Positions 1-64,000 of a stretch of DNA of 64,000 bases are shown in pieces. The DNA lies in the NCBI GenBank assembly GCA_965218815.1, contig CBDCLX010000002.1:2918176-2982175 (forward strand). The letters are read 5' to 3'. The stretch is from Bdellovibrionales bacterium (GTDB lineage Bacteria > Bdellovibrionota > Bdellovibrionia > Bdellovibrionales > JAGQZY01). Made by a program: the position numbers and the translations under genes. A model generated the notes under the pieces. The model had not been told where the DNA came from, ran no database searches, and worked only from the letters and a program-made list of their open reading frames with translations. Every line of letters starts with the position of its first letter. The first letter of the stretch is position 1.

Positions 1-109
1 AACCATAAAATAAATTTACGGGTCTGGTTCGAATTTCATGGACTTTCCGGGGCCTTAACCTGGAAGTTCAAGCCGGATCAGGAACAAAAACACATCAGGA
101 GGCTTTTAA

Positions 110-1300
110 ATGGCTAAAGAAAAGTTTGATAGAGACAAACCCCATGTCAATGTTGGTACTGTTGGTCATGTGGACCATGGAAAAACAACACTGACAGCGG
201 CAATCACCAAAATCCTTGCTGAAAAAGGCGGAGCAGAAGCTATGGCCTATGATCAGATTGATAAGGCCCCTGAGGAGAAGGAAAGGGGTATCACCATCTC
301 CACAGCCCATGTGGAGTACCAGACAGAAAAGCATCATTACGCCCATGTGGATTGTCCTGGACACGCTGACTATGTGAAAAATATGATTACCGGAGCAGCC
401 CAGATGGATGGAGGTATTCTCGTTGTTTCAGCCGCTGATGGCCCCATGCCCCAGACCCGGGAACATATTCTTCTTGCCCGTCAGGTGGGGGTGCCTGCCC
501 TGGTCGTCTTTCTTAACAAATGTGATCAGGTGGATGACGAAGAGCTTCTTGAGCTGGTGGAACTTGAGATTCGGGAACTTCTTAACAAGTATGAGTTTCC
601 AGGGGATGACATTCCCATCATCCGCGGTTCTGCCTTAAAAGCCCTGGAGGGCGATGCCGGTCCCATGGGCAAGGAAGCCATCATGAAACTCATGGATGCT
701 GTGGACACCACTGTTCCCGAGCCAAAACGGGATGTGGAAAAAACATTCCTTATGCCCATTGAAGATGTCTTTTCCATTTCCGGTCGGGGGACTGTGGTCA
801 CTGGTAGAATCGAGCGTGGGACCGTCAAAGTGAATGAGGAAGTGGAAATTGTCGGAGTTCGGGACACCCAAAAAACCACTGTCACTGGAATTGAAATGTT
901 TCGTAAGCTTCTTGATGAAGGCATGGCTGGTGACAATGCCGGTTGTCTTCTTCGAGGCACTAAAAAAGAGGAAGTGGAACGTGGTCAGGTCCTGGCCAAA
1001 CCCGGAACCATCACTCCCCACAAAAAATTTAAATGTGAAGCCTATATTCTTACCAAGGAGGAAGGTGGACGACACACTCCTTTTTTTAGCAAGTACCGTC
1101 CCCAGTTTTATTTTCGTACCACTGATGTGACAGGCGTTTGTTCCCTTAAAGAAGGCACTGAAATGGTGATGCCCGGAGATCAGATTGAAATGATTGTTGA
1201 TCTGATCGTCCCCATTGCCATGGAAAAGGAACTCCGTTTTGCCATTCGCGAGGGAGGTCGTACTGTGGGTGCCGGGATTGTCACTGAAATTATTGAGTGA
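110..1300 (+). CDS. tuf: Translation elongation factor Tu
   Basis: 396-aa ORF with the GHVDHGKT P-loop and the DCPGH and NKCD GTPase motifs. AGGAGG sits just upstream of the ATG. Confidence 0.98.
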
Positions 1301-1306
1301 TTATGA

Positions 1307-1382
1307 AGGGCAGTGGCTCAATTGGTAGAGTAACGGACTCCAAATCCGTTGGTTGGGGGTTCAAGTCCCTCCTGCCCTGCCA
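1307..1382 (+). tRNA. tRNA-Trp: tRNA-Trp (anticodon CCA)
   Basis: Hand-folded 76-nt cloverleaf. Acceptor AGGGCAG/CTGCCCT, anticodon stem ACGGA/TCCGT, loop CTCCAAA, T-loop TTCAAGT, encoded CCA. It sits in the classic tuf-tRNATrp-secE-nusG position. Confidence 0.9.
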
Positions 1383-1405
1383 TTTTCATTTTAGAGAGTG
1401 GATGT

Positions 1406-1789
1406 ATGGAAAAAACAGTTAATAAAATCATGATGGTAAGCTTTGTTTGTGGAGCCTTTATGGTTGGTTACACAGCACAGGTTTTCAACACTCTTTTATC
1501 CAGTTCCTGGGGTGTTTATGCCCGTCTGACGAGTTCAGATTTTGCAACATATGGAACCCCCATTATTTTTGGTCTGATCTTTTTTCTCTATGTCAGTTTC
1601 TCCAAAAAAATAAAAAGCTGGGCCACGGATGTCATTGTTGAAGTCAGTAAGGTGGTCTGGCCCTCCCGCAAAGACACCACAGCCATGACCATCGTGGTTT
1701 GTTTTTTTATGATTTTGTCTGGAATTGTACTTGGCATTTTTGACTTTTTTTCAAGCCAGGTCATTCAGTTCATTATTGAAATGAGTTAG
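1406..1789 (+). CDS. secE: Preprotein translocase subunit SecE
   Basis: C-terminal part ([20 protein letters not shown] plus a TM helix) is typical SecE, and the gene lies between tRNA-Trp and nusG. The ATG at 1406 was chosen because the longer ORF start (1349) overlaps the tRNA. Confidence 0.8.
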
Positions 1790-1793
1790 GGAG

Positions 1794-2333
1794 TTGAACT
1801 TGGATCAGGAAAAAAAGTGGTATGTTGTCAATATTCAGACCAGCTGTGAAAACATGGCCAAGGCAGCCATTGAAGAGAGAATCAATACTAAAAATATGCA
1901 GGATCACTTTGGTGATATTCTGGTCCCCTCTGAAAATGTGATTCAACTGATTAAAGGTAAAAAACAAACCCGTTCCCGCAAATTTTTTCCAGGTTATATC
2001 TTTATCCAAATGGTGATGACTGACACAACCTGGCGTTTGGTTAAATCGGCTTCAAAAGTGACGGGCTTTATTGGAGGTGAAAAACCCAAACCTGTTCCTG
2101 CCCATGAAGTGGAAAAAGTGACTCAACAAATGATTCAGGGTGCAGAAAAACCCAGACCCAGAGTCTCCTTTGATGTGGGTGAATCAGTGACAGTGATTGA
2201 CGGTCCCTTTAGCAACTTCAATGGAACAGTGGAGGAGATTAACGAGGAAAAGGCCAAGGTTAAGGTTTCAGTGAGCATTTTTGGCCGCCCCACTCCAGTG
2301 GAACTGGATTTCATTCAGGTGGAGAAAACCTGA
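1794..2333 (+). CDS. nusG: Transcription termination/antitermination factor NusG
   Basis: 179 aa. NGN domain ([22 protein letters not shown]) and KOW motif ([21 protein letters not shown]). TTG start. Confidence 0.93.
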
Positions 2334-2436
2334 AAAAACCGTGACGACTACTCCTTAGCCTGCACAGGAAAAGAGACGGGGGAAGGCGAATCCCTCCAGG
2401 TCAAAAGGAAGAGGGTAGTGACCATCGTTTTGTTTA

Positions 2437-4368
2437 TTATCTGACCATAGCAGGAAATCTGGGGCGTTCCCCCTTTTCCATTTGTTTTTTTTCATCAGGA
2501 ATGGAGTTCAGTTTGGATAGGATTTTTGCTTTGTTCATGGGATTCTTTTCAAGTACAATCGCTTTCTTATACATAACTCTTGCCTTCATTGGACGTTGAT
2601 AACGGGAATAGGCATCCCCAAGATGTTCAGCAATAATACTTTCACCAGATTCCTTATTGTGGGCTTTTTCAAGAACCCGAACGGCTTCCCTGATGCGATT
2701 TTGTTTAAAAAGGACCCAACCCAGAGTATCCATAATAAAACCATCATCGGGTTGGAGTTGGAGGGCCTTTCTCACCAGGTTTTCTGCTGTGTGCAGGTTA
2801 AGGGTCACTTTGGCATAAATGTAGGCCAGATAATTCAGGGCCTGAACATGATTGCCATCAATTTCCAACACTTTTTCCATCCGTTCAACACTCTTGTCTG
2901 TTTTGCCTATGAGATCATAAACAGAACCCAACTGAAAATGAATTTGTTTGTCTTCAGGAAAGAGTTCCACTGCTTCACTCAAAATCTTTTCAGATTCAGC
3001 CAATTGATTGGCTTCTCTTAATAATGAGGCGTAAAGGAGCCAGAACCTGGAAATGTCCTGCCTTTTATCAAGGCCCTGTTTGGCGATTTCCATAGCTTTA
3101 CCGATTTCACCCATGAGTTTGTAAAGATAAGAAGTATGGAGCACACTGTCTTCATAATAACGGCTGGTTGAAGGAACATGATCAAAGTTTTTGACAGCCT
3201 TCTTATAATTTTTGATTTCCTCATAGAGAGAACCCAGGTAGAAATGAATTTTTTCTGAATCAGGCACTCTTTTTAAAAGAGCTTCCATTTTTTTAATGGC
3301 TGAGTTGTATTTTTTTTGTTCAATCATAATCAAGGCAATCTTAAAACTGGTGTTAAGGTGATTGCTGTCACTGGACTCTATAATTTTTAACTGAGTCAGG
3401 GCTTTGTCCATCTGTTCATTATCGATATAGATCTGACTGAGTTTTTCAGCAATAAGAGGATTTTTCCCATGTCTTTCCTGATATCGGGAATAGAGTTTTT
3501 CCAGTTTTATTTTGGCATTCTGGGACTGATAGATGTCTCCAAGGGCAAAGACAACCTGAATATCCTTTGGATCCAGAGCAAGACTGGTTATATAGGCTGA
3601 CTCTGCATTTTTCAGGTCAGGCTTTTTTTTGAAAGCATACATCTGTCCCAGATAGTACCAGATTCTTGATTTTTTCCTGATTTTCTCATTGCGAACCATT
3701 TTCTGAAAGTGATCAATGGCTTTTTTAAAATCCTCTTTTTCACCATAAAGTATCCCAATAAAAAGAGAGATTTCAGAATCATCAGGGTAATAAGACAATG
3801 CTTTTTCATAAACAGCCAGGGCTTCATCAAAAATATGTATGGCTGAAAGCAGGCCTCCCAGGAGAAGGCTGGAGTCCCTGTGTTTTGAATCAAGCTTAAG
3901 GGCCTCTTTGCATTCCAACATGGCCTGGGTGATCAGACCCAGTCTGACAAATTTCAGGGCCATACGATAGTGAATGTGGGATGAATTTTTGTCATAAACA
4001 AGAGCCAGTTTGTAGTTTTCAATGGCTTTGACAGGTTGATTCTGAAGACTGTGGGATTCAGCCAACGTAAAATAATAATCGGCCTGGGTTTGTATATGGG
4101 TCTGATCAATTGGATTTCCCTGAATTTGAGCCATGGGCTGTGGTTGTTTGTTACCCTTGTCACTGGCCTGATCAGATGGGAGACTTTCTCCGTTGGAACC
4201 CCTGAAATGGGCACAGCCCGCCAGGCTCAGTATCAACATTATGAGGGCAGGAATTTGTAATAATTGGATTTTTTTCAATGAACTCCGGAAAAAATCCGGA
4301 ATTTGACAAATTGTGCACATGATATGGATATCGGCAGACTTATAAAATCTCTTTAAAGTCCGGCACAT
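2437..4368 (-). CDS. TPR-repeat lipoprotein
   Basis: 643-aa ORF with many 34-aa TPR-like repeats (A..Y..AL..P pattern). Lipobox LSLAGC near the N-terminus. The true start is probably internal to the ORF. Confidence 0.75.
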   Translation of the reverse strand: MCRTLKRFYKSADIHIMCTICQIPDFFRSSLKKIQLLQIPALIMLILSLAGCAHFRGSNGESLPSDQASDKGNKQPQPMAQIQGNPIDQTHIQTQADYYFTLAESHSLQNQPVKAIENYKLALVYDKNSSHIHYRMALKFVRLGLITQAMLECKEALKLDSKHRDSSLLLGGLLSAIHIFDEALAVYEKALSYYPDDSEISLFIGILYGEKEDFKKAIDHFQKMVRNEKIRKKSRIWYYLGQMYAFKKKPDLKNAESAYITSLALDPKDIQVVFALGDIYQSQNAKIKLEKLYSRYQERHGKNPLIAEKLSQIYIDNEQMDKALTQLKIIESSDSNHLNTSFKIALIMIEQKKYNSAIKKMEALLKRVPDSEKIHFYLGSLYEEIKNYKKAVKNFDHVPSTSRYYEDSVLHTSYLYKLMGEIGKAMEIAKQGLDKRQDISRFWLLYASLLREANQLAESEKILSEAVELFPEDKQIHFQLGSVYDLIGKTDKSVERMEKVLEIDGNHVQALNYLAYIYAKVTLNLHTAENLVRKALQLQPDDGFIMDTLGWVLFKQNRIREAVRVLEKAHNKESGESIIAEHLGDAYSRYQRPMKARVMYKKAIVLEKNPMNKAKILSKLNSIPDEKKQMEKGERPRFPAMVR

Positions 4369-4372
4369 TATC

Positions 4373-4452
4373 CTAGACCGAACTTCTCATAAAATTTCGT
4401 AGCAAGGAGATTGGAAGCCTCGCTACGAAATTTTATGAGAAGTTCGGTCTAG
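4373..4452. repeat. Perfect 31-bp inverted repeat (hairpin, 18-nt loop) between two minus-strand genes
   Basis: 4373-4403 (ctagaccgaacttctcataaaatttcgtagc) is the exact reverse complement of 4422-4452. It lies directly after the stop of the 4454-5371 gene. No U-tract follows it. Confidence 0.9.
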
Positions 4453-4453
4453 A

Positions 4454-5371
4454 CTACAGTCCATTAATTTTTTTGATAAAATTTTGTATTTTTAAATTAA
4501 CCTTCTCTGGAAAATCCAGCTGAGCACAGTGAGACCCATGGGGTATAATACAAAGTTCACTTGTTGGAATGGTCTGGCTCATCTTTTTTTGATCTTCCAT
4601 TGGAGTGAGGGCATCTCTGGAGCCACAGATAACGAGGGTGGGGGATTCAATGGTGCCGAGAATACTTTCCCCCTGAAAAGAAATCATTTCTTCAAAAAAA
4701 GTGATAAAAACCCTTATATCAATGGCTGCCATCCCACGGATGTAGATTTCTATGTCCTTTAAAGTGGTTTTGCCCAGATTAAAGCCGCCGGTCAAAACAC
4801 TCAATGGGATCATAAGAGGGTGAGTGACTCCTTTTTTCCAGAAAGAGGAAACAAGACCAGGTTCATAATTATAAACTTTTTTAATCCGGTTGATCCAGTT
4901 TAACAGATTGTCCCTTTTTACAATGGATTCAAAGGGATTACGATAAAGACCATTGATAAAGCTCATAGTCCTGAAAAGTCCTGGTTTTTTTGAGTAAGCT
5001 TTCAACAGAACCTGAACGCCAAAACTGTGACCCACAAAATCAGCCTCTTCAATTTTTAAAAATTCACAAAGAGCAATAATATCCTCAGACAATGAATCTA
5101 TATTTAGACTTTTCCTGTCTTCAGGGATGGGCGTTTGGTGATGACCACGATAATCAAACATGATCGTCTGTCTTTGTCTGGAAAAATAACGAATCTGGGG
5201 GGACCAGTGGTTAAACAGACAACCAATACCATAACAGAATATGAGAGGAGGTCCCTGCCCCCTGGACTCGTAATAAACTTTAGCTCCATCATAGCTTAAA
5301 AATTGACCGGATTGTTTAAGAATGAAATCCATGACCTTCATCAAATTCCACAAGGATATGACTCTCTCCAA
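4454..5371 (-). CDS. Alpha/beta-fold hydrolase
   Basis: GHSFG nucleophile elbow, N-terminal PPLIFCYGIG oxyanion region, C-terminal IIPHGSH. The start is probably M11 or M14 of the ORF. Confidence 0.8.
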   Translation of the reverse strand: MERVISLWNLMKVMDFILKQSGQFLSYDGAKVYYESRGQGPPLIFCYGIGCLFNHWSPQIRYFSRQRQTIMFDYRGHHQTPIPEDRKSLNIDSLSEDIIALCEFLKIEEADFVGHSFGVQVLLKAYSKKPGLFRTMSFINGLYRNPFESIVKRDNLLNWINRIKKVYNYEPGLVSSFWKKGVTHPLMIPLSVLTGGFNLGKTTLKDIEIYIRGMAAIDIRVFITFFEEMISFQGESILGTIESPTLVICGSRDALTPMEDQKKMSQTIPTSELCIIPHGSHCAQLDFPEKVNLKIQNFIKKINGL

Positions 5372-6032
5372 AAGAAATAATATCTCCGGGTTCGAGTTGT
5401 TTGTATTTGAGATTTTTATTATTCACTTTGACAATTTCCCTGTTTTTAGTGGCAAAACAGGGGTGTTTGTCTTTTGCCAGAATCTGAAAAGCCTCTTTTG
5501 GAGCTTTCCTGTCATAAAGGCAGATGTCAAAACTGTTCCGGCCGGCATACCGTGGACCATAGAAAATTCTCCAGACTTGCTTATATTGAAGCCCCTGTAT
5601 GACTTTTAGCTGGATTTCCGGACTGATTTCCCGGCAAATATCCCTGGAATTTTTCATTTTTTTGACCAGAGACTGAGTCCAGAGTTGAAATCCTTTTGAA
5701 AATTTTGAAGAATCAGTCACTAATACCTGACATTGGAACTTGCTGGAACCCATTTTGATGATATCCCCGTCTTTTATCATGGCCTTGATTTCCTTGTGAC
5801 CATTAACCCAGACCCCATTGCGGGAGTCATTGTCCCTGACCCACCAGTCCAGGGATTCATCCGGTTCAAAAAAAGCATGGATTCCTGATAATTTAGGGTC
5901 ATTGATAAGAATATCAGCAGAGGTCCTTCTTCCCACGCTGGTTTTATTGGTGACACTCATTTTACGCCCACTGGCAGGTCCGTCGATAAACTCAAGATAC
6001 AGATGCATCCCCTTATTCTGGCAAAAAAACAC
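5316..6032 (-). CDS. FHA-domain protein
   Basis: N-terminal FHA pattern (VGRRTSADILINDPKLSGIHAFF...DNDSRNGVWVNG...GDIIKMG). Confidence 0.75.
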   Translation of the reverse strand: MFFCQNKGMHLYLEFIDGPASGRKMSVTNKTSVGRRTSADILINDPKLSGIHAFFEPDESLDWWVRDNDSRNGVWVNGHKEIKAMIKDGDIIKMGSSKFQCQVLVTDSSKFSKGFQLWTQSLVKKMKNSRDICREISPEIQLKVIQGLQYKQVWRIFYGPRYAGRNSFDICLYDRKAPKEAFQILAKDKHPCFATKNREIVKVNNKNLKYKQLEPGDIISFGESHILVEFDEGHGFHS

Positions 6033-6224
6033 AGCAAATCCAAGTTTCAGATCGTATTGATCAGAAATTTTGTGAAAAATGGGGCCTGGAGGCTTGTGCT
6101 TACTTGATTCAGTGTGGTAAACAGTTTTTACACAAGCGGGATTGTTTGGATTTTCATGGTTTTTCCTGTAAAGCCTGAAAAACCCATAAGATCAGTGACA
6201 TGGGCCATTATTGAAAGGAAAAGT

Positions 6225-6650
6225 ATGTTGGAATTAACAAAGACAGAACTCTCTCGCCCCTATGAGGCCGTTGTCATACTGGGTGTGGACACTCCTGAAG
6301 GGGAACAAAAAGATCTTTTTAAGAAAAATAAAAATATCATTGAATCTTTTTCAGGGGAGATGAATCATATTGATACCTGGGGGGAAAGAAAGCTGGCCAA
6401 CCCCATTAACAAACAAAAAAAAGCCATTTATTTTCATTACACTTTTACAGCTTTACCCCATGCCATCAATGAAATGGAAAGGACAATGAAGCTGGATGAC
6501 CGTGTTTTAAGGGTGATACACTCCCGTCTGTCTGAAAAAATTCCTTTGCAGAAACAGGTTGAGAATTTTAAAGACCGGATAGCAGAGTCTATCCAGAAGA
6601 AAAAGGAAAAAGAGGGAAAATTTAAAAGCCGAAAGACATTTCGGCAATAA
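6225..6650 (+). CDS. rpsF: 30S ribosomal protein S6
   Basis: YEAVVIL...W.G.RKLANPI...Y.HY.F is a typical S6 pattern. The ATG at 6225 is preceded by GAAAGGAAAAG. Basic/acidic C-terminal tail. Confidence 0.9.
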   Translation: MLELTKTELSRPYEAVVILGVDTPEGEQKDLFKKNKNIIESFSGEMNHIDTWGERKLANPINKQKKAIYFHYTFTALPHAINEMERTMKLDDRVLRVIHSRLSEKIPLQKQVENFKDRIAESIQKKKEKEGKFKSRKTFRQ

Positions 6651-6661
6651 AACGAGATTTT

Positions 6662-7528
6662 ATGATGAAAAAAAAAGAATGGAGTCAATGGGCGTTCACT
6701 TCCGCTTTGGGACTCCTGCTTTCATATATTTTTGTTTTTTTGGCAGTTTTACCCATTCGTTATCTACGACTTGTTTTTGGTCGTAAACTTTTCATCCTGA
6801 GTTCAGCTTTATGCTTTGCAGGTCTGATCAGTTACGGGTTATGGGCCTGGGCTTTTATTCATATATCCCTGTCTTTGCTCATTGGACTTTACAGAGAACT
6901 GGAGGAAAACCATGTTTCCACCTTTGTGTCAGCGGTTCTTGCCATTGCAACAACTGTTATGGCAAATCTGGTGTCTTTTTTTTCATACTCAAAAATAACA
7001 GGCAGGGATACTGAAAGCATCCTGCTCGGTTACTTTACCCCTCTTATAAAACAGCTCCATAAAACCCCTCATTTTCGAGAAACAAACCTTGAGAGTTTTT
7101 TAACCTATTTACCCTCTGGTCTGATTATCAGTCTCATGTTTATTTTATTCATTTCCCTGGCTTTTGTAAAAAGTGCTTCAAATTATAATCAACTTAAAAA
7201 TTTTCGTCTTCCTGATGGACTCATCTGGGTTTTTATTGTCAGCTTGGGCTTTGCCTTCATATCTGTTTCCAACCCCCAGGCTTCAACAATAGCCACCAAT
7301 ATTTTCATCATTACGTCAGCTGCCTACTTTTTTCAGGGCCTTGCTGTTTTCACCCATTTTCTGGATCGGTTTTCAGTTTTTGGATTCTGGAGAATTTTGG
7401 CCTATTTTATAGTTCTCCTGCAAATGTTTTTTATAAGTGGATTGGGGGTTTTGGATTTTTGGTTTGATTTTAGAAGCAAAAAATCCACATCTCTTGAAAG
7501 AAAAACCCTGAATCAAGGGGAAAAGTAA
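6662..7528 (+). CDS. Polytopic membrane protein (position and look of YybS/DUF2232-like)
   Basis: 288 aa with multiple predicted TM helices. It is located between rpsF and rplI, as DUF2232 genes are in other phyla. The family call is a recollection, not a search. Confidence 0.55.
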   Translation: MMKKKEWSQWAFTSALGLLLSYIFVFLAVLPIRYLRLVFGRKLFILSSALCFAGLISYGLWAWAFIHISLSLLIGLYRELEENHVSTFVSAVLAIATTVMANLVSFFSYSKITGRDTESILLGYFTPLIKQLHKTPHFRETNLESFLTYLPSGLIISLMFILFISLAFVKSASNYNQLKNFRLPDGLIWVFIVSLGFAFISVSNPQASTIATNIFIITSAAYFFQGLAVFTHFLDRFSVFGFWRILAYFIVLLQMFFISGLGVLDFWFDFRSKKSTSLERKTLNQGEK

Positions 7529-7551
7529 CTGTTTTTTACCGGGAGATTAGG

Positions 7552-8016
7552 ATGAAAATGATTCTCAAAGAGAATGTTCAGAATCTGGGCCAAACAGGAG
7601 ATTTTGTCACTGTGGCCAATGGCTATGCCCGCAATTTTCTTTTACCAAAAAAGCTGGCTGTTGAAGCCACAAAACGGAGAATAAAAGAATTTGAGCATTG
7701 GAAACGGGTTGCCGAATCCCGTAAAAAAAAGGAAAGAGAAAGAAAAAAAAGTATTATGAATCAGTTGGCCGATCTTCAGATTGTTTTCAGACTCCATGCC
7801 GGGGAGGGGGATAAGCTCTTTGGTTCCGTAACCAATAAACACATTTCTGACGAGCTTGAAAAACAGGGCCACACTATCAATAAAAGGGATATCTTTCTTT
7901 CTGAACCTATAAAGGTTCTCGGTCAGCATAAAGCGGTTGTTAAACTGGATACAAAGATGGAACAGGAAATCATTATCACAGTGGAAAGACTTGATCCACA
8001 CTCCTATGAGGAGTGA
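7552..8016 (+). CDS. rplI: 50S ribosomal protein L9
   Basis: MKMILKENVQNLGQTGDFVTVANGYARNFLLPKKLA is the canonical L9 N-terminus. Confidence 0.93.
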   Translation: MKMILKENVQNLGQTGDFVTVANGYARNFLLPKKLAVEATKRRIKEFEHWKRVAESRKKKERERKKSIMNQLADLQIVFRLHAGEGDKLFGSVTNKHISDELEKQGHTINKRDIFLSEPIKVLGQHKAVVKLDTKMEQEIIITVERLDPHSYEE

Positions 8017-8228
8017 TCGGTCGAAAGTTTGATGTAATCATTCTTACCTGCTGCCACTTCAGTGAAGAGGTCCTGTAAAATGGGAATAAGAGCTTCCCTT
8101 AAATCCTCAAGAGAGGGGTTGTTGGGATCTTTACCCGCTTCCAGAAGCCAAACCTTTAGTTGTTCCATGACTTTGTCTTTTGGAAAACCCGTGGCCTGAG
8201 CAACGGTCTCTAACAATGTTTCATCCAT
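8004..8228 (-). CDS. Small hypothetical protein (74 aa)
   Basis: Plausible amino-acid composition, convergent with rplI. No family recognised. Confidence 0.4.
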   Translation of the reverse strand: MDETLLETVAQATGFPKDKVMEQLKVWLLEAGKDPNNPSLEDLREALIPILQDLFTEVAAGKNDYIKLSTDHSS

Positions 8229-8386
8229 AAAACCCTTCCATACTTCTCAACACTTCTCACAAGGTTTCCTGCTGCGGCTGCCAACTGCTTCTACAAAAGG
8301 ATATTGGCCGCTTTGAAGCATCAACCATGCCTTCCTAGATTTTCGGTCTGCTTCTCCTTTTGCAGAGACACTTCGACAACCTCACC

Positions 8387-8412
8387 ACGAAAGCTTATGA
8401 GAAATGCGGGCT
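8387..8412 (+). repeat. Member of a short dispersed repeat family related to the arms of the 4373-4452 palindrome
   Basis: acgaaagcttatgagaaatgcgggct matches acgaaattttatgagaagttcggtct (4424-4449) at 21 of 26 positions. A shorter copy, gaaatgcgggct, lies at 8500-8511. Confidence 0.55.
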
Positions 8413-8509
8413 GAAAAGCTGATACTATTCAAACAGCATGGATCAATATCTGTAAATAGGGTTTAAAAAAACCAGGACCAAAGGCTTGAGATTTTAAAGG
8501 AAATGCGGG

Positions 8510-9202
8510 CTAAAATGAGGTTTCCCAGTCAATGGGAACCATTGTGTTTTCAATCAAAAAATCATTGGCCTTTGAAAAATGACGACATCCAAAAAAACCC
8601 CGATGGGCGGAAAGGGGTGAGGGATGGGGACTTTTAAGAACAAGATGTTTTTCAGTATTGACAAAATCCGCTTTTTTCTGGGCATAACTCCCCCACAATA
8701 CAAAAACCATGGGTTGTTCACGTTCATTGAGAAGTTCTATCACCCGATCAGTCAGTTTTTCCCAACCCCTGTTGCGATGGGAGGCCGCAAGCCCCCTTTC
8801 TACGGTCAACACACTGTTAAGAAGCAGAACTCCCTGTTTGGCCCATGAAGTCAAATCTCCATGATTCTTATTGTCAATTCCTATATCAGCTTTCAATTCC
8901 TGGTAAATATTCACCAGGGAGGGAGGAAGTCTCACTCCCTTTTTTACTGAAAAGCAAAGCCCATGGGCCTGATCTGGTCCATGATAGGGGTCCTGACCCA
9001 AAATCACCACTTTCACCTGATGAAAGGGGGTGAGAGAAAAAGCCAGAAAATATTGGGGTTTGGCGGGGTAAATGACTTTTCCACTGGCATATTCCCCCTT
9101 TAAAAACTCCCGAAGTTCGGTCATATCATTTTTCTGAAACTCTTCTATCAGTTTTGCTCTCCAGCTCTCTTCCATCTGAACCAAAGGCTGTTCATTATCC
9201 AT
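8510..9202 (-). CDS. ung: Uracil-DNA glycosylase, family 1
   Basis: [21 protein letters not shown] water-activating loop and the HPSPLSA motif. Confidence 0.95.
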
Positions 9203-9304
9203 GAAAATGGTCTTTACATTATCAAGTCTTTAAAATCACTTTATTTTTTTGTTGACTAGTTGACAAATTCCAGGTCAACATCAAACTTTGTTTAAGAGGC
9301 TATC

Positions 9305-9646
9305 ATGTTAAAAATAGATACACATGGAACAACCATCAATGAGAAAGAAGTGGTTGCTTATGTTCAACAACAAATGGTTGATTTGGCCCCCCATCTGGAA
9401 GATAAATCCTCCCTGGAGGTGAAGCTCAGTCAGAAAAATCAGATTTTTCAGGCGGAACTCACAGCCTTTCATGAAGAGGGGGAGATCCAGACAGTGGGAA
9501 TGAATGAGGACCTCTTTGATGCCATCAGAAATGCCAAAGAAGGTCTGCTCCAGTATTTTTTGGAAACGGAGGCAATCATCAACCCCCGACTGAGAGAGGA
9601 AAAAATCAAACTCATGTCCCATCATGGGAATCTGCACCTGCACTAA
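9305..9646 (+). CDS. Possible ribosome hibernation factor (HPF/RaiA-like)
   Basis: 113 aa. The beta-alpha pattern and GEIQTVGMNEDLFDAIRNAKEGL resemble the HPF region GGEIHA..G.DMYAAID. Weak call. Confidence 0.45.
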   Translation: MLKIDTHGTTINEKEVVAYVQQQMVDLAPHLEDKSSLEVKLSQKNQIFQAELTAFHEEGEIQTVGMNEDLFDAIRNAKEGLLQYFLETEAIINPRLREEKIKLMSHHGNLHLH

Positions 9647-9676
9647 AAAGCCAAAATAAAGGATGGGATTTATCTG

Positions 9677-10018
9677 GTGACCAGGAAAAAAGATAAAACT
9701 CTCTACCTTGTCAACTACAGAGATCCAAAAGATGGGATCTCCAGATCCATCAGGGCCCGCAGGATTGAAGACTCCCCTTTGGGTTTAAGTTTTATTGCCA
9801 TTTCTGATTTTGTTTTTGAATCAAGCACCATTCTTATTAACCCGGATGAAGAGGCCCGGAAGCTGGAATTTGAAAAAATAAAGACCCTGCATCTCTCCAT
9901 TTACTCCATCCAGTCTGTCAGTGAAACTGGAAACCATGAAAACTCTCTCAGTTTTAAAAATGACAGAAGTCATATCCTTGTTCTCAATCAGGAGACCCTG
10001 GGAAAACCAAACAATTGA
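9677..10018 (+). CDS. DUF1820-like protein
   Basis: LYLVNYRD...SRSIRARRIEDS.LGLSFIAISDFVFES...INPDEEARKLEFEKIKTLHLSIYSIQSV resembles the DUF1820 consensus as I recall it. Confidence 0.5.
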   Translation: MTRKKDKTLYLVNYRDPKDGISRSIRARRIEDSPLGLSFIAISDFVFESSTILINPDEEARKLEFEKIKTLHLSIYSIQSVSETGNHENSLSFKNDRSHILVLNQETLGKPNN

Positions 10019-10986
10019 TCCTTTTATTTTTTATACAAAGCCTTTGGGCTAACCCATTTTTTTGTCAAAAAAACCTTGTGGCACCAGGTTACCTGAAAAT
10101 TGAATCAGATATTAAAATAAAAATTGCCCAGGCTGCAAATCTGGTGACCATTGCCGGAGAGGCAGACAAGGCTTTGGCCCAATTGCTGGCAACCAAAAAC
10201 CCGGTATTGATTGCCTGGCTTGAAGAGCGAAAACTGATGAAAGCCAAAGAAAAGGTCATTGCCTCCCGGTGGCGTGCTTATTATTTTCAAAAATTTATTC
10301 TGGGTCAATTCCCCACACCACATCCCAAAGTCAATCGAAGTGTTGAAAACCTTTTCTTTCAGATTAACGAAATGACTTTTACTTCCTCTGTTAAGAAAAA
10401 AATATCCACTCTCTTTAAAAAAGCCCGATCAGAGGCCATAAAACAGATAAACTCCCAGGCTCTTGACAAGAAAGCCAAAGAGGAAATCATCCATCGCCTG
10501 GAGGGACTCAGACTTTACTGGTTCGAAAAATTAAGGAGAACCGTTTTTCAGAACAAGCCTCTGGAGTTTTTAAATGAAAGTCTGACCTATGACTCCACAT
10601 CAAACCAAATCAATGCGGGTGTTCCCCTTCTCCGTTACCCAAATGATGAAGGCCTCTTTGGAATTTTTCTGAAAACCATGGCTCTGGCTTTCAGTCCCAA
10701 TCAATGGTCCGATTTTTTCAGAAGTCCGAATCCTTTTGTGTCACTTCAAAGCTGCCTGAAGAAAAATCTGGGAATAAGCGACAAGGATCAGGTTCAGGAG
10801 GCCTTCACCCATTGGTTCCTGACTGAAGTTCTGGCCAAAAGCCCCTATCTCAGACCTGATTTGCAGATGAATTTGTGTGGCAAATCTTCAAAAAATCAGG
10901 ACTTTCCGGAAAAAATTTATGGAGTTCAGCCCCGCATTAAAAAAGAACTGAATCTTAAAATCCAAGGCCAACACTGTTCTTTATAA
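10015..10986 (+). CDS. Hypothetical protein, probably exported
   Basis: 323-aa ORF with a hydrophobic N-terminus. No family recognised. Confidence 0.5.
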   Translation: MILLFFIQSLWANPFFCQKNLVAPGYLKIESDIKIKIAQAANLVTIAGEADKALAQLLATKNPVLIAWLEERKLMKAKEKVIASRWRAYYFQKFILGQFPTPHPKVNRSVENLFFQINEMTFTSSVKKKISTLFKKARSEAIKQINSQALDKKAKEEIIHRLEGLRLYWFEKLRRTVFQNKPLEFLNESLTYDSTSNQINAGVPLLRYPNDEGLFGIFLKTMALAFSPNQWSDFFRSPNPFVSLQSCLKKNLGISDKDQVQEAFTHWFLTEVLAKSPYLRPDLQMNLCGKSSKNQDFPEKIYGVQPRIKKELNLKIQGQHCSL

Positions 10987-11102
10987 GACACTTCAAATCA
11001 GCAACCACTTTGCGTTGTTCCAGACCTTGAAATTCCATCTGCTTTCTGAAACACTCCGACAAACAGTTTGTGAGAGATCATGAACAACCTTGGTGGTATT
11101 TT

Positions 11103-11762
11103 ATGACATTCCAAAAAACTTTTCACTTTGGTTACACTGTTCAGGGGCTTTCCATTCCCGCTTACAGCTTTGGCAGACAGGGGCCTGAAGTGCTTATTAT
11201 GGGGGGAGTTCACGGAGATGAAACTGAAGGGATTATTGCTGCCAATGGTCTCTTACAGGTTTTCAGTCAATCCTTTCCCCTGAGGATCAAAGTCACATTG
11301 ATTCCCATTTTCAATCTGGATGGAGCCCTGAAATCCCAACGCTGCAATGCCCGTCATGTGGATCTGAACCGCAACCTTCCCACCTGTGACTGGTCTCCGA
11401 AGATGGACAAAAAAAGGTACAATCCTGGCCTCCATGCCAATAGTGAACCTGAAAATCAGGCTCTGGTGGATTTTATTGAAAATCAAAAACCCCGGTTTAT
11501 TATCACTCTCCATTCCTGGAAACCCCTGTTAAACACCAATGGAGATTGTTATTCCGTGGCCACAGCCATTGCAGCCCACACCAATGACAGAATAACCGAT
11601 GATATTGGGTACCCAACTCCCGGTTCCCTGGGTGTCTATTGTGGACTGGAGCGACAGATTCCCACATTGACCTATGAATTGGAACGTGGTCTCAATGCCC
11701 AAAGTGTTTTAAAAAAACACACACCTGCCATTATAGAGGGCCTAAAGATGCTGGAGTGCTGA
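11103..11762 (+). CDS. M14-family zinc carboxypeptidase/amidase (MpaA-like)
   Basis: GGVHGDETEG zinc-binding motif, DLNRNLP, and HSW near the third ligand position. Confidence 0.75.
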   Translation: MTFQKTFHFGYTVQGLSIPAYSFGRQGPEVLIMGGVHGDETEGIIAANGLLQVFSQSFPLRIKVTLIPIFNLDGALKSQRCNARHVDLNRNLPTCDWSPKMDKKRYNPGLHANSEPENQALVDFIENQKPRFIITLHSWKPLLNTNGDCYSVATAIAAHTNDRITDDIGYPTPGSLGVYCGLERQIPTLTYELERGLNAQSVLKKHTPAIIEGLKMLEC

Positions 11763-12589
11763 TGAAAGAGCAAAAAAAAGAACAAATGGAAGAACAGATT
11801 GAAGAAATATTTAAAAATCCGGAAGACAGGCTGCAAAACCATTCTGATCTCATTGAAAAAGTCATTTCAAAACTCAATGAAGGCCAATTAAAAGTTTGTG
11901 AATGCCTCAATGGAAAGTGGCAGGTCAACCAATGGGTGAAAAAAGCCATCCTTCTTTATTTTCGTTATAAAAAAATGGAGCCTATTCTGAGTGGTCCTTT
12001 TAGCTATTTTGATAAGATTCCACTAAAGCAATGGAATGAAAAAAGCAATGTTCGGGTGGTTCCCCAGGCCCTGGCCCGTTATGGTTCTTTTATTGATGAG
12101 GGGGCCATTCTTATGCCCAGTTATATTAATATTGGAGCCTTTGTTGGACGGGAAAGTCTGATTGACACCTGGGCCACTGTGGGGTCCTGTGCCTATATCG
12201 GTGAGCGTGTTCATCTCTCTGGAGGGGTGGGTGTTGGTGGTGTTCTTGAACCCCTGCAGGCCCGTCCTGTCATTATTGAAGATGGCTGTTTCATTGGGAG
12301 CCGCTCCGTTTTAGTGGAAGGTGTTCATGTTGAAAAGGCCTCGGTTATTGGAGCTGGTGTGACAATCACGGGTTCAACAAAAATACTTGATGTCTCCGGC
12401 CCAGTGAAAAAAGAATATAAAGGTTTTGTGCCTGGAGGTTCCGTGGTCATTCCGGGCAGTCTGAAAAAGGAATTTCCCGCCGGACTGTACAACGTGCCCT
12501 GTGCCCTGATTATTGGTCAACGTAAATTTTCAACGGATGAAAAAACATCTCTCAATGAGGCTTTGCGGAAATACAAGGTTCCTGTCTGA
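11756..12589 (+). CDS. dapD: Tetrahydrodipicolinate N-succinyltransferase
   Basis: Close colinear resemblance to E. coli DapD (WQVNQWVKKAILLYFR; MPSYINIGAFV; DTWATVGSCAYIG; HLSGGVGVGGVLEPLQA.PVIIED.CFIG). Confidence 0.9.
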   Translation: MLMKEQKKEQMEEQIEEIFKNPEDRLQNHSDLIEKVISKLNEGQLKVCECLNGKWQVNQWVKKAILLYFRYKKMEPILSGPFSYFDKIPLKQWNEKSNVRVVPQALARYGSFIDEGAILMPSYINIGAFVGRESLIDTWATVGSCAYIGERVHLSGGVGVGGVLEPLQARPVIIEDGCFIGSRSVLVEGVHVEKASVIGAGVTITGSTKILDVSGPVKKEYKGFVPGGSVVIPGSLKKEFPAGLYNVPCALIIGQRKFSTDEKTSLNEALRKYKVPV

Positions 12590-13068
12590 TGACTTATTCT
12601 GTCTGTTTGAATAAGGATCGCTTTAAGTTTTCAGCCACACATTTCACTGTTTTTTCAGAAAACAGGGCCGAGCATCTTCATGGCCATAATTACCAGGTGA
12701 CATTGAATATCCACTTTAGGGACATTCACCAAAGCACCGGGCTTGTGACAGAGTTTTCAAAACTGAAAAACATTTTAAAAAACCTTTGTGACAGTCTGGA
12801 TGAAAAGGTTCTTCTCCCGACACAGTCTTCTTTTGTGGAAATAACTGAAACCAAGGGTAATATTGAAGTCAGATTTAAAAATCGTTTTTACTCTTTCCCA
12901 AAAGAAGATTGTAACCTGCTTGATATTGTTAACACTTCATCTGAGTGTCTGGCTCAATGGCTTTACAAAAATCTGGATGTTCCCCTTAAAAATATTGGGG
13001 CCAGAGATTTTTCAGTCACACTGCAGGAAACACAGGGGCAATCCATCACTTTTTCAAGCGATTCTTAG
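12589..13068 (+). CDS. 6-pyruvoyl-tetrahydropterin / 6-carboxytetrahydropterin synthase family (QueD-like)
   Basis: FSATHF...HLHGHNYQV motif. The ATG overlaps the dapD stop (ATGA). Confidence 0.8.
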   Translation: MTYSVCLNKDRFKFSATHFTVFSENRAEHLHGHNYQVTLNIHFRDIHQSTGLVTEFSKLKNILKNLCDSLDEKVLLPTQSSFVEITETKGNIEVRFKNRFYSFPKEDCNLLDIVNTSSECLAQWLYKNLDVPLKNIGARDFSVTLQETQGQSITFSSDS

Positions 13069-13072
13069 CGGG

Positions 13073-13475
13073 TTAAAGGCATTTAATGTTATCAATACAG
13101 GTGTTTGTAAATTTAATCTGATCATTCTGACCAGGATATCGTCGTCTTGTTTTTATAAAGAATTGGGTGTATTTTTGAAAACAAACCTCAATTCCCTGGG
13201 AAAAAGCCCCTTCATAACTCTGGGCTATGAATTCCTGCTCCCCCATCTCTTCTGTCCTGACAACACAAATATTTCCCTTCATGGGGATAGGAATCTCCTG
13301 CACACTCTTTATTGTTATGAACTCCTGATGAACAGCATAACTGGCAATTTTTCTTGTATCCTCGGCATAGGCCTTTGATCCAACAAATAAAACACCAATG
13401 ATAAAAATCCTGATGATAATTATAAAAATGATGTGAATAATGCCTCCCCCTTGTGATTTCTTTATTCTTTAACAA
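13073..13475 (-). pseudogene. Small secreted protein interrupted by a 1-nt frameshift in a G5 run, or using a non-canonical start
   Basis: TTG 13475 gives MLKNKEITRG. After the ggggg run (13446-13450 on the plus strand as ccccc) the other frame reads GIIHIIFIIIIRIFIIGVLFVGSKAYA-EDT... and continues into ORF 13073-13303. Removing one G joins them into a signal-peptide protein. Confidence 0.45.
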
Positions 13476-13932
13476 AGCAAATGGCAGGCCAGTTTCTTTT
13501 TTTGTTTGCTTAAATAGTTGTAATTATTGAATTCTATCAACCTCCTCCATTGCCGTTCGATAAATTCCCCAATCATTATAACAGGTTGGGAAAATGACCC
13601 GTTGGCTGCCAGCAACTTTGGGAAGGAGACACTGTAACCTGTTGTTATTATTTGAAAATCCAACGGACAGCAGGGGTTTCATATCGAGACAGGCCGTTTA
13701 AAATCTTAAAAAGAGACATAAAATTAGCCATTTCATATTGAGACAAAGACCAGAATATTATACTGATTCCCCTTTCAAATTTCAACTATAAATATTATAG
13801 AGTCTGTCTGGTCATTCGAGATTGGCAGGCCATTTCTGTTCAAAATTCAGAGAAAATATTCTCTGCATTCAAAAAAAGAAAAATGGCGGAGGGGTCACCT
13901 GTTTATTTGAATTATCAGACAGACTCCATTAT

Positions 13933-13947
13933 AATCACAATGTGATT
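13933..13947. promoter_or_regulatory. Palindrome AATCACA-A-TGTGATT upstream of pepA (possible operator)
   Basis: Perfect 7+1+7 palindrome, 50 bp upstream of the pepA ATG. Confidence 0.25.
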
Positions 13948-13996
13948 TCCAGTCTGACCAATAACCAACAATGATGACAAATCAAGAGGTGCAACA

Positions 13997-15478
13997 ATGA
14001 AACTCAATTTAAATGCCAAAAACCCCTCCCCTAACCAAATTCACTTTTTCTTTAAAAAAGCCTCTGCCAAAAACTTCGACTTTTCCCCCTCTCTTCCCGG
14101 GGAAATAAAACAGGCTCTCTCACAAACTCTCAGGACTGAAGGCTTAAAAACGGATTTTGGCCAGACATTTTTTTTCCGAAATCATAACAAAGCTCATCAT
14201 CTCTGTATTAACTTGGGAAAAAACAAAAAACCGGGACATGAAGAGATACGGGAAATTTTTGGTCGGATATACAAAAGGTTTGAATCAGAAAAAGTTTTTG
14301 ATTTCAGTGTTTCCCTGGACTCCTTTCCCTGCACTGACAAAAGTCAGGCTTTTAAGGCCATGGTGGAGTCACTGATTATGAGCGACTATTGCTTTGACAG
14401 GTTTAAAAAGAAAGGAAAAACCAGGCCTGGTTTCAAAGTATTTTTTCAAAGCAAAAAAGAGGATCAGCGTTTGAAAAAACATCTGATTGAGTCTGAGATT
14501 ATTGCCAAAGGGGTTAACTTTGCCCGTTACCTTGGAGACTGTCCTGGTAATTTTATGACTCCCCGTCAATTGGGTGAAGAAGCCAAAAAATCAGAAAAAG
14601 AGACAAAGCTGAAAGTGACTCTTTGGGATAAGGCTCGTATTGTCAGGGAGAAAATGGACTCTCTTATCGGTGTTTCCAATGGCAGCGATCAGGAACCACG
14701 CTTTATTATTATGGAGTACAAGGGGGCCGGTCCTTCAAAAAAAACCATCTGTTTTGTGGGTAAAGGTCTGACTTTTGACAGTGGTGGAATTTCCATAAAA
14801 CCTTCAGCCAATATGGAGGAAATGAAGTTTGATATGTGTGGGGGTGCGGCTGTGATTGCCGCTCTGTCCACTATCGCCAGACTGAAGTTGAAGGTCAATG
14901 TCATGGGCTTTGTGCCGGCCAGTGAAAATATGCCGGGACCTTCAGCCAACAAACCCGGAGATATCCGTAAGGCCCGCAATGGAAAAAGCATTGAAATTAA
15001 TAATACAGATGCTGAAGGGCGACTGATTCTGGCCGATGCCCTTTCCTTTGCCAGTGAAAAAAAACCGGCCTGGATTGTTGATGCAGCCACCCTGACCGGG
15101 GCCATGGTCATTGCCCTTGGCAACATCCATACAGGTTTTTATTCCCGCAACAGGGAGCTGGCTAAAAAGATCAAAGAGGCTGGAGAAATTTCCGGTGAGG
15201 AAGTCTGGCAAATGCCCCTTTGCGATCATCATTCCATGGATATGAAAGGTTATTACGCTGATCTCACCAACGTGGCTCCGTCACGACAGGCGGGAAGTGC
15301 CACGGCTGCCGCTTTTCTCGAAAATTTCGTGACTGATGACATTCCCTGGGCTCATTTCGACATTGCCGGAACAGCCTGGAATGTGGGAAACCGTCAGAGT
15401 TACGCACGGACCAAAGGAGCCAGTGGAGTCATGGTCCGAACCTTTGTTCAGATGGCCATTCACACTTCTTTATCTTAG
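13997..15478 (+). CDS. pepA: Leucyl aminopeptidase (M17)
   Basis: NTDAEGRLILADAL signature and VGKGLTFDSGG; 493 aa. Confidence 0.93.
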   Translation: MKLNLNAKNPSPNQIHFFFKKASAKNFDFSPSLPGEIKQALSQTLRTEGLKTDFGQTFFFRNHNKAHHLCINLGKNKKPGHEEIREIFGRIYKRFESEKVFDFSVSLDSFPCTDKSQAFKAMVESLIMSDYCFDRFKKKGKTRPGFKVFFQSKKEDQRLKKHLIESEIIAKGVNFARYLGDCPGNFMTPRQLGEEAKKSEKETKLKVTLWDKARIVREKMDSLIGVSNGSDQEPRFIIMEYKGAGPSKKTICFVGKGLTFDSGGISIKPSANMEEMKFDMCGGAAVIAALSTIARLKLKVNVMGFVPASENMPGPSANKPGDIRKARNGKSIEINNTDAEGRLILADALSFASEKKPAWIVDAATLTGAMVIALGNIHTGFYSRNRELAKKIKEAGEISGEEVWQMPLCDHHSMDMKGYYADLTNVAPSRQAGSATAAAFLENFVTDDIPWAHFDIAGTAWNVGNRQSYARTKGASGVMVRTFVQMAIHTSLS

Positions 15479-15492
15479 CGTAAAAAACCCAT

Positions 15493-15511
15493 ACAGAAAA
15501 AAATTTTCTGT
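15493..15511 (+). terminator. Weak AT-rich hairpin after pepA
   Basis: acagaaaa-aaa-ttttctgt followed by tt. The stem is all A/T-rich, so confidence is low. Confidence 0.3.
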
Positions 15512-15549
15512 TTCAGTATAAAATAGGCGACAAAACTTACCGGGAAAAG

Positions 15550-15816
15550 ATGAAAAAACAATCTTTTATTATTGGAAGGTCCAAGCACTGTGATATAAGA
15601 ATTGATTTTGAAATAGTCAGTCGCAAGCATATTCAGATATTCTTTGAAGATGGGTTTGTCAAAATCATGGATCTGGGTTCCACTAATGGAATATTCCTGA
15701 ACGGCAGAAAACTAACCCCCCACAATAAATATAAATATATGATAGGCAGTGAACTTTTCATCAAAAACAGTGCCGGTCAACGTTGTAATCTTCAAATTCT
15801 CAATAAAAAAACATGA
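15550..15816 (+). CDS. Stand-alone FHA-domain protein (88 aa)
   Basis: IIGRSKHCDIRIDFEIVSRKHIQIFFEDG...DLGSTNGIFLNGRKL. About 80 percent identical (by eye) to the C-terminal domain of the 48491-49654 protein. Confidence 0.75.
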   Translation: MKKQSFIIGRSKHCDIRIDFEIVSRKHIQIFFEDGFVKIMDLGSTNGIFLNGRKLTPHNKYKYMIGSELFIKNSAGQRCNLQILNKKT

Positions 15817-16038
15817 CAAAATTACGATATGAAAACGTCGATACAGAAAACTCTTTAACAAACTCTGTGGAGTGATCGGAGGGGATCACCCCCCCTTCTG
15901 TCCTTTTGGTCTTCTCCCCGGACTTTTTCTCCTTTTCCGGGTGGCTCCATGGAATAAAAATTCAGAAACAGAACCACATTAAAAATACTTTTATAACTCC
16001 CCGGACTTGCCACCTCTTGGATTTGCCACTTCTCAGAC

Positions 16039-16797
16039 TTACTCACCATTAAGATTTGTAAGGAGCCGAATGTATTCCTTTTCACTTTCATAAACCATAC
16101 AGCTTAAAAAATTTATAAATGGCCTGTGGTTATTTTTATTCCCCTGATAAGCACAGCTCAAATACTGGGACCTGTAAATCGGCGGCACAATTGTAATCAC
16201 ATATCCTTTTTGCATAAGAATCAAATTCATCAGCAATCGGCCCATTCGTCCATTTCCATCAAGGAAAGGATGAATGGTCACAAATTTATTGTGAGTTATC
16301 GCAGCAAATTCCACTGGATGGTATTTTTCATTGATCTTGGGAAGTTCATCAACAAATTTCTTTATCAAAACAGGAATGTCTTTAGGCTGTGGTAACTCAA
16401 TATCCACCCCTGTAATCATAACCCGCTCTGTTCTGTACTTTCCAGCTTGACTTGAATCCACTTTTTCATAAAAAAGACGATGAAGTTTCAAAATATTTTC
16501 TTCTATAAATCCATCCTTTTGTGCCAGGTCATAAAGAAAATCATAGGCTTTAGAATGCCCCTGTGCCTCTTGGTGATCTCTTAAAGGTTTTCCTCCAATA
16601 GTTAAACCATTTTCAAGAACAACCTTTGTTTCCATTTCTGTTAAAGTATTACCCTCTAAAGCGTTACTGGAATAAGTAAAACCAATTCTGTAATGTTCAC
16701 GAAGCATTTTTGATTGACTCTCAGACAGGGGTCTTTTTTTATCAATCTCCTTTTTGAGACTATCAACATCTGAAATTCTATTTTCAAAACTATTCAT
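16039..16797 (-). CDS. Fic/DOC family protein
   Basis: HPFLDGNGRMGR is the canonical Fic motif HPFxDGNGR. Confidence 0.88.
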   Translation of the reverse strand: MNSFENRISDVDSLKKEIDKKRPLSESQSKMLREHYRIGFTYSSNALEGNTLTEMETKVVLENGLTIGGKPLRDHQEAQGHSKAYDFLYDLAQKDGFIEENILKLHRLFYEKVDSSQAGKYRTERVMITGVDIELPQPKDIPVLIKKFVDELPKINEKYHPVEFAAITHNKFVTIHPFLDGNGRMGRLLMNLILMQKGYVITIVPPIYRSQYLSCAYQGNKNNHRPFINFLSCMVYESEKEYIRLLTNLNGE

Positions 16798-17373
16798 ATT
16801 CTTTTTCCTGTGGGAATCTATTTATCATATTTAAGACATTATGTGCAAAACAGAACAATTGTCAAATCCACCGGAGCCTGAACGGCCGGCCTGTTGATTG
16901 GAAACAATTTGACTCAAAAATACAACACACATTGGATCTAATGTTTGGTTTGGTTGCCAGGTTTTAAGGTAACAAGCCGATATTGTTTGCCCGATGACTT
17001 CAGGAAGTTGACAAAATACTGAAATTCTCCCTTCACATCATCAGGAATGTTATCAATGCCAGCCCAGAAAATCAAAGATTACAGAATTTTACAACTGTTT
17101 TGGATCCATGATGGCTGTTTTGTAATAGCTATAACAGAAGGGAATTATTTTTTGTAAGGCGATTTTTTTAATGATTTAAAAGAATTTTTTTCATAAAAAA
17201 TTTTTTGAGACTGTTTTAAGGGAAAAATTCTCACACTTTGATGAAAAGTCAGCTTCTAAACTTGAAAGGCACTTTGGTTGGCAGGTCTTTTTTAAAGGAG
17301 GGTCCGTGGTGAACCCAACTGCCGAGGATTTCTTAGTCATTCAAAAAAAATCTTTTTTATTTCAATTTGCCTG

Positions 17374-17403
17374 TTGACAACTTTCTAAAAAACACAGTAA
17401 TCT
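17374..17403 (+). promoter_or_regulatory. Candidate sigma70-type promoter for hsdS-hsdM
   Basis: TTGACA (17374-17379), 18-nt spacer, TAATCT (17398-17403), about 60 bp upstream of the hsdS ATG. Pattern match only. Confidence 0.3.
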
Positions 17404-17461
17404 ATTTATTGTATAAAAAATCTTTAAAAGAAGGTTGATTTAAAATGAAAGAGTATCATTT

Positions 17462-18058
17462 ATGATAAGAAAAATCAATGACTTAGCTGATATTTACCCA
17501 GGGCAATCCATTCGTGGAAAAATAAACCATAAACCTGGTGGTGAGTATTGCATTGTCCAGATGAGGGATGTTTCACCTTCCAGGGGCTTTCAGAAGGCCA
17601 ACCTGTGCCGGATGGACCTCAAGTCTGGAACTCCAAAATTGATAAAAAAAGGGGACCTCCTTTTCATTTCAAAAACCGGACCTGGAACCTCCCCCTTCAG
17701 TATTGTTGTGAAAGAGGAAATCAAAAATCTTATCGCCTCACCCCTTTTTTATATCATTCGGGTCAAAAGCAAAGAAGTTCACCCTGAATACCTCAGTTGG
17801 TACATCAATTTCAGTTCCCAAAGTCGAAGATTTTTTAAAAAAAATGCCATGGGAACCATGGTTTTAAATGTTAGAAAAGAGACTCTTTCTGAAATGGAAG
17901 TTATTTTACCACCTCTTTCCATTCAGGAAACATTTGTTGAATTGATAAAACTTGCTTCCAAAGAGCATCAAATCATGGATAAAATCTATCAAAAAAGAAA
18001 ACAGCTTATGAACTCAATAATCACAAATTCCTTTTCCAGAGCAGGAGAACAAATATGA
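17462..18058 (+). CDS. hsdS: Type I R-M specificity subunit, half-size (single TRD)
   Basis: 198 aa with one target-recognition domain plus one conserved helix (LPPLSIQETFVELIKLASKEHQIMDKIYQKRKQL). ATGA overlap with hsdM. Confidence 0.8.
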   Translation: MIRKINDLADIYPGQSIRGKINHKPGGEYCIVQMRDVSPSRGFQKANLCRMDLKSGTPKLIKKGDLLFISKTGPGTSPFSIVVKEEIKNLIASPLFYIIRVKSKEVHPEYLSWYINFSSQSRRFFKKNAMGTMVLNVRKETLSEMEVILPPLSIQETFVELIKLASKEHQIMDKIYQKRKQLMNSIITNSFSRAGEQI

Positions 18059-19563
18059 CGAAAACCACAAAAGTCACCCAGGAGGAAGTGAACCAAATCC
18101 TATGGAAAGCCTGTGATACCTTTCGGGGGATTTTAAACTCCGCTGATTATAAAAACTATATTCTCCCCATGCTTTTTTTAAAATACATCTCCGATACCTG
18201 GGATGAAAAATATGAAAAGATCAAAGCGGAGTACAAAGGAAATAAGAAGCGAATCCAGTCACGACTGAAAAGAGAACGCTTTGTTATCCCTGAAGGTTGC
18301 CTTTTCAAAAACCTCTACGACAAAAGAGAGAAATCAAATGTCGGGGAACTCATCAATACAGCCCTTGAAAAAATTGAAGATGCAAACAAAGAAAAGCTTG
18401 GTGGTGTTTTTAGAAACATAGACTTTAACTCTGAAGCCAAACTGGGGCAGACAAAGGATCGAAACGCCCGCCTGAAACATTTGCTTGAGGATTTCAACCA
18501 CCCAAAGCTCAACCTGAAAATGAGCCATATAGGAAAGCTTGATATTATTGGCAATGCCTATGAGTTTCTCATCAGTCGGTTTGCAGCCAGTGGCGGACAA
18601 AAGGCCGGTGAGTTCTACACTCCGGCGGAAGTCTCAGACCTTATTGCAAGGCTTGTTGAACCACAGAGGGGGGACCGGATCTGTGACCCGGCCTGCGGTT
18701 CAGGCTCCCTGCTTTTTAAATGTGCCAACCAGCTTCTTAAAAAAGGGGAAAAAGACTTTCATCTCTACGGTCAGGAAATCAATGGGGAGACCTACGCCCT
18801 TGCCAAAATGAATATGTTCTTGCACGGGGTGGATAACTCAAAGCTTGAGTGGGGGGATACCATCAGAAACCCCAAACTCATACAGTCCAGGACCACAATA
18901 AAATTTGAAGTGGTTGTGGCCAATCCTCCCTTTTCCCTTGATAAATGGGGTCATGAGGAAGCCTCAAACGATCCTTTTAAGAGGTTTCACCGGGGGATCC
19001 CACCAAAAACAAAGGGGGATTTTGCCTTTATCTCACACATGGTTGAGACCATAACGGAAAACAACGGAAGGGTTGGGGTTGTGGTCCCCCACGGAGTGCT
19101 TTTCAGGGGCTCCACTGAAGCAAAAATCAGACAAAAGCTCATTGAGGAGAACCTTCTTGACACTGTTATCGGCCTTCCAGCCAATTTGTTTTTTGGCACA
19201 GGAATTCCCGCAGCCATTCTTGTTTTCAAGAAAAACAGGAAGGATAACTCTGTTTTCTTTGTTGATGCCAGTTCCGAATACCAGGACGGGAAAAACCAGA
19301 ACAAACTCAGGGAACAGGATATAGAGAAAATTGTAAGAGCCTTCAAAAAAAGAAAAGATGTGGACAAATACGCTTACAAAGCCAGTCTCAGGGAAATCAA
19401 GGAAAATGATTTTAACCTCAACATCCCAAGATATGTGGACACCTTTGAAGAGGAGGAGGAGATCGACATCAAAGCCGTCCAGAAAGAAATTGAAGGTTTG
19501 GAGTCAGAACTTACAAAAGTCCGCAACCAAATGGACAAATACCTCAAGGAGTTGGGGCTGTGA
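18055..19563 (+). CDS. hsdM: Type I R-M DNA methyltransferase subunit
   Basis: HsdM_N-like N-terminus (LWKACDTFRG...YILPMLFLKYISD), SAM motif DPACGSGSLL, catalytic VVANPPFS. Confidence 0.95.
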   Translation: MTKTTKVTQEEVNQILWKACDTFRGILNSADYKNYILPMLFLKYISDTWDEKYEKIKAEYKGNKKRIQSRLKRERFVIPEGCLFKNLYDKREKSNVGELINTALEKIEDANKEKLGGVFRNIDFNSEAKLGQTKDRNARLKHLLEDFNHPKLNLKMSHIGKLDIIGNAYEFLISRFAASGGQKAGEFYTPAEVSDLIARLVEPQRGDRICDPACGSGSLLFKCANQLLKKGEKDFHLYGQEINGETYALAKMNMFLHGVDNSKLEWGDTIRNPKLIQSRTTIKFEVVVANPPFSLDKWGHEEASNDPFKRFHRGIPPKTKGDFAFISHMVETITENNGRVGVVVPHGVLFRGSTEAKIRQKLIEENLLDTVIGLPANLFFGTGIPAAILVFKKNRKDNSVFFVDASSEYQDGKNQNKLREQDIEKIVRAFKKRKDVDKYAYKASLREIKENDFNLNIPRYVDTFEEEEEIDIKAVQKEIEGLESELTKVRNQMDKYLKELGL

Positions 19564-20723
19564 GAAAAAAGAGGAAAGCAAAAAAGAAGGAGAAAGCGAT
19601 GGTTAAAAAGACAACCCAAGCTTCGACCATTCGATCATCTGCGGCTGAATACTTGACCTTTGTAGCCGCCATTGGCGATTCGGAATCCAGTGTTGAGATG
19701 CGTTATGAAGATGAGAATATCTGGCTCACGCAAAAGATGATGGCAACCCTGTATGGCGTTTCGGTTTCTGCAATCAACCAGCATTTAAAGCGGATATTTG
19801 CGGATAATGAGTTGGATGAAAGCTCAGTTATTAAGCAATACTTAATAACTGCCACAGATGGAAAAAACTACAATACGAGGCATTACAACCTGCAGGCCAT
19901 TATTGCCGTTGGTTTTAAGATTGAAAATGAACGTGCCGTTCAGTTCCGTAAATGGGCCAACCGTATCGTAAAGGATTACACCATTCAGGGTTGGACGATG
20001 GATGTGGAGCGTCTCAAAAAAGGCGGTAGCATTCTGGACAACGATTTCTTTGAACACCAGCTTGAAAAGATCAGAGAAATCAGGCTTTCCAAACGCAGGT
20101 TCTATCAGAAAATCACCGATATTTATGCAATGTCATTGGATTACGATTCTACCGCAACTGCAACGAAACGCTTCTTCTCTGCTGTTCAAAACAAAATGCA
20201 CTACGCCGTTCATGGCCAGACTGCTGCTGAGGTCATTGTGAATCGTGCCGATCACAAAAAGGAGAAAATGGGCTTGACCAATTGGGAGGGTACACCAGAA
20301 GGCAAAATCCACAAGTACGATGTAGCCATTGCTAAAAACTACCTGTCTGAATATGAATTGGCACAAATGCAGCGGATTGTATCGGCCTATTTAGATATGG
20401 CTGAAATGCAGGCCATGCGTAAAATCCCCATGACCATGGCCGACTGGGAGGAACGCTTAAGTGGCTTTCTGAAATTATGGGATCGTGAAATTTTAAAGGA
20501 TGCTGGCAAGGTGAGTGCCGAAATTGCCAAAACCCATGCAGAAAGTGAATTTGAAAAATACCGCATTGTTCAAGATCAACTTTATGAATCGGACTTTGAC
20601 AAACAACTAAAAGCACTTGAAGTCCTTGAGAAGGAAATAACAAATCATAAAGGGCAACGCCCTGAATCTACAGAAGAGGATGGGGTCTTATCAAGAAAAA
20701 AACCGCAAGAGGAGAGAGAGTAG
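19560..20723 (+). CDS. rhuM: RhuM-family protein
   Basis: YEDENIWLTQKMMATLYGVSVSAINQHLKRIF...NLQAIIAVGFKIENERAVQFRKWAN is typical RhuM. The real start may be the ATG at 19599. Confidence 0.85.
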   Translation: MRKKRKAKKKEKAMVKKTTQASTIRSSAAEYLTFVAAIGDSESSVEMRYEDENIWLTQKMMATLYGVSVSAINQHLKRIFADNELDESSVIKQYLITATDGKNYNTRHYNLQAIIAVGFKIENERAVQFRKWANRIVKDYTIQGWTMDVERLKKGGSILDNDFFEHQLEKIREIRLSKRRFYQKITDIYAMSLDYDSTATATKRFFSAVQNKMHYAVHGQTAAEVIVNRADHKKEKMGLTNWEGTPEGKIHKYDVAIAKNYLSEYELAQMQRIVSAYLDMAEMQAMRKIPMTMADWEERLSGFLKLWDREILKDAGKVSAEIAKTHAESEFEKYRIVQDQLYESDFDKQLKALEVLEKEITNHKGQRPESTEEDGVLSRKKPQEERE

Positions 20724-20869
20724 AAAGTGAGATTGAGAAATACCGAATTGTTCAGGATCGGTTGTTTGAATCTGATTTTGATAAGGAAATAAAAAGTATT
20801 GAGAAGAAAGTCTTATTGAAAGAAGACAGCCATAAAGTAAAGAGTAAGGAAAAAGAGAATAAAAAGTGA
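20723..20869 (+). pseudogene. Orphan 3' remnant of a second rhuM-like gene
   Basis: Reads ESEIEKYRIVQDRLFESDFDKEIK... and parallels 20541-20620 (ESEFEKYRIVQDQLYESDFDKQLK) of the intact gene. It has no start codon and is out of frame with rhuM. Confidence 0.6.
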
Positions 20870-21015
20870 TTTTTGAAAAAAGCTGATAAAATGTTGTTAT
20901 TATATTACAACAAACCATTTATTATATTGACGGTTAATAATATAAACTATTGAAAATAAAGAATAAAAATGTATTGTTTTTTAATTACAACATTTTTCTG
21001 GCAATCCACCAAATA

Positions 21016-21032
21016 TTGTAATAATATTACAA
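21016..21032. promoter_or_regulatory. Operator-like palindrome TTGTAAT-AAT-ATTACAA in front of the XRE gene
   Basis: Perfect 7-3-7 palindrome, 15 bp upstream of the RBS/ATG (21047). A near copy, TTGTTAT-TAT-ATTACAA, lies at 20894-20910, and a further ATTACAA lies near 20985. Confidence 0.4.
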
Positions 21033-21046
21033 AAAAAGGAGAGCTT

Positions 21047-21418
21047 ATGACTTTTGGAGAATTATTTAAAAAACTGAGGATCAGACTGGGGCAGACCTTG
21101 CGTCAGTTTTGTGAGGAAAATGACTTTGACCCGGGAAATATTTCCAAATTGGAAAGAGGACTTTTACCGGCTCCACAATCGGAGAAAAAGCTCAGATCTT
21201 ACACGAAAGCTCTAAGCATTCGTCCGGGAGATGATGAATATATCGAGTTTTTTGATCTGGCAGCAGTGTCCAACAAAAATTTTACAGTCAAAAACATTGA
21301 AAATCAGGACTTATTAAACAAACTTCCGGTATTGTTCCGCACATTGGATAAAAAAGGTCTCACGGAAGAAAAGCTTGAAAAAATCATCAAAATTGTTAGG
21401 GATGAGGCAAGTGAATAA
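21047..21418 (+). CDS. XRE-family helix-turn-helix regulator
   Basis: FGELFKKLRIRLGQTLRQFCEENDFDPGNISKLERG is an HTH_3-type motif. AAAGGAGAG RBS before the ATG at 21047. Confidence 0.8.
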   Translation: MTFGELFKKLRIRLGQTLRQFCEENDFDPGNISKLERGLLPAPQSEKKLRSYTKALSIRPGDDEYIEFFDLAAVSNKNFTVKNIENQDLLNKLPVLFRTLDKKGLTEEKLEKIIKIVRDEASE

Positions 21419-21770
21419 ATATATCAGCTACGAAAAGATAGAAAAACATAAAGACATTATCAGATCCATCACCACATTGGGACAGTGGAAGAATTATTTA
21501 TTGGGTCAGGGAATGGGAAGGGCCATTTATGAGATTCAGGCTGATAATTTTGCAGGATGCCTGTTAATGCCCCAACCGGAAGTCATCCAAAAATTTCATA
21601 TTCAGAAAACCAAAGCCATTGAAAAATTTGAAACTGCCGACATGACTAGACCTGACGATAAAACTTTAATTTCATTTATAGCCAATGAAGCTGCCCGTCA
21701 GTTTAATGTTTCTCCAAGAGCCGCCGAAATTCGTTTATTAAAAGTTTTGCCTCTTCACCAGAATTTGTGA
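21375..21770 (+). CDS. ImmA/IrrE-like (DUF955-type) protein lacking an obvious HEXXH; 3' end replaced by the ISL3 insertion
   Basis: EIQADNFAGCLLMPQPEV resembles the conserved E..AN.FA..LLMP region of ImmA/IrrE. It overlaps the XRE gene. Its last 7 sense codons and stop lie inside the IS. Confidence 0.5.
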   Translation: MKKSSKLLGMRQVNKYISYEKIEKHKDIIRSITTLGQWKNYLLGQGMGRAIYEIQADNFAGCLLMPQPEVIQKFHIQKTKAIEKFETADMTRPDDKTLISFIANEAARQFNVSPRAAEIRLLKVLPLHQNL

Positions 21771-23254
21771 ATGAGTGGAGGTTCAGGTAATCTTCCAAGG
21801 GAATGATATAAAGCTATTTTAATGGATTTGTACTCCCTAAAACCGTAAGATTTTCTCATAGTCAGTTTTACTTTGTTGTTTAAACCCTCTACAATCCCCG
21901 ATGAAAATTGTTTTTTGGCCCTAAACCAATTGAGAATGAGATCCTTATGTCGTCGAATCATCTTGGCTTCATGTTTCAAAGGCTCTATCCGGGAACGCAT
22001 GACTTTGGTTGTCCAGCGAGCCAGAAACTTATCCGCCCATGAGGGGGATAAATAATCCCAAAAGAATTGGAACTCTTCTTTTAGTAAATAGGCCCTGACG
22101 CTCCTGAGGTTGTATTGTAAAAGTTTCTTCAAACCAACCTCCTGTTTTTCTGTCAGATTCTCTGAGTGCTTTAATAAAAGCCACCTGGAGTTTGTTAACA
22201 CAGGGTCATATCCATCCGCTTTCATCTGACGATGCTCTCCCGCTCTCACTTTATCTATTGCTTTGTTAATCCGAGCAACGATATGAAAACGGTCCAGGAT
22301 ATGAGTGGCTTGAGACACTCGATCCTTTATAACCTTCAAATAAGGTTTCCACATATCTGAGCAAACGTATTCAATAAGTTGTGTTCTTCTTGTCCCCAGC
22401 ATATCAAAGAACTTTGAAAAAGTTTCCTCTGTCCGCTCTTTTCCAATCCAAAGTAAACGGACACATCCGGAGTTGATCTGATAAACTAAAGTTAGATATT
22501 TATGCCCCTTTTTCCACTGAATCTCATCAACTCCAATAGCCCTGACACTCTCTAAACAGCGATGGGAAAGGCCCCACTCAACGATAAACTCCACAGAGCG
22601 AAAAACCTTCCCCCAACTTGTTCTAAACCGAACTGACACCTCTTTCCATGACAGCACCTTGGCCCAATTTGCCAGAAATTGCATATAGACTTTGGTTAAT
22701 TGGTTTTTTCCATCACTCCATGGAGTTTTTTCAACTTTAACTCCACACCAAGAGCAGTTGACTCGTCTCATTTTATAACAGAAGAACACGGGAATTCCCC
22801 AGATAGGAATAAATTCAAATTTTCGTGCCTTCGGGGATGTATCATAAATAGAAGCCTCCTGATGGCATCCCGAACAAATGGGGATACCATTTTTTCGAGG
22901 GTGAATTTGAACATGAATACAAGTTTCCCCGCCCTCGGTGAATAAAGTTATTCTCCCGTAAACAAAAGACTTGAATTTGTAACATTTATTTAGGATAGTC
23001 TTTACCAGCATCTTTTCGCCCTTTTTTGGTTGTTGTTTTCTCAAATTATGATTTACTGGAATCTGGCGGGAGATGCTATTTCAATATGAATCTTAATGCA
23101 CTAAAAATGTGATTCGTTGAGCGGGGATGCTCAACGAATTGGGGTGTGGGGCAGAGCCCCATATCAGCCAGGATGGCTGTCCTTATTTATTCCACGAAAT
23201 GACATTTAGAAGTTAAAAAGGGCTTTTTTTATCCACATCTTCTGGTGAATATCC
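21749..23254 (-). mobile_element. ISL3-family insertion sequence (1506 bp) with 8-bp target-site duplication
   Basis: Imperfect terminal inverted repeats (gcctcttcaccagaatttgtgaatgag versus the reverse complement of the right end, ggatattcaccagaagatgtggataaa; 19 of 27 positions match). Flanked by direct repeats AAAGTTTT at 21741-21748 and 23255-23262. Confidence 0.85.
21755..23044 (-). CDS. ISL3-family transposase
   Basis: 429 aa. N-terminal zinc-finger region (CSGC...CSWCG) and a DDE_Tnp_ISL3-like core (IGVDEIQWKKGHKYLTLV...SDMWKPY...DRFHIV). Confidence 0.93.
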   Translation of the reverse strand: MRKQQPKKGEKMLVKTILNKCYKFKSFVYGRITLFTEGGETCIHVQIHPRKNGIPICSGCHQEASIYDTSPKARKFEFIPIWGIPVFFCYKMRRVNCSWCGVKVEKTPWSDGKNQLTKVYMQFLANWAKVLSWKEVSVRFRTSWGKVFRSVEFIVEWGLSHRCLESVRAIGVDEIQWKKGHKYLTLVYQINSGCVRLLWIGKERTEETFSKFFDMLGTRRTQLIEYVCSDMWKPYLKVIKDRVSQATHILDRFHIVARINKAIDKVRAGEHRQMKADGYDPVLTNSRWLLLKHSENLTEKQEVGLKKLLQYNLRSVRAYLLKEEFQFFWDYLSPSWADKFLARWTTKVMRSRIEPLKHEAKMIRRHKDLILNWFRAKKQFSSGIVEGLNNKVKLTMRKSYGFREYKSIKIALYHSLGRLPEPPLIHKFW

Positions 23255-23524
23255 AAAGTTTTAGGATTGGAGAGAACTTAAAATGATTGATTTATACCAA
23301 AGACCATTTGTTTTTCATGCTTTTTTCATAGAGAAATTCCATGGAAATTCAAACATAATCAGTATAATTTGTGTAACAAAAATTTTTAACATGGCAAAAA
23401 AAGATGGTGGGAGAACACTGCTTGAAAAATCCCATGAAGAAGAAACCTACAAAAAACCCCCGGCCTTTAAACCCATCAGCTATAAATTCGCTAGGAAGTT
23501 GAAGTTATGAAAAGGAGATATTGT

Positions 23525-24139
23525 ATGAAAAAATTCATTTTAAAAACCTTTACTTTGTGTTTGATAAGTTTAACATTTTTCACAGAAATGACTTTTGCAC
23601 AGGAAAGTGATTCCAATAAAAATACAATCACACAAACAATAAATGATTCCAATATTAAATCATCCGAGGAAACAGCAAATGGTTCTGGTAAAACATATTC
23701 TAAACAAACAAATGATAAGTCAAACATAGAACAAAATAGAAATAATAAAAATGATAATAAAAAAAGTCGTTGCTATTTTTTTATAATACAGGCAATATTT
23801 TTATTTTTAGTATTTTTTGGTTACCCTTTATTTTGTCTTCTCAAATATTACTTCATAAAAGAAAATAAAGATTCTTCTCCTTTGAGAGGACTTGATCTTC
23901 CCAAAGGTTCGGTAAGGGCCATGATTGCCATAGCTATCATAGGTTCTTATCTTATCACTCTTTCTATAGGGTCTTTAGTGATTTCGGATGATTATTTTGA
24001 TAAAATTATTGCGGCTTTTGGAGGTCTTGTCGGAGCTGTCGTTGGGTTTTATTTTGGAAGCAGGAACAGTGATCGTGGTGATGGCAAACCAGATACGAAA
24101 AGTAAGGATAATAAGAACCCTAACCAGGATGCTAATTAA
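23525..24139 (+). CDS. Membrane protein with signal peptide, N/K/S-rich exported region and C-terminal TM helices
   Basis: MKKFILKTFTLCLISLTFFTEMTFAQE signal-like N-terminus and AAAAGGAGA RBS before the ATG at 23525. TM segments (FFIIQAIFLFLVFFGYPLF; MIAIAIIGSYLITLSIGSLV; AAFGGLVGAVVGFYFG). Confidence 0.6.
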   Translation: MKKFILKTFTLCLISLTFFTEMTFAQESDSNKNTITQTINDSNIKSSEETANGSGKTYSKQTNDKSNIEQNRNNKNDNKKSRCYFFIIQAIFLFLVFFGYPLFCLLKYYFIKENKDSSPLRGLDLPKGSVRAMIAIAIIGSYLITLSIGSLVISDDYFDKIIAAFGGLVGAVVGFYFGSRNSDRGDGKPDTKSKDNKNPNQDAN

Positions 24140-24163
24140 AATTTACTTAGTGAGGTAAAATAG

Positions 24164-26695
24164 ATGCTTGATGAAAATAAAACGGATTATTTAATAAATG
24201 CTTTGCAAGCAGGAAAAGTTTCTCTTTTCTTAGGATCAGGTTTTAACGAAGGTTCTCTGACAAACAAAGGTCAGTCAATAGCCGACAACCAAACATTAAT
24301 AAAGAAACTTTGGGAATTCAATGGATACTCTGGAGAGCCTAACCAGGAAGATACATTAACTTTTGTTTATCAGTCCACACTTACAAAAAACCCTAATAAA
24401 TCAGAATTGTCAAATCTTCTGAGAGAGAACTTGGAAGTCAACAGTTATCCTGAGTGGATGAAAATATTACCTCTTTTTTTTTGGAGAAAGATTTATTCAA
24501 CAAACATTGACAACCTTGTGGAAAAAATTTATTCAGACTCTAGCTCCAGTAGAGTTAATTCTCAAATTTTAAATCCAGTAAATGGTCAAACTGATGACTA
24601 TTGTGAACGTGATACGACTTTTCATAAACTAATAAAAGTTTCTTTACATGGCACCTTGGGGAGTGCTCCTGATAAAATCACTTTTGGAATTTTTCAATAT
24701 GCAGCAAGATCTAATGAAAAATATGATCCATGGTATTATGATTTCGTGTATGAATATTCAAATTTTCCATTTATTTTTATTGGTTCAAAATTAGATGAGC
24801 CTATATTTTGGCAGTATTTAGAAGCAAGAAAAGAAAAACATGGTAATCAGGAAAGAAGACCTCGGTCATTTATTATAACTCCAGATATTTCTCCTGCACG
24901 CAAGTATATCTTATCAAAATATAATATTCATCATATTCCAAAAAAAGCAAAAGACTTTTTCCTTTGGTTAAATGAGTTGTTCCCAGAAAAACCAAATCGA
25001 ATGGATGTAATCAAAAAGTCTGAACCTGATCTTATTCTAATTGCAAAAGCTTTAGCTCAAAATGTATCTCGTAAAACTATCAAATCTCTAAAAAGTTTTC
25101 TTGATGAATTCCAAAATGTTAAACCAGTTAAACCAGATCCTGCACATCGTAAAACATTTTTTCATAGTGGAGCAGTGCCAACTTGGCAGGATATTGCACA
25201 TAAGCTGGATGCAAAAAGAGATATTACGGATGAAATTTATGATAATATTTTTTCGATAAAAGAAGATAACAAACCAAAATACATTTTTGTTCATGGAACT
25301 GCCGGTTCAGGGAAAAGTACAGTAGCAAAAAGATTAGCATGGAATCTATCTTCTAACCAATTTCAAGTTTATTTCAATGAAAGCAGTCATATTCCAATTT
25401 TTTCTTTAATCAAAGAGTCAGTTGAATATATTGGTGGTCATCCTATTTTTATTATTGATGATGTTCATAAAAATATTCAATCAAATAAAGACTTTATTAA
25501 AAAATTGAATGACATGAATTTTCAAGCATCTGTAATTGCTTTTTCAAGATCATCAAGTGTAGATAATTTAATTGTTAGTCTTGAAAATTCAGTAGAATTA
25601 AAAGAATACTCCTTAAAAGACCTGTCTCTTTCTGAAATAAAGAATATCTTATCAGTTCTTGATGAAACTGGAATGTTAGGTAAACTTCAGGGGCTACCCA
25701 TGGAGAAAAGGATTGAAGAATTTCAAGTAAGAGCCAAAAAACAAATTTTAGTGGCTATGAAAGAAGCAACACAGGCTAGAGCTTTTGGTGAAATTATTAA
25801 GCAAGAATACAAAGAAATTGAAAATGAAGAAGCTCGCAAACTTTACCTTTTAACTTCCTTAGTAACTGCTCATGGATATTCACTACCAAAAACATTTTTT
25901 ATAGGAGCCATGGATATTGCTCCAAATAAATGTTTAAACTTTTTAAATAGAGACCTGAGAGGTCTTATTATTGATATGAATGAAAAATTTATTGCCAGAC
26001 ACCCTCTTATAGCTGAGCATATCGTATCAACAGTTGAAGACCTACAAACATTAAAGAACTGTTATCTTGATATTCTGAGCAGATTGTCTTCTTTACTTGG
26101 TTTAACATCTAACAAACATGATAAAAATTTTAAAATGTACAAGTCTTTAATTAAGCATGAACTTTTGATAAAATATTTTGGAATAGAGGAATTATATTTT
26201 GTTAGAGAGATATATGACAGTATAAAAGAGAAACGCAAACATGATTTTCACTTTTGGCTTCATTATAGCAATCTTGAACTTGAAAATGACTCCCTGGATT
26301 TGGCTAAAACCTATATCAGTTCAGCAAAATCTTTGTTGGAATCGGCAAATCAGTCAAATGATTTTGTTGAACTTACTGAGATTCAAATTGATATGAAGAA
26401 AGCAATCTATTGTCCTGAATCTGTCGAAGCCAATAATTTATATGAAATCTCCTGTGAAAGAATTAAAATAAATCAGGAGAATTTTTATTTGAAAGCCAAA
26501 AATCAAATGCCCAATACATGGGTGCAATCAAAATTAGGGAATATTTGTGAAATAATACAAGATGGAACTCATTTTTCTCCAAAATCAAAAAGTGGTCCAT
26601 GCAAGTATATCACCTCAAAAAATATTCGGTTTGGAAAGCTAGATATAACAAGTCTTTCTTATATTTCTCAAGAGGAGATGTCCCGTGCAATTTAG
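24164..26695 (+). CDS. SIR2-like / P-loop STAND NTPase / helical-repeat protein (AVAST type 5-like); the ORF runs in frame into the hsdS start
   Basis: SIR2_2-type motifs (VSLFLGSGFN, IYSTNIDNLVE, KVSLHGT, FIFIGSKLDEP). Walker A VHGTAGSGKST (about 25295-25320), Walker B IFIIDDVH, long alpha-helical C-terminus. The last 62 aa are an HsdS N-terminus. Confidence 0.8.
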   Translation: MLDENKTDYLINALQAGKVSLFLGSGFNEGSLTNKGQSIADNQTLIKKLWEFNGYSGEPNQEDTLTFVYQSTLTKNPNKSELSNLLRENLEVNSYPEWMKILPLFFWRKIYSTNIDNLVEKIYSDSSSSRVNSQILNPVNGQTDDYCERDTTFHKLIKVSLHGTLGSAPDKITFGIFQYAARSNEKYDPWYYDFVYEYSNFPFIFIGSKLDEPIFWQYLEARKEKHGNQERRPRSFIITPDISPARKYILSKYNIHHIPKKAKDFFLWLNELFPEKPNRMDVIKKSEPDLILIAKALAQNVSRKTIKSLKSFLDEFQNVKPVKPDPAHRKTFFHSGAVPTWQDIAHKLDAKRDITDEIYDNIFSIKEDNKPKYIFVHGTAGSGKSTVAKRLAWNLSSNQFQVYFNESSHIPIFSLIKESVEYIGGHPIFIIDDVHKNIQSNKDFIKKLNDMNFQASVIAFSRSSSVDNLIVSLENSVELKEYSLKDLSLSEIKNILSVLDETGMLGKLQGLPMEKRIEEFQVRAKKQILVAMKEATQARAFGEIIKQEYKEIENEEARKLYLLTSLVTAHGYSLPKTFFIGAMDIAPNKCLNFLNRDLRGLIIDMNEKFIARHPLIAEHIVSTVEDLQTLKNCYLDILSRLSSLLGLTSNKHDKNFKMYKSLIKHELLIKYFGIEELYFVREIYDSIKEKRKHDFHFWLHYSNLELENDSLDLAKTYISSAKSLLESANQSNDFVELTEIQIDMKKAIYCPESVEANNLYEISCERIKINQENFYLKAKNQMPNTWVQSKLGNICEIIQDGTHFSPKSKSGPCKYITSKNIRFGKLDITSLSYISQEEMSRAI

Positions 26696-27691
26696 TGATG
26701 TTCTTCTCACAAAGGACGGGGCTAATACCGGGAATGCGTCATTAAATACAATAGAAGGTGAATTTAGTTTATTATCAAGTGTTGCTTTATTAAGAGCAGA
26801 TAATAAGAAAAGCTGCAATGAATTTCTTTTACAATATATATTGAGTCCGAAAATGCAATATATTATTAAAAATGAGATGATCGGACAGGCCATAACTAGA
26901 CTAACTTTAAAAAGAATAAAATTGCTTCCAATCATCCTCCCTCCCCTCACAGAACAAAAAAAGATTGCGGAGATTCTTTCAACCTGGGATCGGGCTATTG
27001 AACTGACTGAAAAATTGATTGAAGCCAAGGAGAAGAAAAAAAGAGGACTGATGCAACAGCTCCTCACTGGCAAAAAACGCTTCCCTGGGTTTAGTGGGAA
27101 GTGGGAGAAAAAGAAATTAGATGAGATCGTTGAGTTTTATAAGGGAAAAGGGTTATCCAAAAAAGATATATCAAAAGATGGTTCATTTAAATGTATTCAC
27201 TATGGAGAACTATTTACCAAATACAATGAAAATATAGAAAATATACTCAGTTTTACAGAACATAGAAAAAATATGTTTTTCTCAAAAAAAATGATGTTCT
27301 CATGCCAACCTCAGATGTTACACCTACAGGTCTTGCTACTGCCAGTTGTATCAACGAGGATGATATAATTTTAGGAGGAGATATTTTGATTATTAGATCT
27401 GACAAACGTGTTTTAAATGGAAAATTTCTTTCTTATTTTATAAGGTTTAATAAAAATAAAATTATGCGTTTAGTCTCAGGAACAACCGTTTATCATATTT
27501 ACGGATCTGATGTGAAAACTTTTCAAATATTGCTTCCTTCTAATGAAGAACAAAATAAGATCGTATCAACCCTCTTAAATTCCAATGAAGAGATAAAAAT
27601 TCTTAAAAAGAAATTGAAAAAATTGCATGAATCAAAGAAAGGACTGATGCAACAACTTTTAACAGGAAAAAGAAGAGTAAAGGTCCTTTAG
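26507..27691 (+). pseudogene. hsdS: Full-length (two-TRD) type I specificity subunit broken by two 1-nt frameshifts
   Basis: Three consecutive ORF pieces (26507-26695, 26685-27368, 27302-27691) read as one HsdS: MPNTWVQSKLGNICEII..., central LPPLTEQKKIAEIL...GLMQQLLTGKKRF, C-terminal LPSNEEQNKIV...GLMQQLLTGKRRV. The shifts lie at a C3 run (about 26679-26681) and an A8 run (27284-27291). Confidence 0.8.
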
Positions 27692-27701
27692 GAGATATTT
27701 C

Positions 27702-27935
27702 ATGTCAAAAAGCCGAACATTTTCCTTATATCTTCTCAAAAAGGGCTATAATGCAAGTAATGCATTAAAGCCTGAGAACTCACTCGAAGATATTTCTGAG
27801 AAATGTTCTGCCCTTCCTCAAGGAACCACTCTATATGTTATGGATAAGCCCCCAACCTCCATCGGACGTTTTGGTATGAATAAAAAATATTTTATGAAGA
27901 ATTTCTCATTGAAAGGAGATATTGTTTATGAATAA
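27702..27935 (+). CDS. Hypothetical 77-aa ORF, possibly a truncated remnant
   Basis: The N-terminus (TFSLYLLKKGYNASNALKPENS...) faintly recalls the N-termini of the TIGR04141/DUF6119 'sporadically distributed' proteins. That is a weak recollection only. It overlaps the next gene. Confidence 0.3.
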   Translation: MSKSRTFSLYLLKKGYNASNALKPENSLEDISEKCSALPQGTTLYVMDKPPTSIGRFGMNKKYFMKNFSLKGDIVYE

Positions 27936-28362
27936 AAAAGAGTTAAATACAATAGAAGTGGCAAAAAGTAACTTTAAGAAGAAACTGCTGAGTTTTAAAA
28001 AATCTTTGCAGTCTTTTAAAGAAATTTATTCTTCCTATTTGGAAGAGCCGAATCAAAAAGTTTCCCAAATGGCTTTGATTAAAAGTTTTGAAATTACTTT
28101 TGAATTAAGCTGGAAAACCCTACAGTCTTTTTTAAAGTCCCAGGGCTATATTGAAGAGAACTCACCAAAAGGTGTTATAAAATCAGCCTTTAACAAAGAC
28201 ATTATTGAAAACGGGCAATTATGGATAGATATGCTGGATTCCAGAAATAGATTATCCCATGTTTATGACGAGAGTCTGTTGAATGAAGTGATTCAAAAGA
28301 TTTCCAGAAATTATTTAGAAGAAATAGAAAAACTTTATAAGAAGTTGGAAGAGAAAGACTGA
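27922..28362 (+). CDS. HEPN-type nucleotidyltransferase substrate-binding protein (HI0074 family)
   Basis: FEITFELSWKTLQSFLK...MLDSRNRLSHVYDE carries the R(X4-6)H HEPN motif and the HI0074-family pattern. Confidence 0.85.
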   Translation: MFMNKKELNTIEVAKSNFKKKLLSFKKSLQSFKEIYSSYLEEPNQKVSQMALIKSFEITFELSWKTLQSFLKSQGYIEENSPKGVIKSAFNKDIIENGQLWIDMLDSRNRLSHVYDESLLNEVIQKISRNYLEEIEKLYKKLEEKD

Positions 28363-28664
28363 TGGCTTTTGGTTTATCCCAGGAAACACTTGAACAGTTA
28401 AGAAGTGTGTTTGAAAAATATCCTGAGATTACCCAGGTAAAAATCTATGGTTCACGGGTGACAGATCATTGTAGAAGAGGTTCAGACATTGATCTGGCTT
28501 TTTTTTCTGAATCTGAAAAAAATCTGTCATCCAGTCTTTCATGGGATCTGGATGATCTTCCAAGCCCTTATTTGTTTGATTTGGTCCATTACAATAAGCT
28601 GAACAAATGTTCGTTAAAAGAAGAAATAGATAAATATGGCAAGATTATTTATAAGAAAAATTGA
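28362..28664 (+). CDS. Minimal nucleotidyltransferase (MNT, HI0073-like)
   Basis: KIYGSRVTDHCRRGSDIDLAF matches the GS...D.D polymerase-beta-type NTase motif. The ATG overlaps the stop of the HEPN gene. Confidence 0.85.
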   Translation: MAFGLSQETLEQLRSVFEKYPEITQVKIYGSRVTDHCRRGSDIDLAFFSESEKNLSSSLSWDLDDLPSPYLFDLVHYNKLNKCSLKEEIDKYGKIIYKKN

Positions 28665-28839
28665 GTCCTTGATCTTCTCTAAAACTATAGCAGAGTTTGG
28701 AAGATCAGAGGTTTGTTTCCAGAAAATTGAAAAAGAAGTCACAGGGTCTATGATGTTCGGAATAAAGTTCGGTATAAAGAGAATTTTAGAAGAATTAAAA
28801 AACAGCACTAATCAGATAGAAACCAAAAGGAGACAGCCT

Positions 28840-29694
28840 ATGGTCAGCTTAAAAGAAATCCTCCAACTCCACAGCCAGTGGCTTAAAGTTTGCCCACTGC
28901 CTGAAGAGAACCATCAGGCTTTGTGGAAATGGATTCGTATGCGGTTTAACCATACCTCAAACCATATTGAGGGAAACACTCTCACCTACAATGAAACCCA
29001 ACTGCTTCTCATTCACGGGCGGACTTCAGGGGATCATAAGCTCCGGGAGTATGAAGAAATGAAAGCCCACAATGTGGCCTTTAGCCACATGATGAGGCTT
29101 TCTCAGGAAAAAAGACCTATCAATGAAGGAGATATTAGGGATCTAAATAAAATTTGTCTGAAAGAGCCTTTTTATAAGATGGCCAGGACTCCTGACGGGG
29201 AATCCACACGGAAAAAAATCATCCCTGGAGAGTACAAAACACAACCCAATCATGTTCTTACAGAAACAGGGGAGATTTTTCAGTTTGCCATACCTGAAGA
29301 AACACCATCACTGATGGCGGAACTTGTTCAATGGATGGGTGAATGGCTTAAACAGAGCTTGGAGAATCAACACAAAAATCTTGTTTCTTTTTTAGCTGAA
29401 CTTCATAAGCGTTTTATACTGATTCATCCTTTTGATGATGGAAACGGGAGAGTGGTTCGTCTTTTAATGGGCTATGTTCTTGTTCGCCTGGATTTTCTCC
29501 CTATCATTATTCATGACAGAAAAGAATACATTAAAGCCATACAGTTTTCAGATGCCGGAGACATAAAACCCCTTGAGGAGTTATTTGCCACCAATATAAT
29601 CATGATGCTTGAAAAAGGTCTTCTTGCCAAAAAAAGTCAGATAAATCTTGATGAACCTCTAATGGAGGTCAGGGTTCTTAATTCAGAAAGTTAA
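28840..29694 (+). CDS. Fic-family protein (copy A)
   Basis: HPFDDGNGRVVR Fic motif. The ATG at 28840 has an AAAAGGAGA RBS. About 90 percent identical (by eye) to copy B at 51455-52291. Confidence 0.88.
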   Translation: MVSLKEILQLHSQWLKVCPLPEENHQALWKWIRMRFNHTSNHIEGNTLTYNETQLLLIHGRTSGDHKLREYEEMKAHNVAFSHMMRLSQEKRPINEGDIRDLNKICLKEPFYKMARTPDGESTRKKIIPGEYKTQPNHVLTETGEIFQFAIPEETPSLMAELVQWMGEWLKQSLENQHKNLVSFLAELHKRFILIHPFDDGNGRVVRLLMGYVLVRLDFLPIIIHDRKEYIKAIQFSDAGDIKPLEELFATNIIMMLEKGLLAKKSQINLDEPLMEVRVLNSES

Positions 29695-30337
29695 AAACTT
29701 TTTTAAGAAGTCTGTCAATAAAACCTCTGTCTTTGCGAACTGTTTTAGTTTGAAACCGACAAACGGATCTTTTCGGGAAAGAATTGATGGTCTTTATGGA
29801 ACTAAAAAAATCAAATCCAATGAAGGAATTTAAAAAAGCATGAGAGCCATTCCCCTCTTCCTCCAGGTCCAGACAGGCACAGATGGGTTCAGTATAATCT
29901 TCATAATAAGATGCCTCATAGTTTTCAAAATAGGTCCATTTCCCTTTGGAACTGAAAAAGCCTTCCAAAGTGACATAATCATCATCTTCAAAACGATCCT
30001 CTGCCTGAACGCAAAATTGTCCCGATGAAGTGATAAATTTGATTTTCTCCATAGTATCAAAGCAGGACTCCATGGAAAAAACGGGTCTTCTTGTTGAAAA
30101 GCTGTACTCTTTTTCATCATAAATAAATTGACCCTCCAGGAAGAAAATGTCTTCTGCTTCAGGATCTGGATATCTAAGAGTGATGTGTCCATTAATACAT
30201 TCAAGAGAAGTTAACTTTTTGGAACAAAATGAGACAGGATTTGTAAGAGCCTGTAAAGGACAACAGAATAAAAATGCCAATAAAAATATCAGATTATTCT
30301 CGATGACTTTTGAGTTTTTCATATTTTTTAATAACAT
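29678..30337 (-). CDS. Secreted Cys-containing protein (copy A), partner of the SLT gene
   Basis: Signal-like N-terminus NNLIFLLAFLFCCPLQALT and several conserved Cys. Overlaps the upstream SLT gene by 44 nt. Paralog at 49606-50148. Confidence 0.6.
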   Translation of the reverse strand: MLLKNMKNSKVIENNLIFLLAFLFCCPLQALTNPVSFCSKKLTSLECINGHITLRYPDPEAEDIFFLEGQFIYDEKEYSFSTRRPVFSMESCFDTMEKIKFITSSGQFCVQAEDRFEDDDYVTLEGFFSSKGKWTYFENYEASYYEDYTEPICACLDLEEEGNGSHAFLNSFIGFDFFSSIKTINSFPKRSVCRFQTKTVRKDRGFIDRLLKKVFNFLN

Positions 30338-31073
30338 CTTTAACCTCTCTGTGATCTAAAGTTTTCCTTCCCTTGTACTCCATAACGGCCTCAAGCCAGG
30401 TTGCTTTGACATCCTTCTGTTTGATTTTGGCAGAGGCAATCTCTTTTTTACGAAAAAGCCATCTGACTCCTGCCGCAATATTGAGAACGGGATCGTTAAT
30501 ATCTTTCAGGTCAATTTGTAACAGATGGTTGCGAAGCTCTTTTCTGTAACCTCCCAGGTATTTAACAGTGGATGTTAATATCTGCGTTAAACCGTAAGCT
30601 ATCTGATCTTTTGGTGCAGGAGTTTTAATTTTCGGATCAAAAGAGGATTCAGTCATAATCAGAGCTTTGACAAGATCGGGATCGAGGGGAACTTTTGGTT
30701 TAAAAACATCATTCCAGTATTGGGTCCAGCCTGCAATGAGGGAGTTGAATTTATTTCCCCGACGGGATCCAAGATTGTTTTTACTGATCTTTGATTTTAG
30801 TTTTGGAAAGTACAAATCAGCAATACGGTGAAGTTCATCCTCATACATTACATCCTGGCCTGATGGGTTTTTTACGCAGGCTCCTTTTCTGTAATGGGCT
30901 TTAACCTGATCCCCTTTTCTTAAGTGAGCATCTACATGAGAAGAGCTTCGCCAGTGATAGCCGGGTTGGCATTTTCTCCAGGGGTGTTTTTTGGCTTTCG
31001 GCACAGTCATCCTCCAGGTTCTTTGAAGTTTTTCTAAAAACCCATTCTCTTTGATAATCAGAAAGGGATTCAT
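30294..31073 (-). CDS. Lytic transglycosylase (SLT-domain) protein without signal peptide (copy A)
   Basis: LVKALIMTESSFDP (catalytic Glu-Ser) and AYGLTQI motifs of the SLT/GH23 fold. The basic His/Lys/Arg/Cys-containing N-terminal region is not recognised. Confidence 0.75.
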   Translation of the reverse strand: MNPFLIIKENGFLEKLQRTWRMTVPKAKKHPWRKCQPGYHWRSSSHVDAHLRKGDQVKAHYRKGACVKNPSGQDVMYEDELHRIADLYFPKLKSKISKNNLGSRRGNKFNSLIAGWTQYWNDVFKPKVPLDPDLVKALIMTESSFDPKIKTPAPKDQIAYGLTQILTSTVKYLGGYRKELRNHLLQIDLKDINDPVLNIAAGVRWLFRKKEIASAKIKQKDVKATWLEAVMEYKGRKTLDHREVKDVIKKYEKLKSHRE

Positions 31074-31149
31074 AGATATTTATTATTCAATAAAATCCCG
31101 GTTTTTGGCAAAGATTTATGGAAAATCGGGTTAGGGTGTCATAGTGGAT

Positions 31150-31785
31150 TTATTGACGAAAACAAATGCTGGCATAGTGGGGACACAGGAGGCCGCTTTC
31201 TGAATTAAAACCGCATTCGTCCTCAAAAGAGTCGTAGTTTATTCTGTGGGTTCTCTGTGTATTGGAATTGAGTCCATAACAGATTCCTTCAACAACCATT
31301 TTGGGAACCACACATTTTCTCTCCAGATCCACATACCACTCTTCGGAGGGAAGGCTTTGCCTTATGGTTTGTAATTGATTGTCAGGACTGATGGGGTCAG
31401 GGCTCATGGCACAGCGAATGATGGGGTCACCAACAGGGTTTCCTTCATCATCAAGGGGTTGATAGGTGACGTATTCTGGAAGGACAATCATAAACTGCAT
31501 ATCGTTGGGACAGTCCCAGGATTTCAGATCGGAAATTTTTTTGCGACTGTCGATGATATACTCAGTGATGGAGGCCAGGACCCTGGGAGGCATATCCGGT
31601 CCGGGACTTCCTCCTCCAAGGCGTGTTGGTTGTTTGAAGCGGGGCTGTATAGCCATTCCGAATACATTTTGGCGAATATCATCAATACCAGGGTTATTGA
31701 TAACCTCACGGCCTGTTTCTTTTCGCAAATCCAGGAAAGATCCTGGGTGTATAAGCAGGATAAAAGATATTTTATCAGAGATCAA
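31150..31785 (-). CDS. Hypothetical protein, apparently 5'-truncated; the ORF start lies inside the IS91 remnant
   Basis: The first 13 codons (TTG-start MISDKISFILLIH) are IS91-end sequence that also heads ORF 37852-38124. The remainder is unrecognised. Confidence 0.45.
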   Translation of the reverse strand: MISDKISFILLIHPGSFLDLRKETGREVINNPGIDDIRQNVFGMAIQPRFKQPTRLGGGSPGPDMPPRVLASITEYIIDSRKKISDLKSWDCPNDMQFMIVLPEYVTYQPLDDEGNPVGDPIIRCAMSPDPISPDNQLQTIRQSLPSEEWYVDLERKCVVPKMVVEGICYGLNSNTQRTHRINYDSFEDECGFNSESGLLCPHYASICFRQ

Positions 31786-32130
31786 GATGTATTCCCACCC
31801 CGTTTTCCATGTTTTTTCTGATCTTTTTGCTTTACGAATTCCATTTTGTGTTCATTTGAATGGGGTTTTTCTTGAGAACTTATGATTCCAAACCTGATTT
31901 GATTGGAAAAGTGAATTTTTGAATAAGGGAATCCATCACAGAAAACCCGGGTTCTCCGTCAGAGTTCTCCAATGAAGAAGATTCATGAGAAATCGAAAAC
32001 CTCCTCCTCTTCCGGTGGCCCCCTTGGAGAACAGGGCTCTGGAATTCCTGACTCCAGTCCCAAGTGGGTGAGAATCTTTTTGATGACTTCAGGTCCCTCT
32101 ATGGAAGAGATGACTTTGAGTTTCCCCCCA
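31747..32130 (-). mobile_element. IS91-family remnant A (3' end of tnpA plus the end downstream of tnpA)
   Basis: Near-identical to 38086-38469 of the intact copy. Homology stops abruptly after tttcccccca at 32130. Confidence 0.85.
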
Positions 32131-35100
32131 GCATCCCCCATGGTTCACAAATTGTTACCCTTAATGCTTCCGGTGTGACAGGATCGGATCAGGTTCGCTA
32201 TGCCAACTTCAACGGCAGACTCAATATTATGCAAAATGTTTTAAACAGACCCTTGAGGGACTATATGCTCCCCCGTGTTGATCCAGCCTCCACAGCTATG
32301 GTGAACCCCACACAGACAACCACTGTTAGTAACACAAACGCTGGTGTGACTTTAACAGTTCCCCGGAACACGGCCATGAATAGTGACGGAACCATATACT
32401 CAGGCCCCCTGTCCGTTGATATGGTTCCAACAGATGCCACCCCAAGGGAATTGCCGGAAGAGTTTCAGCCAAGCTTTATTATCACCATTCAACCCACAGG
32501 GGTGAGGTTTAATAATCCTGTGCCCATAACCTTTCCAAATACTGATAATTTACCCGCAGGAAGTGTGACTGAGCTTTTCTCTCTTTCAGAAAGGGGAGGT
32601 TTTGAGAGTGTTGGCTTTGGCAGAGTATCTTCTGATGGTCGGACTATCACTACAATAGCAGGGGGTGTGAGAAGTGCCAGTTGGCATTTTATGACTGTCA
32701 TAGAACCAAGGCTTGAAAAAATCGGTCCACCGGATTCCGGTGATGGAGACAACAATGATAACGATCCTGATATGTGTGAGGGAAGTCTTTTGTGTGTGGC
32801 TTCAGGGGCATTGGGTGAGGACCATGAACTTCCCGGTTTTGTCAGTCATGGGGTCCCCATTACAATGAAAATGGGTTATAAGAATCCCCCTTCCCTTGAG
32901 TTCAGTCCCATACAATTCAGAGTTGTTTATGTCACACGCAGAGTTCCCATTGATCCCAGGAATCCCGGTAGAACTATTGCCATAAATCCACTTCCGGTTC
33001 CAAGAATGACTGTAAATACAACCATAGGTGGTTCAACTTCTCCAATGACTTCCTTTAATACCACAGATCTATTAAGCAGACCGGATACCCCCTTTGGTCT
33101 TGTCAAACACATTGAAACCCGTGGGATGGGTACAGGTATTCATTCCATTGGACTCTCAGTGGGTCTGGGTGCCTCCATGAACGGAGGGGGATCAAGAACA
33201 ATGAAAAAAAGTGTTGATTATCCTGTGATCTCTCCTGACACGGAGTTCGGCATGGGTTGGAGGTTTGAGGGGCTTCACAAGCTCTATGGAATGAACGGTG
33301 ATCCGGTGAGTTCCACATCCAGGAAGATCATGCTTGTCTATGGAAACTTCAAGTTCCTTGTTTTTGACAGAAACGAGGATGGCACCTACACTTCTCCCCA
33401 AGGGGATTATTCCACCCTTTCCTTTATTCCCGAACCCTTTGGGGGTTACAGCAGGGTTGCCAAGGATGGCACCAACTATGTCTTTGACCGACACGGAAAA
33501 CTTGCGGGTTTTCTTGACAGGTACAACAGAAGAACCACATACAACTATGATACCAGCAGTGGTAAACTCACAGAGATTTTGTATAGTAACGGAAGCAGGA
33601 CCTCTTTTGTTTACGGCTCTGACGGTTATATTGACACTATTACTGACCCCATGATGCGGGTCACACGTTTTAGTCATGATTCCACAGGTCATCTTTTGCA
33701 AATTATTGATTCTGACAATACAACCCGGACCTTTGACTATGGGGCAGATCACAGACTTCTCTCCCAGGTGGATAAAAAGCAAAGGGCCAAGAACTATGGT
33801 TATGATGAGATGGGTAACGTGGTTCAGGTCATACGTCCTGACAACACTCAGGTTGGATTGACCTCAAAGGTGACAAAGCTGACAACCCAGGGAGGGGATT
33901 CCTCTATGGTTATGGTTGATAATGACAGCAGGTTTTCCAACTTTTCAGATGCCAGGGGGAATGTGACAAAAATAGAGACCAACGCTTTTGGTTCCTCTAT
34001 GAAGTCCATAGACCCTATGGGTCAGACGGTGAGTTATACAAGAGATGAAGACAACAACATCACACAAAGCACTGACAAAAGAGGAAATGATGTTACAAGA
34101 GCCTATGATTCTATGGGTAATTTAACTTCCTTTAGAGATGCACACTTCAGACAATACAGTTATGGGTATATGTCAAACCCGGCAGATAACTTTCATCAGA
34201 TCACATCAAACAGAGATGCCAGGGGGAACACAACAACCTACAGTTACGACAGGCTTGGAAATTTGACAAGAATGATGATGCCAAACAGCAGGTCCACCAG
34301 TTTTACCTACAATGGGTATTTGATGACCTCCATGACTCGTGCTGAGGACATTCAGGATGTTACAACCCACTTTGAACATGATGCCAATGGGAACGTGACT
34401 ATTGTCAGGGATAATGGGAGACTGATTATAAGCCAAAGGACCTATGACAGTGCGGGAAATGTTTTAACCAGCACGGATGCCCTTGGGAATACGACCACCT
34501 ACACTTATGATTCCATGAACAGACTCTCAACCCAAACGGATGCCAGGGGGGGAGTTGTTCAATACGACTATGACAACATGGGAAATTTAACCTTCATCAC
34601 AGATGAGAGAAACCATATCACCTCTTTTGAGTACGACGGGATGGATCGTCTGGTTAAGGTCACAGACCCAAGGCTTTTCACTGAAGAGTTTGAATACGAT
34701 GCCAACGGAAATCTTATTGAAAAAACAGACAAGAATGGGGACACCATCATCAGTCAGTATGATGTGTTAAACAGGATGGAAAATAAAACCTTTCCCGATG
34801 AAAGCACTTATGTTTTCACTTATGATCCAAATAATAATCTTCTCACAGCCACAGACTCTGATTCAGATATTTCCTTCACCTATGATGAAAGATCAGATCG
34901 TTTGGCTCAGGCTTCAACAGTCAACAACAAAACAGTTCCCGATGTGGATATTTTCTACTCCTATGATGACAACGATAACATAACATCAGTTTATGATTCT
35001 GTGGCTGGAGCCGATCAGATCTTCTATGGTTATGATGAGAGTAACAGACTCATTAGAATTGGTCGCTCATCCACTGATCCTTCGTCTATTAGGTTTAGCT

Positions 35101-36506
35101 ACAATAAACTGGACAACAGGACAGGAACTATTTACCCCAATGGAGTTACTTCCTCATACCTCTATACCCCTGGAAAACCCAACCGGTTAAGAACACTGAC
35201 TCACAGTCTGACAACAACCCCTTTAAACGAGGATGGAACTTCGGGAGAGACCACAATAGAAACCCATTCCTCTTTTGTTTACTCCTATAATCTCAATGAC
35301 TATGTCACAGGTGTTGATACCGTCAGGTCAGAGTTGACTGTGAACTCTCATCTGACTTATATCTATGACACTGACAATCAGTTAACCTCGGCCACAAAGC
35401 CCCAGGGCACAGGGACAGAGACCTTTACCTATGATCTTTCAGGGAACAGGTTAAGAAGAGATGAAGAGACCGTGGATTCCACATTCTCAGATAACAATGA
35501 ATTGACAAATGACAAAACCTACACCTATGTCTATGACAGGAACGGAAACCTCACACAAAGAACCCATATTGCAACAGGACAAGTTACAACCTACACCTGG
35601 GATTATGAGAATCAATTAACTTCGGTAATAACAAAACCCAATGCCACGGCTGAACCAACAAGTGAGGTTTCTTACAGGTACGATGCTCTGGGAAGAAGAA
35701 TACAGAAGAATGTGAATGACACCATAACCAACTATGTTTATGATAGAGACAATATCCTGTTGGAGTTTAATGCCCAGAACATGATGAAAGCCAAGTACAC
35801 ACACAGTGGCAGGACAGATGAAGTGATGATTATGGAAAGACCTGAGAGTCCACATACAAGTGAGAGTTTTTCAAACCAGAGATATTACTACCACCATGAC
35901 CGTCTGGGTTCCACAGCAGAGATTACAAATCCATCAGGGGATGTTGTCCAACGCTATGTCTATGATTCTTTTGGAAACACCAGTATTTACAACAAAGACG
36001 GGACAGAGATTACAGAAGCCAGTACGGATTATCTGAAAAACCCATACACTTTCACAGGACGTGAACGTGATCCTGAAACAGGACTCCACTACCACAGGGC
36101 CAGATACTACAATCCAGAAGCTGGAAGGTGGATCAGTTCTGATCCTATTGGGTTTGACAGTGGGGATACTAACTTTTACAGGTATGTTTTCAACAATTCG
36201 ATAAATTTTAATGATCCTGATGGAGAAATTTTATGCCCAATTGCTATTGCAGCAGGAGTATCTTATGATATATTGTCTGCTATATCAAATCAAATAGATA
36301 AAGGTGAAAAGTTAAGGAAGGAATTAGAAGAACTTAGGAGAAAAGAAAGTACATGTTCTGATCCTTCTGAACAATTGAAATATCAAAAAAAACAAATAGA
36401 ATTACTCCGGAAGTACAAAAATCTTGGCTATATAGATGCAATACTTGCAACTCTTCCAGGAAGAGGTTTTGCAATAGCAGTACTTATTTGTATTGGTCTT
36501 CTATAA
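32064..36506 (+). CDS. Rhs/YD-repeat protein, N-terminally truncated by the IS91 remnant
   Basis: Dozens of YD repeats (e.g. YTYDSMNRL, YDYDNMGNL, FEYDANGNL). RHS core end YYHHDRLGS...RYYNPEAGRWISSDPIGF...FYRYVFNNSINFNDPDGE. The first 22 codons are antisense IS91 sequence. Confidence 0.9.
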   Translation: MGENLFDDFRSLYGRDDFEFPPSIPHGSQIVTLNASGVTGSDQVRYANFNGRLNIMQNVLNRPLRDYMLPRVDPASTAMVNPTQTTTVSNTNAGVTLTVPRNTAMNSDGTIYSGPLSVDMVPTDATPRELPEEFQPSFIITIQPTGVRFNNPVPITFPNTDNLPAGSVTELFSLSERGGFESVGFGRVSSDGRTITTIAGGVRSASWHFMTVIEPRLEKIGPPDSGDGDNNDNDPDMCEGSLLCVASGALGEDHELPGFVSHGVPITMKMGYKNPPSLEFSPIQFRVVYVTRRVPIDPRNPGRTIAINPLPVPRMTVNTTIGGSTSPMTSFNTTDLLSRPDTPFGLVKHIETRGMGTGIHSIGLSVGLGASMNGGGSRTMKKSVDYPVISPDTEFGMGWRFEGLHKLYGMNGDPVSSTSRKIMLVYGNFKFLVFDRNEDGTYTSPQGDYSTLSFIPEPFGGYSRVAKDGTNYVFDRHGKLAGFLDRYNRRTTYNYDTSSGKLTEILYSNGSRTSFVYGSDGYIDTITDPMMRVTRFSHDSTGHLLQIIDSDNTTRTFDYGADHRLLSQVDKKQRAKNYGYDEMGNVVQVIRPDNTQVGLTSKVTKLTTQGGDSSMVMVDNDSRFSNFSDARGNVTKIETNAFGSSMKSIDPMGQTVSYTRDEDNNITQSTDKRGNDVTRAYDSMGNLTSFRDAHFRQYSYGYMSNPADNFHQITSNRDARGNTTTYSYDRLGNLTRMMMPNSRSTSFTYNGYLMTSMTRAEDIQDVTTHFEHDANGNVTIVRDNGRLIISQRTYDSAGNVLTSTDALGNTTTYTYDSMNRLSTQTDARGGVVQYDYDNMGNLTFITDERNHITSFEYDGMDRLVKVTDPRLFTEEFEYDANGNLIEKTDKNGDTIISQYDVLNRMENKTFPDESTYVFTYDPNNNLLTATDSDSDISFTYDERSDRLAQASTVNNKTVPDVDIFYSYDDNDNITSVYDSVAGADQIFYGYDESNRLIRIGRSSTDPSSIRFSYNKLDNRTGTIYPNGVTSSYLYTPGKPNRLRTLTHSLTTTPLNEDGTSGETTIETHSSFVYSYNLNDYVTGVDTVRSELTVNSHLTYIYDTDNQLTSATKPQGTGTETFTYDLSGNRLRRDEETVDSTFSDNNELTNDKTYTYVYDRNGNLTQRTHIATGQVTTYTWDYENQLTSVITKPNATAEPTSEVSYRYDALGRRIQKNVNDTITNYVYDRDNILLEFNAQNMMKAKYTHSGRTDEVMIMERPESPHTSESFSNQRYYYHHDRLGSTAEITNPSGDVVQRYVYDSFGNTSIYNKDGTEITEASTDYLKNPYTFTGRERDPETGLHYHRARYYNPEAGRWISSDPIGFDSGDTNFYRYVFNNSINFNDPDGEILCPIAIAAGVSYDILSAISNQIDKGEKLRKELEELRRKESTCSDPSEQLKYQKKQIELLRKYKNLGYIDAILATLPGRGFAIAVLICIGLL

Positions 36507-36518
36507 TTTTTAAAAAAA

Positions 36519-37883
36519 GTGTTTGATGGATACATGAAATCAATTAAGAAAATACCAGTTTCTAAATTATTATTTTTCTGGTTTGGTATTTTTATTTTCT
36601 TCTTTTTTTTCATTTCCTTATTTATTCAAGCAATATCTATTGAAAAGTTATTTATATTTACACAGGAAAATTATAATATTGATTCATTTTTGTTTTTTAT
36701 GGTTCAGAAATTTTTTAATAATGAAAGAATATTTAAATTCTTTGAGAACAATATATCTAAAATATACTTTTTTGTGGAAATGCCATTGATTTTCAGTTTT
36801 ATACCAACAACTTCTTGTATTTTAGGAGTTCTTTTTTCTCGCAGACTTAAAAGAGATTTTTTATTATCTTTATGCTTTAGACTATTACTAGTTTCTTTGT
36901 TTCCGTTACCTTTATTAATCATAAGGTCTTTTGAAATTCATGATGTAAACATCCTAAGTTTTTGTGTAATACTAGAGTTTTTAACAATATTATTTTTAGA
37001 TAGATTTTATAAAAGAAAAGTATTAAAATCAATGAAAAATTATCAAAAGATACTTTATTCATGTTCTTTCTATACGAAGATTGGAATAATCATTTTTTTC
37101 ACAAAATTTATTATAGATACACTAACAAAAGGATTCTTATGGGAGTTTTTTCTGACTGCTCTCCTTGCAGAGTTAAATTGTTTCATTTGTCTTTTAATTA
37201 TGAACAAGACACATCACTTTTATAAAAGGCATCCATCACTTTTAGAAAATAAATTAGGAAATGAAAAAAAACAGAAAGATAAAGATGTTGTTATAATGAA
37301 AAAATCATCAATGAATAAAATCCTAAAAGGAACTTGTTGGATTTTTTTTATTATTATGTCACTTCATATTATTTTTTCTCCAATTTTTTCTAAAGTATCC
37401 TCTCCTCTAACTTATACAAGCTTCTATGCAAGTTATTACGGCTGGGAGAAAATTCTTAAATTTCTCATTAAGAATGATGCTAATGTGAATGCAAGGGAAA
37501 ATGGATACACACTTTTACAAGTTGCTATGTCTCGAGGGCATGAACAAATTATAACTCTTCTTATTAAAAATGGAGCTAGCTTAAATGTGGAAGACAATTT
37601 GCTGGGTTGGACTCCCTTGCATCATGCAACTCAAGATAATCATAAAAAAATTGTAACTCTTCTTATTAAAAGTGGAGCCAATATAAATGCTAAAGGCAAA
37701 AAATATGGTTTCACTCCTTTACATATAGCAGTATTCAATGATTATACAGAAACCATATCTCTCCTTATAAAAAATAAAGCCGATGTTAGTATAAAAGACA
37801 ATGAGAATCGAAGTCCTCTTGATATAGCAAAAATTAGAAAGCGTAATGATATTATAAAAATATTAATCCATCCAGATTTTTAA
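36519..37883 (+). CDS. Polytopic membrane protein with C-terminal ankyrin repeats (candidate Rhs immunity)
   Basis: Many hydrophobic helices in the N-terminal ~330 aa. About 4 ANK repeats follow (GYTLLQVAMSRGHEQIITLLIKNGASLN, GWTPLHHATQDNHKKIVTLLIKSGANIN, GFTPLHIAVFNDYTETISLLIKNKADV). Very AT-rich. The start is uncertain (GTG 36519 or ATG 36534). Confidence 0.8.
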   Translation: MFDGYMKSIKKIPVSKLLFFWFGIFIFFFFFISLFIQAISIEKLFIFTQENYNIDSFLFFMVQKFFNNERIFKFFENNISKIYFFVEMPLIFSFIPTTSCILGVLFSRRLKRDFLLSLCFRLLLVSLFPLPLLIIRSFEIHDVNILSFCVILEFLTILFLDRFYKRKVLKSMKNYQKILYSCSFYTKIGIIIFFTKFIIDTLTKGFLWEFFLTALLAELNCFICLLIMNKTHHFYKRHPSLLENKLGNEKKQKDKDVVIMKKSSMNKILKGTCWIFFIIMSLHIIFSPIFSKVSSPLTYTSFYASYYGWEKILKFLIKNDANVNARENGYTLLQVAMSRGHEQIITLLIKNGASLNVEDNLLGWTPLHHATQDNHKKIVTLLIKSGANINAKGKKYGFTPLHIAVFNDYTETISLLIKNKADVSIKDNENRSPLDIAKIRKRNDIIKILIHPDF

Positions 37884-38085
37884 GATCAGACAGAGTATTT
37901 CCAACATTTGTATCAATAGAGAGTAATGTTTTAAAATCAGTGACAATAATAAATCGAGGTTTCTGTTTTTTTATTTTTGGATCATTTTTAATTTTGTCAA
38001 TCAGACCATAAAGATCATCTTGACATTCCACTTTGAAAAATATTTTATTTTTCCAAACTATCTCTCCGGAATTTTTGGAAAGATT
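37852..38085 (-). pseudogene. Possible N-terminal remnant of an MmeI-like (type IIL) enzyme
   Basis: PRFIIVTDFKTLLSIDTNVGNTLSDLKNL resembles the conserved PRYI.VSDF..F.L.D segment near MmeI-family N-termini, as I recall it. It is truncated on both sides. Confidence 0.3.
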
Positions 38086-40063
38086 GTGTATAAGCAGGAT
38101 AAAAGATATTTTATCAGAGATCAAGATGTATTCCCACCCCGTTTTCCATGTTTTTTCTGATCTTTTTGCTTTACGAATTCCATTTTGTGTTCATTTGAAT
38201 GGGGTTTTTCTTGAGAACTTATGATTCCAAACCTGATTTGGTTGGAAAAGTGAATTTTTGAATAAGGGAATCCATCACAGAAAACCCGGGTTCTCCGTCA
38301 GAGTTCTCCAATGAAGAAGATTCATGAGAAATGGAAAACCTCCTCCTCTTCCGGTGGCCCCCTTGGAGAACAGGGCTCTGGAATTCCTGACTCCAGTCCC
38401 AAGTGGGTGAGAATCTTTTTGATGACTTCAGGTCCCTCTATGGAAGAGATGACTTTGAGTTTCCCCCCACACTCCGAACAAACCTCAATGTCCATTCCAA
38501 AAACCCTTTTAAGTCTCCCGGCCCAGTTCATGGAAGAGGATTTTCCGGACTTTGTTGCTTGTTTTTCAGGGCTTTTTGTTTTTGGAGTGATAAGACGATG
38601 GTGTTTGAAATTCGGGGCAAAGATTCCATGAAACCTTATGAGGTTGGTTTTTGGTCTTGGAACAAGGGAAGCCAGTCGTGAGAGAAAGTCCAGAGGATCA
38701 AGGACAATCCGGGTGGTTCCATTCTCATAAGGGGTTTTTAACTGATAAATCACCTTTCCCTGAGAGTTTACTGAAAGCCTTTGTTCACTCAGACTTGGTC
38801 TTGAAATGTAACGACAAATCCTTTCAGGCTTTTCCCTCTGGTGGACTTTTGTAGAAACCCCGGCGTGGAGACTAAAGCCTGAGTGTTTTGACAGAAAAGG
38901 CTTCTCCCTGTTGTTTGTTTCAGGAAGAGTTTTCAGTGTCAGGGCCTTTTGACCTTTGTGTTTTCCAAGGGCTATTCGGTAAGTAATCGATGAGGATTGG
39001 ACCTGGTCCATGGCCGTGGGGCCTGAGTCCAGTGAAAGAAAGGCTGTTCCCCCATCCTTTTCAATGAATCCCCGTTTTTCCAAAAATCTGACCACTCTTT
39101 GAACAAGACTTTTAAGGAGTTTGTCGAGTTCCTGGTTTGAAGGGGGAGTTGTCAATTGAAACTTTGGTCTTCCGTCTTCAAAGCTGTAGACTCCATCGGG
39201 AAACATCATGTGGAAGTGGATATTGAGGTTAAGGCTTCCACCGAAGCGTTGAATGAAAGTCACTGAACCTGTTCTGGCTCCTGACTTTTTAGTGAAACCC
39301 GCTTTTTTGATGAGAAAGGTGCAAAGAGTTCTGTTGACAAGACCCAAAACCTCTCCCATGACTTTGTGGTCTCTGGCAAACAGGAATCTGAGTTGAAAGG
39401 GAAAAGTCAAAACCCACTGTCTCATGGGTTTTTCGGGAAAAACCTCATCAACCAAATGGGTGGCACTTTCAGCCATTCTCCTGGCTCCGCAACTGGGACA
39501 GAATCCCCGTTTTTTGCAACTAAAGGCGACAAGCTTTTCATGGTTGCAGGATGTGCATTGGACTCTTAGAAACCCATGGGCCAGAACTCCACATTTGAGA
39601 AACTCGTCAAATTCCTGTTTCACGAATTCCGGAAGTCCTTTTTCATAATCCCGGTCCATTTGTTGATAGAAGTCCAGAAGATTTTTCTGGATGAGTTTGT
39701 AGAGAAGAGTTTTTTCCGGTTGGTGTCGTTTATAACTGACGGGGGGATTGGAAAAAGCAAATCTATTTGCAAATGAACATTTCATCACAGGAAACATAAA
39801 GGGAGCAAATCAAATAACCATTCCCGTATGCAGTAATCAGTAGTTCAACCACGGTAGACCACCAGATTCAGTGTTTAGTCGTTATAATCAATCTCTGGGA
39901 CAGTGTTTGCGGTTATCGGGAATACTGTTGGACCTGGCGTAGTTGTCGTAATGTTCACAGATGTTCTGAAACAGGGATGTTTGTGAACTGCCAAACTCAG
40001 GACTGTTTGCAATTCTGCGTCTGAGATTTCTTCGAAAATTCTCCCTCAGCCGAAAGAGGCAGA
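38086..40063 (-). mobile_element. IS91-family element, apparently intact copy B (the end upstream of tnpA is not determinable)
   Basis: Contains the complete tnpA. The end starting GTGTATAAGCAGG at 38086 is shared with four other copies. The other boundary is set only by where unrelated fragments begin (40064). Confidence 0.7.
38322..39797 (-). CDS. tnpA: IS91-family (Y2/HUH rolling-circle) transposase
   Basis: N-terminal zinc-binding domain (CTSCNHEKLVAFSCKKRGFCPSCG), a core typical of the IS91/IS801 family, and a C-terminal CSECGG zinc ribbon. Confidence 0.92.
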   Translation of the reverse strand: MFPVMKCSFANRFAFSNPPVSYKRHQPEKTLLYKLIQKNLLDFYQQMDRDYEKGLPEFVKQEFDEFLKCGVLAHGFLRVQCTSCNHEKLVAFSCKKRGFCPSCGARRMAESATHLVDEVFPEKPMRQWVLTFPFQLRFLFARDHKVMGEVLGLVNRTLCTFLIKKAGFTKKSGARTGSVTFIQRFGGSLNLNIHFHMMFPDGVYSFEDGRPKFQLTTPPSNQELDKLLKSLVQRVVRFLEKRGFIEKDGGTAFLSLDSGPTAMDQVQSSSITYRIALGKHKGQKALTLKTLPETNNREKPFLSKHSGFSLHAGVSTKVHQREKPERICRYISRPSLSEQRLSVNSQGKVIYQLKTPYENGTTRIVLDPLDFLSRLASLVPRPKTNLIRFHGIFAPNFKHHRLITPKTKSPEKQATKSGKSSSMNWAGRLKRVFGMDIEVCSECGGKLKVISSIEGPEVIKKILTHLGLESGIPEPCSPRGPPEEEEVFHFS

Positions 40064-40475
40064 AATGAAGGTCACAGAACCTGTTCTGGCTCCTGACTTT
40101 TTAGTGAAACCAAAAGTCCACTATGTAAATCATTGGAAAGAGTCATACTCAAAAATTTATCCCACAACTCAAAGTGTTATTGAATTTGTCAAATCTGAGT
40201 TTGGAGTCCAATACACTGTGAGTGGTATAACAAGTCTTCTTCACAAACTGGAGTTTTCCTATAAAAAGCCTAAAGGAGTTCCCTGCAAGGCTGATCCAGA
40301 AAAACAACAGGAGTTTATTAACCGATACAACGGGGTGAAAGCTCATGGTCTGGTGTATTTTGGAGATTCCACTCATCCCACAATGAATCCTGTTTTGTCA
40401 TCAGGTTGGTTGAGAAAGGACAGGGATTTCGAGGTAAAAACAGGTTCAGTAGGAAAGAGATCATGCTTTTTATGA
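40064..40475 (+). pseudogene. 48-bp IS91 internal fragment fused to an IS630-family transposase fragment
   Basis: 40064-40111 repeats 39252-39299 with 2 mismatches. From 40112 the ORF reads an IS630-like middle part (SGITSLLHKLEFSYKKPKGVPCKADPEKQQEFI...VYFGDSTHP) with no proper N- or C-terminus. Confidence 0.7.
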
Positions 40476-40647
40476 GAGGAATCAGGAAATACAAACAGGA
40501 GCTTTCAACTTATTTTTCTACATTATTTCTTATCCATACTTTTGACCTCCTTTTTTTGATTTTTACTTTTCATTTCTTTACCTCCCTTCTTAACTGTTGC
40601 CCTCCTGCCCCGAATTTTAATTTTCTTTTAGAGTGGTGATCACTGTC

Positions 40648-41019
40648 TCATGGTAGTGAGGGAGTGATCACCATTCGTGAAGAAAAAAAATGTTTGTCTC
40701 CACTAATGATGACATCCACTCCTCCCTCTAAAGCACAGGCCAGGAATTTGTCATCATCAGGGTCTTTACAAACAGGTTGAGGCAATTCTACAGACGCACA
40801 AAACTCACTGTGAAAGAAAAGAAGGTCTAAAATCGAGGTTACATCAACTAAAGGAAATTTGTTTTGCAACTCATAACCAACCCGTTTGTACTCTTCAAAG
40901 ATTTCAGTTGATAATACAATCTGAAGTTTCCCATTGGCCCATAAATCCATGATTTTGGATGGAGAACCTGACCAGAAAATACCGGAGATAAAAACATTTG
41001 TGTCAACAATCACTCTCAT
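40648..41019 (-). CDS. PIN-domain toxin (PIN_3/TIGR00305-like)
   Basis: MRVIVDTNVFISG...DPDDDKFLACA...VIISGDKHF carries the acidic PIN quartet pattern. Confidence 0.85.
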   Translation of the reverse strand: MRVIVDTNVFISGIFWSGSPSKIMDLWANGKLQIVLSTEIFEEYKRVGYELQNKFPLVDVTSILDLLFFHSEFCASVELPQPVCKDPDDDKFLACALEGGVDVIISGDKHFFSSRMVITPSLP

Positions 41020-41280
41020 TTATGTTTTTCTTGCTTTTTTGATGGCTTCACGAATGTTTGATTTCTTCAATCCAACCTTTTTGGCCTGCTTCCTGGCTTT
41101 TGTTCTCAGTTTGGAGAATTCTTTTAAGGAAGGGGCCTGAACAGACTTTAAAATAACAGTGTCTGTTTCACCAAGAACAATAAACCGGGTTCCAGGAACC
41201 AGATTGAGTTGATCCCTGATGGATTCAGGGATGACCACCTGCCCTTTGGATGACATTTTTGTTGTTGCCAGTGGATTCAT
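41020..41280 (-). CDS. AbrB/SpoVT-MazE family antitoxin
   Basis: SSKGQVVIPESIRDQLNLVPGTRFIV is a looped-hinge-helix motif. Its stop abuts the PIN gene start. Confidence 0.85.
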   Translation of the reverse strand: MNPLATTKMSSKGQVVIPESIRDQLNLVPGTRFIVLGETDTVILKSVQAPSLKEFSKLRTKARKQAKKVGLKKSNIREAIKKARKT

Positions 41281-41296
41281 AATATTCCTCCTAATC

Positions 41297-41603
41297 TTAC
41301 TGGTAAGATAATACCACAGAGCTTTTACAAAAACAATCCAGAGATAAAACCTTTATTTTATAGATGCTGCTAGCTTGAATTTCAAAAAATCCAGTTTCCT
41401 GAGACGACGATCCGTCTCTTTCATCTGACGATCTGTCTCCTTCTGACTGGCAGACTGAGGTTCCGCAGCAAGGATCTTGATCGCTCACCCGTTTCAGCCG
41501 AAAGGGTCTTGATCTGCTTGCCTGTCTCCGCCTGACTGGTCGAAACTTCCCTCAAAATACTCCAGATTTCATCGGGTGTTGGAATGGATGGTTGATTGGT
41601 CAT
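41297..41603 (-). pseudogene. Tandemly duplicated, frameshifted 5' fragment of the DUF3782-like gene
   Basis: 41385-41603 repeats 42035-42250 (MTNQPSIPTPDEIWSILREVSTSQ... versus MTSQPSIPTPDEIWSILREVSTSQ...). An indel breaks the frame. Confidence 0.65.
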
Positions 41604-41614
41604 TTCAGACTCCT

Positions 41615-42250
41615 TCAGGCAAAGGCTTTGGGTTTGAAGTTTTTTGCGTTAATGATGGAGGCACTGCTTCCCGTGGCACGGATTACAAACAAACCTCTGT
41701 TCTCTGAGTTTCCCTCTGTTCCCTCATTGGCTTTCAGGTAGGCTACAGCCCCGTAAACAGTCCTGTCCCTATACTCCGGCAAAATCTGTTTGAACACTTT
41801 AAGTTTTTCTGTGAACTTTTCCAGGTCCTTGAGTTTTAAAGTGGTCTTGACCTCCACCACCACAACCTCATCCCCATTGATGGCAATAATGTCAAATTCA
41901 TACTGTTTTCCATTCCACCGACGTTCATGTTCTTTCGCAATTCCGTTGACCTGAATGCCACGGGTATTGAGCAATTCGACCAAATCCCCTTTGACCAGAG
42001 CTTCCATAAGTTTGCCCCACTGTCCGGTAAAAAGATCATCCAGTTTCCTGAGACGACGATCCGTCTCTTTCATCTGACGATCTGTCTCTTTCTGACTGGC
42101 AGACAGTTCTGCAGCAAGGGTCTTGATCTGCTCACCCGTTTCAGCCGAAAGGGTCTTGATCTGCTTGCCTGTCTCCTTCTGACTGGTCGAAACTTCCCTT
42201 AAAATACTCCAGATTTCATCGGGTGTTGGAATGGATGGTTGACTGGTCAT
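41615..42250 (-). CDS. DUF3782-like protein: N-terminal coiled coil plus C-terminal PD-(D/E)xK-like domain
   Basis: Repetitive N-terminus (ETGKQIKTLSAETGEQIKTLAAE...KETDRQMKETDRRL). C-terminal EFDIIAINGDEVVVVEVKTTL fits a D...E.K nuclease-fold motif. Confidence 0.65.
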   Translation of the reverse strand: MTSQPSIPTPDEIWSILREVSTSQKETGKQIKTLSAETGEQIKTLAAELSASQKETDRQMKETDRRLRKLDDLFTGQWGKLMEALVKGDLVELLNTRGIQVNGIAKEHERRWNGKQYEFDIIAINGDEVVVVEVKTTLKLKDLEKFTEKLKVFKQILPEYRDRTVYGAVAYLKANEGTEGNSENRGLFVIRATGSSASIINAKNFKPKAFA

Positions 42251-42522
42251 GTGTACTCCTTTTGTTCCACAATAACATGGTCTGCCTTTTTAAAAAACCC
42301 AGTCTTTATCCAGGATAAGAATTTTTTAAACTGGATGACAGAACTTTATCAATCCTGATTTTCAGTGGTTTCCTGTGAGAACCAGAACCGGATGACTACC
42401 AATGGGAGCAAGGATGGGACTATGGTTAAAAGCTTCTATTTTGAAGAAGACAGATTTTTGTCCGAAAAGAGGGAGGGATTATCAGATAGGGTGGAGACAG
42501 TGGTTCCTTTGAACTGTCTGTT

Positions 42523-43317
42523 TTATTTTTCTTTGAAGTGTTTTAACAGATCCAGAAGAGAAGAGGATTCCCGGATTTTTTTTGTAAAAAAGTCTCTTTG
42601 GCTGTCTGTTATCAGTTTTTGTTTATGCCATGTTTCAAGCCCGTTGAGGGCCTTTTTGGCATGGCCCTCAAAAACAATTTGCTGGATAAGAAGAGGAATA
42701 ACATCCAGAGCCTTGTTCTTGTCAAGGGATTCCACCCGGGCTGAAGCCTTGTTTACAAAATCCATATCCGGCGGAATCCAGGCGTTTTGTCGCAGACGGT
42801 GATAGGCCGACAATGCCTCTTTTAAGTCAGTGGAGCTTTTTTGTTTTTCAACCAGATCCCGGTATTGTTTTTTTTTGGTTCTTACAAATCGGCAGGGGAA
42901 AGAACTCACAGCCCTGGAGTCACAATCCTTCACATCTTCTTTTAAGCTGTCGGCAAGGAGGACTTTGACCCCGGGGATTTTCAGCCACCTGAGAAACTCG
43001 ATATCCACATTTTTTATAGGGTCAACTCTCCACCCTTTGTAAAAATCAAGACCTGCCAGAAAATGAAGCCTGGGGGTGTCCAAAGTGTGTTGTCTCCCTG
43101 TGACTTTCATGGCGGCCAGCTGGACAAGTTTTTTATCCATGATCTGAAACAGGGGGAGTTCTTCCGGTTGATAGCCAAGTTTTGAAAAAAGTTCCATCAC
43201 TGAAGGGTTGTTAAGCCTGGAATTTAAAGGTTCCACAGGAAGTTCTGAAGGGGAGGCCAAAAGACCAAAGTCACCTCCTCCAATAGTGTAGATCCGATAA
43301 TCCTTAAAATTGTTCAC
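42523..43317 (-). CDS. Hypothetical protein (264 aa)
   Basis: Long ORF with ordinary composition. No motif recognised. Confidence 0.5.
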   Translation of the reverse strand: MNNFKDYRIYTIGGGDFGLLASPSELPVEPLNSRLNNPSVMELFSKLGYQPEELPLFQIMDKKLVQLAAMKVTGRQHTLDTPRLHFLAGLDFYKGWRVDPIKNVDIEFLRWLKIPGVKVLLADSLKEDVKDCDSRAVSSFPCRFVRTKKKQYRDLVEKQKSSTDLKEALSAYHRLRQNAWIPPDMDFVNKASARVESLDKNKALDVIPLLIQQIVFEGHAKKALNGLETWHKQKLITDSQRDFFTKKIRESSSLLDLLKHFKEK

Positions 43318-43544
43318 CAGGTTTAGAAGAAGAAGACATGATGTACAGAATAAAGCACAATGTCAAATCCGGCATCTCACTTGTTTTCATCTTACACAAG
43401 AGGATTTGGAAAATGACACTTGTTTTTTTGTGGTTTTTTGAATATTTTGAAGGTTGAGTGTAATGAGTATGAAGGAAAAGGAATAAGACAGGCAAGTGCC
43501 AGGATAGCCAAAGTGGAAACAGTTACAAAAAATGTAAAATCAAA

Positions 43545-44534
43545 ATGAATATTCTTGTCACTGGTGGTGCCGGTTTTATTGGTTCCCAAATAGTCCGCCA
43601 ACTCATCCGATCCGGTTATCAACCCATTGTCATTGATGACCTTTCAAATGGTCATAAAAAATCTGTTCCCAAAGAAGTTCCTTTACACATAGCCAATGTG
43701 GGGGACTCCCTGTTTTTGAAAAATCTTTTTGGAAACCATAAAATTGAAGCTGTCATACACTGTGCAGCCTTTGTTAATGTGAATGAATCAGTGAAGCATC
43801 CATCCAAATACCACCAAAACAATGTGAACCACTCCATGACTCTGTTAAGAGCCTGTGAAGCTGCACATATCAGGTCTTTTATTTTCTCCTCTTCTGCCGC
43901 TGTTTATGGAGAACCGGAAAAAATCCCAGTCAGGGAAACAGCCCCAACTCTCCCCATAAACCCCTATGGTGAAACCAAGCTTGTCTTTGAAAAAATGCTG
44001 CATGATTCATGTGCCGCACCCTCTTCAAAAATGAAATACATTGTCTTAAGGTACTTCAATGTAGCCGGTGCAGACACAAAAGGTGAGGTGGGTCAGTCCA
44101 ACCAAAAGGCCTCCCATCTTATCCATATAGCCTGCCAGGCAGCCTCTGGTCGTAGAGATCATATTAAAATATACGGCACTGATTATCCAACTCCTGACGG
44201 GACCTGTGTCAGAGACTTCATACATATTGAGGACCTGGCAATAGCCCATGTTCAGGCTATTGAATACCTGCACAATGGAGGAGCCTCTGAGATATTTAAT
44301 TGTGGATATGGTGACGGATTTTCCGTGAAAGAGGTTCTGAAAACAATGAAACAAATCAGTCATGTAAATTTTAAAATCATGGAATCAGAACGTCGCCCGG
44401 GTGATCCTGCTCAGTTGATTGCCCACTCCGGAAAAATTCAAAAAATCCTGGGATGGTCTCCCAAGTTCAATGATTTATCCTTAATCTGTGAAACAGCTCT
44501 CAAGTGGGAACACAAACTTCAAAGTGAAATTTAA
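43545..44534 (+). CDS. galE: UDP-glucose 4-epimerase
   Basis: MNILVTGGAGFIGS Rossmann motif, YGETK catalytic Y..K, overall GalE colinearity. Confidence 0.92.
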   Translation: MNILVTGGAGFIGSQIVRQLIRSGYQPIVIDDLSNGHKKSVPKEVPLHIANVGDSLFLKNLFGNHKIEAVIHCAAFVNVNESVKHPSKYHQNNVNHSMTLLRACEAAHIRSFIFSSSAAVYGEPEKIPVRETAPTLPINPYGETKLVFEKMLHDSCAAPSSKMKYIVLRYFNVAGADTKGEVGQSNQKASHLIHIACQAASGRRDHIKIYGTDYPTPDGTCVRDFIHIEDLAIAHVQAIEYLHNGGASEIFNCGYGDGFSVKEVLKTMKQISHVNFKIMESERRPGDPAQLIAHSGKIQKILGWSPKFNDLSLICETALKWEHKLQSEI

Positions 44535-44542
44535 GGAAATGT

Positions 44543-44558
44543 GTCTAGCCCGCATTTC
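44543..44558 (-). repeat. Copy of the GAAATGCGGGCTAGAC dispersed motif between convergent genes
   Basis: The reverse complement of gtctagcccgcatttc is gaaatgcgggctagac. It is related to 8401-8412, 8500-8511 and the 4373-4452 arms (gaagttcggtctagac). Confidence 0.5.
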
Positions 44559-44766
44559 AAGTTAGAGCTTGATGAGACTCTTTCTTTTCACTCCCTTTAT
44601 TTGTTTTTTTGTTTTGAGGGGTTTTTAGATCTTCATAAAAGACTGTATATCTTCTCGTTTTCATCTCTGCGGGCCACCCATCCACTTCTTTCGCTACTTT
44701 GGAAAGATAAGTGATGTAATCTTTTCCATCTTCTGGCGACTCAGGATTTGCCTTTTTTTTCTTCAT
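44557..44766 (-). CDS. Small Lys-rich protein (69 aa) translationally abutted to the deaminase gene
   Basis: The ATG at 44766 directly follows the deaminase stop codon (44767-44769). No family recognised. Confidence 0.5.
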   Translation of the reverse strand: MKKKKANPESPEDGKDYITYLSKVAKEVDGWPAEMKTRRYTVFYEDLKTPQNKKTNKGSEKKESHQALT

Positions 44767-46236
44767 TTAGTCCTCCTTTTCTTTCAAGTATTTATGAACA
44801 ACTTTGGCTGCTATTTTTTCTTCACCTATGTACTTATTAGATTTTTCGCTCAACCTCAAGCTTATAGATTTTTTCTTAGGCTCAAAATCAATAATATGCC
44901 CATTTTCTTTCCTCTCAACTTCTCTACCTGAACTCAATTTGAGAGAAAACAGGTCAAAATAGCGTCGTGGCCCAACACCTAAAAATGGAAGAAATGAAAC
45001 CCTGGTCTCATTCTCCTTATCAAGGCTAATTGAATCTTTGTGAAGTTCTTCTGTTAAACTCTTTGGATAAGGCTCAACGTATACCACTTTCATGATACCC
45101 GCAGCAACTATATGCTTTGCACAATTGTGACATGAATATGTCGTTGTATAAAGTGTGCCACCTCTAACAGAAGTACCGACTCTGGCAGCAGCTAAAAGAG
45201 CTTCCATTTCTGCATGAACGGCTCTGCCATATTCTGTGATATCTCTAATCTCACTTTTTTCAAGCTCAACTTCTAATATATTCATCTGCTCCTCAGTAAA
45301 CTGACCATTTTGGTTACACTGAACAGCGTTAAGAATGTTTTTCATTATACTATTTCTGCGTTTTTCATTAGAGTCATATTTCTTTTGGAAATCTCTTGCG
45401 TCAGGTTTATCTTCATTATTATATAATCCACCCTTGGCTTTCGGAACATCATTTGCCCCCTGAGCAATGATATCACCTTCTTTACTAACAATAACTGCAC
45501 CAACTTGTCGTGACAAATCCGATGATCGTAAAGATGCCGCATAAGCCTGAAACATATTGTGTTCTTCAGGGTTTGGAGTGTGATAGGGGAATCCAAACAG
45601 AAGTTCTATAAACCTTTTGGATTGCCTGACCATGGTGTCACGATCGCTGCCATCTATGAAAACATCCGATAACTGGTATGATTTTCTCAATTTTTGTCCA
45701 TGAGGAAAAGTTTCCTCTTGATCTCTTAAAATTAATTCTTTTGCTTTATCTTCTGGAATGTTTTTAACTCCCATCAAATTTGAAATTCTCTTCTCTATAG
45801 TGCTATGTAAACCAACGAGATAAAAACTTCCACCATAGACTTGTCTCAAAAGTTTTATTTCTTCATGATGTTTGAGTGAATTAAAAATGTATGCTCTTCG
45901 TCCATCTTGGGAACTTTTTTTATGAAGCTTAGATATTTTTGCCATTGCGTTCCTAACTAAAATATCATTGTTTCCAGACTCTTTTCTAATTTTATTACCA
46001 GCATCCATATATGAACTAATGCGATCAAATTCTGAATTATAGTTAGAAGAAGATTTTATTTCTTTAAAAACAGTTGATAAAATCTCTGTTAACTTGATTA
46101 TCTCAGTACTATAATTATATTCTGATAACTGGCTGGAAATCACTGTTGAGAGCTCTTGGAGATCACTGCCAACGGCACCAACCAATCCAAGAAAAAGATC
46201 TTCAAAGTTGTCTGTATTTGCTGATTCCATCGACAT
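44767..46236 (-). CDS. Anti-phage-type dCTP deaminase (AvcD/DcdV-like): kinase-like N-domain plus cytidine/dCMP deaminase domain
   Basis: N-terminal degenerate P-loop FLGLVGAVGSD. C-terminal zinc motifs HAEMEAL (about 45203-45220) and YSCHNCAKHI. Length and layout match the defensive dCTP deaminases. Confidence 0.82.
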   Translation of the reverse strand: MSMESANTDNFEDLFLGLVGAVGSDLQELSTVISSQLSEYNYSTEIIKLTEILSTVFKEIKSSSNYNSEFDRISSYMDAGNKIRKESGNNDILVRNAMAKISKLHKKSSQDGRRAYIFNSLKHHEEIKLLRQVYGGSFYLVGLHSTIEKRISNLMGVKNIPEDKAKELILRDQEETFPHGQKLRKSYQLSDVFIDGSDRDTMVRQSKRFIELLFGFPYHTPNPEEHNMFQAYAASLRSSDLSRQVGAVIVSKEGDIIAQGANDVPKAKGGLYNNEDKPDARDFQKKYDSNEKRRNSIMKNILNAVQCNQNGQFTEEQMNILEVELEKSEIRDITEYGRAVHAEMEALLAAARVGTSVRGGTLYTTTYSCHNCAKHIVAAGIMKVVYVEPYPKSLTEELHKDSISLDKENETRVSFLPFLGVGPRRYFDLFSLKLSSGREVERKENGHIIDFEPKKKSISLRLSEKSNKYIGEEKIAAKVVHKYLKEKED

Positions 46237-46367
46237 CTATTTTATCTAATGCAATAAATAAATCAGTAACTAAAGTTAGGTAAAAGAAAAAATATCTGGT
46301 GGTTCCAGACCAAAAGCTAGTAAGTATAGAGAAACCCCTTAAAAAATCAAATACGAATAGCCATTTT

Positions 46368-47079
46368 GTGTATAAGCAGGATAAAAGATATTTTATCAGA
46401 GATCAAGATGTATTCCCACCCCGTTTTCCATGTTTTTTCTGATCTTTTTGCTTTACGAATTCCATTTTGTGTTCATTTGAATGGGGTTTTTCTTGAGAAC
46501 TTATGATTCCAAACCTGATTTGATTGGAAAAGTGAATTTTTGAATAAGGGAATCCATCACAGAAAACCCGGGTTCTCCGTCAGAGTTCTTCAATGAACAA
46601 GATTCATGAGAAATGGAAAACCTCCTCCTCTTCCGGTGGCCCCCTTGGAGAACAGGGCTCTGGAATTCCTGACTCCAGTCCCAAGTGGTTGAGAATCTTT
46701 TTGATGACTTCAGGTCCCTCTATGGAAGAGATGACTTTGAGTTTCCCCCCACACTCCGAACAAACCTCAATGTCCATTCCAAAAACCCTTTTAAGTCTCC
46801 TGGCCCAGTTCATGGAAGAGGATTTTCCGGACTTTGTTGCTTGTTTTTCAGGGCTTTTTGTTTTTGGAGTGATTAGAGAGCGGTGTTTGAAATTTGGGGC
46901 AAAGATTCCATGAAACCTTATGAGGTTGGTTTTTGGTCTTGGAACAAGGGAAGCCAGTCGTGAGAGAAAGTCCAGAGGATCAAGGACAATCCGGGTGGTT
47001 CCATTCTCATAAGGGGTTTTTAACTGATAAATCACCTTTCCCTGAGAGTTTACTGAAAGCCTTTGTTCACTCAGACTTG
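46368..47079 (-). mobile_element. IS91-family remnant C (end downstream of tnpA plus the last ~143 codons of tnpA)
   Basis: Colinear with 38086-38800 of copy B. Homology ends at ...cactcagacttg (47079). Confidence 0.85.
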
Positions 47080-47283
47080 CTATCTAATTTATGTGTGGGT
47101 TATGCAGAGTATTCAATTGATAATCCTCCTGGCGATAGGGGTATTATCATTGGTGTTCCAAGTGAACCGGCACCTCACGACACTAATAGTACTCCTCCAA
47201 TGGAACCAGGGAACTTTTAAAAGCAAACAAAGAGTGACATCCAGCCCATGAAAAGAAGGGCTGGATGAGACTTTTTCTGGACG

Positions 47284-47520
47284 AGTATAAGAAGGATAAG
47301 AGGCGTTTTTTATGAAATCAAGAAGTATTTAATGTATTCTCCCTCCTTTTTTCAGACCTTTTTGATTTTAAAAAATCCATTTTGTCGTCATTCAAATGAA
47401 ATTTTAGCTGGAATTTGCTGGAATTTTCGATTTAAGGTCTAATCTGTCGGGAAAAGTGAGTTTTTGAATAAAAGAATCCATTACAGGGAAAATGAATTCT
47501 CTGTCAACCACAGACCTATG
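47284..47520 (-). mobile_element. Diverged IS91-type end (remnant E)
   Basis: agtataagaaggataag...ccattttgtcgtcattcaaatga...ggaaaagtgagtttttgaataaaagaatccattacag parallels the 38086-38320 end region with many substitutions. Confidence 0.5.
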
Positions 47521-47644
47521 AGAGGGTTTAGGAGAAAAGTGTTCGTGACCCCCATTTCGACGCTCTTTTTGGAGTACTTTTGATCGGGAATAGTGGAAGG
47601 GGCTCTTGTGTTTTGGAAGAGCAGGAAAATTCTTAGATGGGAAA

Positions 47645-48365
47645 ACTTCAAGACCAAGTTTGAGTGAACAGAGGCTTTCTATGAACTCACAGGGGAAGGT
47701 GGTTTACCAGTTAAAAACCCCTTATGAGAATGGAACCACCCGGATTATTCTTGAGCCTCTGGACTTTCTCTCTCGCCTGGCTTCTCTCATTCCAAGACCC
47801 AGAACCAATCTCATAAGGTTTCATGGAATCTTTGCACCGAATTTCAAACACCGCTCCCTAATCACTCCAAAAACAAAAAGCCCTGAAAAACAAACAACAA
47901 AGCCCGGAAAATCCTCTTCCATGAACTGGGCCAGGAGACTTAAAAGGGTTTTTGGAATGGACATAGAGATTTGCTCGGAATGTGGGGGAAAGTTAAAAGT
48001 CATCTCTTCAATAGAGGAACCTGAGGTCATTGAAAAGATTCTCAACCACTTGGGACTGGAGTCAGGAATTCCAGAGCCCTGTTCTCCAAGGGGGCCACCT
48101 GAAGAGGAGGAGGTTTTCCATTTCTCATGAATCTTGTTCATTGAAGAACTCTGACGGAGAACCCGGGTTTTCTGTGATGGATTCCCTTATTCAAAAATGC
48201 ACTTTTCCAACCAAATCAGGTTTGGAATCATAAATCCTCAAGAAAAACTCCTGTCAAATGACCATAAAATGGAGTTCGTAAAGCAAAAGATCAGAAAAAC
48301 CATGAAAAACGGGGTGGAAATACATCTTGATCTCTAAAAAAATATCTTTTATCCTTCTTATACAC
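47645..48365 (+). mobile_element. IS91-family remnant D, inverted relative to A-C
   Basis: ORF 47606-48130 encodes the tnpA C-terminus (…YQLKTPYENGTTRI…CSECGGKLKV…), followed by the end region finishing ...ccttcttatacac at 48365. Confidence 0.85.
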
Positions 48366-48490
48366 TTCTTACAGTTAGTCTATGAAACAGAAAACCACTT
48401 TATTCACTGGGTTTAGAAAAAGGAAAATATGGATATTCAGGGCAGGATGATGAGAAATCAGTTCTTAAATGGTTATTTAGGAGTTCCATT

Positions 48491-49654
48491 ATGAATGGGT
48501 ATTATGAAAAACACTCCATTAGGGAATATTCAAAATGGCTCAAAGAAGGGCGAAGTCTTTTTTTTAAAAAGGGTGCCTTTATTACTCTTATGGTATCCAA
48601 GTTTATATTTGGTTTGATACTCACTATAATAATTTTTACTTTCTTTTTATTTTTCGACTTAAATAATGATTATATTATAAATGATGTTCTTCGCATACCT
48701 TCTCTTAAAAATAGCATTCTTAGCATTATTGTAGTAATTCTGATTTCATTTCTCCTGGCTGGAATGTATACTATCGTGGATAAAGTGTCCTGTGATCAGA
48801 ATGTCGGTATTGGCAGTCTCTTCTCAGCATTCAATAATAAAAACAGCATATCTTTAATTCCTTTCAGCATTTGTTTTTATATCCTGGGAGATATTGTATC
48901 TATTGTACTTGTGGCTTTGGCTAAAGTCGTTCCATTATTTACCGCTCCTGTTGTGACTTCTCCTCTTGTGGTGAGTCTTCTTAATTTAGCCATACATTGT
49001 GGCATTGTTTTGGTAGCTCTGTTTGTTCTCTGTACTGTCTTGTTTTTTAGCGTGCATTTAATTCACTTTGGCAAATGTACGGGATCCGTTCAAACATTGA
49101 AGTTGGCTTTTGGTGGAATAATAGCCAACATATTTCCTCTTTTTATTTTTTTTATAACTCTTGGATTTTATCTGATAATAGGAGTTGTTTCTTTTTTAGG
49201 TTCTTTCATTGCTTTTCCTATAATTATATGCTCACTCCACGTTGCCTCCCAAAAAATTTACAAATCAAAGGAGGATTCAAAAAACAATGTATCCGAATTT
49301 GACATAAATTTTAAAAATTTTTTCTTTCAATATGAAATAGATGGGGAGACTCACCAGGAAAAGGTGAGAAAAAAATCTTTTATTGTCGGGAGGTCCGATC
49401 ACTGTGATATAAAAATTGATTTTGAAATAGTCAGTCGTAAACATATGCAGGTCTTCTTTGAAGACGGAGTTGTTAAAATCATGGATTTGGGTTCTACTAA
49501 TGGAATATTTCTGAATGGCAGGAAACTAAAACCCCATAACAAATGTAAATATCTGACAGGCAGTGAACTTTTTATTAAAAACAGCACTGGTTTGCGTTGT
49601 AATCTTCAGGTTTTAAAAAAATCAAATCCTCTGAAAGGATTCAAAAAAATATAA
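48491..49654 (+). CDS. Polytopic membrane protein with C-terminal FHA domain
   Basis: About 7 hydrophobic helices in the first ~260 aa. C-terminal FIVGRSDHCDIKIDFEIVSRKHMQVFFEDG...GSTNGIFLNGRKL. Confidence 0.75.
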   Translation: MNGYYEKHSIREYSKWLKEGRSLFFKKGAFITLMVSKFIFGLILTIIIFTFFLFFDLNNDYIINDVLRIPSLKNSILSIIVVILISFLLAGMYTIVDKVSCDQNVGIGSLFSAFNNKNSISLIPFSICFYILGDIVSIVLVALAKVVPLFTAPVVTSPLVVSLLNLAIHCGIVLVALFVLCTVLFFSVHLIHFGKCTGSVQTLKLAFGGIIANIFPLFIFFITLGFYLIIGVVSFLGSFIAFPIIICSLHVASQKIYKSKEDSKNNVSEFDINFKNFFFQYEIDGETHQEKVRKKSFIVGRSDHCDIKIDFEIVSRKHMQVFFEDGVVKIMDLGSTNGIFLNGRKLKPHNKCKYLTGSELFIKNSTGLRCNLQVLKKSNPLKGFKKI

Positions 49655-50148
49655 GAGTCCACCTCTTCGTCTTCCAAATTCAGACATTCACAGATGGGTT
49701 CAGTATAATCTCTATAATAAAACTTCTCATAATCCTCAAAGTAAGTCCATGCCCCTTTAGAACTAAAAAAACCTTCCAAAGTCACATAAAAATCATCTTC
49801 AAAACGATCTTCTGTCTGAACACAAAACTGTTCTGTTGAGGTAATAAGTTTTATTTTTTCCATCAGTTCAAAACAAGATTCCATAATAGAGGGTCTTCTC
49901 GTTGAAAAGCTATATTCATTTCCAAGATAGATAAATTTTCCCTCAAAAGAGAAAAGACGATAGATACGATCATTATCAGGATCAATAGTGGTGTGGTCCT
50001 GATCAATGCACTCAAGAGAAATTAACTCTTGGGAACAAAATGAGACGGGGTTTGTAAAAGCCTGTAAAGGACAACAGAAAAAAAACATCAATAAGAATGC
50101 CAGGTTATTTCCGATGACTTTTGAGTTTTTCATAGTTTTCAACGGCAT
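49606..50148 (-). CDS. Secreted Cys-containing protein (copy B)
   Basis: Paralog of 29678-30337, with the same signal-like N-terminus and the conserved block YSFSTRRP...ESCF..MEKIK.ITS..QFCVQ.EDRFEDD.YVTLEGFFSSKG.WTYFE.YE..YY.DYTEPIC.CL.LE. Confidence 0.6.
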   Translation of the reverse strand: MPLKTMKNSKVIGNNLAFLLMFFFCCPLQAFTNPVSFCSQELISLECIDQDHTTIDPDNDRIYRLFSFEGKFIYLGNEYSFSTRRPSIMESCFELMEKIKLITSTEQFCVQTEDRFEDDFYVTLEGFFSSKGAWTYFEDYEKFYYRDYTEPICECLNLEDEEVDSYIFLNPFRGFDFFKT

Positions 50149-50884
50149 CTTTGACCTCCCTGTGGTTTAAAGTTTTTCTTCCTTTGTACTCCATAATGGC
50201 TTCAAGCCAGGTTGCTTTGACATCCTTCTGTTTGATTTTGGCAGAGGCAATCTCTTTTTTACGAAAAAGCCACCTGACTCCACCAGCAATATTGAGAACC
50301 GGATCGTTAATGTCTTTCAAATCAATCTGCAATAAATGATTACGAAGTTCTTTTCTATAACCTCTCAGGTATTTAACGGTCGGAGTGATTATCTGCATCA
50401 AACCGTAAGCTGTTTGACCTTTTGGTGCGGGAATTTTAATTTTTGGATCAAAAGAGGATTCGGTCATAATTAGAGCTTTGACAAGATCGGGATCAAGGGG
50501 AACTTTTGGTTTAAAAACATCATTCCAGTATTGAGTCCAGCCCGCAATGAGGGAGTTGAACTTATTTCCCCGACGGGATCCAAGATTGTTTTTACTGATC
50601 TTTGATTTTAGTTTTGGAAAATACAAATCAGCAATACGGTGAAGTTCATCCTCATACATTACATCCTGGCCTGACGGGTTTTTTACGCAGGTTCCTTTTC
50701 TGTAATGGGATCTAACCTGATCCCCTTTTCTTAAGTGAGCCCCAACATGGGAAGAGCTTCGCCAGTGGTAACCGGGTTGGCATTTTCTCCAGGGGTGTTT
50801 TTTGGCCTTCGGCACAGCCATCCTCCAGATTCTTTGAAGTTTTTCTAAAAATCCATTCCCTTTGACAATTAGGAAGGGATTCAT
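50105..50884 (-). CDS. Lytic transglycosylase (SLT-domain) protein without signal peptide (copy B)
   Basis: About 94 percent identical (by eye) to 30294-31073. Same TES and YGLMQI motifs. Confidence 0.75.
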   Translation of the reverse strand: MNPFLIVKGNGFLEKLQRIWRMAVPKAKKHPWRKCQPGYHWRSSSHVGAHLRKGDQVRSHYRKGTCVKNPSGQDVMYEDELHRIADLYFPKLKSKISKNNLGSRRGNKFNSLIAGWTQYWNDVFKPKVPLDPDLVKALIMTESSFDPKIKIPAPKGQTAYGLMQIITPTVKYLRGYRKELRNHLLQIDLKDINDPVLNIAGGVRWLFRKKEIASAKIKQKDVKATWLEAIMEYKGRKTLNHREVKDAVENYEKLKSHRK

Positions 50885-51213
50885 AAATCTTTATTGTTCA
50901 ATAAAACCCCGGTTTTTGTCAAAGATTTTTTTATTATTTTTCATGATTCAATTTTTTATGAAAAAAATCTTCAAAATTCTTTATGTTTTATTCTTGAAAT
51001 CCGGTATTTGTTCTCTTTTTTGTCCGGCTTTCGGATAAGATGCTAAAAAGAACATGGTTTTATTGGCCCTTCTGAGAAGATATATCCTTTTGACCTTATC
51101 AAAAAAAACTCTTAAATAGAAAACCTCTCTTTTTAGAGAGGCTTTTTTAATTATTAAAGGCTTGTTTTATAGAAAAAATCCCTACAATATAGGAAACAGA
51201 AAAAGGCTGGAAA

Positions 51214-51420
51214 ATGATAAAATCCATCTCTTCAAAAGATATTAAATTCATCCTTGAAAAAGGGGAAGATTATAAAGCAGAGTTTAAAGCACAGGCAGAC
51301 AAAAGCCTTGACAGAGAAATAGTCGCCTTTGCCAATTCCTCTGATGGACATATTTATATTGGCATTACAGATGAAGGAAAAATCAAAATAACAAAGAAAA
51401 ATCTGGAGAAACTGAAATAA
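51214..51420 (+). pseudogene. N-terminal fragment of an AlbA_2 (Schlafen-type) domain protein
   Basis: EDYKAEFKAQ...REIVAFANSSDGHIYIGITDEGKI matches the E.K...AFAN..GG.I.IGV.D.G pattern. It stops after 68 aa. Confidence 0.5.
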
Positions 51421-51454
51421 TGTTAATAAAAGATAAAAATCAGGAACAAAACCA

Positions 51455-52291
51455 ATGACCACAATAGAAAAAATCCTCCAACTCCACAGCCAGTGGCTTA
51501 AGGTTTGCCCACTTTCTGAGGAAAACCATAAAGCTCTGTGGAAGTGGATCCGTATGCGGTTTAACCATACTTCAAATCATATTGAAGGAAACACTCTCAC
51601 TTACAATGAAACCCAACTGCTTCTCATTCACGGGCGGGCTTCAGGGGATCATAAGCTCCGGGAGTATGAGGAAATGAAAGCCCACAATGTGGCCTTTGAC
51701 CACATGGTTCGGTTGGCTCAGGAAAAAAGACCCATCAATGAGGGGGATATTAGGGATCTAAATAAAATTTGTCTAAAAGAGCCTTTTTATAAAATGGCCA
51801 AAACTCCTGATGGGGAATCCACACGGAAAAAAATCATTCCTGGAGAATACAAAATACAACCCAATCATGTTCTGACGGAAACTGGCGAAATCTTTCAGTT
51901 CGCTACCCCTGAAGAAACGCCGTCATTGATGGCGGAACTGGTGGAGTGGATAGAACAGTGGCTTCAGGAGAGCTTGGAGGATCAACACAAAAGCCTTGTT
52001 TCTTTTTTGGCTGAACTCCATAAGCGGTTTATATTGATTCATCCCTTTGATGATGGAAACGGGAGAGTGGTTCGTCTTTTGATGGGCTATGTTCTTGTTC
52101 GCCTGAATTTTCTCCCTATCATTATCCATGACAGAAAGGAATACATTAAAGCCATACAGTTTTCCGATGCCGGAGACATAAAACCCCTTGAGGAGTTACT
52201 TGCTGCCAATATAACCATGATGCTTAAAAAAGGTCTTCTTGCCAAAGATTGTAAAATAAACCTCAATGAATCTTTAGCAGAGAGTGAGTAA
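51455..52291 (+). CDS. Fic-family protein (copy B), immediately upstream of hsdR
   Basis: HPFDDGNGRVVR motif. Its stop lies 2 nt before the hsdR ATG. Confidence 0.88.
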   Translation: MTTIEKILQLHSQWLKVCPLSEENHKALWKWIRMRFNHTSNHIEGNTLTYNETQLLLIHGRASGDHKLREYEEMKAHNVAFDHMVRLAQEKRPINEGDIRDLNKICLKEPFYKMAKTPDGESTRKKIIPGEYKIQPNHVLTETGEIFQFATPEETPSLMAELVEWIEQWLQESLEDQHKSLVSFLAELHKRFILIHPFDDGNGRVVRLLMGYVLVRLNFLPIIIHDRKEYIKAIQFSDAGDIKPLEELLAANITMMLKKGLLAKDCKINLNESLAESE

Positions 52292-52293
52292 TT

Positions 52294-55200
52294 ATGGCCA
52301 TTGCAAAACACACAGAGGATCTGGCCTCCCATGTACCCGCTCTTTATTTACTGTGCCAGCTTAAATATAAAAATGTGGGTTACGAGTATTTGACCCCTTC
52401 CGAAACTGTGGAATTAAGGGGTGCAAACCTCAGTCGTTGTGTTCTTGAGCCTGTTCTTAAAAAATGGCTTCTGGAAAATAACAGGATTCAGGGAAAAAGT
52501 AAAACCCACACCTTTAGTGAAAACAATATCCGTTACGCTGTGGATGCCATGACCAAGATCTCAGGCGACCATCTTCTTGGCAATAATGAAAAGGTCTATG
52601 ATCTTTTGACTCTTGGAAAAAGTTTTGATCAGAACATTGATGGGATTTCAAAGTCCCGCCAACTCCAATACATCAACTGGAAAGAGCCGGAAAAGAATGT
52701 GTACCATGTCACAGATGAGTTTGAGGTGGAAAGAACAAACTCCCACAAAACAAGAAGGCCGGACATTGTTGTTTTTGTTAATGGCATCCCCCTTGTTATT
52801 ATTGAGTGTAAAAGACCGGGGCTTCATAAAGACGCTGTTAAGGAGGGGATCAGTCAACATTTAAGAAATCAAAAATCTGATGAAATCCCGGAGCTTTTTA
52901 ATTTTTCCCAACTGTTGTTAAGTCTTGCCCAGAACAGTGGAAAATACGCCACAACAGGAACCCCCCAGGAGTTTTGGTCCACATGGAAAGAAAGGGAAGT
53001 GGCAAACCAAAAAGAGGAACTTAAAAAACTTGTTAACAACCCTCTGTCTGAAACTGTTAAGAAAAAGATTTTTTTAGAAAAAAAACCATATCAGAGAAAA
53101 GAGATGGAAAAAATCCGGTCTTTAGGATCAGGGCTTCCCTCAGACCAGGACCGGTTGATTCACTCTCTGTTAAGACCTGAAAGACTTATGAAATTGATTT
53201 ATCAGTTCATTGTCTTTGACAATAAGGAAAAAAAGATCTGTCGCCATCAGCAATACTTTGCGGTTCAGGCCACTCTTGAACGTGTCACCAGGATAGATGA
53301 TGGAAAACATCAGGGGGGTGTCATCTGGCACACAACAGGGTCGGGTAAATCCCTGACAATGGTCATGATGGCAAAGGCTCTGGTTCTTAATGAATCCATA
53401 AAAAATCCAAGAATTATTCTGGTCACGGATCGGGTGAATCTGGATGATCAGATTTATAAAACATTTTTAGCCTGTGGAAAGGGTGATGTTCTTGAAAAAG
53501 CCAAAACCGGAAAGCATTTGATCTCTCTTCTTGAAGAGGGAAAAAAATCAATCATTACAACCATTATTGATAAATTTGAATCGGCCAGTCAGAGGAAAAA
53601 CCTGAAAATAGAAAGTCCTGACATTTTTGTTTTGGTTGATGAGAGTCACAGATCCCAATATGGTGTGAGTCATGCAAAAATGTTTAATATACTGCCCAAC
53701 GCCTGTTATATAGGCTTTACGGGAACCCCGCTTTTAAGGAAAGACAAATCCACTTCCAAAAAGTTTGGTGGGTTTATTCACAAATACACCATGAATCAGG
53801 CCGTTCAGGACGGGGCTGTTGTTCCTCTCCTGTATGAGGGGCGAATGAGTGAGATTCACGGGGATAAGGACAAATTGGATAAATGGTTTGACCGGATCAC
53901 GGAAGATCTTACTGAAAAGCAAAAATCGGATTTAAAAAATAAATTTAAAAAAGAAAATGTTGTTCTTGGGGTTGAGCAAAGATTAGGGGAGATCGCCTTT
54001 GATATACAGACTCACTTTATAAAGAATTTCAAAGGGACCGGAGCCAAGGGACAGCTTGTCTGTTCAAGCAAAAAAGATGCTATCAAGTTTAAAGAATGTT
54101 TTGATGATTTTGGAAAGATAAAAACAGAGGTGATTATTTCCCCTCCCGATACGAGGGAAAATCATGAGAATATTGATGAGTCCAAAACGCCTGAAATTCA
54201 GACCTTTTGGAAGAGTATGATGAAACTTTACGGAACAGAATCGAGATATAATGATGCCATTATCAGGTCTTTTAAATACTCAGAACACCCTGAAATTATC
54301 ATTGTTGTTGATAAACTGCTTACAGGTTTTGATGCTCCGGTAAACAGTGTTCTCTATATCGACAAGAGGTTAAAGGACCACAACATTTTGCAGGCTATAG
54401 CCAGGGTGAACAGGGTTTTTGAACATAAGACCCATGGGCTGATTATTGACTACCGGGGAGTGTTCGGCCATTTGAATGATGCCATAGACACTTATGCCGC
54501 TCTTGAAAATGAGGGATTTGATAAAGAGGATATTGAAGGCACTCTTTACCCTATTGATGAGGAAATCAGGGAACTGGCCCAAAGACATTCCAATTTGTGG
54601 GAAATCTTTAAAGAAGTGGAGAACAAAGGGGATACTGAATCCCTTCAACGAGCCCTTGAGCCTCTTGAGATAAGAGAGGACTTCTACAAAAAACTCAATT
54701 TATTCTCAAAAACATGGCAATGGGCCAGGAGCAATGCAAAATTTCAGGACGAAACCCCTGAAGAAACAAAAAAAAGATATGATGGGGATCTGAAAATGTT
54801 CGTGGGACTTAGGGCTGCTGTGAAGCAACGCTATGGTGAAACAGTGGACTATTCCCAATATGAAAAACAACTGGAAAAGATGGTCAGTCAATCTGTTTCA
54901 GCAGACCCGGTGGAGGTCATCATCGAGCAGGCCGATATTTTTAACCATGAGACTTTTGAAAAGGAGGTCAGTTCAGTCAAAGGGGATGTGGCCAAAGCTG
55001 ATGTTATTTCCAACAGAATGAAGCGAAGTCTTTCTGAAAAAATGGAGGAAAACCCGGCCTTTTATAAGGAACTTTCAAAACTGATTGAAGAAACCATCAC
55101 AGCCCACCGGGAAAAAAGAATTTCTGATGCACAATACTTAGAGCAGGTCAGAGACCATTTACACAGAGCCCAGGGGAAAAGTAAAGAAGACTACCCTGAA

Positions 55201-55491
55201 AAGATACGCAATAACGAAAATGCAAAAGCGTATTTCGGAACCCTTAAGGAAAAAATCTCTTTAAAACCGGACATTCTTTCGGACATTTCTCTTGAAATAG
55301 ACAAGTCAATCAAAAAGCACGTTATCCGGGACTGGGTTTATAATCAGGACGTGCAGAACAGGATGATGACGGATATTGAAGGCATACTTTTTGCTTCAAA
55401 GGAAAAACATGGTTTGGATCTGTCCTATGAGATCATCGAGGAACTCATGGAGGCATTTATAACAGTGGCAAAAAACAGGGAGTCCTGTTGA
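52294..55491 (+). CDS. hsdR: Type I restriction endonuclease subunit R
   Basis: N-terminal nuclease motif RPDIVVFVNGIPLVIIECKRP. Helicase motifs HTTGSGKSLT, LVDESHRSQ, FTGTP. 1065 aa. Confidence 0.95.
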   Translation: MAIAKHTEDLASHVPALYLLCQLKYKNVGYEYLTPSETVELRGANLSRCVLEPVLKKWLLENNRIQGKSKTHTFSENNIRYAVDAMTKISGDHLLGNNEKVYDLLTLGKSFDQNIDGISKSRQLQYINWKEPEKNVYHVTDEFEVERTNSHKTRRPDIVVFVNGIPLVIIECKRPGLHKDAVKEGISQHLRNQKSDEIPELFNFSQLLLSLAQNSGKYATTGTPQEFWSTWKEREVANQKEELKKLVNNPLSETVKKKIFLEKKPYQRKEMEKIRSLGSGLPSDQDRLIHSLLRPERLMKLIYQFIVFDNKEKKICRHQQYFAVQATLERVTRIDDGKHQGGVIWHTTGSGKSLTMVMMAKALVLNESIKNPRIILVTDRVNLDDQIYKTFLACGKGDVLEKAKTGKHLISLLEEGKKSIITTIIDKFESASQRKNLKIESPDIFVLVDESHRSQYGVSHAKMFNILPNACYIGFTGTPLLRKDKSTSKKFGGFIHKYTMNQAVQDGAVVPLLYEGRMSEIHGDKDKLDKWFDRITEDLTEKQKSDLKNKFKKENVVLGVEQRLGEIAFDIQTHFIKNFKGTGAKGQLVCSSKKDAIKFKECFDDFGKIKTEVIISPPDTRENHENIDESKTPEIQTFWKSMMKLYGTESRYNDAIIRSFKYSEHPEIIIVVDKLLTGFDAPVNSVLYIDKRLKDHNILQAIARVNRVFEHKTHGLIIDYRGVFGHLNDAIDTYAALENEGFDKEDIEGTLYPIDEEIRELAQRHSNLWEIFKEVENKGDTESLQRALEPLEIREDFYKKLNLFSKTWQWARSNAKFQDETPEETKKRYDGDLKMFVGLRAAVKQRYGETVDYSQYEKQLEKMVSQSVSADPVEVIIEQADIFNHETFEKEVSSVKGDVAKADVISNRMKRSLSEKMEENPAFYKELSKLIEETITAHREKRISDAQYLEQVRDHLHRAQGKSKEDYPEKIRNNENAKAYFGTLKEKISLKPDILSDISLEIDKSIKKHVIRDWVYNQDVQNRMMTDIEGILFASKEKHGLDLSYEIIEELMEAFITVAKNRESC

Positions 55492-55552
55492 AAGTCATTT
55501 ACAGGATTCAATCAGACCGGATCAATGGAATAAGGATTGAGAAAAGGAAGTT

Positions 55553-56356
55553 TTGATGGAGCATTTTGTCTTTTACGGGAAATCAAAAATTCATTACAGC
55601 CTCAGACATTCCAAAAGAAAGACCCTGGGCATTACGGTTGATAGAAATGGAAAGGTTCAGGTGTCAGTTCCCCATGGAATTCCAAACCATAAGGTGCAGG
55701 AAGTTCTGATTAAAAAAGGGGCCTGGATTATGGATAAACTAGGGATTGTTTCAAAGCTCCCTGTGCCTGAAACAAAGAGAAGGGCCTTATCCGGTGAAAG
55801 TTATTACTTTCTTGGACGGCAGTATCGCCTGAAGGTTTTTGAGGCCAATTATGACGGGGTGGATATTTACTCTGATCGCATTATTATGAATTGTTCTTTT
55901 CCCGAAGAAGAGGAGTTAAAACTCAATTTATTAAGAAAATGGTACTTTCAGCAGGCCCATAAGGTTTTTACTGAAAGATTTGAAATTCATAAAAATCTGT
56001 TTGACAGAGCCAATAAGGAATCAGGGATTAAAACGAACCAAAGCGGTTTGGATATTTCCTCTGATCCTGTCAGAACACCTGTTGACTCAGAGAAAATTTT
56101 TCTGAGTGTTAAAAAACTCCACAAATCCTGGGGAAAGTACCATCCCAGGGAGAGAAAAATAACCCTGAATGTGGAACTTATTGTGGCCCCCATGGACTGT
56201 ATTGATTATGTGATTATTCATGAACTCTGCCACTCTCAAATCCTCAATCACGGGAAGGCTTTTAATCACTTGATGAGCTCAAAGATGCCAAACTGGAAAC
56301 ACCTCAAGGAAAAACTTGAAGGCTTCTCCAATGGCTTACAGTCTCTCTGGTTATGA
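55553..56356 (+). CDS. YgjP-like DUF45/M48-family zinc metallopeptidase
   Basis: HELCHSQILNHG (HEXXH) near the C-terminus. A common companion of hsdR. Confidence 0.85.
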   Translation: MMEHFVFYGKSKIHYSLRHSKRKTLGITVDRNGKVQVSVPHGIPNHKVQEVLIKKGAWIMDKLGIVSKLPVPETKRRALSGESYYFLGRQYRLKVFEANYDGVDIYSDRIIMNCSFPEEEELKLNLLRKWYFQQAHKVFTERFEIHKNLFDRANKESGIKTNQSGLDISSDPVRTPVDSEKIFLSVKKLHKSWGKYHPRERKITLNVELIVAPMDCIDYVIIHELCHSQILNHGKAFNHLMSSKMPNWKHLKEKLEGFSNGLQSLWL

Positions 56357-56468
56357 CTTTTCATAGTTCGAGTCTTTTTCATCCATTAGAGAAGCTAATC
56401 TCACAGTTTATACTGGTCGTGTTTGAAATTTCATGGAATTTCTCTATGAAAACAGCGTGAAAAACAAA

Positions 56469-56976
56469 TGGTCTTTAGTATACTTACGCTTGTTACCTTA
56501 TTTTGCTGGTCGTTATTTAAAATTTTTTTACCAATCCTGAACTCAGGGCTTTGAGCGGGACCCTTATTGCTTTGGGACTTGTGGGTTGGGTAAGGCTTGC
56601 CAGACTGGTTCGCGGTCAGGTCTTACAGGTTAAAAATATGACTTATATAGAGGCGGGATGGGCCCTTGGTTTTAATCATTTTCAGCTTTTATGGAACCAT
56701 GTTTTCCCCAATATCCTTGGTCCCATTATTGTAATGCTCACTTTCAGGATTCCTGCCAATATTTTGTTTGAATCTTTTTTAAGTTTTATCGGGCTTGGTT
56801 TGCAACCCCCTTACAGTTCCTGGGGGGTGTTGGCTTCAGACGGGGCGGATATGCTGGAGAGCTTTCCCCATTTGATTTTGTTTCCGGGTCTGGCTTTGTT
56901 TTTAACCATGATGGCTTTTCAGCTTCTGGGTGACGGACTCAGGGACGCTTTTGACCCGAAAATGGAAAATTTGTAA
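56469..56976 (+). pseudogene. 5'-truncated, frameshifted oligopeptide/dipeptide ABC permease (OppC/DppC-like)
   Basis: 56551-56976 encodes only the C-terminal ~140 aa (ARLVRGQVL...GLGLQPPYSSWG...LLGDGLRDAFDP). A short upstream piece (ATG 56469, ...FLPILNSGL) is in another frame. The N-terminal two thirds are absent. Confidence 0.75.
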
Positions 56977-57005
56977 ATTTCCTGGTTGTTGAGCCAGTGA
57001 TTCCA

Positions 57006-57890
57006 TTAGCCCATTGGACCGCTTGGGCGACCACCACCACGACGAGGGAAAGGCATGACGTTATCACCACTATCATTTGGAGTGGAATGAGGTCCCCGCA
57101 GTTCCGTTCTAAGCTTTTCAACTTCAACGGGATCAAATCCCTCCGCAGGGGACGGGGAGGGATACAAAAAATTAGAAGATGGGAACCTGAAGGGAGGTTC
57201 CTCCGCAGGTGACGGGGGGGGATTCAAAAGAGGGTTTGATCTTTGGTCATCCAGGCGGAAAAAAATGCTATCAGTATCCCATTCATTGTTTCTTATAACA
57301 AACATCCAATCTTCAGCAAATTCTTCGCTCATTCTTGCAGCACTAAAAAGGGTTGTTGTAAACTCTGTGGGGATGTTTGTTAAATAATAGGTATCTAACA
57401 TGGAATCAGTGTATTCCAATAACTTGGCTTGACTGATACCCATATCCTTTGTTTGTCTCCACCATTTAAGAAGAAAATCCGGATTGTCATGAAGAAAAAG
57501 GATGTAAACATGAACATTATCAATGGAATCAAACATGACAGCCCTGAAATCAGCATCATCCCACCATTTTCCAAATATCAAATCGATGTATTCTTCTTCA
57601 ACAACATCAGTAGTTCTTGCGAGCACAAAAGCTTCTTTAAACTTTTCAAAAACCTCTCTTTTAGTCGCACTTTCAGGAAGGTCCCAATTAAGCCATTCCA
57701 AGGCTTCTGAGAATTCATCATAGGTCTCCTTTGACGATTGGGATAAAATTCCGTCGAGAGGATTTTTTACAGATCCACTTTCGGATTTGAGAAATTCACG
57801 GGCTTTTTTCCCAATTTTTGGAATCAGAGATATTCCAAAACAGTTAAAAGAAAACAACAAACACAAAATACTTGTTAGAAAAGGTTTCAT
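57006..57890 (-). CDS. Secreted hypothetical protein with Pro-rich repeated C-terminus
   Basis: Signal-like MKPFLTSILCLLFSFNCFG. The C-terminal repeats PPPSPAEEPPFRFPSS / PSPSPAEGFDP are encoded by a ~66-bp-spaced DNA repeat (57130-57230). Confidence 0.55.
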   Translation of the reverse strand: MKPFLTSILCLLFSFNCFGISLIPKIGKKAREFLKSESGSVKNPLDGILSQSSKETYDEFSEALEWLNWDLPESATKREVFEKFKEAFVLARTTDVVEEEYIDLIFGKWWDDADFRAVMFDSIDNVHVYILFLHDNPDFLLKWWRQTKDMGISQAKLLEYTDSMLDTYYLTNIPTEFTTTLFSAARMSEEFAEDWMFVIRNNEWDTDSIFFRLDDQRSNPLLNPPPSPAEEPPFRFPSSNFLYPSPSPAEGFDPVEVEKLRTELRGPHSTPNDSGDNVMPFPRRGGGRPSGPMG

Positions 57891-58285
57891 TTTTCCTCGC
57901 AGTTCAGTTGAAACTTTAGCCTCTTCTACATAAAATCACTCATGATATCCTCAAGGAACTCTCTAAATGATTTATTTTCCCTGGCAATATTGAGAAGCTG
58001 TCCAACTTCAGTATTTGTTTGAAAAACATTTTAAGGTTTATCATTATAATCATTGCTCCTTTTGAGATTTTTGAAAAAGATCAGGTTGATTTTATAATCA
58101 ACTTTATTTTGTTTGTCAAACTGATCCCATTTATGTGTAAACTTTACAAATTGAACTTGTTTGAGGCCCTCTTTCTTTAATTCGTTCCTTATGGAAAGGG
58201 GGTTTTAACAACTATTTTTGCTGATAGCCTGGTTACTTCCGGCTTTTGTGTTGCAATATTGATGTTTTTATGAAGAAATTCACTT

Positions 58286-58627
58286 ATGGAAAAAAATAAA
58301 GAAAAAAGTGATGAAATTGTAAAAAGCACCTGGAGACAGGCTCTTTGTCTTTGGGTTGGGTTAAGTCTCGCACTGACCCTGTTTTTTGTCCAAAGTCAGA
58401 TGTTTTTTGTAAGAGCCAAGCCTTTGCCCCATTCCAGGCTTGAGTGGTTCTTTTCAGGTCTTGGTTTTATTACTTTTTTATTTGGACTGTTTTTTTTTAA
58501 ATATTTTACAAAAATCAGAATAAAAAAACTTCTTATGATGACATTTGAGGAACGTAAACAAAGCCTTCTTTATGAGCTATTCTGTTTTTGGAGAGTTGAA
58601 TCCGGCCCATCTCAATGTGACCAATAG
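58286..58627 (+). CDS. Small membrane protein (hypothetical)
   Basis: Two hydrophobic helices. No family recognised. Confidence 0.4.
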   Translation: MEKNKEKSDEIVKSTWRQALCLWVGLSLALTLFFVQSQMFFVRAKPLPHSRLEWFFSGLGFITFLFGLFFFKYFTKIRIKKLLMMTFEERKQSLLYELFCFWRVESGPSQCDQ

Positions 58628-58632
58628 CCCCC

Positions 58633-59022
58633 TTATGATAACCACAAATAAAACTGGCTTTGTGTTGGCTGAGATTTTTTAGAATCCGTAAAACTCTTAA
58701 CACCCGTGCTTCTTTGGTGATAATTTTTTGAGAAATCGGTAATCTTTCTGGTTATCAACGGCCTTTTTTGTTTTGTGACAAAATCTTTTTTGATTTGTTC
58801 ACTTTTGCCTTCACGACATAATAAAAAGTCCTCGTGGGTAAACCCATAAGTCCTGACAGCTTGTTCAATCCGGCTCTTGTTTAAAAGAGTTCTTCCGTTT
58901 TCAAACTTCTCAACACTTTTGTGACCCATACCCAAAAGAACGGCGGCCTCTTTGCGACTGAGTCCTCGAATTTCACGCAACTTCCTTAAAGTGACTGCAT
59001 CAATTTTTCCTTCGTTTTTCAT
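58633..59022 (-). CDS. XRE-family HTH protein
   Basis: LRKLREIRGLSRKEAAVLLGMGHKSVEKFENG HTH motif. The ATG at 59022 is preceded by AGGAGG. The longer ORF (to 59139) is probably not used. Confidence 0.65.
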   Translation of the reverse strand: MKNEGKIDAVTLRKLREIRGLSRKEAAVLLGMGHKSVEKFENGRTLLNKSRIEQAVRTYGFTHEDFLLCREGKSEQIKKDFVTKQKRPLITRKITDFSKNYHQRSTGVKSFTDSKKSQPTQSQFYLWLS

Positions 59023-59353
59023 ACTTTTTCCTCCTGGGGTTTTAATGTTGACCCCGGTTGAGCCAAGCAACCTGCTTGTTGACAAAGTAGCCATTTTTGC
59101 AAGTGGGGTACTGCAAATTTTTGTTAAAAAATTCAACAAGATGACTTGGAAGGAGTGCTACGATACGAGCAAAAAATTGACTTGCTACTCAGGTAGCCAA
59201 AGAGGAAGCCGAGATATTTTCAAAAAATTTCGTGAAAACCTGGGAAACTTTTAAAGAGAAGCCGGATGGCTAAATGATTGAAACCCTTGGTTTTTAAATT
59301 TCAATAACTTGGTCTGGATTTCCCTGAAAACAATTCTGACGACTAGAGTAAAA

Positions 59354-59428
59354 TGGTGCTGATGGAGAGAATCGAACTCTCGACCTCACCCTTACCAAGG
59401 GTGTGCTCTACCACTGAGCCACATCAGC
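59354..59428 (-). tRNA. tRNA-Thr: tRNA-Thr (anticodon GGT)
   Basis: Hand-folded 75-nt cloverleaf on the minus strand. Acceptor GCTGATG/CATCAGC, anticodon stem CACCC/GGGTG, loop TTGGTAA, T-loop TTCGATT, encoded CCA. Confidence 0.9.
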
Positions 59429-59437
59429 GGAAAATTC

Positions 59438-59525
59438 TGGTGCACCAGAGAGGACTTGAACCTCCACGGGGAAAATCCCCACCAGGCCCTCAACCTGGCT
59501 CGTCTACCAATTCCGACACTGATGC
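59438..59525 (-). tRNA. tRNA-Leu: tRNA-Leu (anticodon GAG), long variable arm
   Basis: 88 nt. Acceptor GCATCAG/CTGGTGC (one G-U pair), anticodon stem CCAGG/CCTGG with loop TTGAGGG, variable arm GGGGATTTTCCCC, T-loop TTCAAGT, encoded CCA. Confidence 0.87.
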
Positions 59526-59657
59526 AGAAACCCAATTCTTTTTTTAACGGCTTTTAAACTCAAAAGTCAATTTTAATCCAGATAAAATCCATGACAATTC
59601 GGAAGGAGTCAACATATACTGATCGTATTTGAATGTTCACGGAGTTTATTTTCACTC

Positions 59658-60524
59658 ATGTCTTCAGCAACTGTAAAAACTCATGCCTCCTCTGCCACAA
59701 TTTTAAATGGGATTGGCATGAGACAACGGGGAACGACTGAAGCCTGTGGGAAACGCAGGTTAACAGATGACTTCCCCATTGACTGTTCTCCGGCTCTGGT
59801 GAAAAAACACAGGGAAACCGTGGTCTTCGTTCATCATATGGGAGGGTCCCGCAAAAGTCCATGGAGGCATTCCAGTTATCTCAACAAAATGGGTTTTGAT
59901 TGTGTTTCCTTTGACCTGATTTTTGCTTCCAAAGAAGCCATCGGATTTCATCCTTTGTTAAGGTATCTTCCTTTGGGAATTTTTCATGTTTGGTCCAAAC
60001 AGATTCAAAGGGTCTTTGATAAAATTGCAGGGGATAAAATTTTATATTCTTTTTCAGCCCCCAGTCTGTCTGCTCTGCTGGCCTGTGAAAACCGTAAAGA
60101 CATTAAAAAAGTCATCTGTGATGGTGGTCCTTTTTACGATGTTTACAAAAATTCAAAAAATTTTTTTACCTTCCAGGGAATTAAACAAAAACAACTCAAT
60201 GCCATGGTTTCTTTCTTTGGAATGTTTGCTTTTGGATACCAACCCCTGTTTCGATTGTCCGGGGTTTTGAATCGTTGGAAAAGACCTCCTGTTTTGTCTA
60301 TTCAGAACCGCAATGATACCATTGTTTTTATTGACAGCATAAGAAAGGTTTTTGCCCCCCACAAACATCTTGATCTGACAGTCCTGGAAATTCCAACGGA
60401 TGGACATCTCAATGGTTTAAGGGATTTCCCTGAACTCTATTGTAATACTCTTCTGGATTTTATACAGACGGAAACCTTCTTTGAAGATGATTTTCCTCTC
60501 ATCATAAATGATGGAGGCCAGTGA
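59658..60524 (+). CDS. Putative alpha/beta-hydrolase-like protein
   Basis: VVFVHHMGGS early motif and general size. The nucleophile motif is not canonical (FSAPS). Weak call. Confidence 0.5.
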   Translation: MSSATVKTHASSATILNGIGMRQRGTTEACGKRRLTDDFPIDCSPALVKKHRETVVFVHHMGGSRKSPWRHSSYLNKMGFDCVSFDLIFASKEAIGFHPLLRYLPLGIFHVWSKQIQRVFDKIAGDKILYSFSAPSLSALLACENRKDIKKVICDGGPFYDVYKNSKNFFTFQGIKQKQLNAMVSFFGMFAFGYQPLFRLSGVLNRWKRPPVLSIQNRNDTIVFIDSIRKVFAPHKHLDLTVLEIPTDGHLNGLRDFPELYCNTLLDFIQTETFFEDDFPLIINDGGQ

Positions 60525-60533
60525 TACAAAAAT

Positions 60534-61505
60534 TCAGGCATTTCGTCGTTTGCCAAGGGCATGGTTTTGAACATTTTCTATTTCCTCCTCAATTTCCATG
60601 AAAGTTACACGGTTACGCCCTCCTTCCTTTGATTGGTAAAGTCCATGGTCGGCATGACGAACCAGAGAACGACCATCCATGAGAGATTTTCCATCCAGGA
60701 TAATGGCACATCCCATGCTGGCTGTGAGTCTGATCTCATCTTCATGACTTTTAAAAAGATGGGACTCTATAATTGTTCTCAGCCGTTCACAGAACTCTCC
60801 AGCTCCATGGCTTGTCATCTGAGTAAGACAGATCAGAAATTCATCTCCCCCATAACGGGCGGCAAAATCATGATTGCGGATATTTTGTTTAATCAGGGAA
60901 CCCATTTCCGTGAGGACATGACTGCCAAAGAGATGATCGTGGTCGTCATTGACACTTTTAAAGTTATCCATATCAAGCATAATGGCCACCAGGCCCTGTC
61001 CGTGACGACAGGCTCTTTCAATCTCCTGATCCAGCTTTTCGTAGATGGATCGCATATTGTAAAGCCCTGTGAGGTCATCAATTTCCACCAGACCCTGCAA
61101 CTTTTTATTGGCCGCTCTCAGTTCATCCTGTAAGGCCTTCACCCGAAGCTGGGCCCGAACACGAGCCAGAAATTCAAGACCTGAAAAAGGTTTGACAATA
61201 TAATCCAGGGCTCCGGCATCCAGGCCCTCCACAACATCAGGGGTTTTGTTGTTGGCTGTGACAAACACAACAGCTGCCGTGTTCTCTTTTCTTTTTAAAA
61301 GATCAATAGTCTTCAGGCCATCCATTCCCGGCATATTCATATCCAGCAATACAAGATCCGGTCGATACCTGTCCAGAGCATCCAGGCCCTTTTGGCCTGA
61401 ATGGGTTGTTTTTACCTCATAGCCCTCCTCATCCAACAATCTCTGGATAAACCTGAGATTATCAATATCATCATCCACCAGTAGAATTCTTGGAACTTTA
61501 TCCAT
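60534..61505 (-). CDS. Response regulator receiver plus GGDEF diguanylate cyclase
   Basis: ILLVDDD...DLVLLDMNMPGMDG receiver domain. RYGGDEFLI active site (about 60841-60860). Confidence 0.92.
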   Translation of the reverse strand: MDKVPRILLVDDDIDNLRFIQRLLDEEGYEVKTTHSGQKGLDALDRYRPDLVLLDMNMPGMDGLKTIDLLKRKENTAAVVFVTANNKTPDVVEGLDAGALDYIVKPFSGLEFLARVRAQLRVKALQDELRAANKKLQGLVEIDDLTGLYNMRSIYEKLDQEIERACRHGQGLVAIMLDMDNFKSVNDDHDHLFGSHVLTEMGSLIKQNIRNHDFAARYGGDEFLICLTQMTSHGAGEFCERLRTIIESHLFKSHEDEIRLTASMGCAIILDGKSLMDGRSLVRHADHGLYQSKEGGRNRVTFMEIEEEIENVQNHALGKRRNA

Positions 61506-61700
61506 TCACTCATGTTAATATCAGAGTGAAACTTTATCAGTAAAAACCAAAACTTTGATGACTTGAGTCCAGGTCCTGGTATTGTAAAACATAAAATTTA
61601 TAGTAACTGCTTGTGTTACTGCCACCATTCTGGATGAGATTGGCATGAGACAATGGGAAAACAACATAATCATATTATGATGACATAATGAGGGTGGTCC

Positions 61701-64000
61701 ATGTCATACAGGCATCAACTGATTGATTCAAAATGGCAGAAGGCCTGGGAAGAGGAAAAGGCTTTTGTAGCTGAAGATTTTTCTGAAAAACCCGGGTTTT
61801 ATGCCCTTGATATGTTCCCCTATCCATCAGGTTCGGGTCTCCATGTGGGGCATATTGCCTCCTACACTCCCACAGATGTGCTGGCCCGTTACAAACGACA
61901 AAAGGGCTTCAATGTCCTTCACCCCATAGGCTATGATGCTTTTGGTCTGCCTGCCGAACAATACGCCATCCAGACAGGTGTTCATCCTAAAATCACAACC
62001 CAAAAAGCTATTGAAAATTTCCGCAGACAATTGAGAGGTTTTGGGTTCAGTTTTGACTGGACCCGGGAAATATCCACCTGTGATTCGGATTTTTACAAAT
62101 GGACCCAGTTTATTTTTTTGCAACTTTTTAAAAAGGATCTGGCCTATCAGAAAGAGGCCCCGGTGAACTGGTGCCCCGCCTTAAAAACCATTCTAGCCAA
62201 TGAAGAGGTGATTGACGGGAAGAGTGAACGGGGTGGGCATCCTGTGATTCGCAAGCCCATGAAACAGTGGATGCTTAAGATCACCAGCTATGCGGACAGA
62301 CTTTTATCAGATATTGATAAACTGGATTGGCCGGAACAAACCAAAGAGGGACAGAAAAACTGGATTGGCCGCTCCACGGGAACACGGATCTTTTTTTCAT
62401 TAAAAGACCATCATGAAAAACTTGAAGTTTTCACCACCCGTCCCGACACTCTCTTTGGTGTCACTTTTATGGTGCTCTCTCCTGAGCACCCTCTGGTGGA
62501 AGAGATAACAAGTTGTGAACAAAAACAGAAGGTGAATGAATACAAAAAACAGACAGTCATGAAATCAGAACTGGACCGGAAGGCAAATGCCGGAAAGACA
62601 GGTGTTTTCACAGGGGCCATGGCCATTCACACTTTTACGGGGGAAGCCATTCCCATCTGGATTGCTGACTATGTCCTGATGGATTATGGAACCGGAGCCA
62701 TTATGGCCGTTCCCGGTCACGACGAAAGGGATTTTGATTTTGCCAAAAAATTTGATCTTCCCGTTGTTCGAGTTCTTGAAAGCAAAGAGGATTTGCCTTT
62801 TGTGGGTGAAGGTCAACTTTGCAATTCACAAATTCTGAATGGACTGAACAAACAGGAAGCCATCAGAAAAATGTCACAAACTCTTGAAGAAAAAGGAATG
62901 GGTCAAAAAGTCATCCAGTACAAACTCCGTGACTGGCTTTTCAGCAGGCAACGCTATTGGGGTGAACCTTTTCCCCTCATTCACCTGAAAGACGAAGACA
63001 AACCCCGGGCTGTGGACTTCTCTGAACTTCCCGTGGTTTTACCTGAGGTGGCTGACTATGAACCCAACCAGGAGGGTCATCCTCCTTTGGCCAGGAACAG
63101 ACAATGGATGGAGTACAAAACAGAAACCTGTTCCGGTGAAAGGGAAACAGACACCATGCCAGGTTCTGCCGGTTCGTCCTGGTATTTTTTACGGTACCTG
63201 GACCCCAAAAATAAAGACCATTTTTGTGATCTGAAAAAACAAAAATACTGGATGCCGGTGGATCTCTATGTGGGAGGACCGGAACACACTGTGGGTCATC
63301 TGTTGTACTCCCGTTTCTGGCAAAAAGTGCTTTTTGATCTGGGACTGGCCTCCACAGATGAACCCTTTAAAAAACTGGCCCACCAGGGAATGCTCCTGGG
63401 ACCGGACGGAGAGAAAATGTCAAAATCCCGGGGCAATGTGGTCAACCCGGATGAGATCAAAGAGGAATACGGAGCCGATACCCTTCGTTGTTTTATTTTG
63501 TTTTTAGGTCCCATGGACCGGGACAAACCCTGGAATCCCAGTGGGATTAACGGGGTCAAAAAATTTTTGGAACGAGTCTGGCGACTCTGTATAGGTCCTG
63601 ATAATAATTTTTTGGGGAATCATTCAAAAGTTTCTGAAAATCTCAACAAATTGATACACAAAACAACAAAAAAAGTGGGGGAAGATATAGAAAATCTTCA
63701 TTTCAACACGGCCATCAGTGCCCTGATGGTTCTTGTCAATGAAATGTATAAAGAAGAATGTCATAATAGGGAATGTCTTAAAAAAATCATTTTATTACTG
63801 GCCCCTTTTGCCCCCCATCTTTGTGAAGAAATCTGGAGTCTCATGGGGGAAAAAGCTTTTGTCTCCCTTTCTCCATGGCCTGATTATGACGAAAGTCTTA
63901 TTAAGGAGAAAATTCTGAATGTGGCCGTTCAGGTCAATGGCAAAAAACGGGGACTTATTGAAATCACCAAAGACACTTCAAAAGAACAGGCCATGGCTCT
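61701..64000 (+). CDS. leuS: Leucyl-tRNA synthetase (3'-partial; runs off the window)
   Basis: ATG 61701. FPYPSGSGLHVGH (HIGH motif) and KMSKSRGN (about 63413-63436). The open frame reaches the window end. It is absent from the ORF track because no stop codon is present. Confidence 0.95.
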   Translation, partial: MSYRHQLIDSKWQKAWEEEKAFVAEDFSEKPGFYALDMFPYPSGSGLHVGHIASYTPTDVLARYKRQKGFNVLHPIGYDAFGLPAEQYAIQTGVHPKITTQKAIENFRRQLRGFGFSFDWTREISTCDSDFYKWTQFIFLQLFKKDLAYQKEAPVNWCPALKTILANEEVIDGKSERGGHPVIRKPMKQWMLKITSYADRLLSDIDKLDWPEQTKEGQKNWIGRSTGTRIFFSLKDHHEKLEVFTTRPDTLFGVTFMVLSPEHPLVEEITSCEQKQKVNEYKKQTVMKSELDRKANAGKTGVFTGAMAIHTFTGEAIPIWIADYVLMDYGTGAIMAVPGHDERDFDFAKKFDLPVVRVLESKEDLPFVGEGQLCNSQILNGLNKQEAIRKMSQTLEEKGMGQKVIQYKLRDWLFSRQRYWGEPFPLIHLKDEDKPRAVDFSELPVVLPEVADYEPNQEGHPPLARNRQWMEYKTETCSGERETDTMPGSAGSSWYFLRYLDPKNKDHFCDLKKQKYWMPVDLYVGGPEHTVGHLLYSRFWQKVLFDLGLASTDEPFKKLAHQGMLLGPDGEKMSKSRGNVVNPDEIKEEYGADTLRCFILFLGPMDRDKPWNPSGINGVKKFLERVWRLCIGPDNNFLGNHSKVSENLNKLIHKTTKKVGEDIENLHFNTAISALMVLVNEMYKEECHNRECLKKIILLLAPFAPHLCEEIWSLMGEKAFVSLSPWPDYDESLIKEKILNVAVQVNGKKRGLIEITKDTSKEQAMA

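What the first reader, a model, noticed from the sequence alone, without database searches (positions are those of the whole stretch)
23525..26695. Membrane protein plus SIR2-STAND protein wedged into the R-M locus: candidate two-gene antiviral module
The 843-aa ORF combines three parts. The first is SIR2_2-type motifs (VSLFLGSGFN, STNIDNLVE, SLHGT, FIGSKLDEP). The second is a P-loop NTPase (GTAGSGKST and IFIIDDVH). The third is a long helical region. That is the effector-switch-sensor layout described for SIR2-STAND (AVAST type 5-like) defence proteins. A gene for a signal-peptide protein sits 25 bp upstream in the same AT-rich block; it has an N/K/S-rich exported stretch and three TM helices. 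As far as I know, a membrane partner is not part of the described single-gene SIR2-STAND systems. The pair sits between an ISL3 element and hsdS.
Basis: partly seen in the sequence, partly recalled or inferred. Interest (0 to 1): 0.72.

Follow-up and report, generated by a model that had tools for sequence, protein, structure and literature searches.

The report
Truncated Avs5-like gene beside unrelated membrane gene
The big gene is a distant relative of the known single-gene antiviral sensor Avs5 (SIR2-STAND), it has lost its tail and now runs into a broken restriction gene, and the membrane gene next to it is an unrelated passenger rather than a partner.

Summary
A 204/210-aa gene for a signal-peptide protein with three TM helices (23525-24139) lies 24 nt upstream of an 843-codon ORF (24164-26695). 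That ORF has a SIR2_2 domain with the catalytic N114/D116/H162, and a STAND NTPase with Walker A and B motifs.

Two corrections change the picture.

1. Only residues 1-768 of the ORF belong to the SIR2-STAND family. Full-length relatives are 825-870 aa and continue for another 85-105 residues. Here the ORF has no stop codon and reads through 13 leader codons into the first 62 codons of hsdS, which is itself frameshifted twice. The gene is therefore 3'-truncated. In EfAvs5, loss of the C-terminal sensor, or even of its last six residues, abolishes defence.

2. The two-gene module fails its own test in both directions. None of 83 homolog loci carries the membrane gene or any conserved neighbour. 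The 24 independent loci with membrane-family genes carry no SIR2-STAND gene. Close membrane homologs sit instead just upstream of hsdS in type I R-M operons, often after RhuM or PD-T7-4/RAZR.

The family is homologous to EfAvs5 along its whole length (PDB 9JAP: profile E 1.7e-33, Foldseek E 5e-29).

Verdict: a divergent, probably disabled Avs5-like gene in a decaying defence island. Interest is low to moderate.

The parts
23525..24139 (+). Gene for a 204-aa secreted/membrane protein (an alternative ATG at 23507 gives 210 aa). It has a signal-like N-terminus, a low-complexity stretch rich in N, S and K, three TM helices, the conserved loop motif LPxGSVRAM and a C-terminal GAVVGFYFGSR motif. It matches no known family.
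   Evidence: No Pfam, NCBIfam, PADLOC or PHROG family reaches significance.
24164..24937 (+). SIR2_2-type NADase effector domain of the Avs5-like gene (residues 1-258). Catalytic N114 and D116 (STNIDNL) and H162 (SLHGT) are present.
   Evidence: Pfam SIR2_2 E 1.5e-9. Invariant columns in alignment A1. Window N114 aligns with EfAvs5 chain N161, which is native N141, the catalytic residue.
25160..26080 (+). STAND NTPase (NOD) region. Walker A is GTAGSGKST (K384) and Walker B is IFIIDD (D432). Helical and winged-helix subdomains follow.
   Evidence: Pfam nSTAND_NTPase5 E 4e-23 at residues 333-469. The alignment to 9JAP is continuous from residue ~357 to ~725. AF2 model pLDDT is 79.
26081..26467 (+). 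Remaining part of the C-terminal helical sensor (residues ~640-768, including the conserved DxHFWLxY motif). Homology to every relative ends here. The last ~85-105 residues found in full-length relatives are absent.
   Evidence: tblastn with the C-terminus of P0002 matches only up to nt 26467, and no remnant of the lost tail is found elsewhere in the window.
26468..26506 (+). Junction. These 39 nt match no relative of the gene and are read in frame as 13 codons (INQENFYLKAKNQ). They are presumably the former hsdS leader. There is no in-frame stop.
26507..27691 (+). hsdS (type I specificity subunit) with two compensating frameshifts, one at ~26660-26690 and one in the A8 run at 27284-27291. Its first 62 codons form the tail of the 843-codon ORF, whose stop is at 26693-26695.
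   Evidence: Pfam Methylase_S on both fragments. PADLOC and NCBIfam hits on ORF residues 777-841. Three-frame reading and tblastn with the HsdS proteins of L005 and L111.
21749..23254 (-). ISL3-family insertion sequence with a 429-aa DDE transposase. It has imperfect terminal inverted repeats and an 8-bp target duplication, AAAGTTTT, at 21741-21748 and 23255-23262. It is absent from the related contigs L109 and L110.
20969..21748 (+). An XRE-type HTH gene and the remnant of an M78 (ImmA/IrrE, CapP-like) peptidase gene, on the same strand upstream of the pair. The window copy of the peptidase lacks 244 bp that encode the HExxH motif, and the ISL3 element interrupts its last codons.
17462..20723 (+). 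Upstream part of the type I R-M locus: a half-size hsdS (17462-18058), hsdM (18055-19563) and rhuM (19560-20723).

Best explanation
The locus is a type I R-M-anchored defence island that has been rearranged and is partly decayed.

The large gene. It is a divergent homolog of Avs5 (AVAST type 5, SIR2-STAND), which is a single-gene NLR-like sensor. In intact Avs5 proteins the C-terminal helical sensor recognises a phage protein. The ATP-bound NOD then drives oligomerisation or filamentation, the SIR2 domains are brought into an active dimer, and NAD+ is hydrolysed, which aborts the infection. This mechanism is established for EfAvs5 and PaAvs5 and is inferred here by homology.

The window copy. 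It keeps the SIR2 catalytic residues and the Walker motifs. It has lost the last ~85-105 residues of the sensor and lacks a stop codon. It therefore reads through 13 leader codons into the first 62 codons of a frameshifted hsdS. It is most likely inactive or impaired as a sensor (inferred from EfAvs5 and PaAvs5 deletion mutants).

The membrane gene. It is not a partner. It belongs to a separate, uncharacterised three-TM family whose close members sit immediately upstream of hsdS in type I R-M operons. The Avs5-like gene probably landed between the membrane gene and hsdS in this lineage.

Other damage. The ISL3 insertion, the 244-bp deletion in the upstream M78 peptidase gene and the two hsdS frameshifts are further signs of decay.
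For: Shown by tool results:
- Domains and catalytic residues are present.
- Homology to EfAvs5 (9JAP) runs along the full length: profile E 1.7e-33 covering SIR2, NOD and the helical region. Foldseek ranks 9JAP first at E 5e-29 and the 9NC9 AVAST5 filament second at E 4e-19.
- The family is sizeable and single-gene. There are 410 cluster representatives at E<=1e-30 and 111 relatives in 185,579 species genomes across many phyla. Full-length ORFs are mostly 825-870 aa. No neighbour is conserved.
- Truncation: the best-scoring matched stretch of every listed hit ends by query residue 771, while the matched full-length proteins continue for another ~75-105 residues. Residues 782-843 are HsdS. AF2 pLDDT is below 50 for residues 778-843.
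- Membrane-gene contexts: L005 reads hsdM-rhuM-MEM-hsdS-hsdR-YgjP. L111 reads rhuM-MEM-65aa-hsdS-hsdR-YgjP. L107 reads PD-T7-4-MEM-hsdS fragments-hsdR. L004 reads rhuM-PD-T7-4-MEM. L108 reads PD-T7-4-MEM-type II R-M. No SIR2-STAND gene occurs in any of them.

From the literature:
- EfAvs5 N141A, K379A, D426A, deletion of the C-terminal sensor and deletion of residues 844-849 each abolish defence (PMC11897194).
- A PaAvs5-1 mutant lacking residues 769-828 is described as an inactive sensor mutant (10.1101/2025.07.08.663546).
Against: - The pair is tightly spaced (24 nt, same strand, no terminator-like site between the genes). It is conserved in two related contigs, L109 and L110, where an HTH and an intact M78 gene lie directly upstream. 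Co-transcription and a lineage-specific functional link therefore cannot be excluded.
- The PADLOC Avs5 model does not hit the window protein at E<=0.01 and only weakly hits two relatives. Membership in Avs5 in the strict sense is debatable.
- Loss of function of the truncated protein is inferred from distant homologs and was not tested.
- The junction and the frameshifts could not be checked against reads.
Confidence: 0.75

Rival explanations
1. One reading: the membrane protein and the SIR2-STAND protein form a dedicated two-gene antiviral module. For example, the membrane protein could recruit or gate the NADase at the envelope.
For: - The genes are 24 nt apart on the same strand in the same AT-rich block.
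- The adjacency is kept in related contigs L109 and L110.
- PaAvs5-1 is reported to localise to membrane-associated infection sites.
Against: - No co-occurrence outside the window's own lineage: 0 of 83 SIR2-STAND loci carry the membrane gene, and 0 of 24 independent membrane-family loci carry a SIR2-STAND gene.
- Upstream neighbours of the homologs are heterogeneous and none has three TM segments.
- Characterised Avs5 proteins work as single genes.
- Close membrane homologs have their own recurrent context, upstream of hsdS.
Confidence: 0.07
2. The chimeric ORF is a functional new fusion: an Avs5 lacking its C-terminus joined to the HsdS N-terminus. If the two hsdS frameshifts are sequencing errors, the fusion would carry a whole HsdS. 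The replaced sensor end would be neo-functionalised.
For: - The fusion is in frame.
- The SIR2 and NOD motifs are intact.
- The two hsdS frameshifts compensate each other, and one lies in an A8 run, which could be error-prone or phase-variable.
Against: - No relative among 2006 hits shows such a fusion.
- AF2 gives the tail pLDDT below 50.
- Other long genes in the window are unbroken (1480, 1065, 502 and 493 aa), so systematic indel error is unlikely.
- In EfAvs5 even small C-terminal deletions abolish defence.
Confidence: 0.05
3. The three-TM protein is itself an autonomous defence or R-M accessory gene of type I R-M islands. This is compatible with the best explanation, but it is a separate claim about function.
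For: - Six of 8 independent contexts of close homologs lie inside R-M or defence clusters. In four of them (the window, L005, L107 and L111) the gene sits just upstream of hsdS. In four (L004, L005, L107/L108 and L111) it follows RhuM or PD-T7-4/RAZR.
- One more distant member sits upstream of cas3-cas5d, and another next to an integrase.
Against: - L006 and L112, and several metagenome loci, are not obviously defence contexts. In three loci the following gene is DUF6765.
- The sample is small and comes mostly from one set of ENA metagenomes, so the loci may be phylogenetically close.
- No known family and no confident fold are available.
Confidence: 0.3

Closest known systems
Avs5 / AVAST type 5 (SIR2-STAND), e.g. 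EfAvs5 (PDB 9JAP) and PaAvs5 (PDB 9NC9)
   Same: - The order of parts is the same: an N-terminal SIR2-type NADase, a central STAND NOD, and a short C-terminal helical sensor.
- Family members have the same length (~850 aa).
- The catalytic Asn and the Walker A Lys and Walker B Asp are conserved.
- It is the best match in the PDB by both sequence profile and fold.
- It is a stand-alone gene found in defence islands.
   Different: - Identity is only ~16%.
- The best Pfam NTPase model is nSTAND_NTPase5, whereas PaAvs5 is reported to carry nSTAND3.
- The PADLOC Avs5 HMM does not detect the window protein.
- The window copy lacks the last ~85-105 residues and is fused to hsdS.
Other SIR2 NADase defence effectors (ThsA, DSR2, KomC/HAM-SIR2, SIR2-HerA)
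   Same: The SIR2 domain has the same fold and the same catalytic Asn and His. Profile hits to KomC have E ~1e-14. Foldseek matches DSR2 and ThsA.
   Different: These proteins lack a STAND NTPase. They are activated by other routes: a signalling nucleotide, a tail-tube protein, or partner ATPases.
Passenger genes embedded in type I R-M operons (RhuM, PD-T7-4/RAZR, HepT-MNT, Fic)
   Same: In several operons the three-TM gene occupies the variable slot between hsdM and hsdS that hosts such passengers. The Avs5-like gene sits in that slot here.
   Different: The three-TM protein has no assigned family and no tested function. Unlike RAZR or RhuM, it is predicted to be a secreted/membrane protein.
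CapH/CapP-type (XRE HTH + M78 peptidase) regulators of immune operons
   Same: An HTH gene and an M78 peptidase gene lie directly upstream on the same strand. PADLOC gives capH E 3e-5 and capP E 9e-7.
   Different: - The scores are weak.
- In the window the peptidase has lost its HExxH motif and is cut off from the downstream genes by ISL3.
- Regulation of the pair was not tested.

Membership tests
Avs5 / SIR2-STAND (AVAST type 5) | N-terminal SIR2-type domain with the catalytic Asn (EfAvs5 N141) and His | tested here: met
   Pfam SIR2_2 E 1.5e-9, above the curated cutoff. N114 and D116 are invariant and H162 is present. N114 aligns with the catalytic Asn of 9JAP.
Avs5 / SIR2-STAND (AVAST type 5) | Central STAND NTPase (NOD) with Walker A Lys and Walker B Asp | tested here: met
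   nSTAND_NTPase5 E 4e-23. nSTAND3 scores 28.1 bits against a cutoff of 27.2. G378, G383, K384, S385 and D432 are invariant.
Avs5 / SIR2-STAND (AVAST type 5) | Complete C-terminal helical sensor domain (required for defence in EfAvs5 and PaAvs5) | tested here: not met
   Homology ends at residue ~768. Relatives continue for 85-105 more residues. The tail is HsdS-derived.
Avs5 / SIR2-STAND (AVAST type 5) | Detectable homology to experimentally validated Avs5 proteins | tested here: met
   Against 9JAP: family profile E 1.7e-33 and single sequence E 2.9e-10. Foldseek: 9JAP E 5e-29 and 9NC9 E 4e-19.
Avs5 / SIR2-STAND (AVAST type 5) | Recognised by the curated Avs5 model of a defence-system annotator (PADLOC) | tested here: not met
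   The window protein gives no Avs5 hit at E<=0.01. Relatives P0005 (E 1e-4) and P0002 (E 7e-3) give only weak partial hits.
Avs5 / SIR2-STAND (AVAST type 5) | Acts as a single gene, with no obligate partner | tested here: met
   No conserved neighbour in 82 loci. The commonest neighbours are methylases (9 loci), integrases (8) and HsdR (5).
Avs5 / SIR2-STAND (AVAST type 5) | Phage-triggered NAD+ depletion and anti-phage protection | not testable with these tools
   This needs expression, phage challenge and NAD+ assays.
Proposed two-gene module (membrane protein + SIR2-STAND) | The two gene families are neighbours in independent lineages | tested here: not met
   0 of 83 SIR2-STAND loci contain a membrane homolog. 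0 of 24 independent membrane-family loci contain a SIR2-STAND gene. The only other cases, L109 and L110, belong to the same lineage at 90-94% nt identity.
Type I R-M operon passenger (three-TM family) | Recurrent position between hsdM/rhuM and hsdS in type I operons | tested here: inconclusive
   Seen in L005, L107, L111 and the window, and next to other R-M or defence genes in L004 and L108. Not seen in L006 or L112. Only 8 independent contexts were examined.
ISL3 insertion sequence | DDE_Tnp_ISL3 transposase, terminal inverted repeats and an 8-bp target duplication | tested here: met
   Pfam E 2.6e-73. Inverted repeats at 21749-21772 and 23231-23254, with the AAAGTTTT duplication. The empty site is seen in L109 and L110.

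The most novel reading that the evidence does not exclude
The three-TM protein belongs to a previously undescribed family (core motifs LPxGSVRAM ... GAVxGFYFGSR). The family could be an autonomous defence or accessory factor of type I R-M islands. It is repeatedly encoded just upstream of hsdS and next to RhuM or RAZR. In this lineage it is co-transcribed with an Avs5-like gene under an HTH/M78 (CapH/CapP-like) switch.
Probability: 0.25. Interest if true: 0.5.

Novelty: new member of a known kind. Interest (0 to 1): 0.27.

Why it matters
The large gene extends the known Avs5 (SIR2-STAND) class to a divergent, widely distributed clade. This clade has 410 cluster representatives at E<=1e-30 and occurs in many phyla. 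At least one current defence annotator (PADLOC) does not recognise it, which is useful for annotation.

This particular copy is truncated and probably inactive. The suggested membrane partner, the only element that would have been new in kind, is not supported.

The modest residual value is the three-TM family that recurs inside type I R-M operons. It has no annotation and could be followed up cheaply by a neighbourhood survey.

Tried and rejected
- I looked for a remnant of DUF4145/PD-T7-4, the gene that precedes the membrane gene in L004, L107 and L108, upstream of the window's membrane gene. None was found.
- I looked for the lost 3' end of the Avs5-like gene elsewhere in the window. None was found.
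- I tried to place the membrane protein in a family with Pfam, NCBIfam, PADLOC and PHROGs, using the window protein and 16 homologs. Only sub-threshold noise came back (VanZ, ssl2009).
- The AF2 model of the membrane protein had pLDDT 64, too low for a meaningful fold search, so none was run.
- Scans of viral contigs gave no SIR2-STAND relative and only one distant membrane relative. Neither gene looks phage-borne.
- The exact products of the window's genes are not on record in the contig index. The source organism could therefore not be named. A weak hit to a spirochaete flagellar lytic transglycosylase model is only a hint.
- The intergenic sequences between the membrane gene and hsdS in L005, L107 and L111 show no obvious similarity to the window junction on inspection. 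The insertion event therefore could not be reconstructed at base level.
Full report
**1. What is in the sequence**

Two same-strand ORFs lie at 23507/23525-24139 and 24164-26695, 24 nt apart.

The upstream product is 204 aa from ATG 23525. That is the start used by homologs, and an AAGGAG precedes it. The protein has:
- a signal-like N-terminus ending ...TFA/QE;
- a 58-residue stretch rich in N, S and K;
- three hydrophobic segments at residues 87-105, 134-152 and 161-179.

AF2 gives helices at matching positions but only pLDDT 64.

The downstream 843-codon ORF matches Pfam SIR2_2 at residues 109-258 (E 1.5e-9) and nSTAND_NTPase5 at residues 333-469 (E 4e-23). It also has a marginal nSTAND3 hit. 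In an alignment with 11 relatives, N114, D116, G383, K384, S385 and D432 are invariant, and H162 is present. Both genes are about 31% GC, against 40% for the window.

**2. The ORF is a chimera**

- The last 62 residues, from M782 (nt 26507), are the N-terminus of a type I specificity subunit. This is shown by PADLOC Specificity_I hits and NCBIfam PRK09737 on residues 777-841.
- The alignment with relatives diverges after ...EISCERIK (residue ~768, nt 26467). All full-length relatives continue for another 85-105 residues that include a conserved DPYPFHV...W segment.
- In an exhaustive HMMER search of 1.84 billion representatives, the best-scoring matched stretch of every listed hit ends by query residue 771. 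The matched proteins nevertheless run ~75-105 residues further.
- In 80 genomic loci the corresponding ORFs are mostly 825-870 aa.
- No remnant of the missing tail occurs elsewhere in the window.
- The 39 nt between 26468 and 26506 match no relative of the gene. I take them to be the former hsdS leader. They contain no in-frame stop, so the ORF runs into hsdS.
- The ORF ends at 26693-26695 only because hsdS is frameshifted there. A second, compensating frameshift lies in an A8 run at 27284-27291.
- Other long genes in the window (1480, 1065, 502 and 493 aa) are unbroken. Generalised indel error is therefore unlikely, although I could not check reads.
- AF2 models residues 1-777 with reasonable confidence (mean pLDDT 79) and residues 778-843 with pLDDT below 50.

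**3. What the large gene is**

- A profile of the family finds EfAvs5 (PDB 9JAP) as by far the best solved relative, at E 1.7e-33. The alignment covers the SIR2 domain, the NOD and the helical region, including the DxHFWxQY motif.
- The window protein on its own gives E 2.9e-10 against 9JAP.
- Foldseek with the AF2 model ranks 9JAP first (E 5e-29) and the 9NC9 AVAST5 filament second (E 4e-19). SAMD9, DSR2, ThsA, Avs3/4 and Apaf-1 follow.
- Window N114 aligns with the EfAvs5 catalytic Asn. This is N141 in native numbering; the PDB chain carries a 20-residue offset.
- The family is sizeable. There are 410 representatives at E<=1e-30 and 1266 at E<=1e-10. A scan of one genome per species found 111 relatives across Bacteroidota, Acidobacteriota, Proteobacteria, Planctomycetota, Actinomycetota and other phyla.
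- The PADLOC Avs5 model misses the window protein and only grazes two relatives. I therefore call this a divergent Avs5-like clade, not Avs5 in the strict sense.

**4. The partner test**

That test is met.
- tblastn with 20 membrane-family proteins against 83 SIR2-STAND loci (6-8 kb flanks) found nothing better than E 0.007, and those weak hits were short chance matches.
- The nearest upstream same-strand ORFs range from 56 to 1408 aa, and none has three TM segments.
- Clustering all neighbours within 4 kb gave no family present in more than 9 of 82 loci. The recurrent families are Eco57I-type methylases, phage integrases, HsdR, N4/N6 methylases and serine recombinases. This is typical defence-island or mobile-element company, not a partner.
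- Conversely, none of the loci that carry membrane-family genes encodes a SIR2-STAND protein, apart from L109 and L110. Those two contigs are 90-94% identical to the window at nucleotide level and so belong to the same lineage.

**5. Where the membrane gene belongs**

Close homologs (40-50% identity; 20 proteins in 5.8 billion) have their own recurrent context:

| Locus | Gene order |
|---|---|
| L005 | hsdM-rhuM-MEM-hsdS-hsdR-YgjP |
| L111 | rhuM-MEM-65aa-hsdS-hsdR-YgjP-SLFN |
| L107 | DUF4145-MEM-hsdS fragments-hsdR-YgjP...ThsB_TIR |
| L004 | rhuM-DUF4145-MEM |
| L108 | DUF4145-MEM-type II REase-methylase |

- The DUF4145 proteins are PD-T7-4 (E 1e-73 to 1e-84). PD-T7-4 has been renamed RAZR and is a single-gene HEPN RNase defence protein (PMC13017515).
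- Two contexts, L006 and L112, are not R-M-linked.
- A broader family with the same core (LPxGSxRAM ... GFYFG) occurs in metagenomes in varied architectures. It is followed by DUF6765 in three loci and by cas3-cas5d in one.
- No library assigns the family a name.
- The simplest history is that MEM-hsdS was the ancestral arrangement and the Avs5-like gene came to lie between them in this lineage, losing its 3' end. This is inferred.

**6. The surrounding locus**

- The related contig L109 shows the pre-insertion state: hsdS-half, hsdM, HTH, an intact M78 peptidase (with LAHEMGHYVLH), a 41-aa ORF, MEM, then the Avs5-like gene.
- In the window, an ISL3 element (21749-23254, target duplication AAAGTTTT) sits in the last codons of the M78 gene. 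A 244-bp deletion removes that gene's HExxH motif.
- The HTH/M78 pair resembles the CapH/CapP regulators of immune operons, though only weakly (capH E 3e-5, capP E 9e-7; literature). It may once have controlled the downstream genes. This is speculative.
- hsdR and YgjP lie 22 kb away at 52294-56356, behind a second Fic paralog that is 88% identical to the one at 28636-29694. RHS, ankyrin, IS91-type transposase and deaminase genes lie in between.
- The island has therefore suffered several disruptive events.

**7. Mechanism and function**

For intact family members I adopt the Avs5 mechanism, which is established for EfAvs5 and PaAvs5:
1. The sensor recognises a phage protein.
2. The NOD drives ATP-dependent filament formation.
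3. The SIR2 domains are activated.
4. NAD+ is depleted.

In EfAvs5, deletion of the C-terminal sensor abolishes defence, and so does deletion of residues 844-849 alone. K792 is also needed. A PaAvs5-1 mutant lacking residues 769-828 is described as an inactive sensor mutant. The window protein lacks the region equivalent to EfAvs5 residues ~766-849. I therefore judge it probably non-functional as a sensor (inference, about 65-70%).

**8. Verdict**

- The domain reading of the large gene is right. It is a new, divergent member of a known kind.
- The copy in this window is truncated and fused to a broken hsdS.
- The proposed two-gene module is not supported.
- The residual novelty lies in the unannotated three-TM family that recurs in type I R-M operons.
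- Interest is 0.27.

Noticed in passing
window 26507-27691: hsdS carries two compensating frameshifts, one at ~26660-26690 and one in an A8 run at 27284-27291. The middle ~600 nt are out of frame. A half-size hsdS (17462-18058) sits upstream of hsdM and may be the working specificity subunit.
   Followed up: partly
window 21375-21748; L109 2731-2974: Relative to the related contig L109, the M78 (ImmA/IrrE, CapP-like) peptidase gene lacks 244 bp. The missing stretch encodes the HExxH motif (LAHEMGHYVLH). The upstream XRE HTH gene looks intact. If the pair regulated the downstream genes, the switch would now be stuck.
   Followed up: partly
window 28636-29694 and 51455-52291; 52294-56356: Two Fic paralogs are 88% identical. 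The second lies directly upstream of hsdR (52294-55491) and a YgjP-like peptidase gene (55553-56356). The type I operon therefore seems to be split by ~22 kb that carry RHS (32064-36506), ankyrin (36519-37883), an IS91-type transposase (38322-39797, minus strand) and a deaminase (44767-46236, minus strand).
   Followed up: partly
window 23294-23347 (+) and 56429-56482 (-): A 54-nt sequence is repeated at about 87% identity. One copy lies just upstream of the membrane gene and the other just downstream of the YgjP-like gene, in inverted orientation. Its nature is unknown.
   Followed up: no
window 20684-20812: The last ~42 codons of rhuM appear a second time, out of frame, just after the gene. 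In the related contig L109 rhuM is almost entirely deleted.
   Followed up: no
L006 6713-7096, L088 2829-4028, L091 1600-2187: In three loci the gene that follows a membrane-family member encodes DUF6765. This may be the real conserved neighbour of the broader family.
   Followed up: partly
L096 6926-10377: A distant membrane-family gene sits directly upstream of cas3 (HD-helicase) and cas5d, at the head of a type I-C-like CRISPR-Cas operon.
   Followed up: no
window 27702-28664: Between hsdS and Fic lie a 77-aa ORF with no family match and then a HepT-like/MNT (NTase_sub_bind + Polbeta) toxin-antitoxin pair. These are further passengers of the island.
   Followed up: no

Follow-up and report, generated by a model that had tools for sequence, protein, structure and literature searches.

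Pesticin, a muramidase, enters the periplasm by uptake from outside the cell, and Pim, its immunity protein, is periplasmic (PMC3390615). In pesticin/Pim, as in colicin M/Cmi, the toxin is harmless in the cytoplasm of its producer, which is what we propose for the enzyme described here. The glycoside-hydrolase pairs of type VI secretion systems (T6SS), such as Tse3/Tsi3, Tge/Tgi, and VgrG3/TsiV3, combine a small leaderless wall-degrading effector with a downstream, often overlapping gene for a periplasmic immunity protein; these bicistrons are scattered, and the immunity genes sometimes stand alone, as in the loci reported below. Within the same phylum as our locus, the predatory wall enzymes Bd3459 and Bd0816 of Bdellovibrio bacteriovorus, which are DD-endopeptidases, are neutralised by an adjacent periplasmic protein, Bd3460 (PMC4686830). 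Finally, Ivy, MliC/PliC, PliG, and PliI act in the periplasm, where these small proteins, exported or lipid-anchored and often disulfide-bonded, block the active sites of lysozyme-fold enzymes. Here we describe a two-gene module found twice in the window (the whole 64-kb stretch of Bdellovibrionales DNA that was analysed) and read it, with some reserve, as a peptidoglycan toxin plus a periplasmic immunity protein on the pattern of pesticin/Pim, a plausible assignment that falls a little short of probable.

By repeat search and DNA alignment, the block of about 1.3 kb that a preliminary description had reported as recurring proved to be a real two-copy collinear repeat (29803-31117 and 49614-50929), with both copies on the minus strand. 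Each copy contains the gene of an SLT-domain lytic transglycosylase (LT) and, 3' of it, an overlapping gene for an exported protein, hereafter the partner (Table 1). The repeat begins some 45 nt 5' of the longest LT ORF, includes a promoter-like site that is kept in both copies, and ends within the partner gene; the C-terminal tail of partner copy 2 is truncated at this end as compared with copy 1 and with P0124/L012. Between the copies, the longest ORFs are 91% identical for the LT and 68% identical for the partner. The preliminary description gave the LT 259 aa and the overlap 44 nt, and both values are true of the longest ORFs. However, the LT probably starts at a GTG codon, giving 236 aa beginning MPKAKKHPWRKC: a strong GGAGG ribosome-binding site precedes this GTG in both copies, public gene calls (P0001/P0198) use it, and homologs align from the same point. 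The partner likely starts at its second ATG, which leaves an overlap of 29 nt with the LT, and it is this overlap that recurs at homologous loci.

Table 1. Features of the two modules and a neighbouring gene pair, in window coordinates
Feature	Position	Strand	Start and length	Longest ORF	Remarks
HEPN-type (NTase_sub_bind/HepT-like) plus MNT toxin-antitoxin pair	27922..28664	+			Pfam and PADLOC matches; about 1 kb from module 1
Partner, copy 1	29678..30322	-	214 aa from MKNSK (likely start, 30322)	29678-30337, 219 aa	Signal peptide, four-cysteine core (probably OB-like), disordered acidic tail, C-terminal amphipathic helix
LT, copy 1	30294..31004	-	236 aa from GTG (probable start, 31004)	30294-31073, 259 aa	Lysine-rich tail, new N-terminal mini-domain with two conserved cysteines, family-1 (GH23) LT domain; Pfam SLT 38.8 bits; gene calls P0198/P0001
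N-terminal mini-domain of LT copy 1	30840..30995	-	aa 4-55		Motif HPWRxCxxGxHW ... C-x-x-N-x-S-x-x-D
Promoter-like site, start of repeat copy 1	31082..31111	-			TTGCCA, 18 nt spacer, AATAAT; consensus match only
Partner, copy 2	49606..50133	-	175 aa from MKNSK (likely start, 50133)	49606-50148, 180 aa	Overlaps 3' end of convergent FHA gene
LT, copy 2	50105..50815	-	236 aa from GTG (probable start, 50815)	50105-50884, 259 aa	Identical to P0001
Promoter-like site, copy 2	50893..50922	-			TTGACA, 18 nt spacer, AACAAT; consensus match only

The catalytic motifs first noticed in the LT were borne out. The two copies match the Pfam SLT profile (PF01464, curated cut-off 21.3 bits) at 38.8 and 41.1 bits; 49 of 50 extended homologs match the profile too, and an alignment of 50 homologs has E119, G138, L139, and Q141 invariant and S120 in at least 90%. 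The window LTs read TESSF and YGL(T/M)Q at these positions, and their third motif is E-Y-K-G. Judged from its sequence, the LT is a family-1 (GH23/SLT) enzyme with intact catalytic motifs. An AF2 model of the copy-2 sequence (pLDDT 94.3, pTM 0.89) is predicted to adopt a goose-lysozyme-like alpha-helical fold; its Foldseek matches include phiKZ gp144, Slt70, MltE, MltC, and DslA with a probability of about 1.0, weak E values of about 1e-3, and TM scores of 0.35-0.5, and Tse3 is among the weak matches.

Phage LTs (phiKZ gp144, PRD1 P7, Ralstonia phage RSF1) are among the best fold matches, with E values down to 9e-7. This could suggest that the pair is the remnant of a lysis or entry cassette of a phage or mobile element, with the LT as a leaderless enzyme of endolysin type and the downstream partner as a spanin-like or accessory secreted protein. 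In the classical phage order, which our arrangement resembles, the gene of a leaderless LT endolysin such as lambda R precedes genes for secreted proteins or lipoproteins, and weak PHROG lysis and tail matches were also obtained. We nevertheless consider a phage origin highly improbable: 2.9 million IMG/VR viral contigs yielded no relative, and no holin, TM-rich small ORF, or phage structural gene was seen near the inspected loci, while the partner has neither a C-terminal TM segment nor spanin architecture, and both genes are under purifying selection at hundreds of chromosomal loci.

A signal-like N-terminus is absent from all 189 LT family members examined, in agreement with the lack of a signal peptide claimed for the window copies, and the search for a cryptic one was negative. 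In these 189 proteins, the maximum hydropathy ahead of the WRxC motif has a median of -0.20; only one reaches 1.8 or more, and there the stretch lies inside a fused N-terminal extension of about 100 aa, of the DUF4325-like class. The LT also lacks a holin or TM segment (maximum KD18 of 1.79). A housekeeping exported Slt/Mlt autolysin was rejected on the absence of a Sec signal or lipobox and of signal-like N-termini throughout the family. Orthology to a housekeeping Mlt/Slt, which the preliminary description had named as the finding that would speak against it, was likewise rejected, given a family that is multi-copy, island-borne, and confined to one phylum, with variable flanks rich in toxin-antitoxin (TA) genes and IS elements and with generic, weak fold matches to LTs.

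The N-terminal region, described beforehand as basic and unrecognised, is indeed so: the N-termini of the family are lysine-rich, and the first 55 aa, including the mini-domain, have no match in Pfam or the PDB. The mini-domain is basic and composed of short beta strands, seven of which are modelled at pLDDT >90 in copy 2. Its W, R, C, G, C, and N do not vary in two homolog alignments, and its histidines do. For the two invariant cysteines, a zinc site in the cytoplasm is an alternative to a disulfide and would count against a toxin/immunity pair. The mini-domain could also be an unrecognised uptake module. In the model, it packs on the catalytic domain.

These features raise the question of whether the LT acts in the cytoplasm, independently of peptidoglycan, with a basic and possibly zinc-binding N-terminal domain that binds nucleic acid or another polyanion, the exported protein being co-transcribed without interacting directly. 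The uniform lack of export signals is in keeping with such a role, as are the resemblance of the lysine-rich tail and Cys/His-rich mini-domain to a zinc knuckle and the LT fusions to cytoplasmic RNA-targeting or nucleotidyltransferase domains. However, the family strictly conserves the Glu-Ser and GLxQ motifs that characterise wall-cleaving LTs, we know of no cytoplasmic substrate for GH23 enzymes, the mini-domain histidines vary, and the linkage to an oppositely charged exported protein is nearly universal and is kept even upon inversion. A cytoplasmic role is therefore very doubtful in our assessment.

For the partner, both the signal-like N-terminus and the conserved cysteines anticipated in the preliminary description hold across the family. 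Its hydrophobic N-terminus is signal-like in 69/77 and 70/74 partners, with a lipobox in some, and four cysteines are invariant among 32 homologs. The mature protein is acidic (pI 4.8), in contrast to the LT (pI 9.9). The AF2 model has a core (aa 30-135) at pLDDT of about 90 and a helix at aa 199-213, and the core is probably OB-like with two disulfides. Profile searches matched the partner to no known family, consistent with the unfamiliarity reported earlier; its fold matched none of the known inhibitor or immunity families, the OB-fold matches were weak (E >0.02), and neither sequence nor fold matched the lysozyme/LT inhibitor families Ivy, MliC/PliC, PliG, and PliI. A type II toxin-antitoxin system was rejected in view of the partner's cleavable signal or lipobox and its four conserved cysteines; being exported, the partner cannot serve as a cytoplasmic antitoxin.

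The partner evolves faster than the enzyme. Its divergence is about twice that of the LT (mean identity 0.27 versus 0.50), and between LTs that are at least 80% identical, partner identity spans 0.34 to 0.99. In at least six loci, a non-homologous class of exported partner, which carries a WTGGAHCC motif, substitutes for it, and partner genes without an LT occur as well (L098, L100, P0152).

A scan of one genome per species found 404 LT loci; clustered at 50% identity, they form 196 groups. Of the 80 loci inspected, nearly all belong to Bdellovibrionota, and the family also occurs in lineages that are not known as predators (MAGs labelled Silvanigrella and Oligoflexia). In 74 of 75 loci, the LT is followed by an ORF, typically 110-300 aa long, whose N-terminus is hydrophobic; the gap lies between -31 and +9 nt except in a few fragmentary loci. 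In one locus (L104) the partner is retained although inverted, convergent to the LT. The preliminary description had allowed for the partner not co-occurring with the LT in other genomes, and these counts answer that concern. A leaderless wall hydrolase with an adjacent, co-oriented exported partner is thus a conserved module, and two features point to a functional pair, the near-universal linkage, which is kept upon inversion, and the opposite charges.

The two window copies are old paralogs under purifying selection and not a fresh duplication. For the LT, dS is 0.375 and dN/dS is 0.10; for the partner, dS is 0.72 and dN/dS is 0.30. The search for further copies that the preliminary description had called for found at least one more full LT copy and one fragment in the source genome outside the window, which gives at least three full copies.

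Alternatively, the LT could be the bacterium's own peptidoglycan-remodelling enzyme for a predatory or envelope life cycle, leaving the cell by non-Sec export (e.g., the flagellar type III system) or upon prey lysis, with the partner as a periplasmic regulator, inhibitor, or chaperone. The models for such an arrangement would be the control of lysozymes and LTs by Ivy/MliC and the guarding of Bdellovibrio from its own DacB endopeptidases by Bd3460. The restriction of the LT family to Bdellovibrionota, where it is widespread, and the purifying selection on both genes are compatible with this, the closest NCBIfam match, a weak one, is a flagellar-assembly LT, and dedicated self-protection proteins against wall-modifying enzymes are known in Bdellovibrio (PMC4686830). 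Yet the LT is multi-copy and variable in position, sits in mobile islands beside IS elements and outside conserved operons, and is found in lineages not known for predation; its partner may be swapped or stand alone, and the known predatory wall enzymes of Bdellovibrio bear Sec or lipoprotein signals (PMC10127604). We regard a remodelling enzyme as quite unlikely.

A toxin with a periplasmic immunity protein would account for these observations as follows. Each copy would be a bicistronic module specific to Bdellovibrionota, whose first gene gives a basic LT made in the cytoplasm; as the LT has no export signal, it cannot reach the producer's own peptidoglycan. The second gene, presumably translationally coupled, would yield an acidic Sec-exported partner, soluble or lipid-anchored, which we infer to bind and block the LT in the periplasm. 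In this way, the partner would protect the cell from leaked LT or from LT of external origin, which kin, or the cell itself in the course of predation, would have released or injected. Toxicity of the LT, its binding and inhibition by the partner, and a route out of the producer and into the target periplasm are all implied by such a scheme. The leaderless enzyme with its exported partner, the phylum-wide linkage, the purifying selection, and the location in mobile islands support it, and the lone partners, faster partner divergence, partner swaps, and opposite charges fit a toxin/immunity pair.

The neighbourhood of the modules gives a more mixed picture. The window modules lie between parts of a type I restriction-modification system, with Fic (SoFic/PDC-S04-like), SIR2-STAND, HEPN/MNT, and PIN genes as neighbours, so that their real setting is a defence and toxin-antitoxin island; the HEPN/MNT pair about 1 kb from module 1 may or may not be functionally tied to it. 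An IS91 end fragment (31745-32130) separates module 1 from the Rhs ORF, and the annotated Rhs start lies inside this fragment; the Rhs adjacency, which had been taken as support for interbacterial antagonism, therefore looks incidental. Delivery genes, which the preliminary description had suggested looking for, did not appear either: searches of the window and of the regions flanking about 90 loci yielded no delivery machinery (T6SS, eCIS, T4SS, TonB box, receptor-binding domain) and no lysis gene. Specifically, the 64-kb window has no T6SS core, VgrG, PAAR, Hcp, or adaptor genes and no MIX/FIX-type N-terminal marker, no T6SS-type family recurs in about 70 non-redundant loci (Pfam scan of part of the flank ORFs), and none of the 150 best LT representatives (the largest of 479 aa) is fused to PAAR, VgrG, Rhs, or other trafficking domains. 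A T6SS cargo effector was rejected on these grounds. To our knowledge, T6SS is not a general feature of Bdellovibrionota. Of the effector/immunity module first proposed, the leaderless LT and the linked exported partner stand, and the argument from the Rhs context falls away.

Elsewhere, HigB, RelE, YafQ, BrnT, XRE, MNT, and AbiE genes abound in the flanks and often share an operon with the module, at spacings of -10 to +7 nt. The LT is recurrently fused to other domains, giving HepT-LT (with an intact Rx4HxY), MNT-LT, and DUF4325-LT proteins that are old and conserved, and HEPN/HepT and MNT genes are its commonest fusion partners and neighbours. In operons of the order MNT / HepT-LT / partner, each toxin-type domain is flanked by its own presumed neutraliser, an order that speaks for a toxin/immunity pair. 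Steady toxin-antitoxin and defence neighbours, together with fusions to cytoplasmic HepT, MNT, and DUF4325 domains, are unusual for a secreted effector and count against a toxin/immunity pair, as do the absence of a delivery system in the searched loci and a partner fold unlike that of known inhibitor or immunity families.

The fusions keep open a defence or addiction function, resembling abortive infection or a toxin-antitoxin system, in which a reserve of cytoplasmic LT, often joined to HEPN-MNT, XRE, or AbiE-type modules, would reach the wall upon membrane breach or a trigger such as phage infection and speed up lysis, while the partner buffers leakage or guards the periplasm. The defence genes around the window modules, the toxin-antitoxin genes in flanks elsewhere, and the old fusions all speak for such a suicide module. 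On the other hand, PADLOC-DB 2.0 profiles match neither protein, the LT has no mechanism for crossing the inner membrane, lone partners and an inhibitor in another compartment than its toxin are hard to explain for a self-directed system, and interbacterial toxin/immunity pairs also typically co-locate in islands. A self-directed module appears unlikely to us.

We also considered, as a bolder and somewhat unlikely version of a toxin with its antidote, that the pair is the core of an undescribed wall-targeting weapon or defence system across Bdellovibrionota. A polycationic leaderless LT would reach the periplasm by an unrecognised route, candidates being self-promoted uptake or export via the basic mini-domain and a predation-linked injection path, and a fast-evolving OB-fold antidote would counter it. 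In many lineages, this system would be wired by fusion to HEPN-MNT or STAS-like (DUF4325) modules, coupling a cytoplasmic toxin-antitoxin switch to cell-wall lysis.

If the toxin/immunity assignment is true, it would define three protein families, so far unannotated and widespread in the predator phylum Bdellovibrionota, namely a leaderless LT with a new N-terminal domain, an OB-like four-cysteine periplasmic partner, and an alternative partner with the WTGGAHCC motif. It would also point to a currently unrecognised route of protein delivery or uptake in Bdellovibrionota and provide natural wall-degrading enzymes that act from outside, with specific inhibitors, which could be useful for enzybiotic design. 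We know of no precedent for a wall hydrolase repeatedly fused to HepT, MNT, and STAS-like domains, and these LT fusions offer a testable link between cytoplasmic toxin-antitoxin switches and envelope lysis. Were the LT an ordinary regulated autolysin, the value would be limited to better annotation of Bdellovibrionota genomes.

Compared with known systems, the LT shares Glu-Ser, G-L-x-Q, and the goose-lysozyme-like all-alpha fold with Slt70, MltC/D/E, gp144, and PRD1 P7, while differing from family-1 LTs by the lack of a signal peptide or lipobox, the unique N-terminal mini-domain, E-Y-K-G in place of A-Y-N-x-G, and a likeness of fold that is generic. HepT-MNT (type VII) systems are frequent fusion partners or neighbours of the LT, but the LT and its partner do not constitute such a system, the partner being exported. 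Ivy, MliC/PliC, PliG, and PliI usually stand alone and are aimed at host lysozymes, whereas the partner is coupled to a leaderless LT. The Bd3459 and Bd0816 enzymes carry Sec signals and are encoded by single conserved predation genes; in contrast, the LT is leaderless, multi-copy, and island-borne, and Bd3460 is an ankyrin-repeat protein, unlike the OB-like, four-cysteine partner. The T6SS pairs differ from our loci in their association with T6SS genes, MIX, PAAR, VgrG, or Hcp, none of which was seen with the LT in the window or at the roughly 90 loci whose flanks were inspected. Relative to pesticin, which is T4-lysozyme-like, and colicin M, a lipid II phosphatase, the LT has a different (GH23/SLT) fold; neither a receptor-binding or translocation domain nor a TonB box or plasmid context could be recognised for it, its N-terminal module is a 50-aa two-cysteine mini-domain without a known homolog, and the partner is unrelated in sequence to Pim or Cmi. 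By analogy, the logic that we propose for the LT and its partner would nevertheless be the same as in pesticin/Pim, colicin M/Cmi, and the T6SS glycoside-hydrolase pairs.

The preliminary description had reported a block of about 1.3 kb with two overlapping open reading frames (ORFs) present twice, and both copies were recovered by repeat finding and DNA alignment as one collinear repeat (Table). Each copy encodes an SLT-domain lytic transglycosylase without a signal (LT; 91% amino acid identity between copies) and, in the overlapping downstream gene, an exported partner protein (68% identity); the pairs at about 30 kb and 50 kb are called modules 1 and 2. The repeat opens with a conserved promoter-like site (TTGCCA/TTGACA, 18 nt, AATAAT/AACAAT). 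The first ATG of the longest LT ORF nearly coincides with the predicted transcript start, and a GTG 69 nt past it, with GGAGG ahead, gives a product of 236 aa with the N-terminus MPKAKKHPWRKC. This GTG is the start in public gene calls (database proteins P0001, identical to LT copy 2, and P0198), and homolog alignments begin at the same point; together these observations favor 236 aa over the 259 aa first described. The overlap of the two genes stood, while its length of 44 nt was revised: MKNSK is the most likely partner start and gives an overlap of 29 nt, an offset that recurs in several homologous loci.

Table. Features of the window discussed in the text
Feature	Position	Strand	Remark
Leucyl aminopeptidase gene	end at 15478		island border
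FHA-like segment	15499-15798		300 nt, 83% identical to 49313-49612
hsdS, hsdM, RhuM	17462-20723		17.4-20.7 kb
SIR2-STAND ORF	24164-26695		843 aa
hsdS	26685-27368
HEPN-type gene and MNT	27922-28664
Fic genes	28636-29694; 51455-52291		85% identical
Repeat, copies 1 and 2	29803-31117; 49614-50929	-
Partner ORF, copies 1 and 2	29678-30337; 49606-50148	-	MKNSK start at 30322 / 50133
Terminal helix, partner copy 1	29678-29740		aa 199-213
LT ORF, copies 1 and 2	30294-31073; 50105-50884	-
Promoter-like sites	31111-31082; 50922-50893
ORF upstream of LT copy 1	31150-31785	-	211 aa
IS91 segments	31745-32130; 38084-39797; 46366-47090; 47644-48365
Rhs ORF	annotated GTG start 32064		1480 aa
IS91 Y2 transposase	38322-39797	-	with zinc-binding domain
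Direct copies at Hjc-like nuclease	41389-41603; 42038-42250		97-99% identical, about 648 nt apart
Hjc-like nuclease ORF	41615-42250
Deaminase-domain protein	44767-46236	-	489 aa
3' end of FHA-domain membrane protein gene	49313-49612		convergent with module 2
ORF upstream of second Fic gene	51214-51420		68 aa
hsdR	52294-55491

Nei-Gojobori estimates between the window copies gave dS 0.375 and dN 0.037 for LT (dN/dS 0.10), 0.72 and 0.21 for the whole partner (0.30), and 1.0 and 0.22 for the partner core (0.22). By these estimates, the modules are old paralogs, both of which have been maintained. A recent segmental duplication was ruled out by the dS of 0.38 to 0.72 and by a mosaic history: the closest relative of LT 1 is LT 2, but for partner 1 the partner in a related Bdellovibrionales MAG (locus L012; dS about 0.34-0.38) is nearer than partner 2. 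This MAG (loci L011 and L012) is the closest relative of the source genome, a 3.04-Mb contig. Outside the window, this contig carries an LT fragment and at least one more complete copy of LT (P0002).

Pfam SLT (PF01464) scored above threshold at aa 130-210 in both LT copies, and an AF2 model from 50 homologs (pLDDT 94.3, pTM 0.89) has a small domain of seven short strands at residues 16-54 and an all-alpha LT fold in the remainder. Foldseek gave consistent, weak matches to phiKZ gp144, Slt70, MltE, MltC, Bdellovibrio DslA, EtgA, and Tse3. E119, G138, L139, and Q141 are invariant in the homologs, and the third family-1 motif reads E-Y-K-G; by profile, motifs, and fold alike, the catalytic domain is assigned to SLT/GH23. 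Phage LTs were also matched by the model, which would suit a remnant of phage lysis. However, fold matches are confined to the catalytic domain, and the family is absent from the 2.9 million viral contigs of IMG/VR; a phage origin was therefore rejected, its fold matches being generic, and we regard a lysis remnant as very improbable.

The N-terminal mini-domain has no match in Pfam or PDB sequences by profile search (E up to 10). W, R, C, G, C, and N are invariant in its motif, H-P-W-R-x-C-x-x-G-x-H-W ... C-x-x-N-x-S-x-x-D; the histidines are not, and the two cysteines could either form a disulfide or be part of a zinc site. The absence of a signal peptide from LT, noted at first sight, was borne out: the N-terminus lacks hydrophobicity in the 259-aa form as in the 236-aa form, no signal-like hydrophobic stretch precedes the mini-domain in any of 189 family members, and a cryptic signal or alternative start was rejected. 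The short N-tails of the family are 26% Lys+Arg.

In the model of the partner core (aa 30-135; pLDDT about 90), a helix separates four strands from three further ones. Foldseek against PDB returned nothing beyond weak matches to OB folds (RPA, HIN domains, and B subunits of AB5 toxins; E > 0.02 throughout), and there was no match in Pfam, NCBIfam, PADLOC, PHROGs, or PDB sequences. The partner family, which the first reading had not recognized, was thus given no name by remote-homology or structure searches either, and the conserved cysteines pointed out there are four, invariant across a main partner family whose identity otherwise falls to about 14%. Its recurring motifs are W-x-C-F, F-x-x-R-R, F/V-C, and G-x-W-x-Y-F, and a lipobox replaces the type I signal in some members. 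A family profile added 77 proteins, all unnamed and none with a Pfam domain, the few with a named source all coming from Bdellovibrionota; a metagenome scan with one partner subfamily found 11 loci. Partners of the window clade continue past the core with an acidic, disordered tail and end in an amphipathic helix. The helix predicted in copy 1, GFIDRLLKKVFNFLN, follows a disordered acidic linker, and it may be a membrane anchor; tail and helix are common to copy 1, P0124 (a database protein), and L012, and absent from copy 2. The mature partner has a pI of 4.8, as compared to 9.9 for LT.

A word-seeded search found 148 LT relatives. When 1.84 billion representatives were searched exhaustively by profile, 196 clusters at 50% identity were obtained (E up to 1e-30), the longest not exceeding 479 aa. 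With one genome per species there are 404 LT loci; nearly all of the 80 retrieved are labeled Bdellovibrionota, with labels including Bdellovibrionales, Bacteriovoracaceae, Halobacteriovoraceae, Pseudobdellovibrionaceae, Oligoflexia, and Silvanigrella. A tightly coupled same-strand ORF follows LT in 74 of the 75 loci with a delimited LT ORF, the single exception lying at a contig end, and the pairing proposed from the window therefore recurs in other genomes. Gaps lie between -31 and +9 nt (-4, -16, or -29 in most cases), and 70 of these 74 ORFs have a strongly hydrophobic N-terminus. Most belong to the divergent four-cysteine family. At least six loci (L049, L059, L064, L070, L071, L085) with otherwise ordinary LTs have instead an exported protein of another, unrelated class, about 270-290 aa long and marked by WTGGAHCC(H/F) and D-x-D-x-D-G-like repeats. 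At another locus (L104), the partner runs convergently on the other strand and still overlaps the LT 3' end, and partners without LT occur after an AbiEi/AbiEii pair (L098), directly after an XRE gene (L100), and after HigB/HTH (P0152). Mean identity across 1,711 locus pairs is 50% for LT and 27% for the partner; where LTs are at least 80% identical, partner identity spans 34 to 99%. One locus labeled as a Flavobacteriaceae MAG (L016) has an LT and partner close to Bacteriovoracaceae/Peredibacter-type loci (cf. L019), and its contig is probably mis-binned.

About a third of the LT family has an N-terminal extension. Among 50 extended representatives, nine carry an MNT nucleotidyltransferase, five a STAS-like DUF4325, three a HepT RNase with Rx4HxY intact, and one a YhcG nuclease domain (fusion examples: L007 4673-6598, L009 4151-5990, L104 1834-3714, P0042, P0078, P0249-P0253). 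The others fall into further classes without a known domain; two unannotated ones are marked by 'KIPFFDT' and by a coiled-coil with 'KFPKV'. Just upstream of HepT-LT fusions lies an MNT gene. One MNT-LT fusion has a HEPN-type gene upstream, which is the order of the HEPN-type gene and MNT in the window. No third conserved gene emerged when the flank ORFs of about 70 loci were clustered, and only assorted toxin-antitoxin genes recurred; XRE, HigB, RelE, YafQ, BrnT, ParE-like, MNT, HEPN, AbiE, and Fic dominate, often co-oriented with LT at gaps of -10 to +7 nt. Polymorphic-toxin trafficking-domain fusions were absent from the best 150 of 1007 LT representatives, and a known defense system was rejected because no PADLOC model matched.

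In the window, about 16-56 kb is a rearranged island of defense and mobile-element genes between housekeeping genes. Its order is Fic; hsdS, hsdM, RhuM; ISL3 transposase; SIR2-STAND NTPase; hsdS; HEPN-type gene and MNT; Fic; module 1; IS91 end fragment; Rhs and an ankyrin-repeat gene; intact IS91; PIN; Hjc-like nuclease; deaminase; IS91 remnants; FHA membrane protein; module 2; Fic; and HsdR with YgjP. No secretion machinery was found in these 64 kb. The scattered hsd genes, with the two 85%-identical Fic genes bounding the ~22 kb in between, suggest a type I restriction-modification operon split by insertions and rearrangement. IS91 is present as one intact element and three partial copies (91-99% identical). 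The fragment between module 1 and Rhs covers the Rhs start, so that the Rhs gene is probably truncated at its 5' end or driven from the IS, and its adjacency is most likely an accident of transposition. A functional link of Rhs to module 1 was accordingly rejected, and the Rhs neighbor no longer speaks for the antagonism context first proposed.

Several other island features were observed. The 211-aa ORF directly upstream of LT copy 1, outside the repeat, has a GC content above its surroundings, a Cys-rich C-terminus, and no family match; since it starts inside the IS91 fragment, it could be the 3' remainder of a gene that was disrupted. The SIR2-STAND ORF joins SIR2-like and novel STAND NTPase domains (an Avs-like defense architecture) and appears to run into an hsdS fragment, its last ~60 aa matching type I specificity subunits. 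At its C-terminus, the 489-aa protein carries a cytidine-deaminase-type domain that weakly matches MafB19-like and Bd3614-like toxin deaminases, and this protein may be another island toxin. The FHA-like segment just downstream of the leucyl-aminopeptidase gene may be a remnant of an earlier island arrangement. In the related MAG, a 495-aa protein adjoins the LT module (L011 2066-3553); the 68-aa ORF of the window matches its N-terminus, and this window counterpart appears truncated. At the Hjc-like nuclease, the copies inside its ORF and upstream of it form a local tandem duplication.

The strongest regularity in these sequences is a contrast of compartments: an intact wall-cutting enzyme that never carries an export signal is almost always coupled to an exported protein. 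If the two interact, LT must reach a periplasm by a non-Sec route, which is the logic of wall-directed bacteriocins and contact-dependent effectors. Our first-ranked, still tentative reading is a peptidoglycan toxin with periplasmic immunity, for which we infer binding, inhibition, toxicity, and localization. It is placed first because of the solo partners, the faster-evolving and sometimes swapped partner, the opposite charges, and the MNT / HepT-LT / partner operons, where each toxin-type domain beside its own presumed neutralizer fits such a pair. Serious weaknesses stand against this reading: neither an apparatus for delivery or uptake nor a trafficking-domain fusion was found, and the consistent neighbors and fusions are of a cytoplasmic toxin-antitoxin and defense kind. 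These same points keep alive a defense or addiction module, in which LT would be a lysis effector tied to HEPN-MNT-type switches and with which the consistent neighbors and fusion partners of LT agree; we consider this unlikely. An endogenous regulated autolysin seems rather improbable, a cytoplasmic role unrelated to peptidoglycan improbable, and both, like the phage remnant, are less likely than either toxin/immunity or defense/addiction.

The occurrence of the gene pair across a phylum is well supported, and the literature searched contained no description of the LT/partner family, nor did the libraries and literature searched include a counterpart of the mini-domain, the partner family, the WTGGAHCC class, or the HepT/MNT/DUF4325 fusions. 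Among known systems, pesticin is a muramidase imported from outside whose immunity protein, Pim, is periplasmic (PMC3390615), and in Bdellovibrio the dedicated Bd3460 protects the cell's own wall from its own endopeptidases (PMC4686830). The folds differ from those of pesticin/Pim and Tse/Tsi; unlike Tse/Tsi, the module showed no association with T6SS genes in the window or among the recurrent flank genes of about 70 loci, and no bacteriocin uptake domains were recognized in LT. While a member of neither family, the module would by its logic act as pesticin/Pim and Tse/Tsi pairs do, and it poses a concrete question, namely by which route a leaderless wall hydrolase comes to a wall.

Follow-up and report, generated by a model that had tools for sequence, protein, structure and literature searches.

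Defence that works by depleting nucleotides has its textbook case in the dCTP deaminases: the active enzymes of the family turn dCTP or dCMP into dUTP or dUMP, so that phage DNA synthesis is starved. To our knowledge, the way in which such a toxic enzyme is silenced and then released has been explained in just a few strains, where the AvcI RNA is responsible. This RNA belongs to AvcID (DcdV-DifV), a type III toxin-antitoxin system of Vibrio cholerae VSP-1, where it is an untranslated RNA located directly 5' of avcD, in the same orientation and without sequence conservation (bioRxiv 10.1101/2021.03.31.437871). AvcI binds and inhibits the enzyme post-translationally and decays when transcription is shut off (PMC10511110), and members of the deaminase family fire upon host transcription shut-off (bioRxiv 10.1101/2021.04.26.441389; PMC10511110). 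AvcD homologues are toxic alone and need a post-translational inhibitor; in the four homologues tested, the enzyme needed no partner to be active, and the upstream RNA sufficed by itself for inhibition (bioRxiv 10.1101/2021.03.31.437871). The cited AvcID papers make no mention of an ORF 3' of avcD. A second point of comparison is the single-gene dCTP deaminase described by Tal et al. in E. coli AW1.7 and U09 (the 'dCTPdeaminase' of DefenseFinder and PADLOC), which shares with the enzyme studied here its annotated function, its PGAP name and a context of defence islands and mobile elements, and which responds to the shut-off of host transcription by the phage.

We analysed a locus encoding an AvcD-like deaminase in a Bdellovibrionales bacterium (assembly GCA_965218815.1, contig CBDCLX010000002.1). 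Within the window, that is, the whole stretch of 64,000 nucleotides under analysis, the relevant features are as follows:

44767..46236, (-) strand: predicted anti-phage dCTP deaminase of the AvcD-like clade, 489 aa (NCBIfam NF041025, PADLOC, Pfam)
44557..44766, (-) strand: second cistron, 69-aa basic mini-protein (pI 9.5) of the sub-variant WPAEMK (ORF, family conservation)
44644..44721, (-) strand: conserved core of the mini-protein, residues 16-41 (DYITYLSKVAKEVDGWPAEMKTRRYT), amphipathic helix plus W-P-x-(W/E)-x-K cap (column frequencies, AF2)
44772..44778, (-) strand: Shine-Dalgarno sequence AAGGAGG of the small ORF, within the last deaminase codons and 5 bases before the ATG
46237..46367, (-) strand: native DNA left 5' of the deaminase, 131 bp (promoter/terminator scan, Rfam, RNA fold)
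46366..47079, no strand assigned: IS91-family remnant, element end plus C-terminal part of the transposase (98.5% identity to the full copy)

Judged by its sequence, the product of the first gene is an anti-phage dCTP deaminase of the AvcD-like type. The original prediction had proposed this identity together with a two-domain layout, and both are backed by profile searches: the NCBIfam equivalog NF041025 scores 480.7 bits (cutoff 400) over residues 14-433 of 489, an alignment covering the N-terminal kinase-like domain as well as the deaminase domain, and the protein is also matched by the PADLOC dCTPase model (1.1e-160) and by Pfam dCMP_cyt_deam_1 (1.9e-16). The motifs lie where they had been placed (GLVGAVGSD at residue 17, HAEMEAL at 341 and SCHNC at 368), and the zinc site (HAE 341-343, C369/C372) retains all its ligands and the catalytic glutamate. 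The residue before the first cysteine of the PCxxC motif is a serine in the window versus a proline in 51 of 53 relatives. In the AF2 model of one relative (P0211), structural matches (TM 0.8 to target) were obtained both to dCMP deaminases and to proteins related to adenylate kinase. A protein identical to the window deaminase is present in NCBI/ENA (P0167); among species-level genomes, the best match (46%) comes from a Bdellovibrionales MAG.

The architecture of the window enzyme is that of AvcD. Both have a serine in place of the Walker lysine (GxVGSD in the window), an RDQ motif and the arrangement HAE-X28-(P)CxxC, and they probably belong to the same clade; in the kinase-like domain of AvcD, S52K was mutated by the authors (bioRxiv 10.1101/2021.03.31.437871). 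By contrast, the E. coli AW1.7 and U09 enzymes are 24-26% identical to the window deaminase, have ~576 aa, a canonical Walker A motif (GLTGRTGSGCTT) and an SPCELC motif, and none of the WPxWK ORFs described below was found 3' of them in the 380-650 nt of native loci inspected. The low identity, the different motifs and the lack of this ORF indicate that the validated single-gene systems form a clade distinct from that of the mini-protein carriers.

The second gene of the window follows the deaminase without any gap. The TAA of the deaminase (44769-44767) directly abuts the ATG (44766-44764) of a Lys-rich 69-aa ORF in the same frame (offset 0), with the position and sequence given in the original prediction, and on this arrangement the locus is a predicted two-gene operon consisting of the AvcD-like deaminase gene and then the mini-protein gene. 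An exact copy of the mini-protein exists in NCBI/ENA (P0023). Its AF2 model has a helix spanning residues 12-29 and a WP turn, after which comes a disordered tail rich in Ser, Lys, Pro and Gln; pLDDT is >90 at residues 20-30. The residues typical of the family are Y17, Y20, L21, V24, V28, W31 and P32, and the second tryptophan of the family motif is replaced by glutamate (WPAEMK), a change in the cap also found at the locus L021. The four nearest relatives of the window deaminase (60-66% identity) are likewise followed by a small ORF of this sub-variant, in which WPxExK is invariant, as are the core columns in the alignment of the sub-lineage. The window locus is in this sense ordinary, typical of its lineage rather than an isolated case.

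The same gene pair extends far beyond this lineage. Deaminase homologues were located by tblastn anchoring, which provided 79 species-level genome loci, and we take as a trait of the mini-protein family that its start codon is no more than ~35 nt away from the stop codon of a co-oriented AvcD-like deaminase gene. At 65 of the 79 loci, a small ORF of 46-78 aa encoding an amphipathic helix and W-P-x-W-K is found at the deaminase stop. The exact WPxWK motif occurs in 61 of these 65 loci, and 6 loci beyond the 65 have variants of it; overall, conservation of the ORF 3' of the deaminase amounts to 61-71 of the 79 loci, compared with 0/639 control positions with the exact motif. Start offsets cluster at the deaminase stop (peak at -4, the ATGA overlap being most frequent), and Shine-Dalgarno-like sites precede 52 of 66 family members (79%), versus 16% of control positions. 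The coding signature is also clear at the codon level, with pN/pS values of 0.02-0.57 in 15 close pairs (in one example, 13 synonymous versus 1 non-synonymous change). About 90% of the sampled relatives of the deaminase clade carry the mini-protein gene, in Proteobacteria (loci of Vibrio, Morganella and Photorhabdus among them), Planctomycetes, Myxococcota, Bacillota, Acidobacteria and satellites of E. coli O157:H7, and its amino-acid conservation holds across many phyla and GC contents. Prophage and satellite copies of the deaminase are also accompanied by it (for example, WP_000704989.1 plus WP_000021256.1, the O157:H7 FRIK944 / P4-satellite pair), and RefSeq labels the adjoining mini-protein "hypothetical protein". 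Programmed frameshifting or readthrough can be discarded as a general mechanism: the small ORF has its own Shine-Dalgarno site and start, and its frame relative to the deaminase varies among loci, with all three possibilities represented (the window and L154 happen to share the deaminase frame). The suggestion that the 69-aa ORF could be a protein partner is supported by this downstream conservation and coding signature, and we regard it as almost certain that it is a real, conserved and dedicated partner gene of the deaminase. The accompanying idea that the rest of the family consists of single-gene systems, which would set this locus apart as a new variant, is not supported, since the small ORF is the rule in the clade.

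As a family, the mini-proteins combine a conserved binding-type element with a variable disordered tail. Their common pattern is an amphipathic helix (F/Y..H/Y-L...A...V) followed by a W-P-x-W-K-(Q/R/K) cap, which the window copy fits except for the glutamate at the second Trp. In the 66 members, the recurrent columns are F/Y at -14, H/Y at -11, L at -10, A at -7 and V at -3, and the cap has W at 100% and P, W and K at 97% each. Most members are basic (median pI 9.45; 44/66 above pH 8), and 14/66 are acidic. Searches of Pfam, NCBIfam, PADLOC and PDB with 58 members found no family covering the mini-protein, no recognisable antitoxin or DNA-binding domain (HTH, RHH, AbrB, Phd/YefM) was found in these 58 members, and we found no paper describing the family. 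A match was obtained to phrog_38465 of PHROGs (30/58 deaminase-linked mini-proteins, best E-value 2.7e-13), with the window copy falling below threshold; the mini-protein family has thus already been clustered among phage and prophage proteins, and PHROGs assigns no function to this cluster. A match of the window ORF to PADLOC PD-T4-4_B (E = 0.016), obtained for 1 of 58 members, is attributable to chance, and weak Pfam matches to the villin headpiece and TryThrA_C, one member each, are not meaningful. The family is widespread but unnamed, and has no curated entry in Pfam, NCBIfam, PADLOC or PDB.

The distribution of the small ORF depends on the type of deaminase. It accompanies 58 of 58 short deaminases, those devoid of an N-terminal extension, and no short deaminase lacking it was found among these 58 loci. 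The 8 loci without the ORF all encode an extra N-terminal domain of ~100 aa (Fisher p = 1e-5), and 13-14 loci have both extension and ORF. The two components also occur as natural in-frame fusions (P0187, P0245, P0211 and a fragment, P0102), Rosetta-stone proteins that support a probable physical link between them; in the AF2 model of a natural fusion, the module has a pLDDT of 57-76 and no confident docking. Conversely, orphan small ORFs persist at loci where the deaminase has been replaced (L120 and L130).

The upstream side of the window deaminase was also scrutinised, given the location of AvcI. The segment 46366-47079 shares 98.5% identity with 38084-38797, where a full IS91-family copy ends (transposase 38322-39797), and represents one arm of an inverted pair with 47655-48365, Y2_Tnp fragments being detected in the ORFs 46604-47035 and 47606-48130. 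The arm of the inverted repeat begins at 46368, and the IS end lies 129-131 bp from the deaminase start, which agrees with the boundary at 131 bp originally proposed. As the original prediction suggested, the IS may have altered an upstream sRNA, but no conserved or unusually structured element was found in the DNA that is left. This upstream DNA contains one sigma-70-like match (46350-46323) and a hairpin with a T-run (46310-46294), both statistically at background level; its RNA fold z-score is -0.07, an Rfam search gave no match (AvcI itself has no conserved sequence) and no upstream conservation was found between the window and its four closest loci. Upstream gaps reach 480-640 nt in some loci, and about a third of the ORF-bearing loci have <100 nt of ORF-free upstream DNA (a rough estimate). 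The 131 bp of the window, like the 75 bp of the related locus L154, are too small for a 174-nt AvcI-like RNA and its promoter, and the same applies to many loci.

The module is also found away from deaminases. A search with a profile alignment and a back-translated DNA pattern revealed it in phage-like, viral and metagenomic contigs without a deaminase, where it forms fusions with zinc ribbons and with MazG-like, radical-SAM-like and adenylosuccinate-lyase proteins, or is translationally coupled or fused to RecG-like helicases adjoining D5-type primases. Among 45 metagenome stretches with the exact sequence WPEWKRNI, a deaminase adjoins in 15. No match was found in cultured phage genomes by tblastn with a 40-aa module consensus, and a protein search with a Vibrio mini-protein returned no member from V. 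cholerae. The presence of the module in phage-like contigs without a deaminase points to a more general function.

The mechanism that we favour, with a probability of roughly 0.4, is that the mini-protein acts as a short-lived regulatory brake on the deaminase. It would be translated by coupling to the deaminase, through its own AAGGAGG and the ATG abutting the stop, and its helix and cap would bind the enzyme and keep it inactive in healthy cells. The disordered tail might make the mini-protein short-lived, so that, when a phage shuts down host expression, the brake would not be renewed and the deaminase would be released. Such a brake would be the protein counterpart of, or a complement to, the labile AvcI RNA, with the same defensive logic, in which a small and labile product encoded at the locus keeps the toxic deaminase in check post-translationally, a restraint that we infer here for the mini-protein; in contrast with the untranslated, 5'-located AvcI, the small element of the window is translated, 3'-located and under purifying selection. 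In favour of the brake are the survival of orphan small ORFs when no short deaminase lacking the ORF was found, an asymmetry expected of an antitoxin, the toxicity of lone AvcD homologues and the firing of family members on transcription shut-off, the combination of a conserved element with a variable disordered tail, and the many loci, the window and L154 among them, whose upstream DNA is too short for an AvcI-like RNA. Against it count the lack of homology to known antitoxin or DNA-binding folds, the absence of confident docking in the fusion model, the fusions of the module to other enzymes in phage-like contigs, the inhibition of four tested AvcD homologues by the upstream RNA alone (in papers that do not mention a 3' ORF) and the replacement by glutamate, in the window sub-lineage, of a tryptophan conserved at 97% elsewhere. 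Covalent fusions to the deaminase are also hard to square with a brake that is relieved through dilution, except if they are clipped or degraded. Reverse-order type II toxin-antitoxin modules, in which the toxin gene comes first (for example, higBA, hicAB and mqsRA), offer a comparable gene order. As in them, the gene of a toxic enzyme precedes a small, adjoining and apparently co-translated gene (abutting stop and start, Shine-Dalgarno site, conserved arrangement), and orphan small genes exist but no orphan short-type toxin was found; unlike them, the mini-protein has neither HTH nor RHH domain nor similarity to antitoxin families, and its module is fused to unrelated phage enzymes.

The main rival to a brake, somewhat less probable in our estimation, is that the mini-protein is a portable module binding nucleic acids or the replisome/SSB, which tethers or gates the deaminase at DNA or RNA and is not a simple inhibitor, for example by sensing phage replication intermediates or by placing the enzyme near replication forks. 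The promiscuity of the module agrees with this, both in its fusions to nucleotide and DNA enzymes and in its coupling to RecG-like helicases near D5-type primases in the absence of a deaminase, as does the fact that two-thirds of the exact WPEWKRNI stretches (all but 15 of 45) are not next to one; the basic character of the family, its invariant Trp, Trp and Lys followed by Gln/Arg/Lys, and the cis fusions, natural for a targeting domain, go in the same direction. Still, none of the four databases showed similarity to a known nucleic-acid-binding fold, the 14 acidic members are difficult to accommodate, one 18-residue helix offers little room for specific binding and tethering by itself gives no reason why short deaminases never lack the ORF.

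Tripartite toxin-antitoxin-chaperone modules, which include a chaperone, provide the analogue for a different and rather unlikely solution, namely a three-part system in which an upstream AvcI-like RNA is the antitoxin, the deaminase the toxin and the mini-protein the component that stabilises, loads or senses the RNA. Given that AvcI has no conserved sequence and is encoded on the 5' side of avcD, co-oriented with it, such an RNA is compatible with any locus, and the ORF-bearing loci of Vibrio, Morganella and Photorhabdus, the long upstream gaps at some loci and the basic, Trp/Lys-rich mini-protein are in line with it; but RNA alone was enough for inhibition in the four tested systems, roughly a third of the ORF-bearing loci have too little upstream DNA to be easily reconciled with it, the 131 bp of the window have no unusual fold or Rfam match and the upstream regions of the sub-lineage have nothing in common. 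Slightly less likely again is a positive role, the mini-protein replacing the ~100-aa N-terminal domain as a required cofactor of short deaminases (for assembly, activation or substrate switching). The complementary distribution (8/8 ORF-less loci extended, 58/58 short enzymes with ORF) and the deaminase-module fusions would fit a cofactor, and translational coupling would roughly match the synthesis of both proteins, but the loci that carry extension and ORF together, the persistence of orphan ORFs without enzyme and the activity of lone AvcD homologues in E. coli (bioRxiv 10.1101/2021.03.31.437871), which may be of the short or the long type, argue against it. Finally, the very small size of the ORF, its low complexity outside the core, its failure to match any curated family and the missing second Trp of the window copy could suggest a spurious ORF or an unrelated hitch-hiker without a role in the system. 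This is effectively refuted by the amino-acid conservation across many phyla against 0/639 controls, the purifying selection and Shine-Dalgarno sites, the natural deaminase fusions and the invariant core of the sub-variant in the window's lineage.

A deaminase system described so far as one gene, or as an enzyme plus a small RNA, thus usually has a second protein part, which is missing from the PADLOC detection models and covered by no Pfam or NCBIfam family. The mini-protein offers a concrete hypothesis for the regulation or triggering of the deaminase, and constructs that contain the deaminase ORF alone may misreport the behaviour of the system. That phage genomes carry its module may hint at an interaction motif not yet explored or at a strategy of anti-defence. 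Access to a shared cellular hub (e.g., SSB, the replisome or RNA) might be what phages gain from it, or phage-borne modules might be decoys that neutralise the host deaminase. It is conceivable, though we hold it to be improbable as a whole, that the mini-protein is both the subunit so far missing from the AvcD-like clade, with a role in regulation or in sensing infection, and a mobile building block that occurs in phages on its own or as part of their nucleotide and DNA enzymes. If so, what has been seen as a one-gene or enzyme-plus-RNA defence would be, in most lineages, a protein-protein system with matching phage counter-measures.

The two genes lie end to end on the reverse strand of the window:

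44767..46236, minus strand: deaminase ORF, 489 aa (ORF reading)
44557..44766, minus strand: mini-ORF, 69 aa, with no gap after the deaminase ORF

The NCBIfam equivalog "anti-phage dCTP deaminase" matches the larger product across both domains (480.7 bits against a cutoff of 400), and the PADLOC dCTPase model (1e-160) and Pfam dCMP_cyt_deam_1 also match it. The motifs named in the original prediction were located at residues 17 (GLVGAVGSD), 341 (HAEMEAL) and 368 (SCHNC). The AF2 model of a relative shows likeness to dCMP deaminases together with an adenylate-kinase-like domain; a full-length enzyme of this kind was not found in the PDB. The window enzyme is AvcD-like because it shares with AvcD of Vibrio cholerae a P-loop with Ser in place of Lys and an RDQ motif, two features to which the AvcD mutants S52K and D162A/Q163A point. 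The Ser368 codon (45133-45135) replaces the Pro of the PCxxC zinc motif, which is kept in 51 of 53 aligned relatives, Ser being found in the window enzyme alone. Judging from the sequence, this substitution may change deaminase activity; catalytic Glu and zinc ligands are all retained. Another relative (P0175, 583 aa, 58% identical to the window enzyme) carries, directly before HAE in the deaminase domain, a long insertion of tandem ~20-aa repeats (SEEQVKDLQEKLRK...).

The deaminase stop codon TAA (44769-44767) abuts the mini-ORF ATG in the same frame, and AAGGAGG is found five bases 5' of that ATG. The core of the mini-protein (...DYITYLSKVAKEVDGWPAEMKTRRYTVFYEDL...) has Glu at the second Trp of the W-P-x-W-K motif, and AF2 predicts a confident helix (residues 12-29), a W-P turn, a short helix (33-36) and then disorder. 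The protein is present verbatim in NCBI/ENA (P0023), together with a one-residue variant (P0031). All four of the closest contig-placed deaminases (L082, L153, L154 and L155; 60-66% identity) have a 55-76 aa ORF at their stop, at offsets of -20, +3, 0 and -4, respectively, with products 45-49% identical to that of the window. E27, V28, D29, W31, P32, E34, K36, R39 and T41 are invariant in the window and these four mini-proteins; the invariance of E34 rules out that the Trp-to-Glu change reflects decay of the window copy.

A wider sample comprised 80 species-level genome loci from many phyla encoding deaminase relatives with 38-47% identity (541 relatives were detected), in which the deaminase stop was anchored by tblastn and 79 loci had enough downstream DNA. 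In 65 of these 79, a 46-78 aa ORF containing W-[PSA]-x-[WEF]-(M)-[KR] starts within ~35 nt of the stop; 61 of them have the exact WPxWK, which none of 639 control positions in these loci shows, opposite strand included. Six additional loci have variant motifs (WEPWK, MPSWMK, MPEWQK, LPAWRD and others). The most frequent arrangement of the two genes is an ATGA overlap (offset -4), and 52 of 66 mini-ORF starts have a Shine-Dalgarno-like tetramer before them, versus 16% of random positions. Among 15 closely related pairs, mini-ORF pN/pS ranges from 0.02 to 0.57; between two Pseudomonas copies, for instance, 13 changes are synonymous and one is non-synonymous. The alignment has fixed helix columns, F/Y(-14), H/Y(-11), L/F(-10), A(-7) and V(-3), and cap columns, W(0, 100%), P(+1, 97%), W(+3, 97%), K(+4, 97%) and Q/R/K(+5), followed by a non-conserved Ser/Lys/Pro/Gln-rich tail (median 26 aa); the family has a median pI of 9.45. 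Motif conservation against controls, the start and Shine-Dalgarno pattern, pN/pS, the fixed alignment and the AF2 helix thus show the mini-ORF to be coding and conserved. It is a translated and translationally coupled partner gene, at times fused to the deaminase. The suspicion that it encodes a protein partner is therefore supported by the very test proposed with it, namely downstream conservation among homologues and a coding signature. It is, however, no special new variant of this locus, but the norm for the deaminase clade, and the window carries an ordinary example of a known defence system in its two-gene form.

Natural in-frame fusions include P0187 (539 aa) and P0245 (538 aa), which share 76% identity and both end in ...VKGWPDWKKN..., a fragment (P0102), and P0211 (565 aa), which joins a deaminase part 79% identical to the separate deaminase P0237 to a peptide resembling P0007, the partner of P0237. 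Presence of the ORF also follows deaminase architecture (Fisher p = 1.1e-5): the mini-ORF or a variant accompanies 58 of 58 deaminases devoid of an N-terminal extension, the deaminases of 8/8 loci without mini-ORF have an extra N-terminal region of ~100 aa, and both features occur together in 14 loci. E. coli strain 789 likewise encodes a long-type deaminase without mini-ORF. In these mini-ORF-less deaminases (L028, L034, L040, L045, L050, L051, L060, L069 and L097, the last being E. coli 789), the ~100-aa domain is unannotated, has no Pfam match and contains the motif ...NWYPSTGxIxFQG...; in L040 and L045 a type I HsdR gene lies directly 3' of the deaminase. E. coli O157:H7 FRIK944 carries the pair on a P4-like satellite, alongside ogr, psu, an integrase gene and tRNA-Sec, with the annotations "anti-phage dCTP deaminase" and, for the 57-aa product, "hypothetical protein" (MSIENGFIKHVVATKKIINEWPEWKKNMLGG...). 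IMG/VR prophage and satellite contigs also hold the pair.

The second gene appears to be undescribed in databases and in the openly searchable literature. None of 58 mini-protein members matched a Pfam, NCBIfam, PADLOC or PDB entry, 30 of them matched PHROGs phrog_38465, of unknown function, and database names are only "hypothetical" or "uncharacterized"; a profile search of 1.84 billion cluster representatives yielded 797 matches at E <= 0.001. In Tal et al., the deaminase system consists of one gene, which was cloned together with its promoter (bioRxiv 10.1101/2021.04.26.441389); in Hsueh et al., it consists of AvcD and the untranslated RNA AvcI/DifV, encoded directly 5' of AvcD on the same strand (bioRxiv 10.1101/2021.03.31.437871; PMC10511110). 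A 3' ORF is mentioned by neither, nor in the wider literature within the same scope. The enzymes validated by Tal et al. belong to a different clade: those of the native E. coli AW1.7 and U09-like loci are only 24-26% identical to that of the window, have a canonical Walker A whereas the latter has the Ser-for-Lys P-loop, and no WPxWK ORF follows them in their native loci.

The element HLExAxxIVxSWPEWKRNI also occurs away from deaminase loci. Its exact WPEWKRNI coding pattern was found in nine IMG/VR contigs and 45 metagenome stretches, with a deaminase directly 5' in 15 of the 45 metagenome stretches and in none of the nine viral contigs. Elsewhere the module stands alone as a 40-60 aa protein, forms the C-terminus of zinc-ribbon proteins, or is joined to proteins resembling MazG (L089) or radical-SAM enzymes (L095/L145) or to an adenylosuccinate lyase (P0067 = L121); other copies lie before or after RecG-like helicases, beside D5-type primases (L083-L086, L093/L127). 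The MazG-like, radical-SAM-like, lyase and helicase-linked contigs are phage-like and lack the deaminase. The 238,674-bp contig JGI24126J20157_1000008 encodes four identical 40-aa module proteins (VTKFSAHLDRVSAIVDKWPEWKRNIFGG...; L129, L137, L138 and L141), and a 60-kb IMG/VR contig (L088) the same protein. Orphan mini-ORFs occur in two JGI metagenome contigs (L120 and L130), whose flanks match L152, a locus where the pair is complete, at 92% identity; in the two contigs the deaminase is swapped for a 294-aa and a 206-aa gene, leaving the mini-ORF and the last ~35 nt of the deaminase gene intact.

The deaminase neighbourhood is a variable conflict-system island, which also contains restriction-endonuclease-like genes and several IS91 pieces:

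31747-32130: IS91-family fragment, 384 bp, beside the RHS gene
32064-36506: RHS/YD-repeat toxin
36519-37883: ankyrin-repeat protein
38084-39797: IS91-family full copy, 491-aa transposase
41615..42250, minus strand: 211-aa ORF, weak Hjc/AHJR-like/UPF0102 nuclease-fold matches after a repetitive N-terminus
46366-47079 and 47655-48365: IS91-family remnants, inverted, around a 553-nt spacer directly upstream of the deaminase
51455-55491: Fic-domain gene (278 aa), overlapping the start of type I restriction HsdR (1065 aa)

A direct repeat (41389-41603 and 42038-42250; 97-99% identity, ~648-bp spacing) copies the 5' portion of the 211-aa ORF and looks like a recent tandem duplication. The four IS91 pieces derive from one element and share 92-99% identity, which suggests, from sequence comparison, recent activity. 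The remnant predicted upstream of the deaminase is real: 46366-47079 is 98.5% identical to the end of the full copy (38084-38797), pairs as an inverted repeat with 47655-48365, and leaves 131 bp before the deaminase. This stretch holds a single promoter-like site (46350-46323) plus a hairpin with a T-run (46310-46294), neither of them commoner than in shuffled sequence; it has no Rfam match, its RNA stability is not unusual (z = -0.07), and it has nothing in common with upstream regions of related loci, a comparison blind to a lost sRNA as AvcI has no conserved sequence (bioRxiv 10.1101/2021.03.31.437871). At L155 (ENA contig ctg226399, deaminase 64% identical), an IS91-family transposase (1-797) lies ~700 nt upstream with its 5' end toward the cassette, and other relatives lie beside integrases or an IS66 element; rolling-circle IS elements may carry the deaminase/mini-ORF cassette with them when they move.

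As to function, we favour a short-lived mini-protein that would restrain the deaminase, since enzymes of the AvcD clade are toxic alone and need post-translational restraint (bioRxiv 10.1101/2021.03.31.437871), and since these deaminases fire once host gene expression stops (bioRxiv 10.1101/2021.04.26.441389; PMC10511110). A conserved binding element with a variable disordered tail, the existence of orphan mini-ORFs while no orphan short deaminase was seen, and upstream regions too short for an AvcI-like RNA at several loci (75 bp in L154, 131 bp in the window, <100 nt in about one third of loci by a rough ORF-gap estimate) point the same way. Such a brake is harder to reconcile with the promiscuous use of the module in phages, with covalent deaminase fusions, with the AF2 model of one such fusion, which places the module at low confidence (pLDDT 57-76), and with four tested AvcD systems in which the enzyme alone is active and the RNA alone is enough to inhibit it (bioRxiv 10.1101/2021.03.31.437871). 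The main rival is an adaptor or sensor binding nucleic acids or the replisome, which accords with the basic motif of Trp and Lys and with the fusions to helicases, zinc ribbons and nucleotide enzymes. The mini-protein could also belong to a three-part RNA-enzyme-peptide system or be a positive cofactor. Whatever its role may be, the mini-ORF offers a starting point for direct tests of deaminase regulation.
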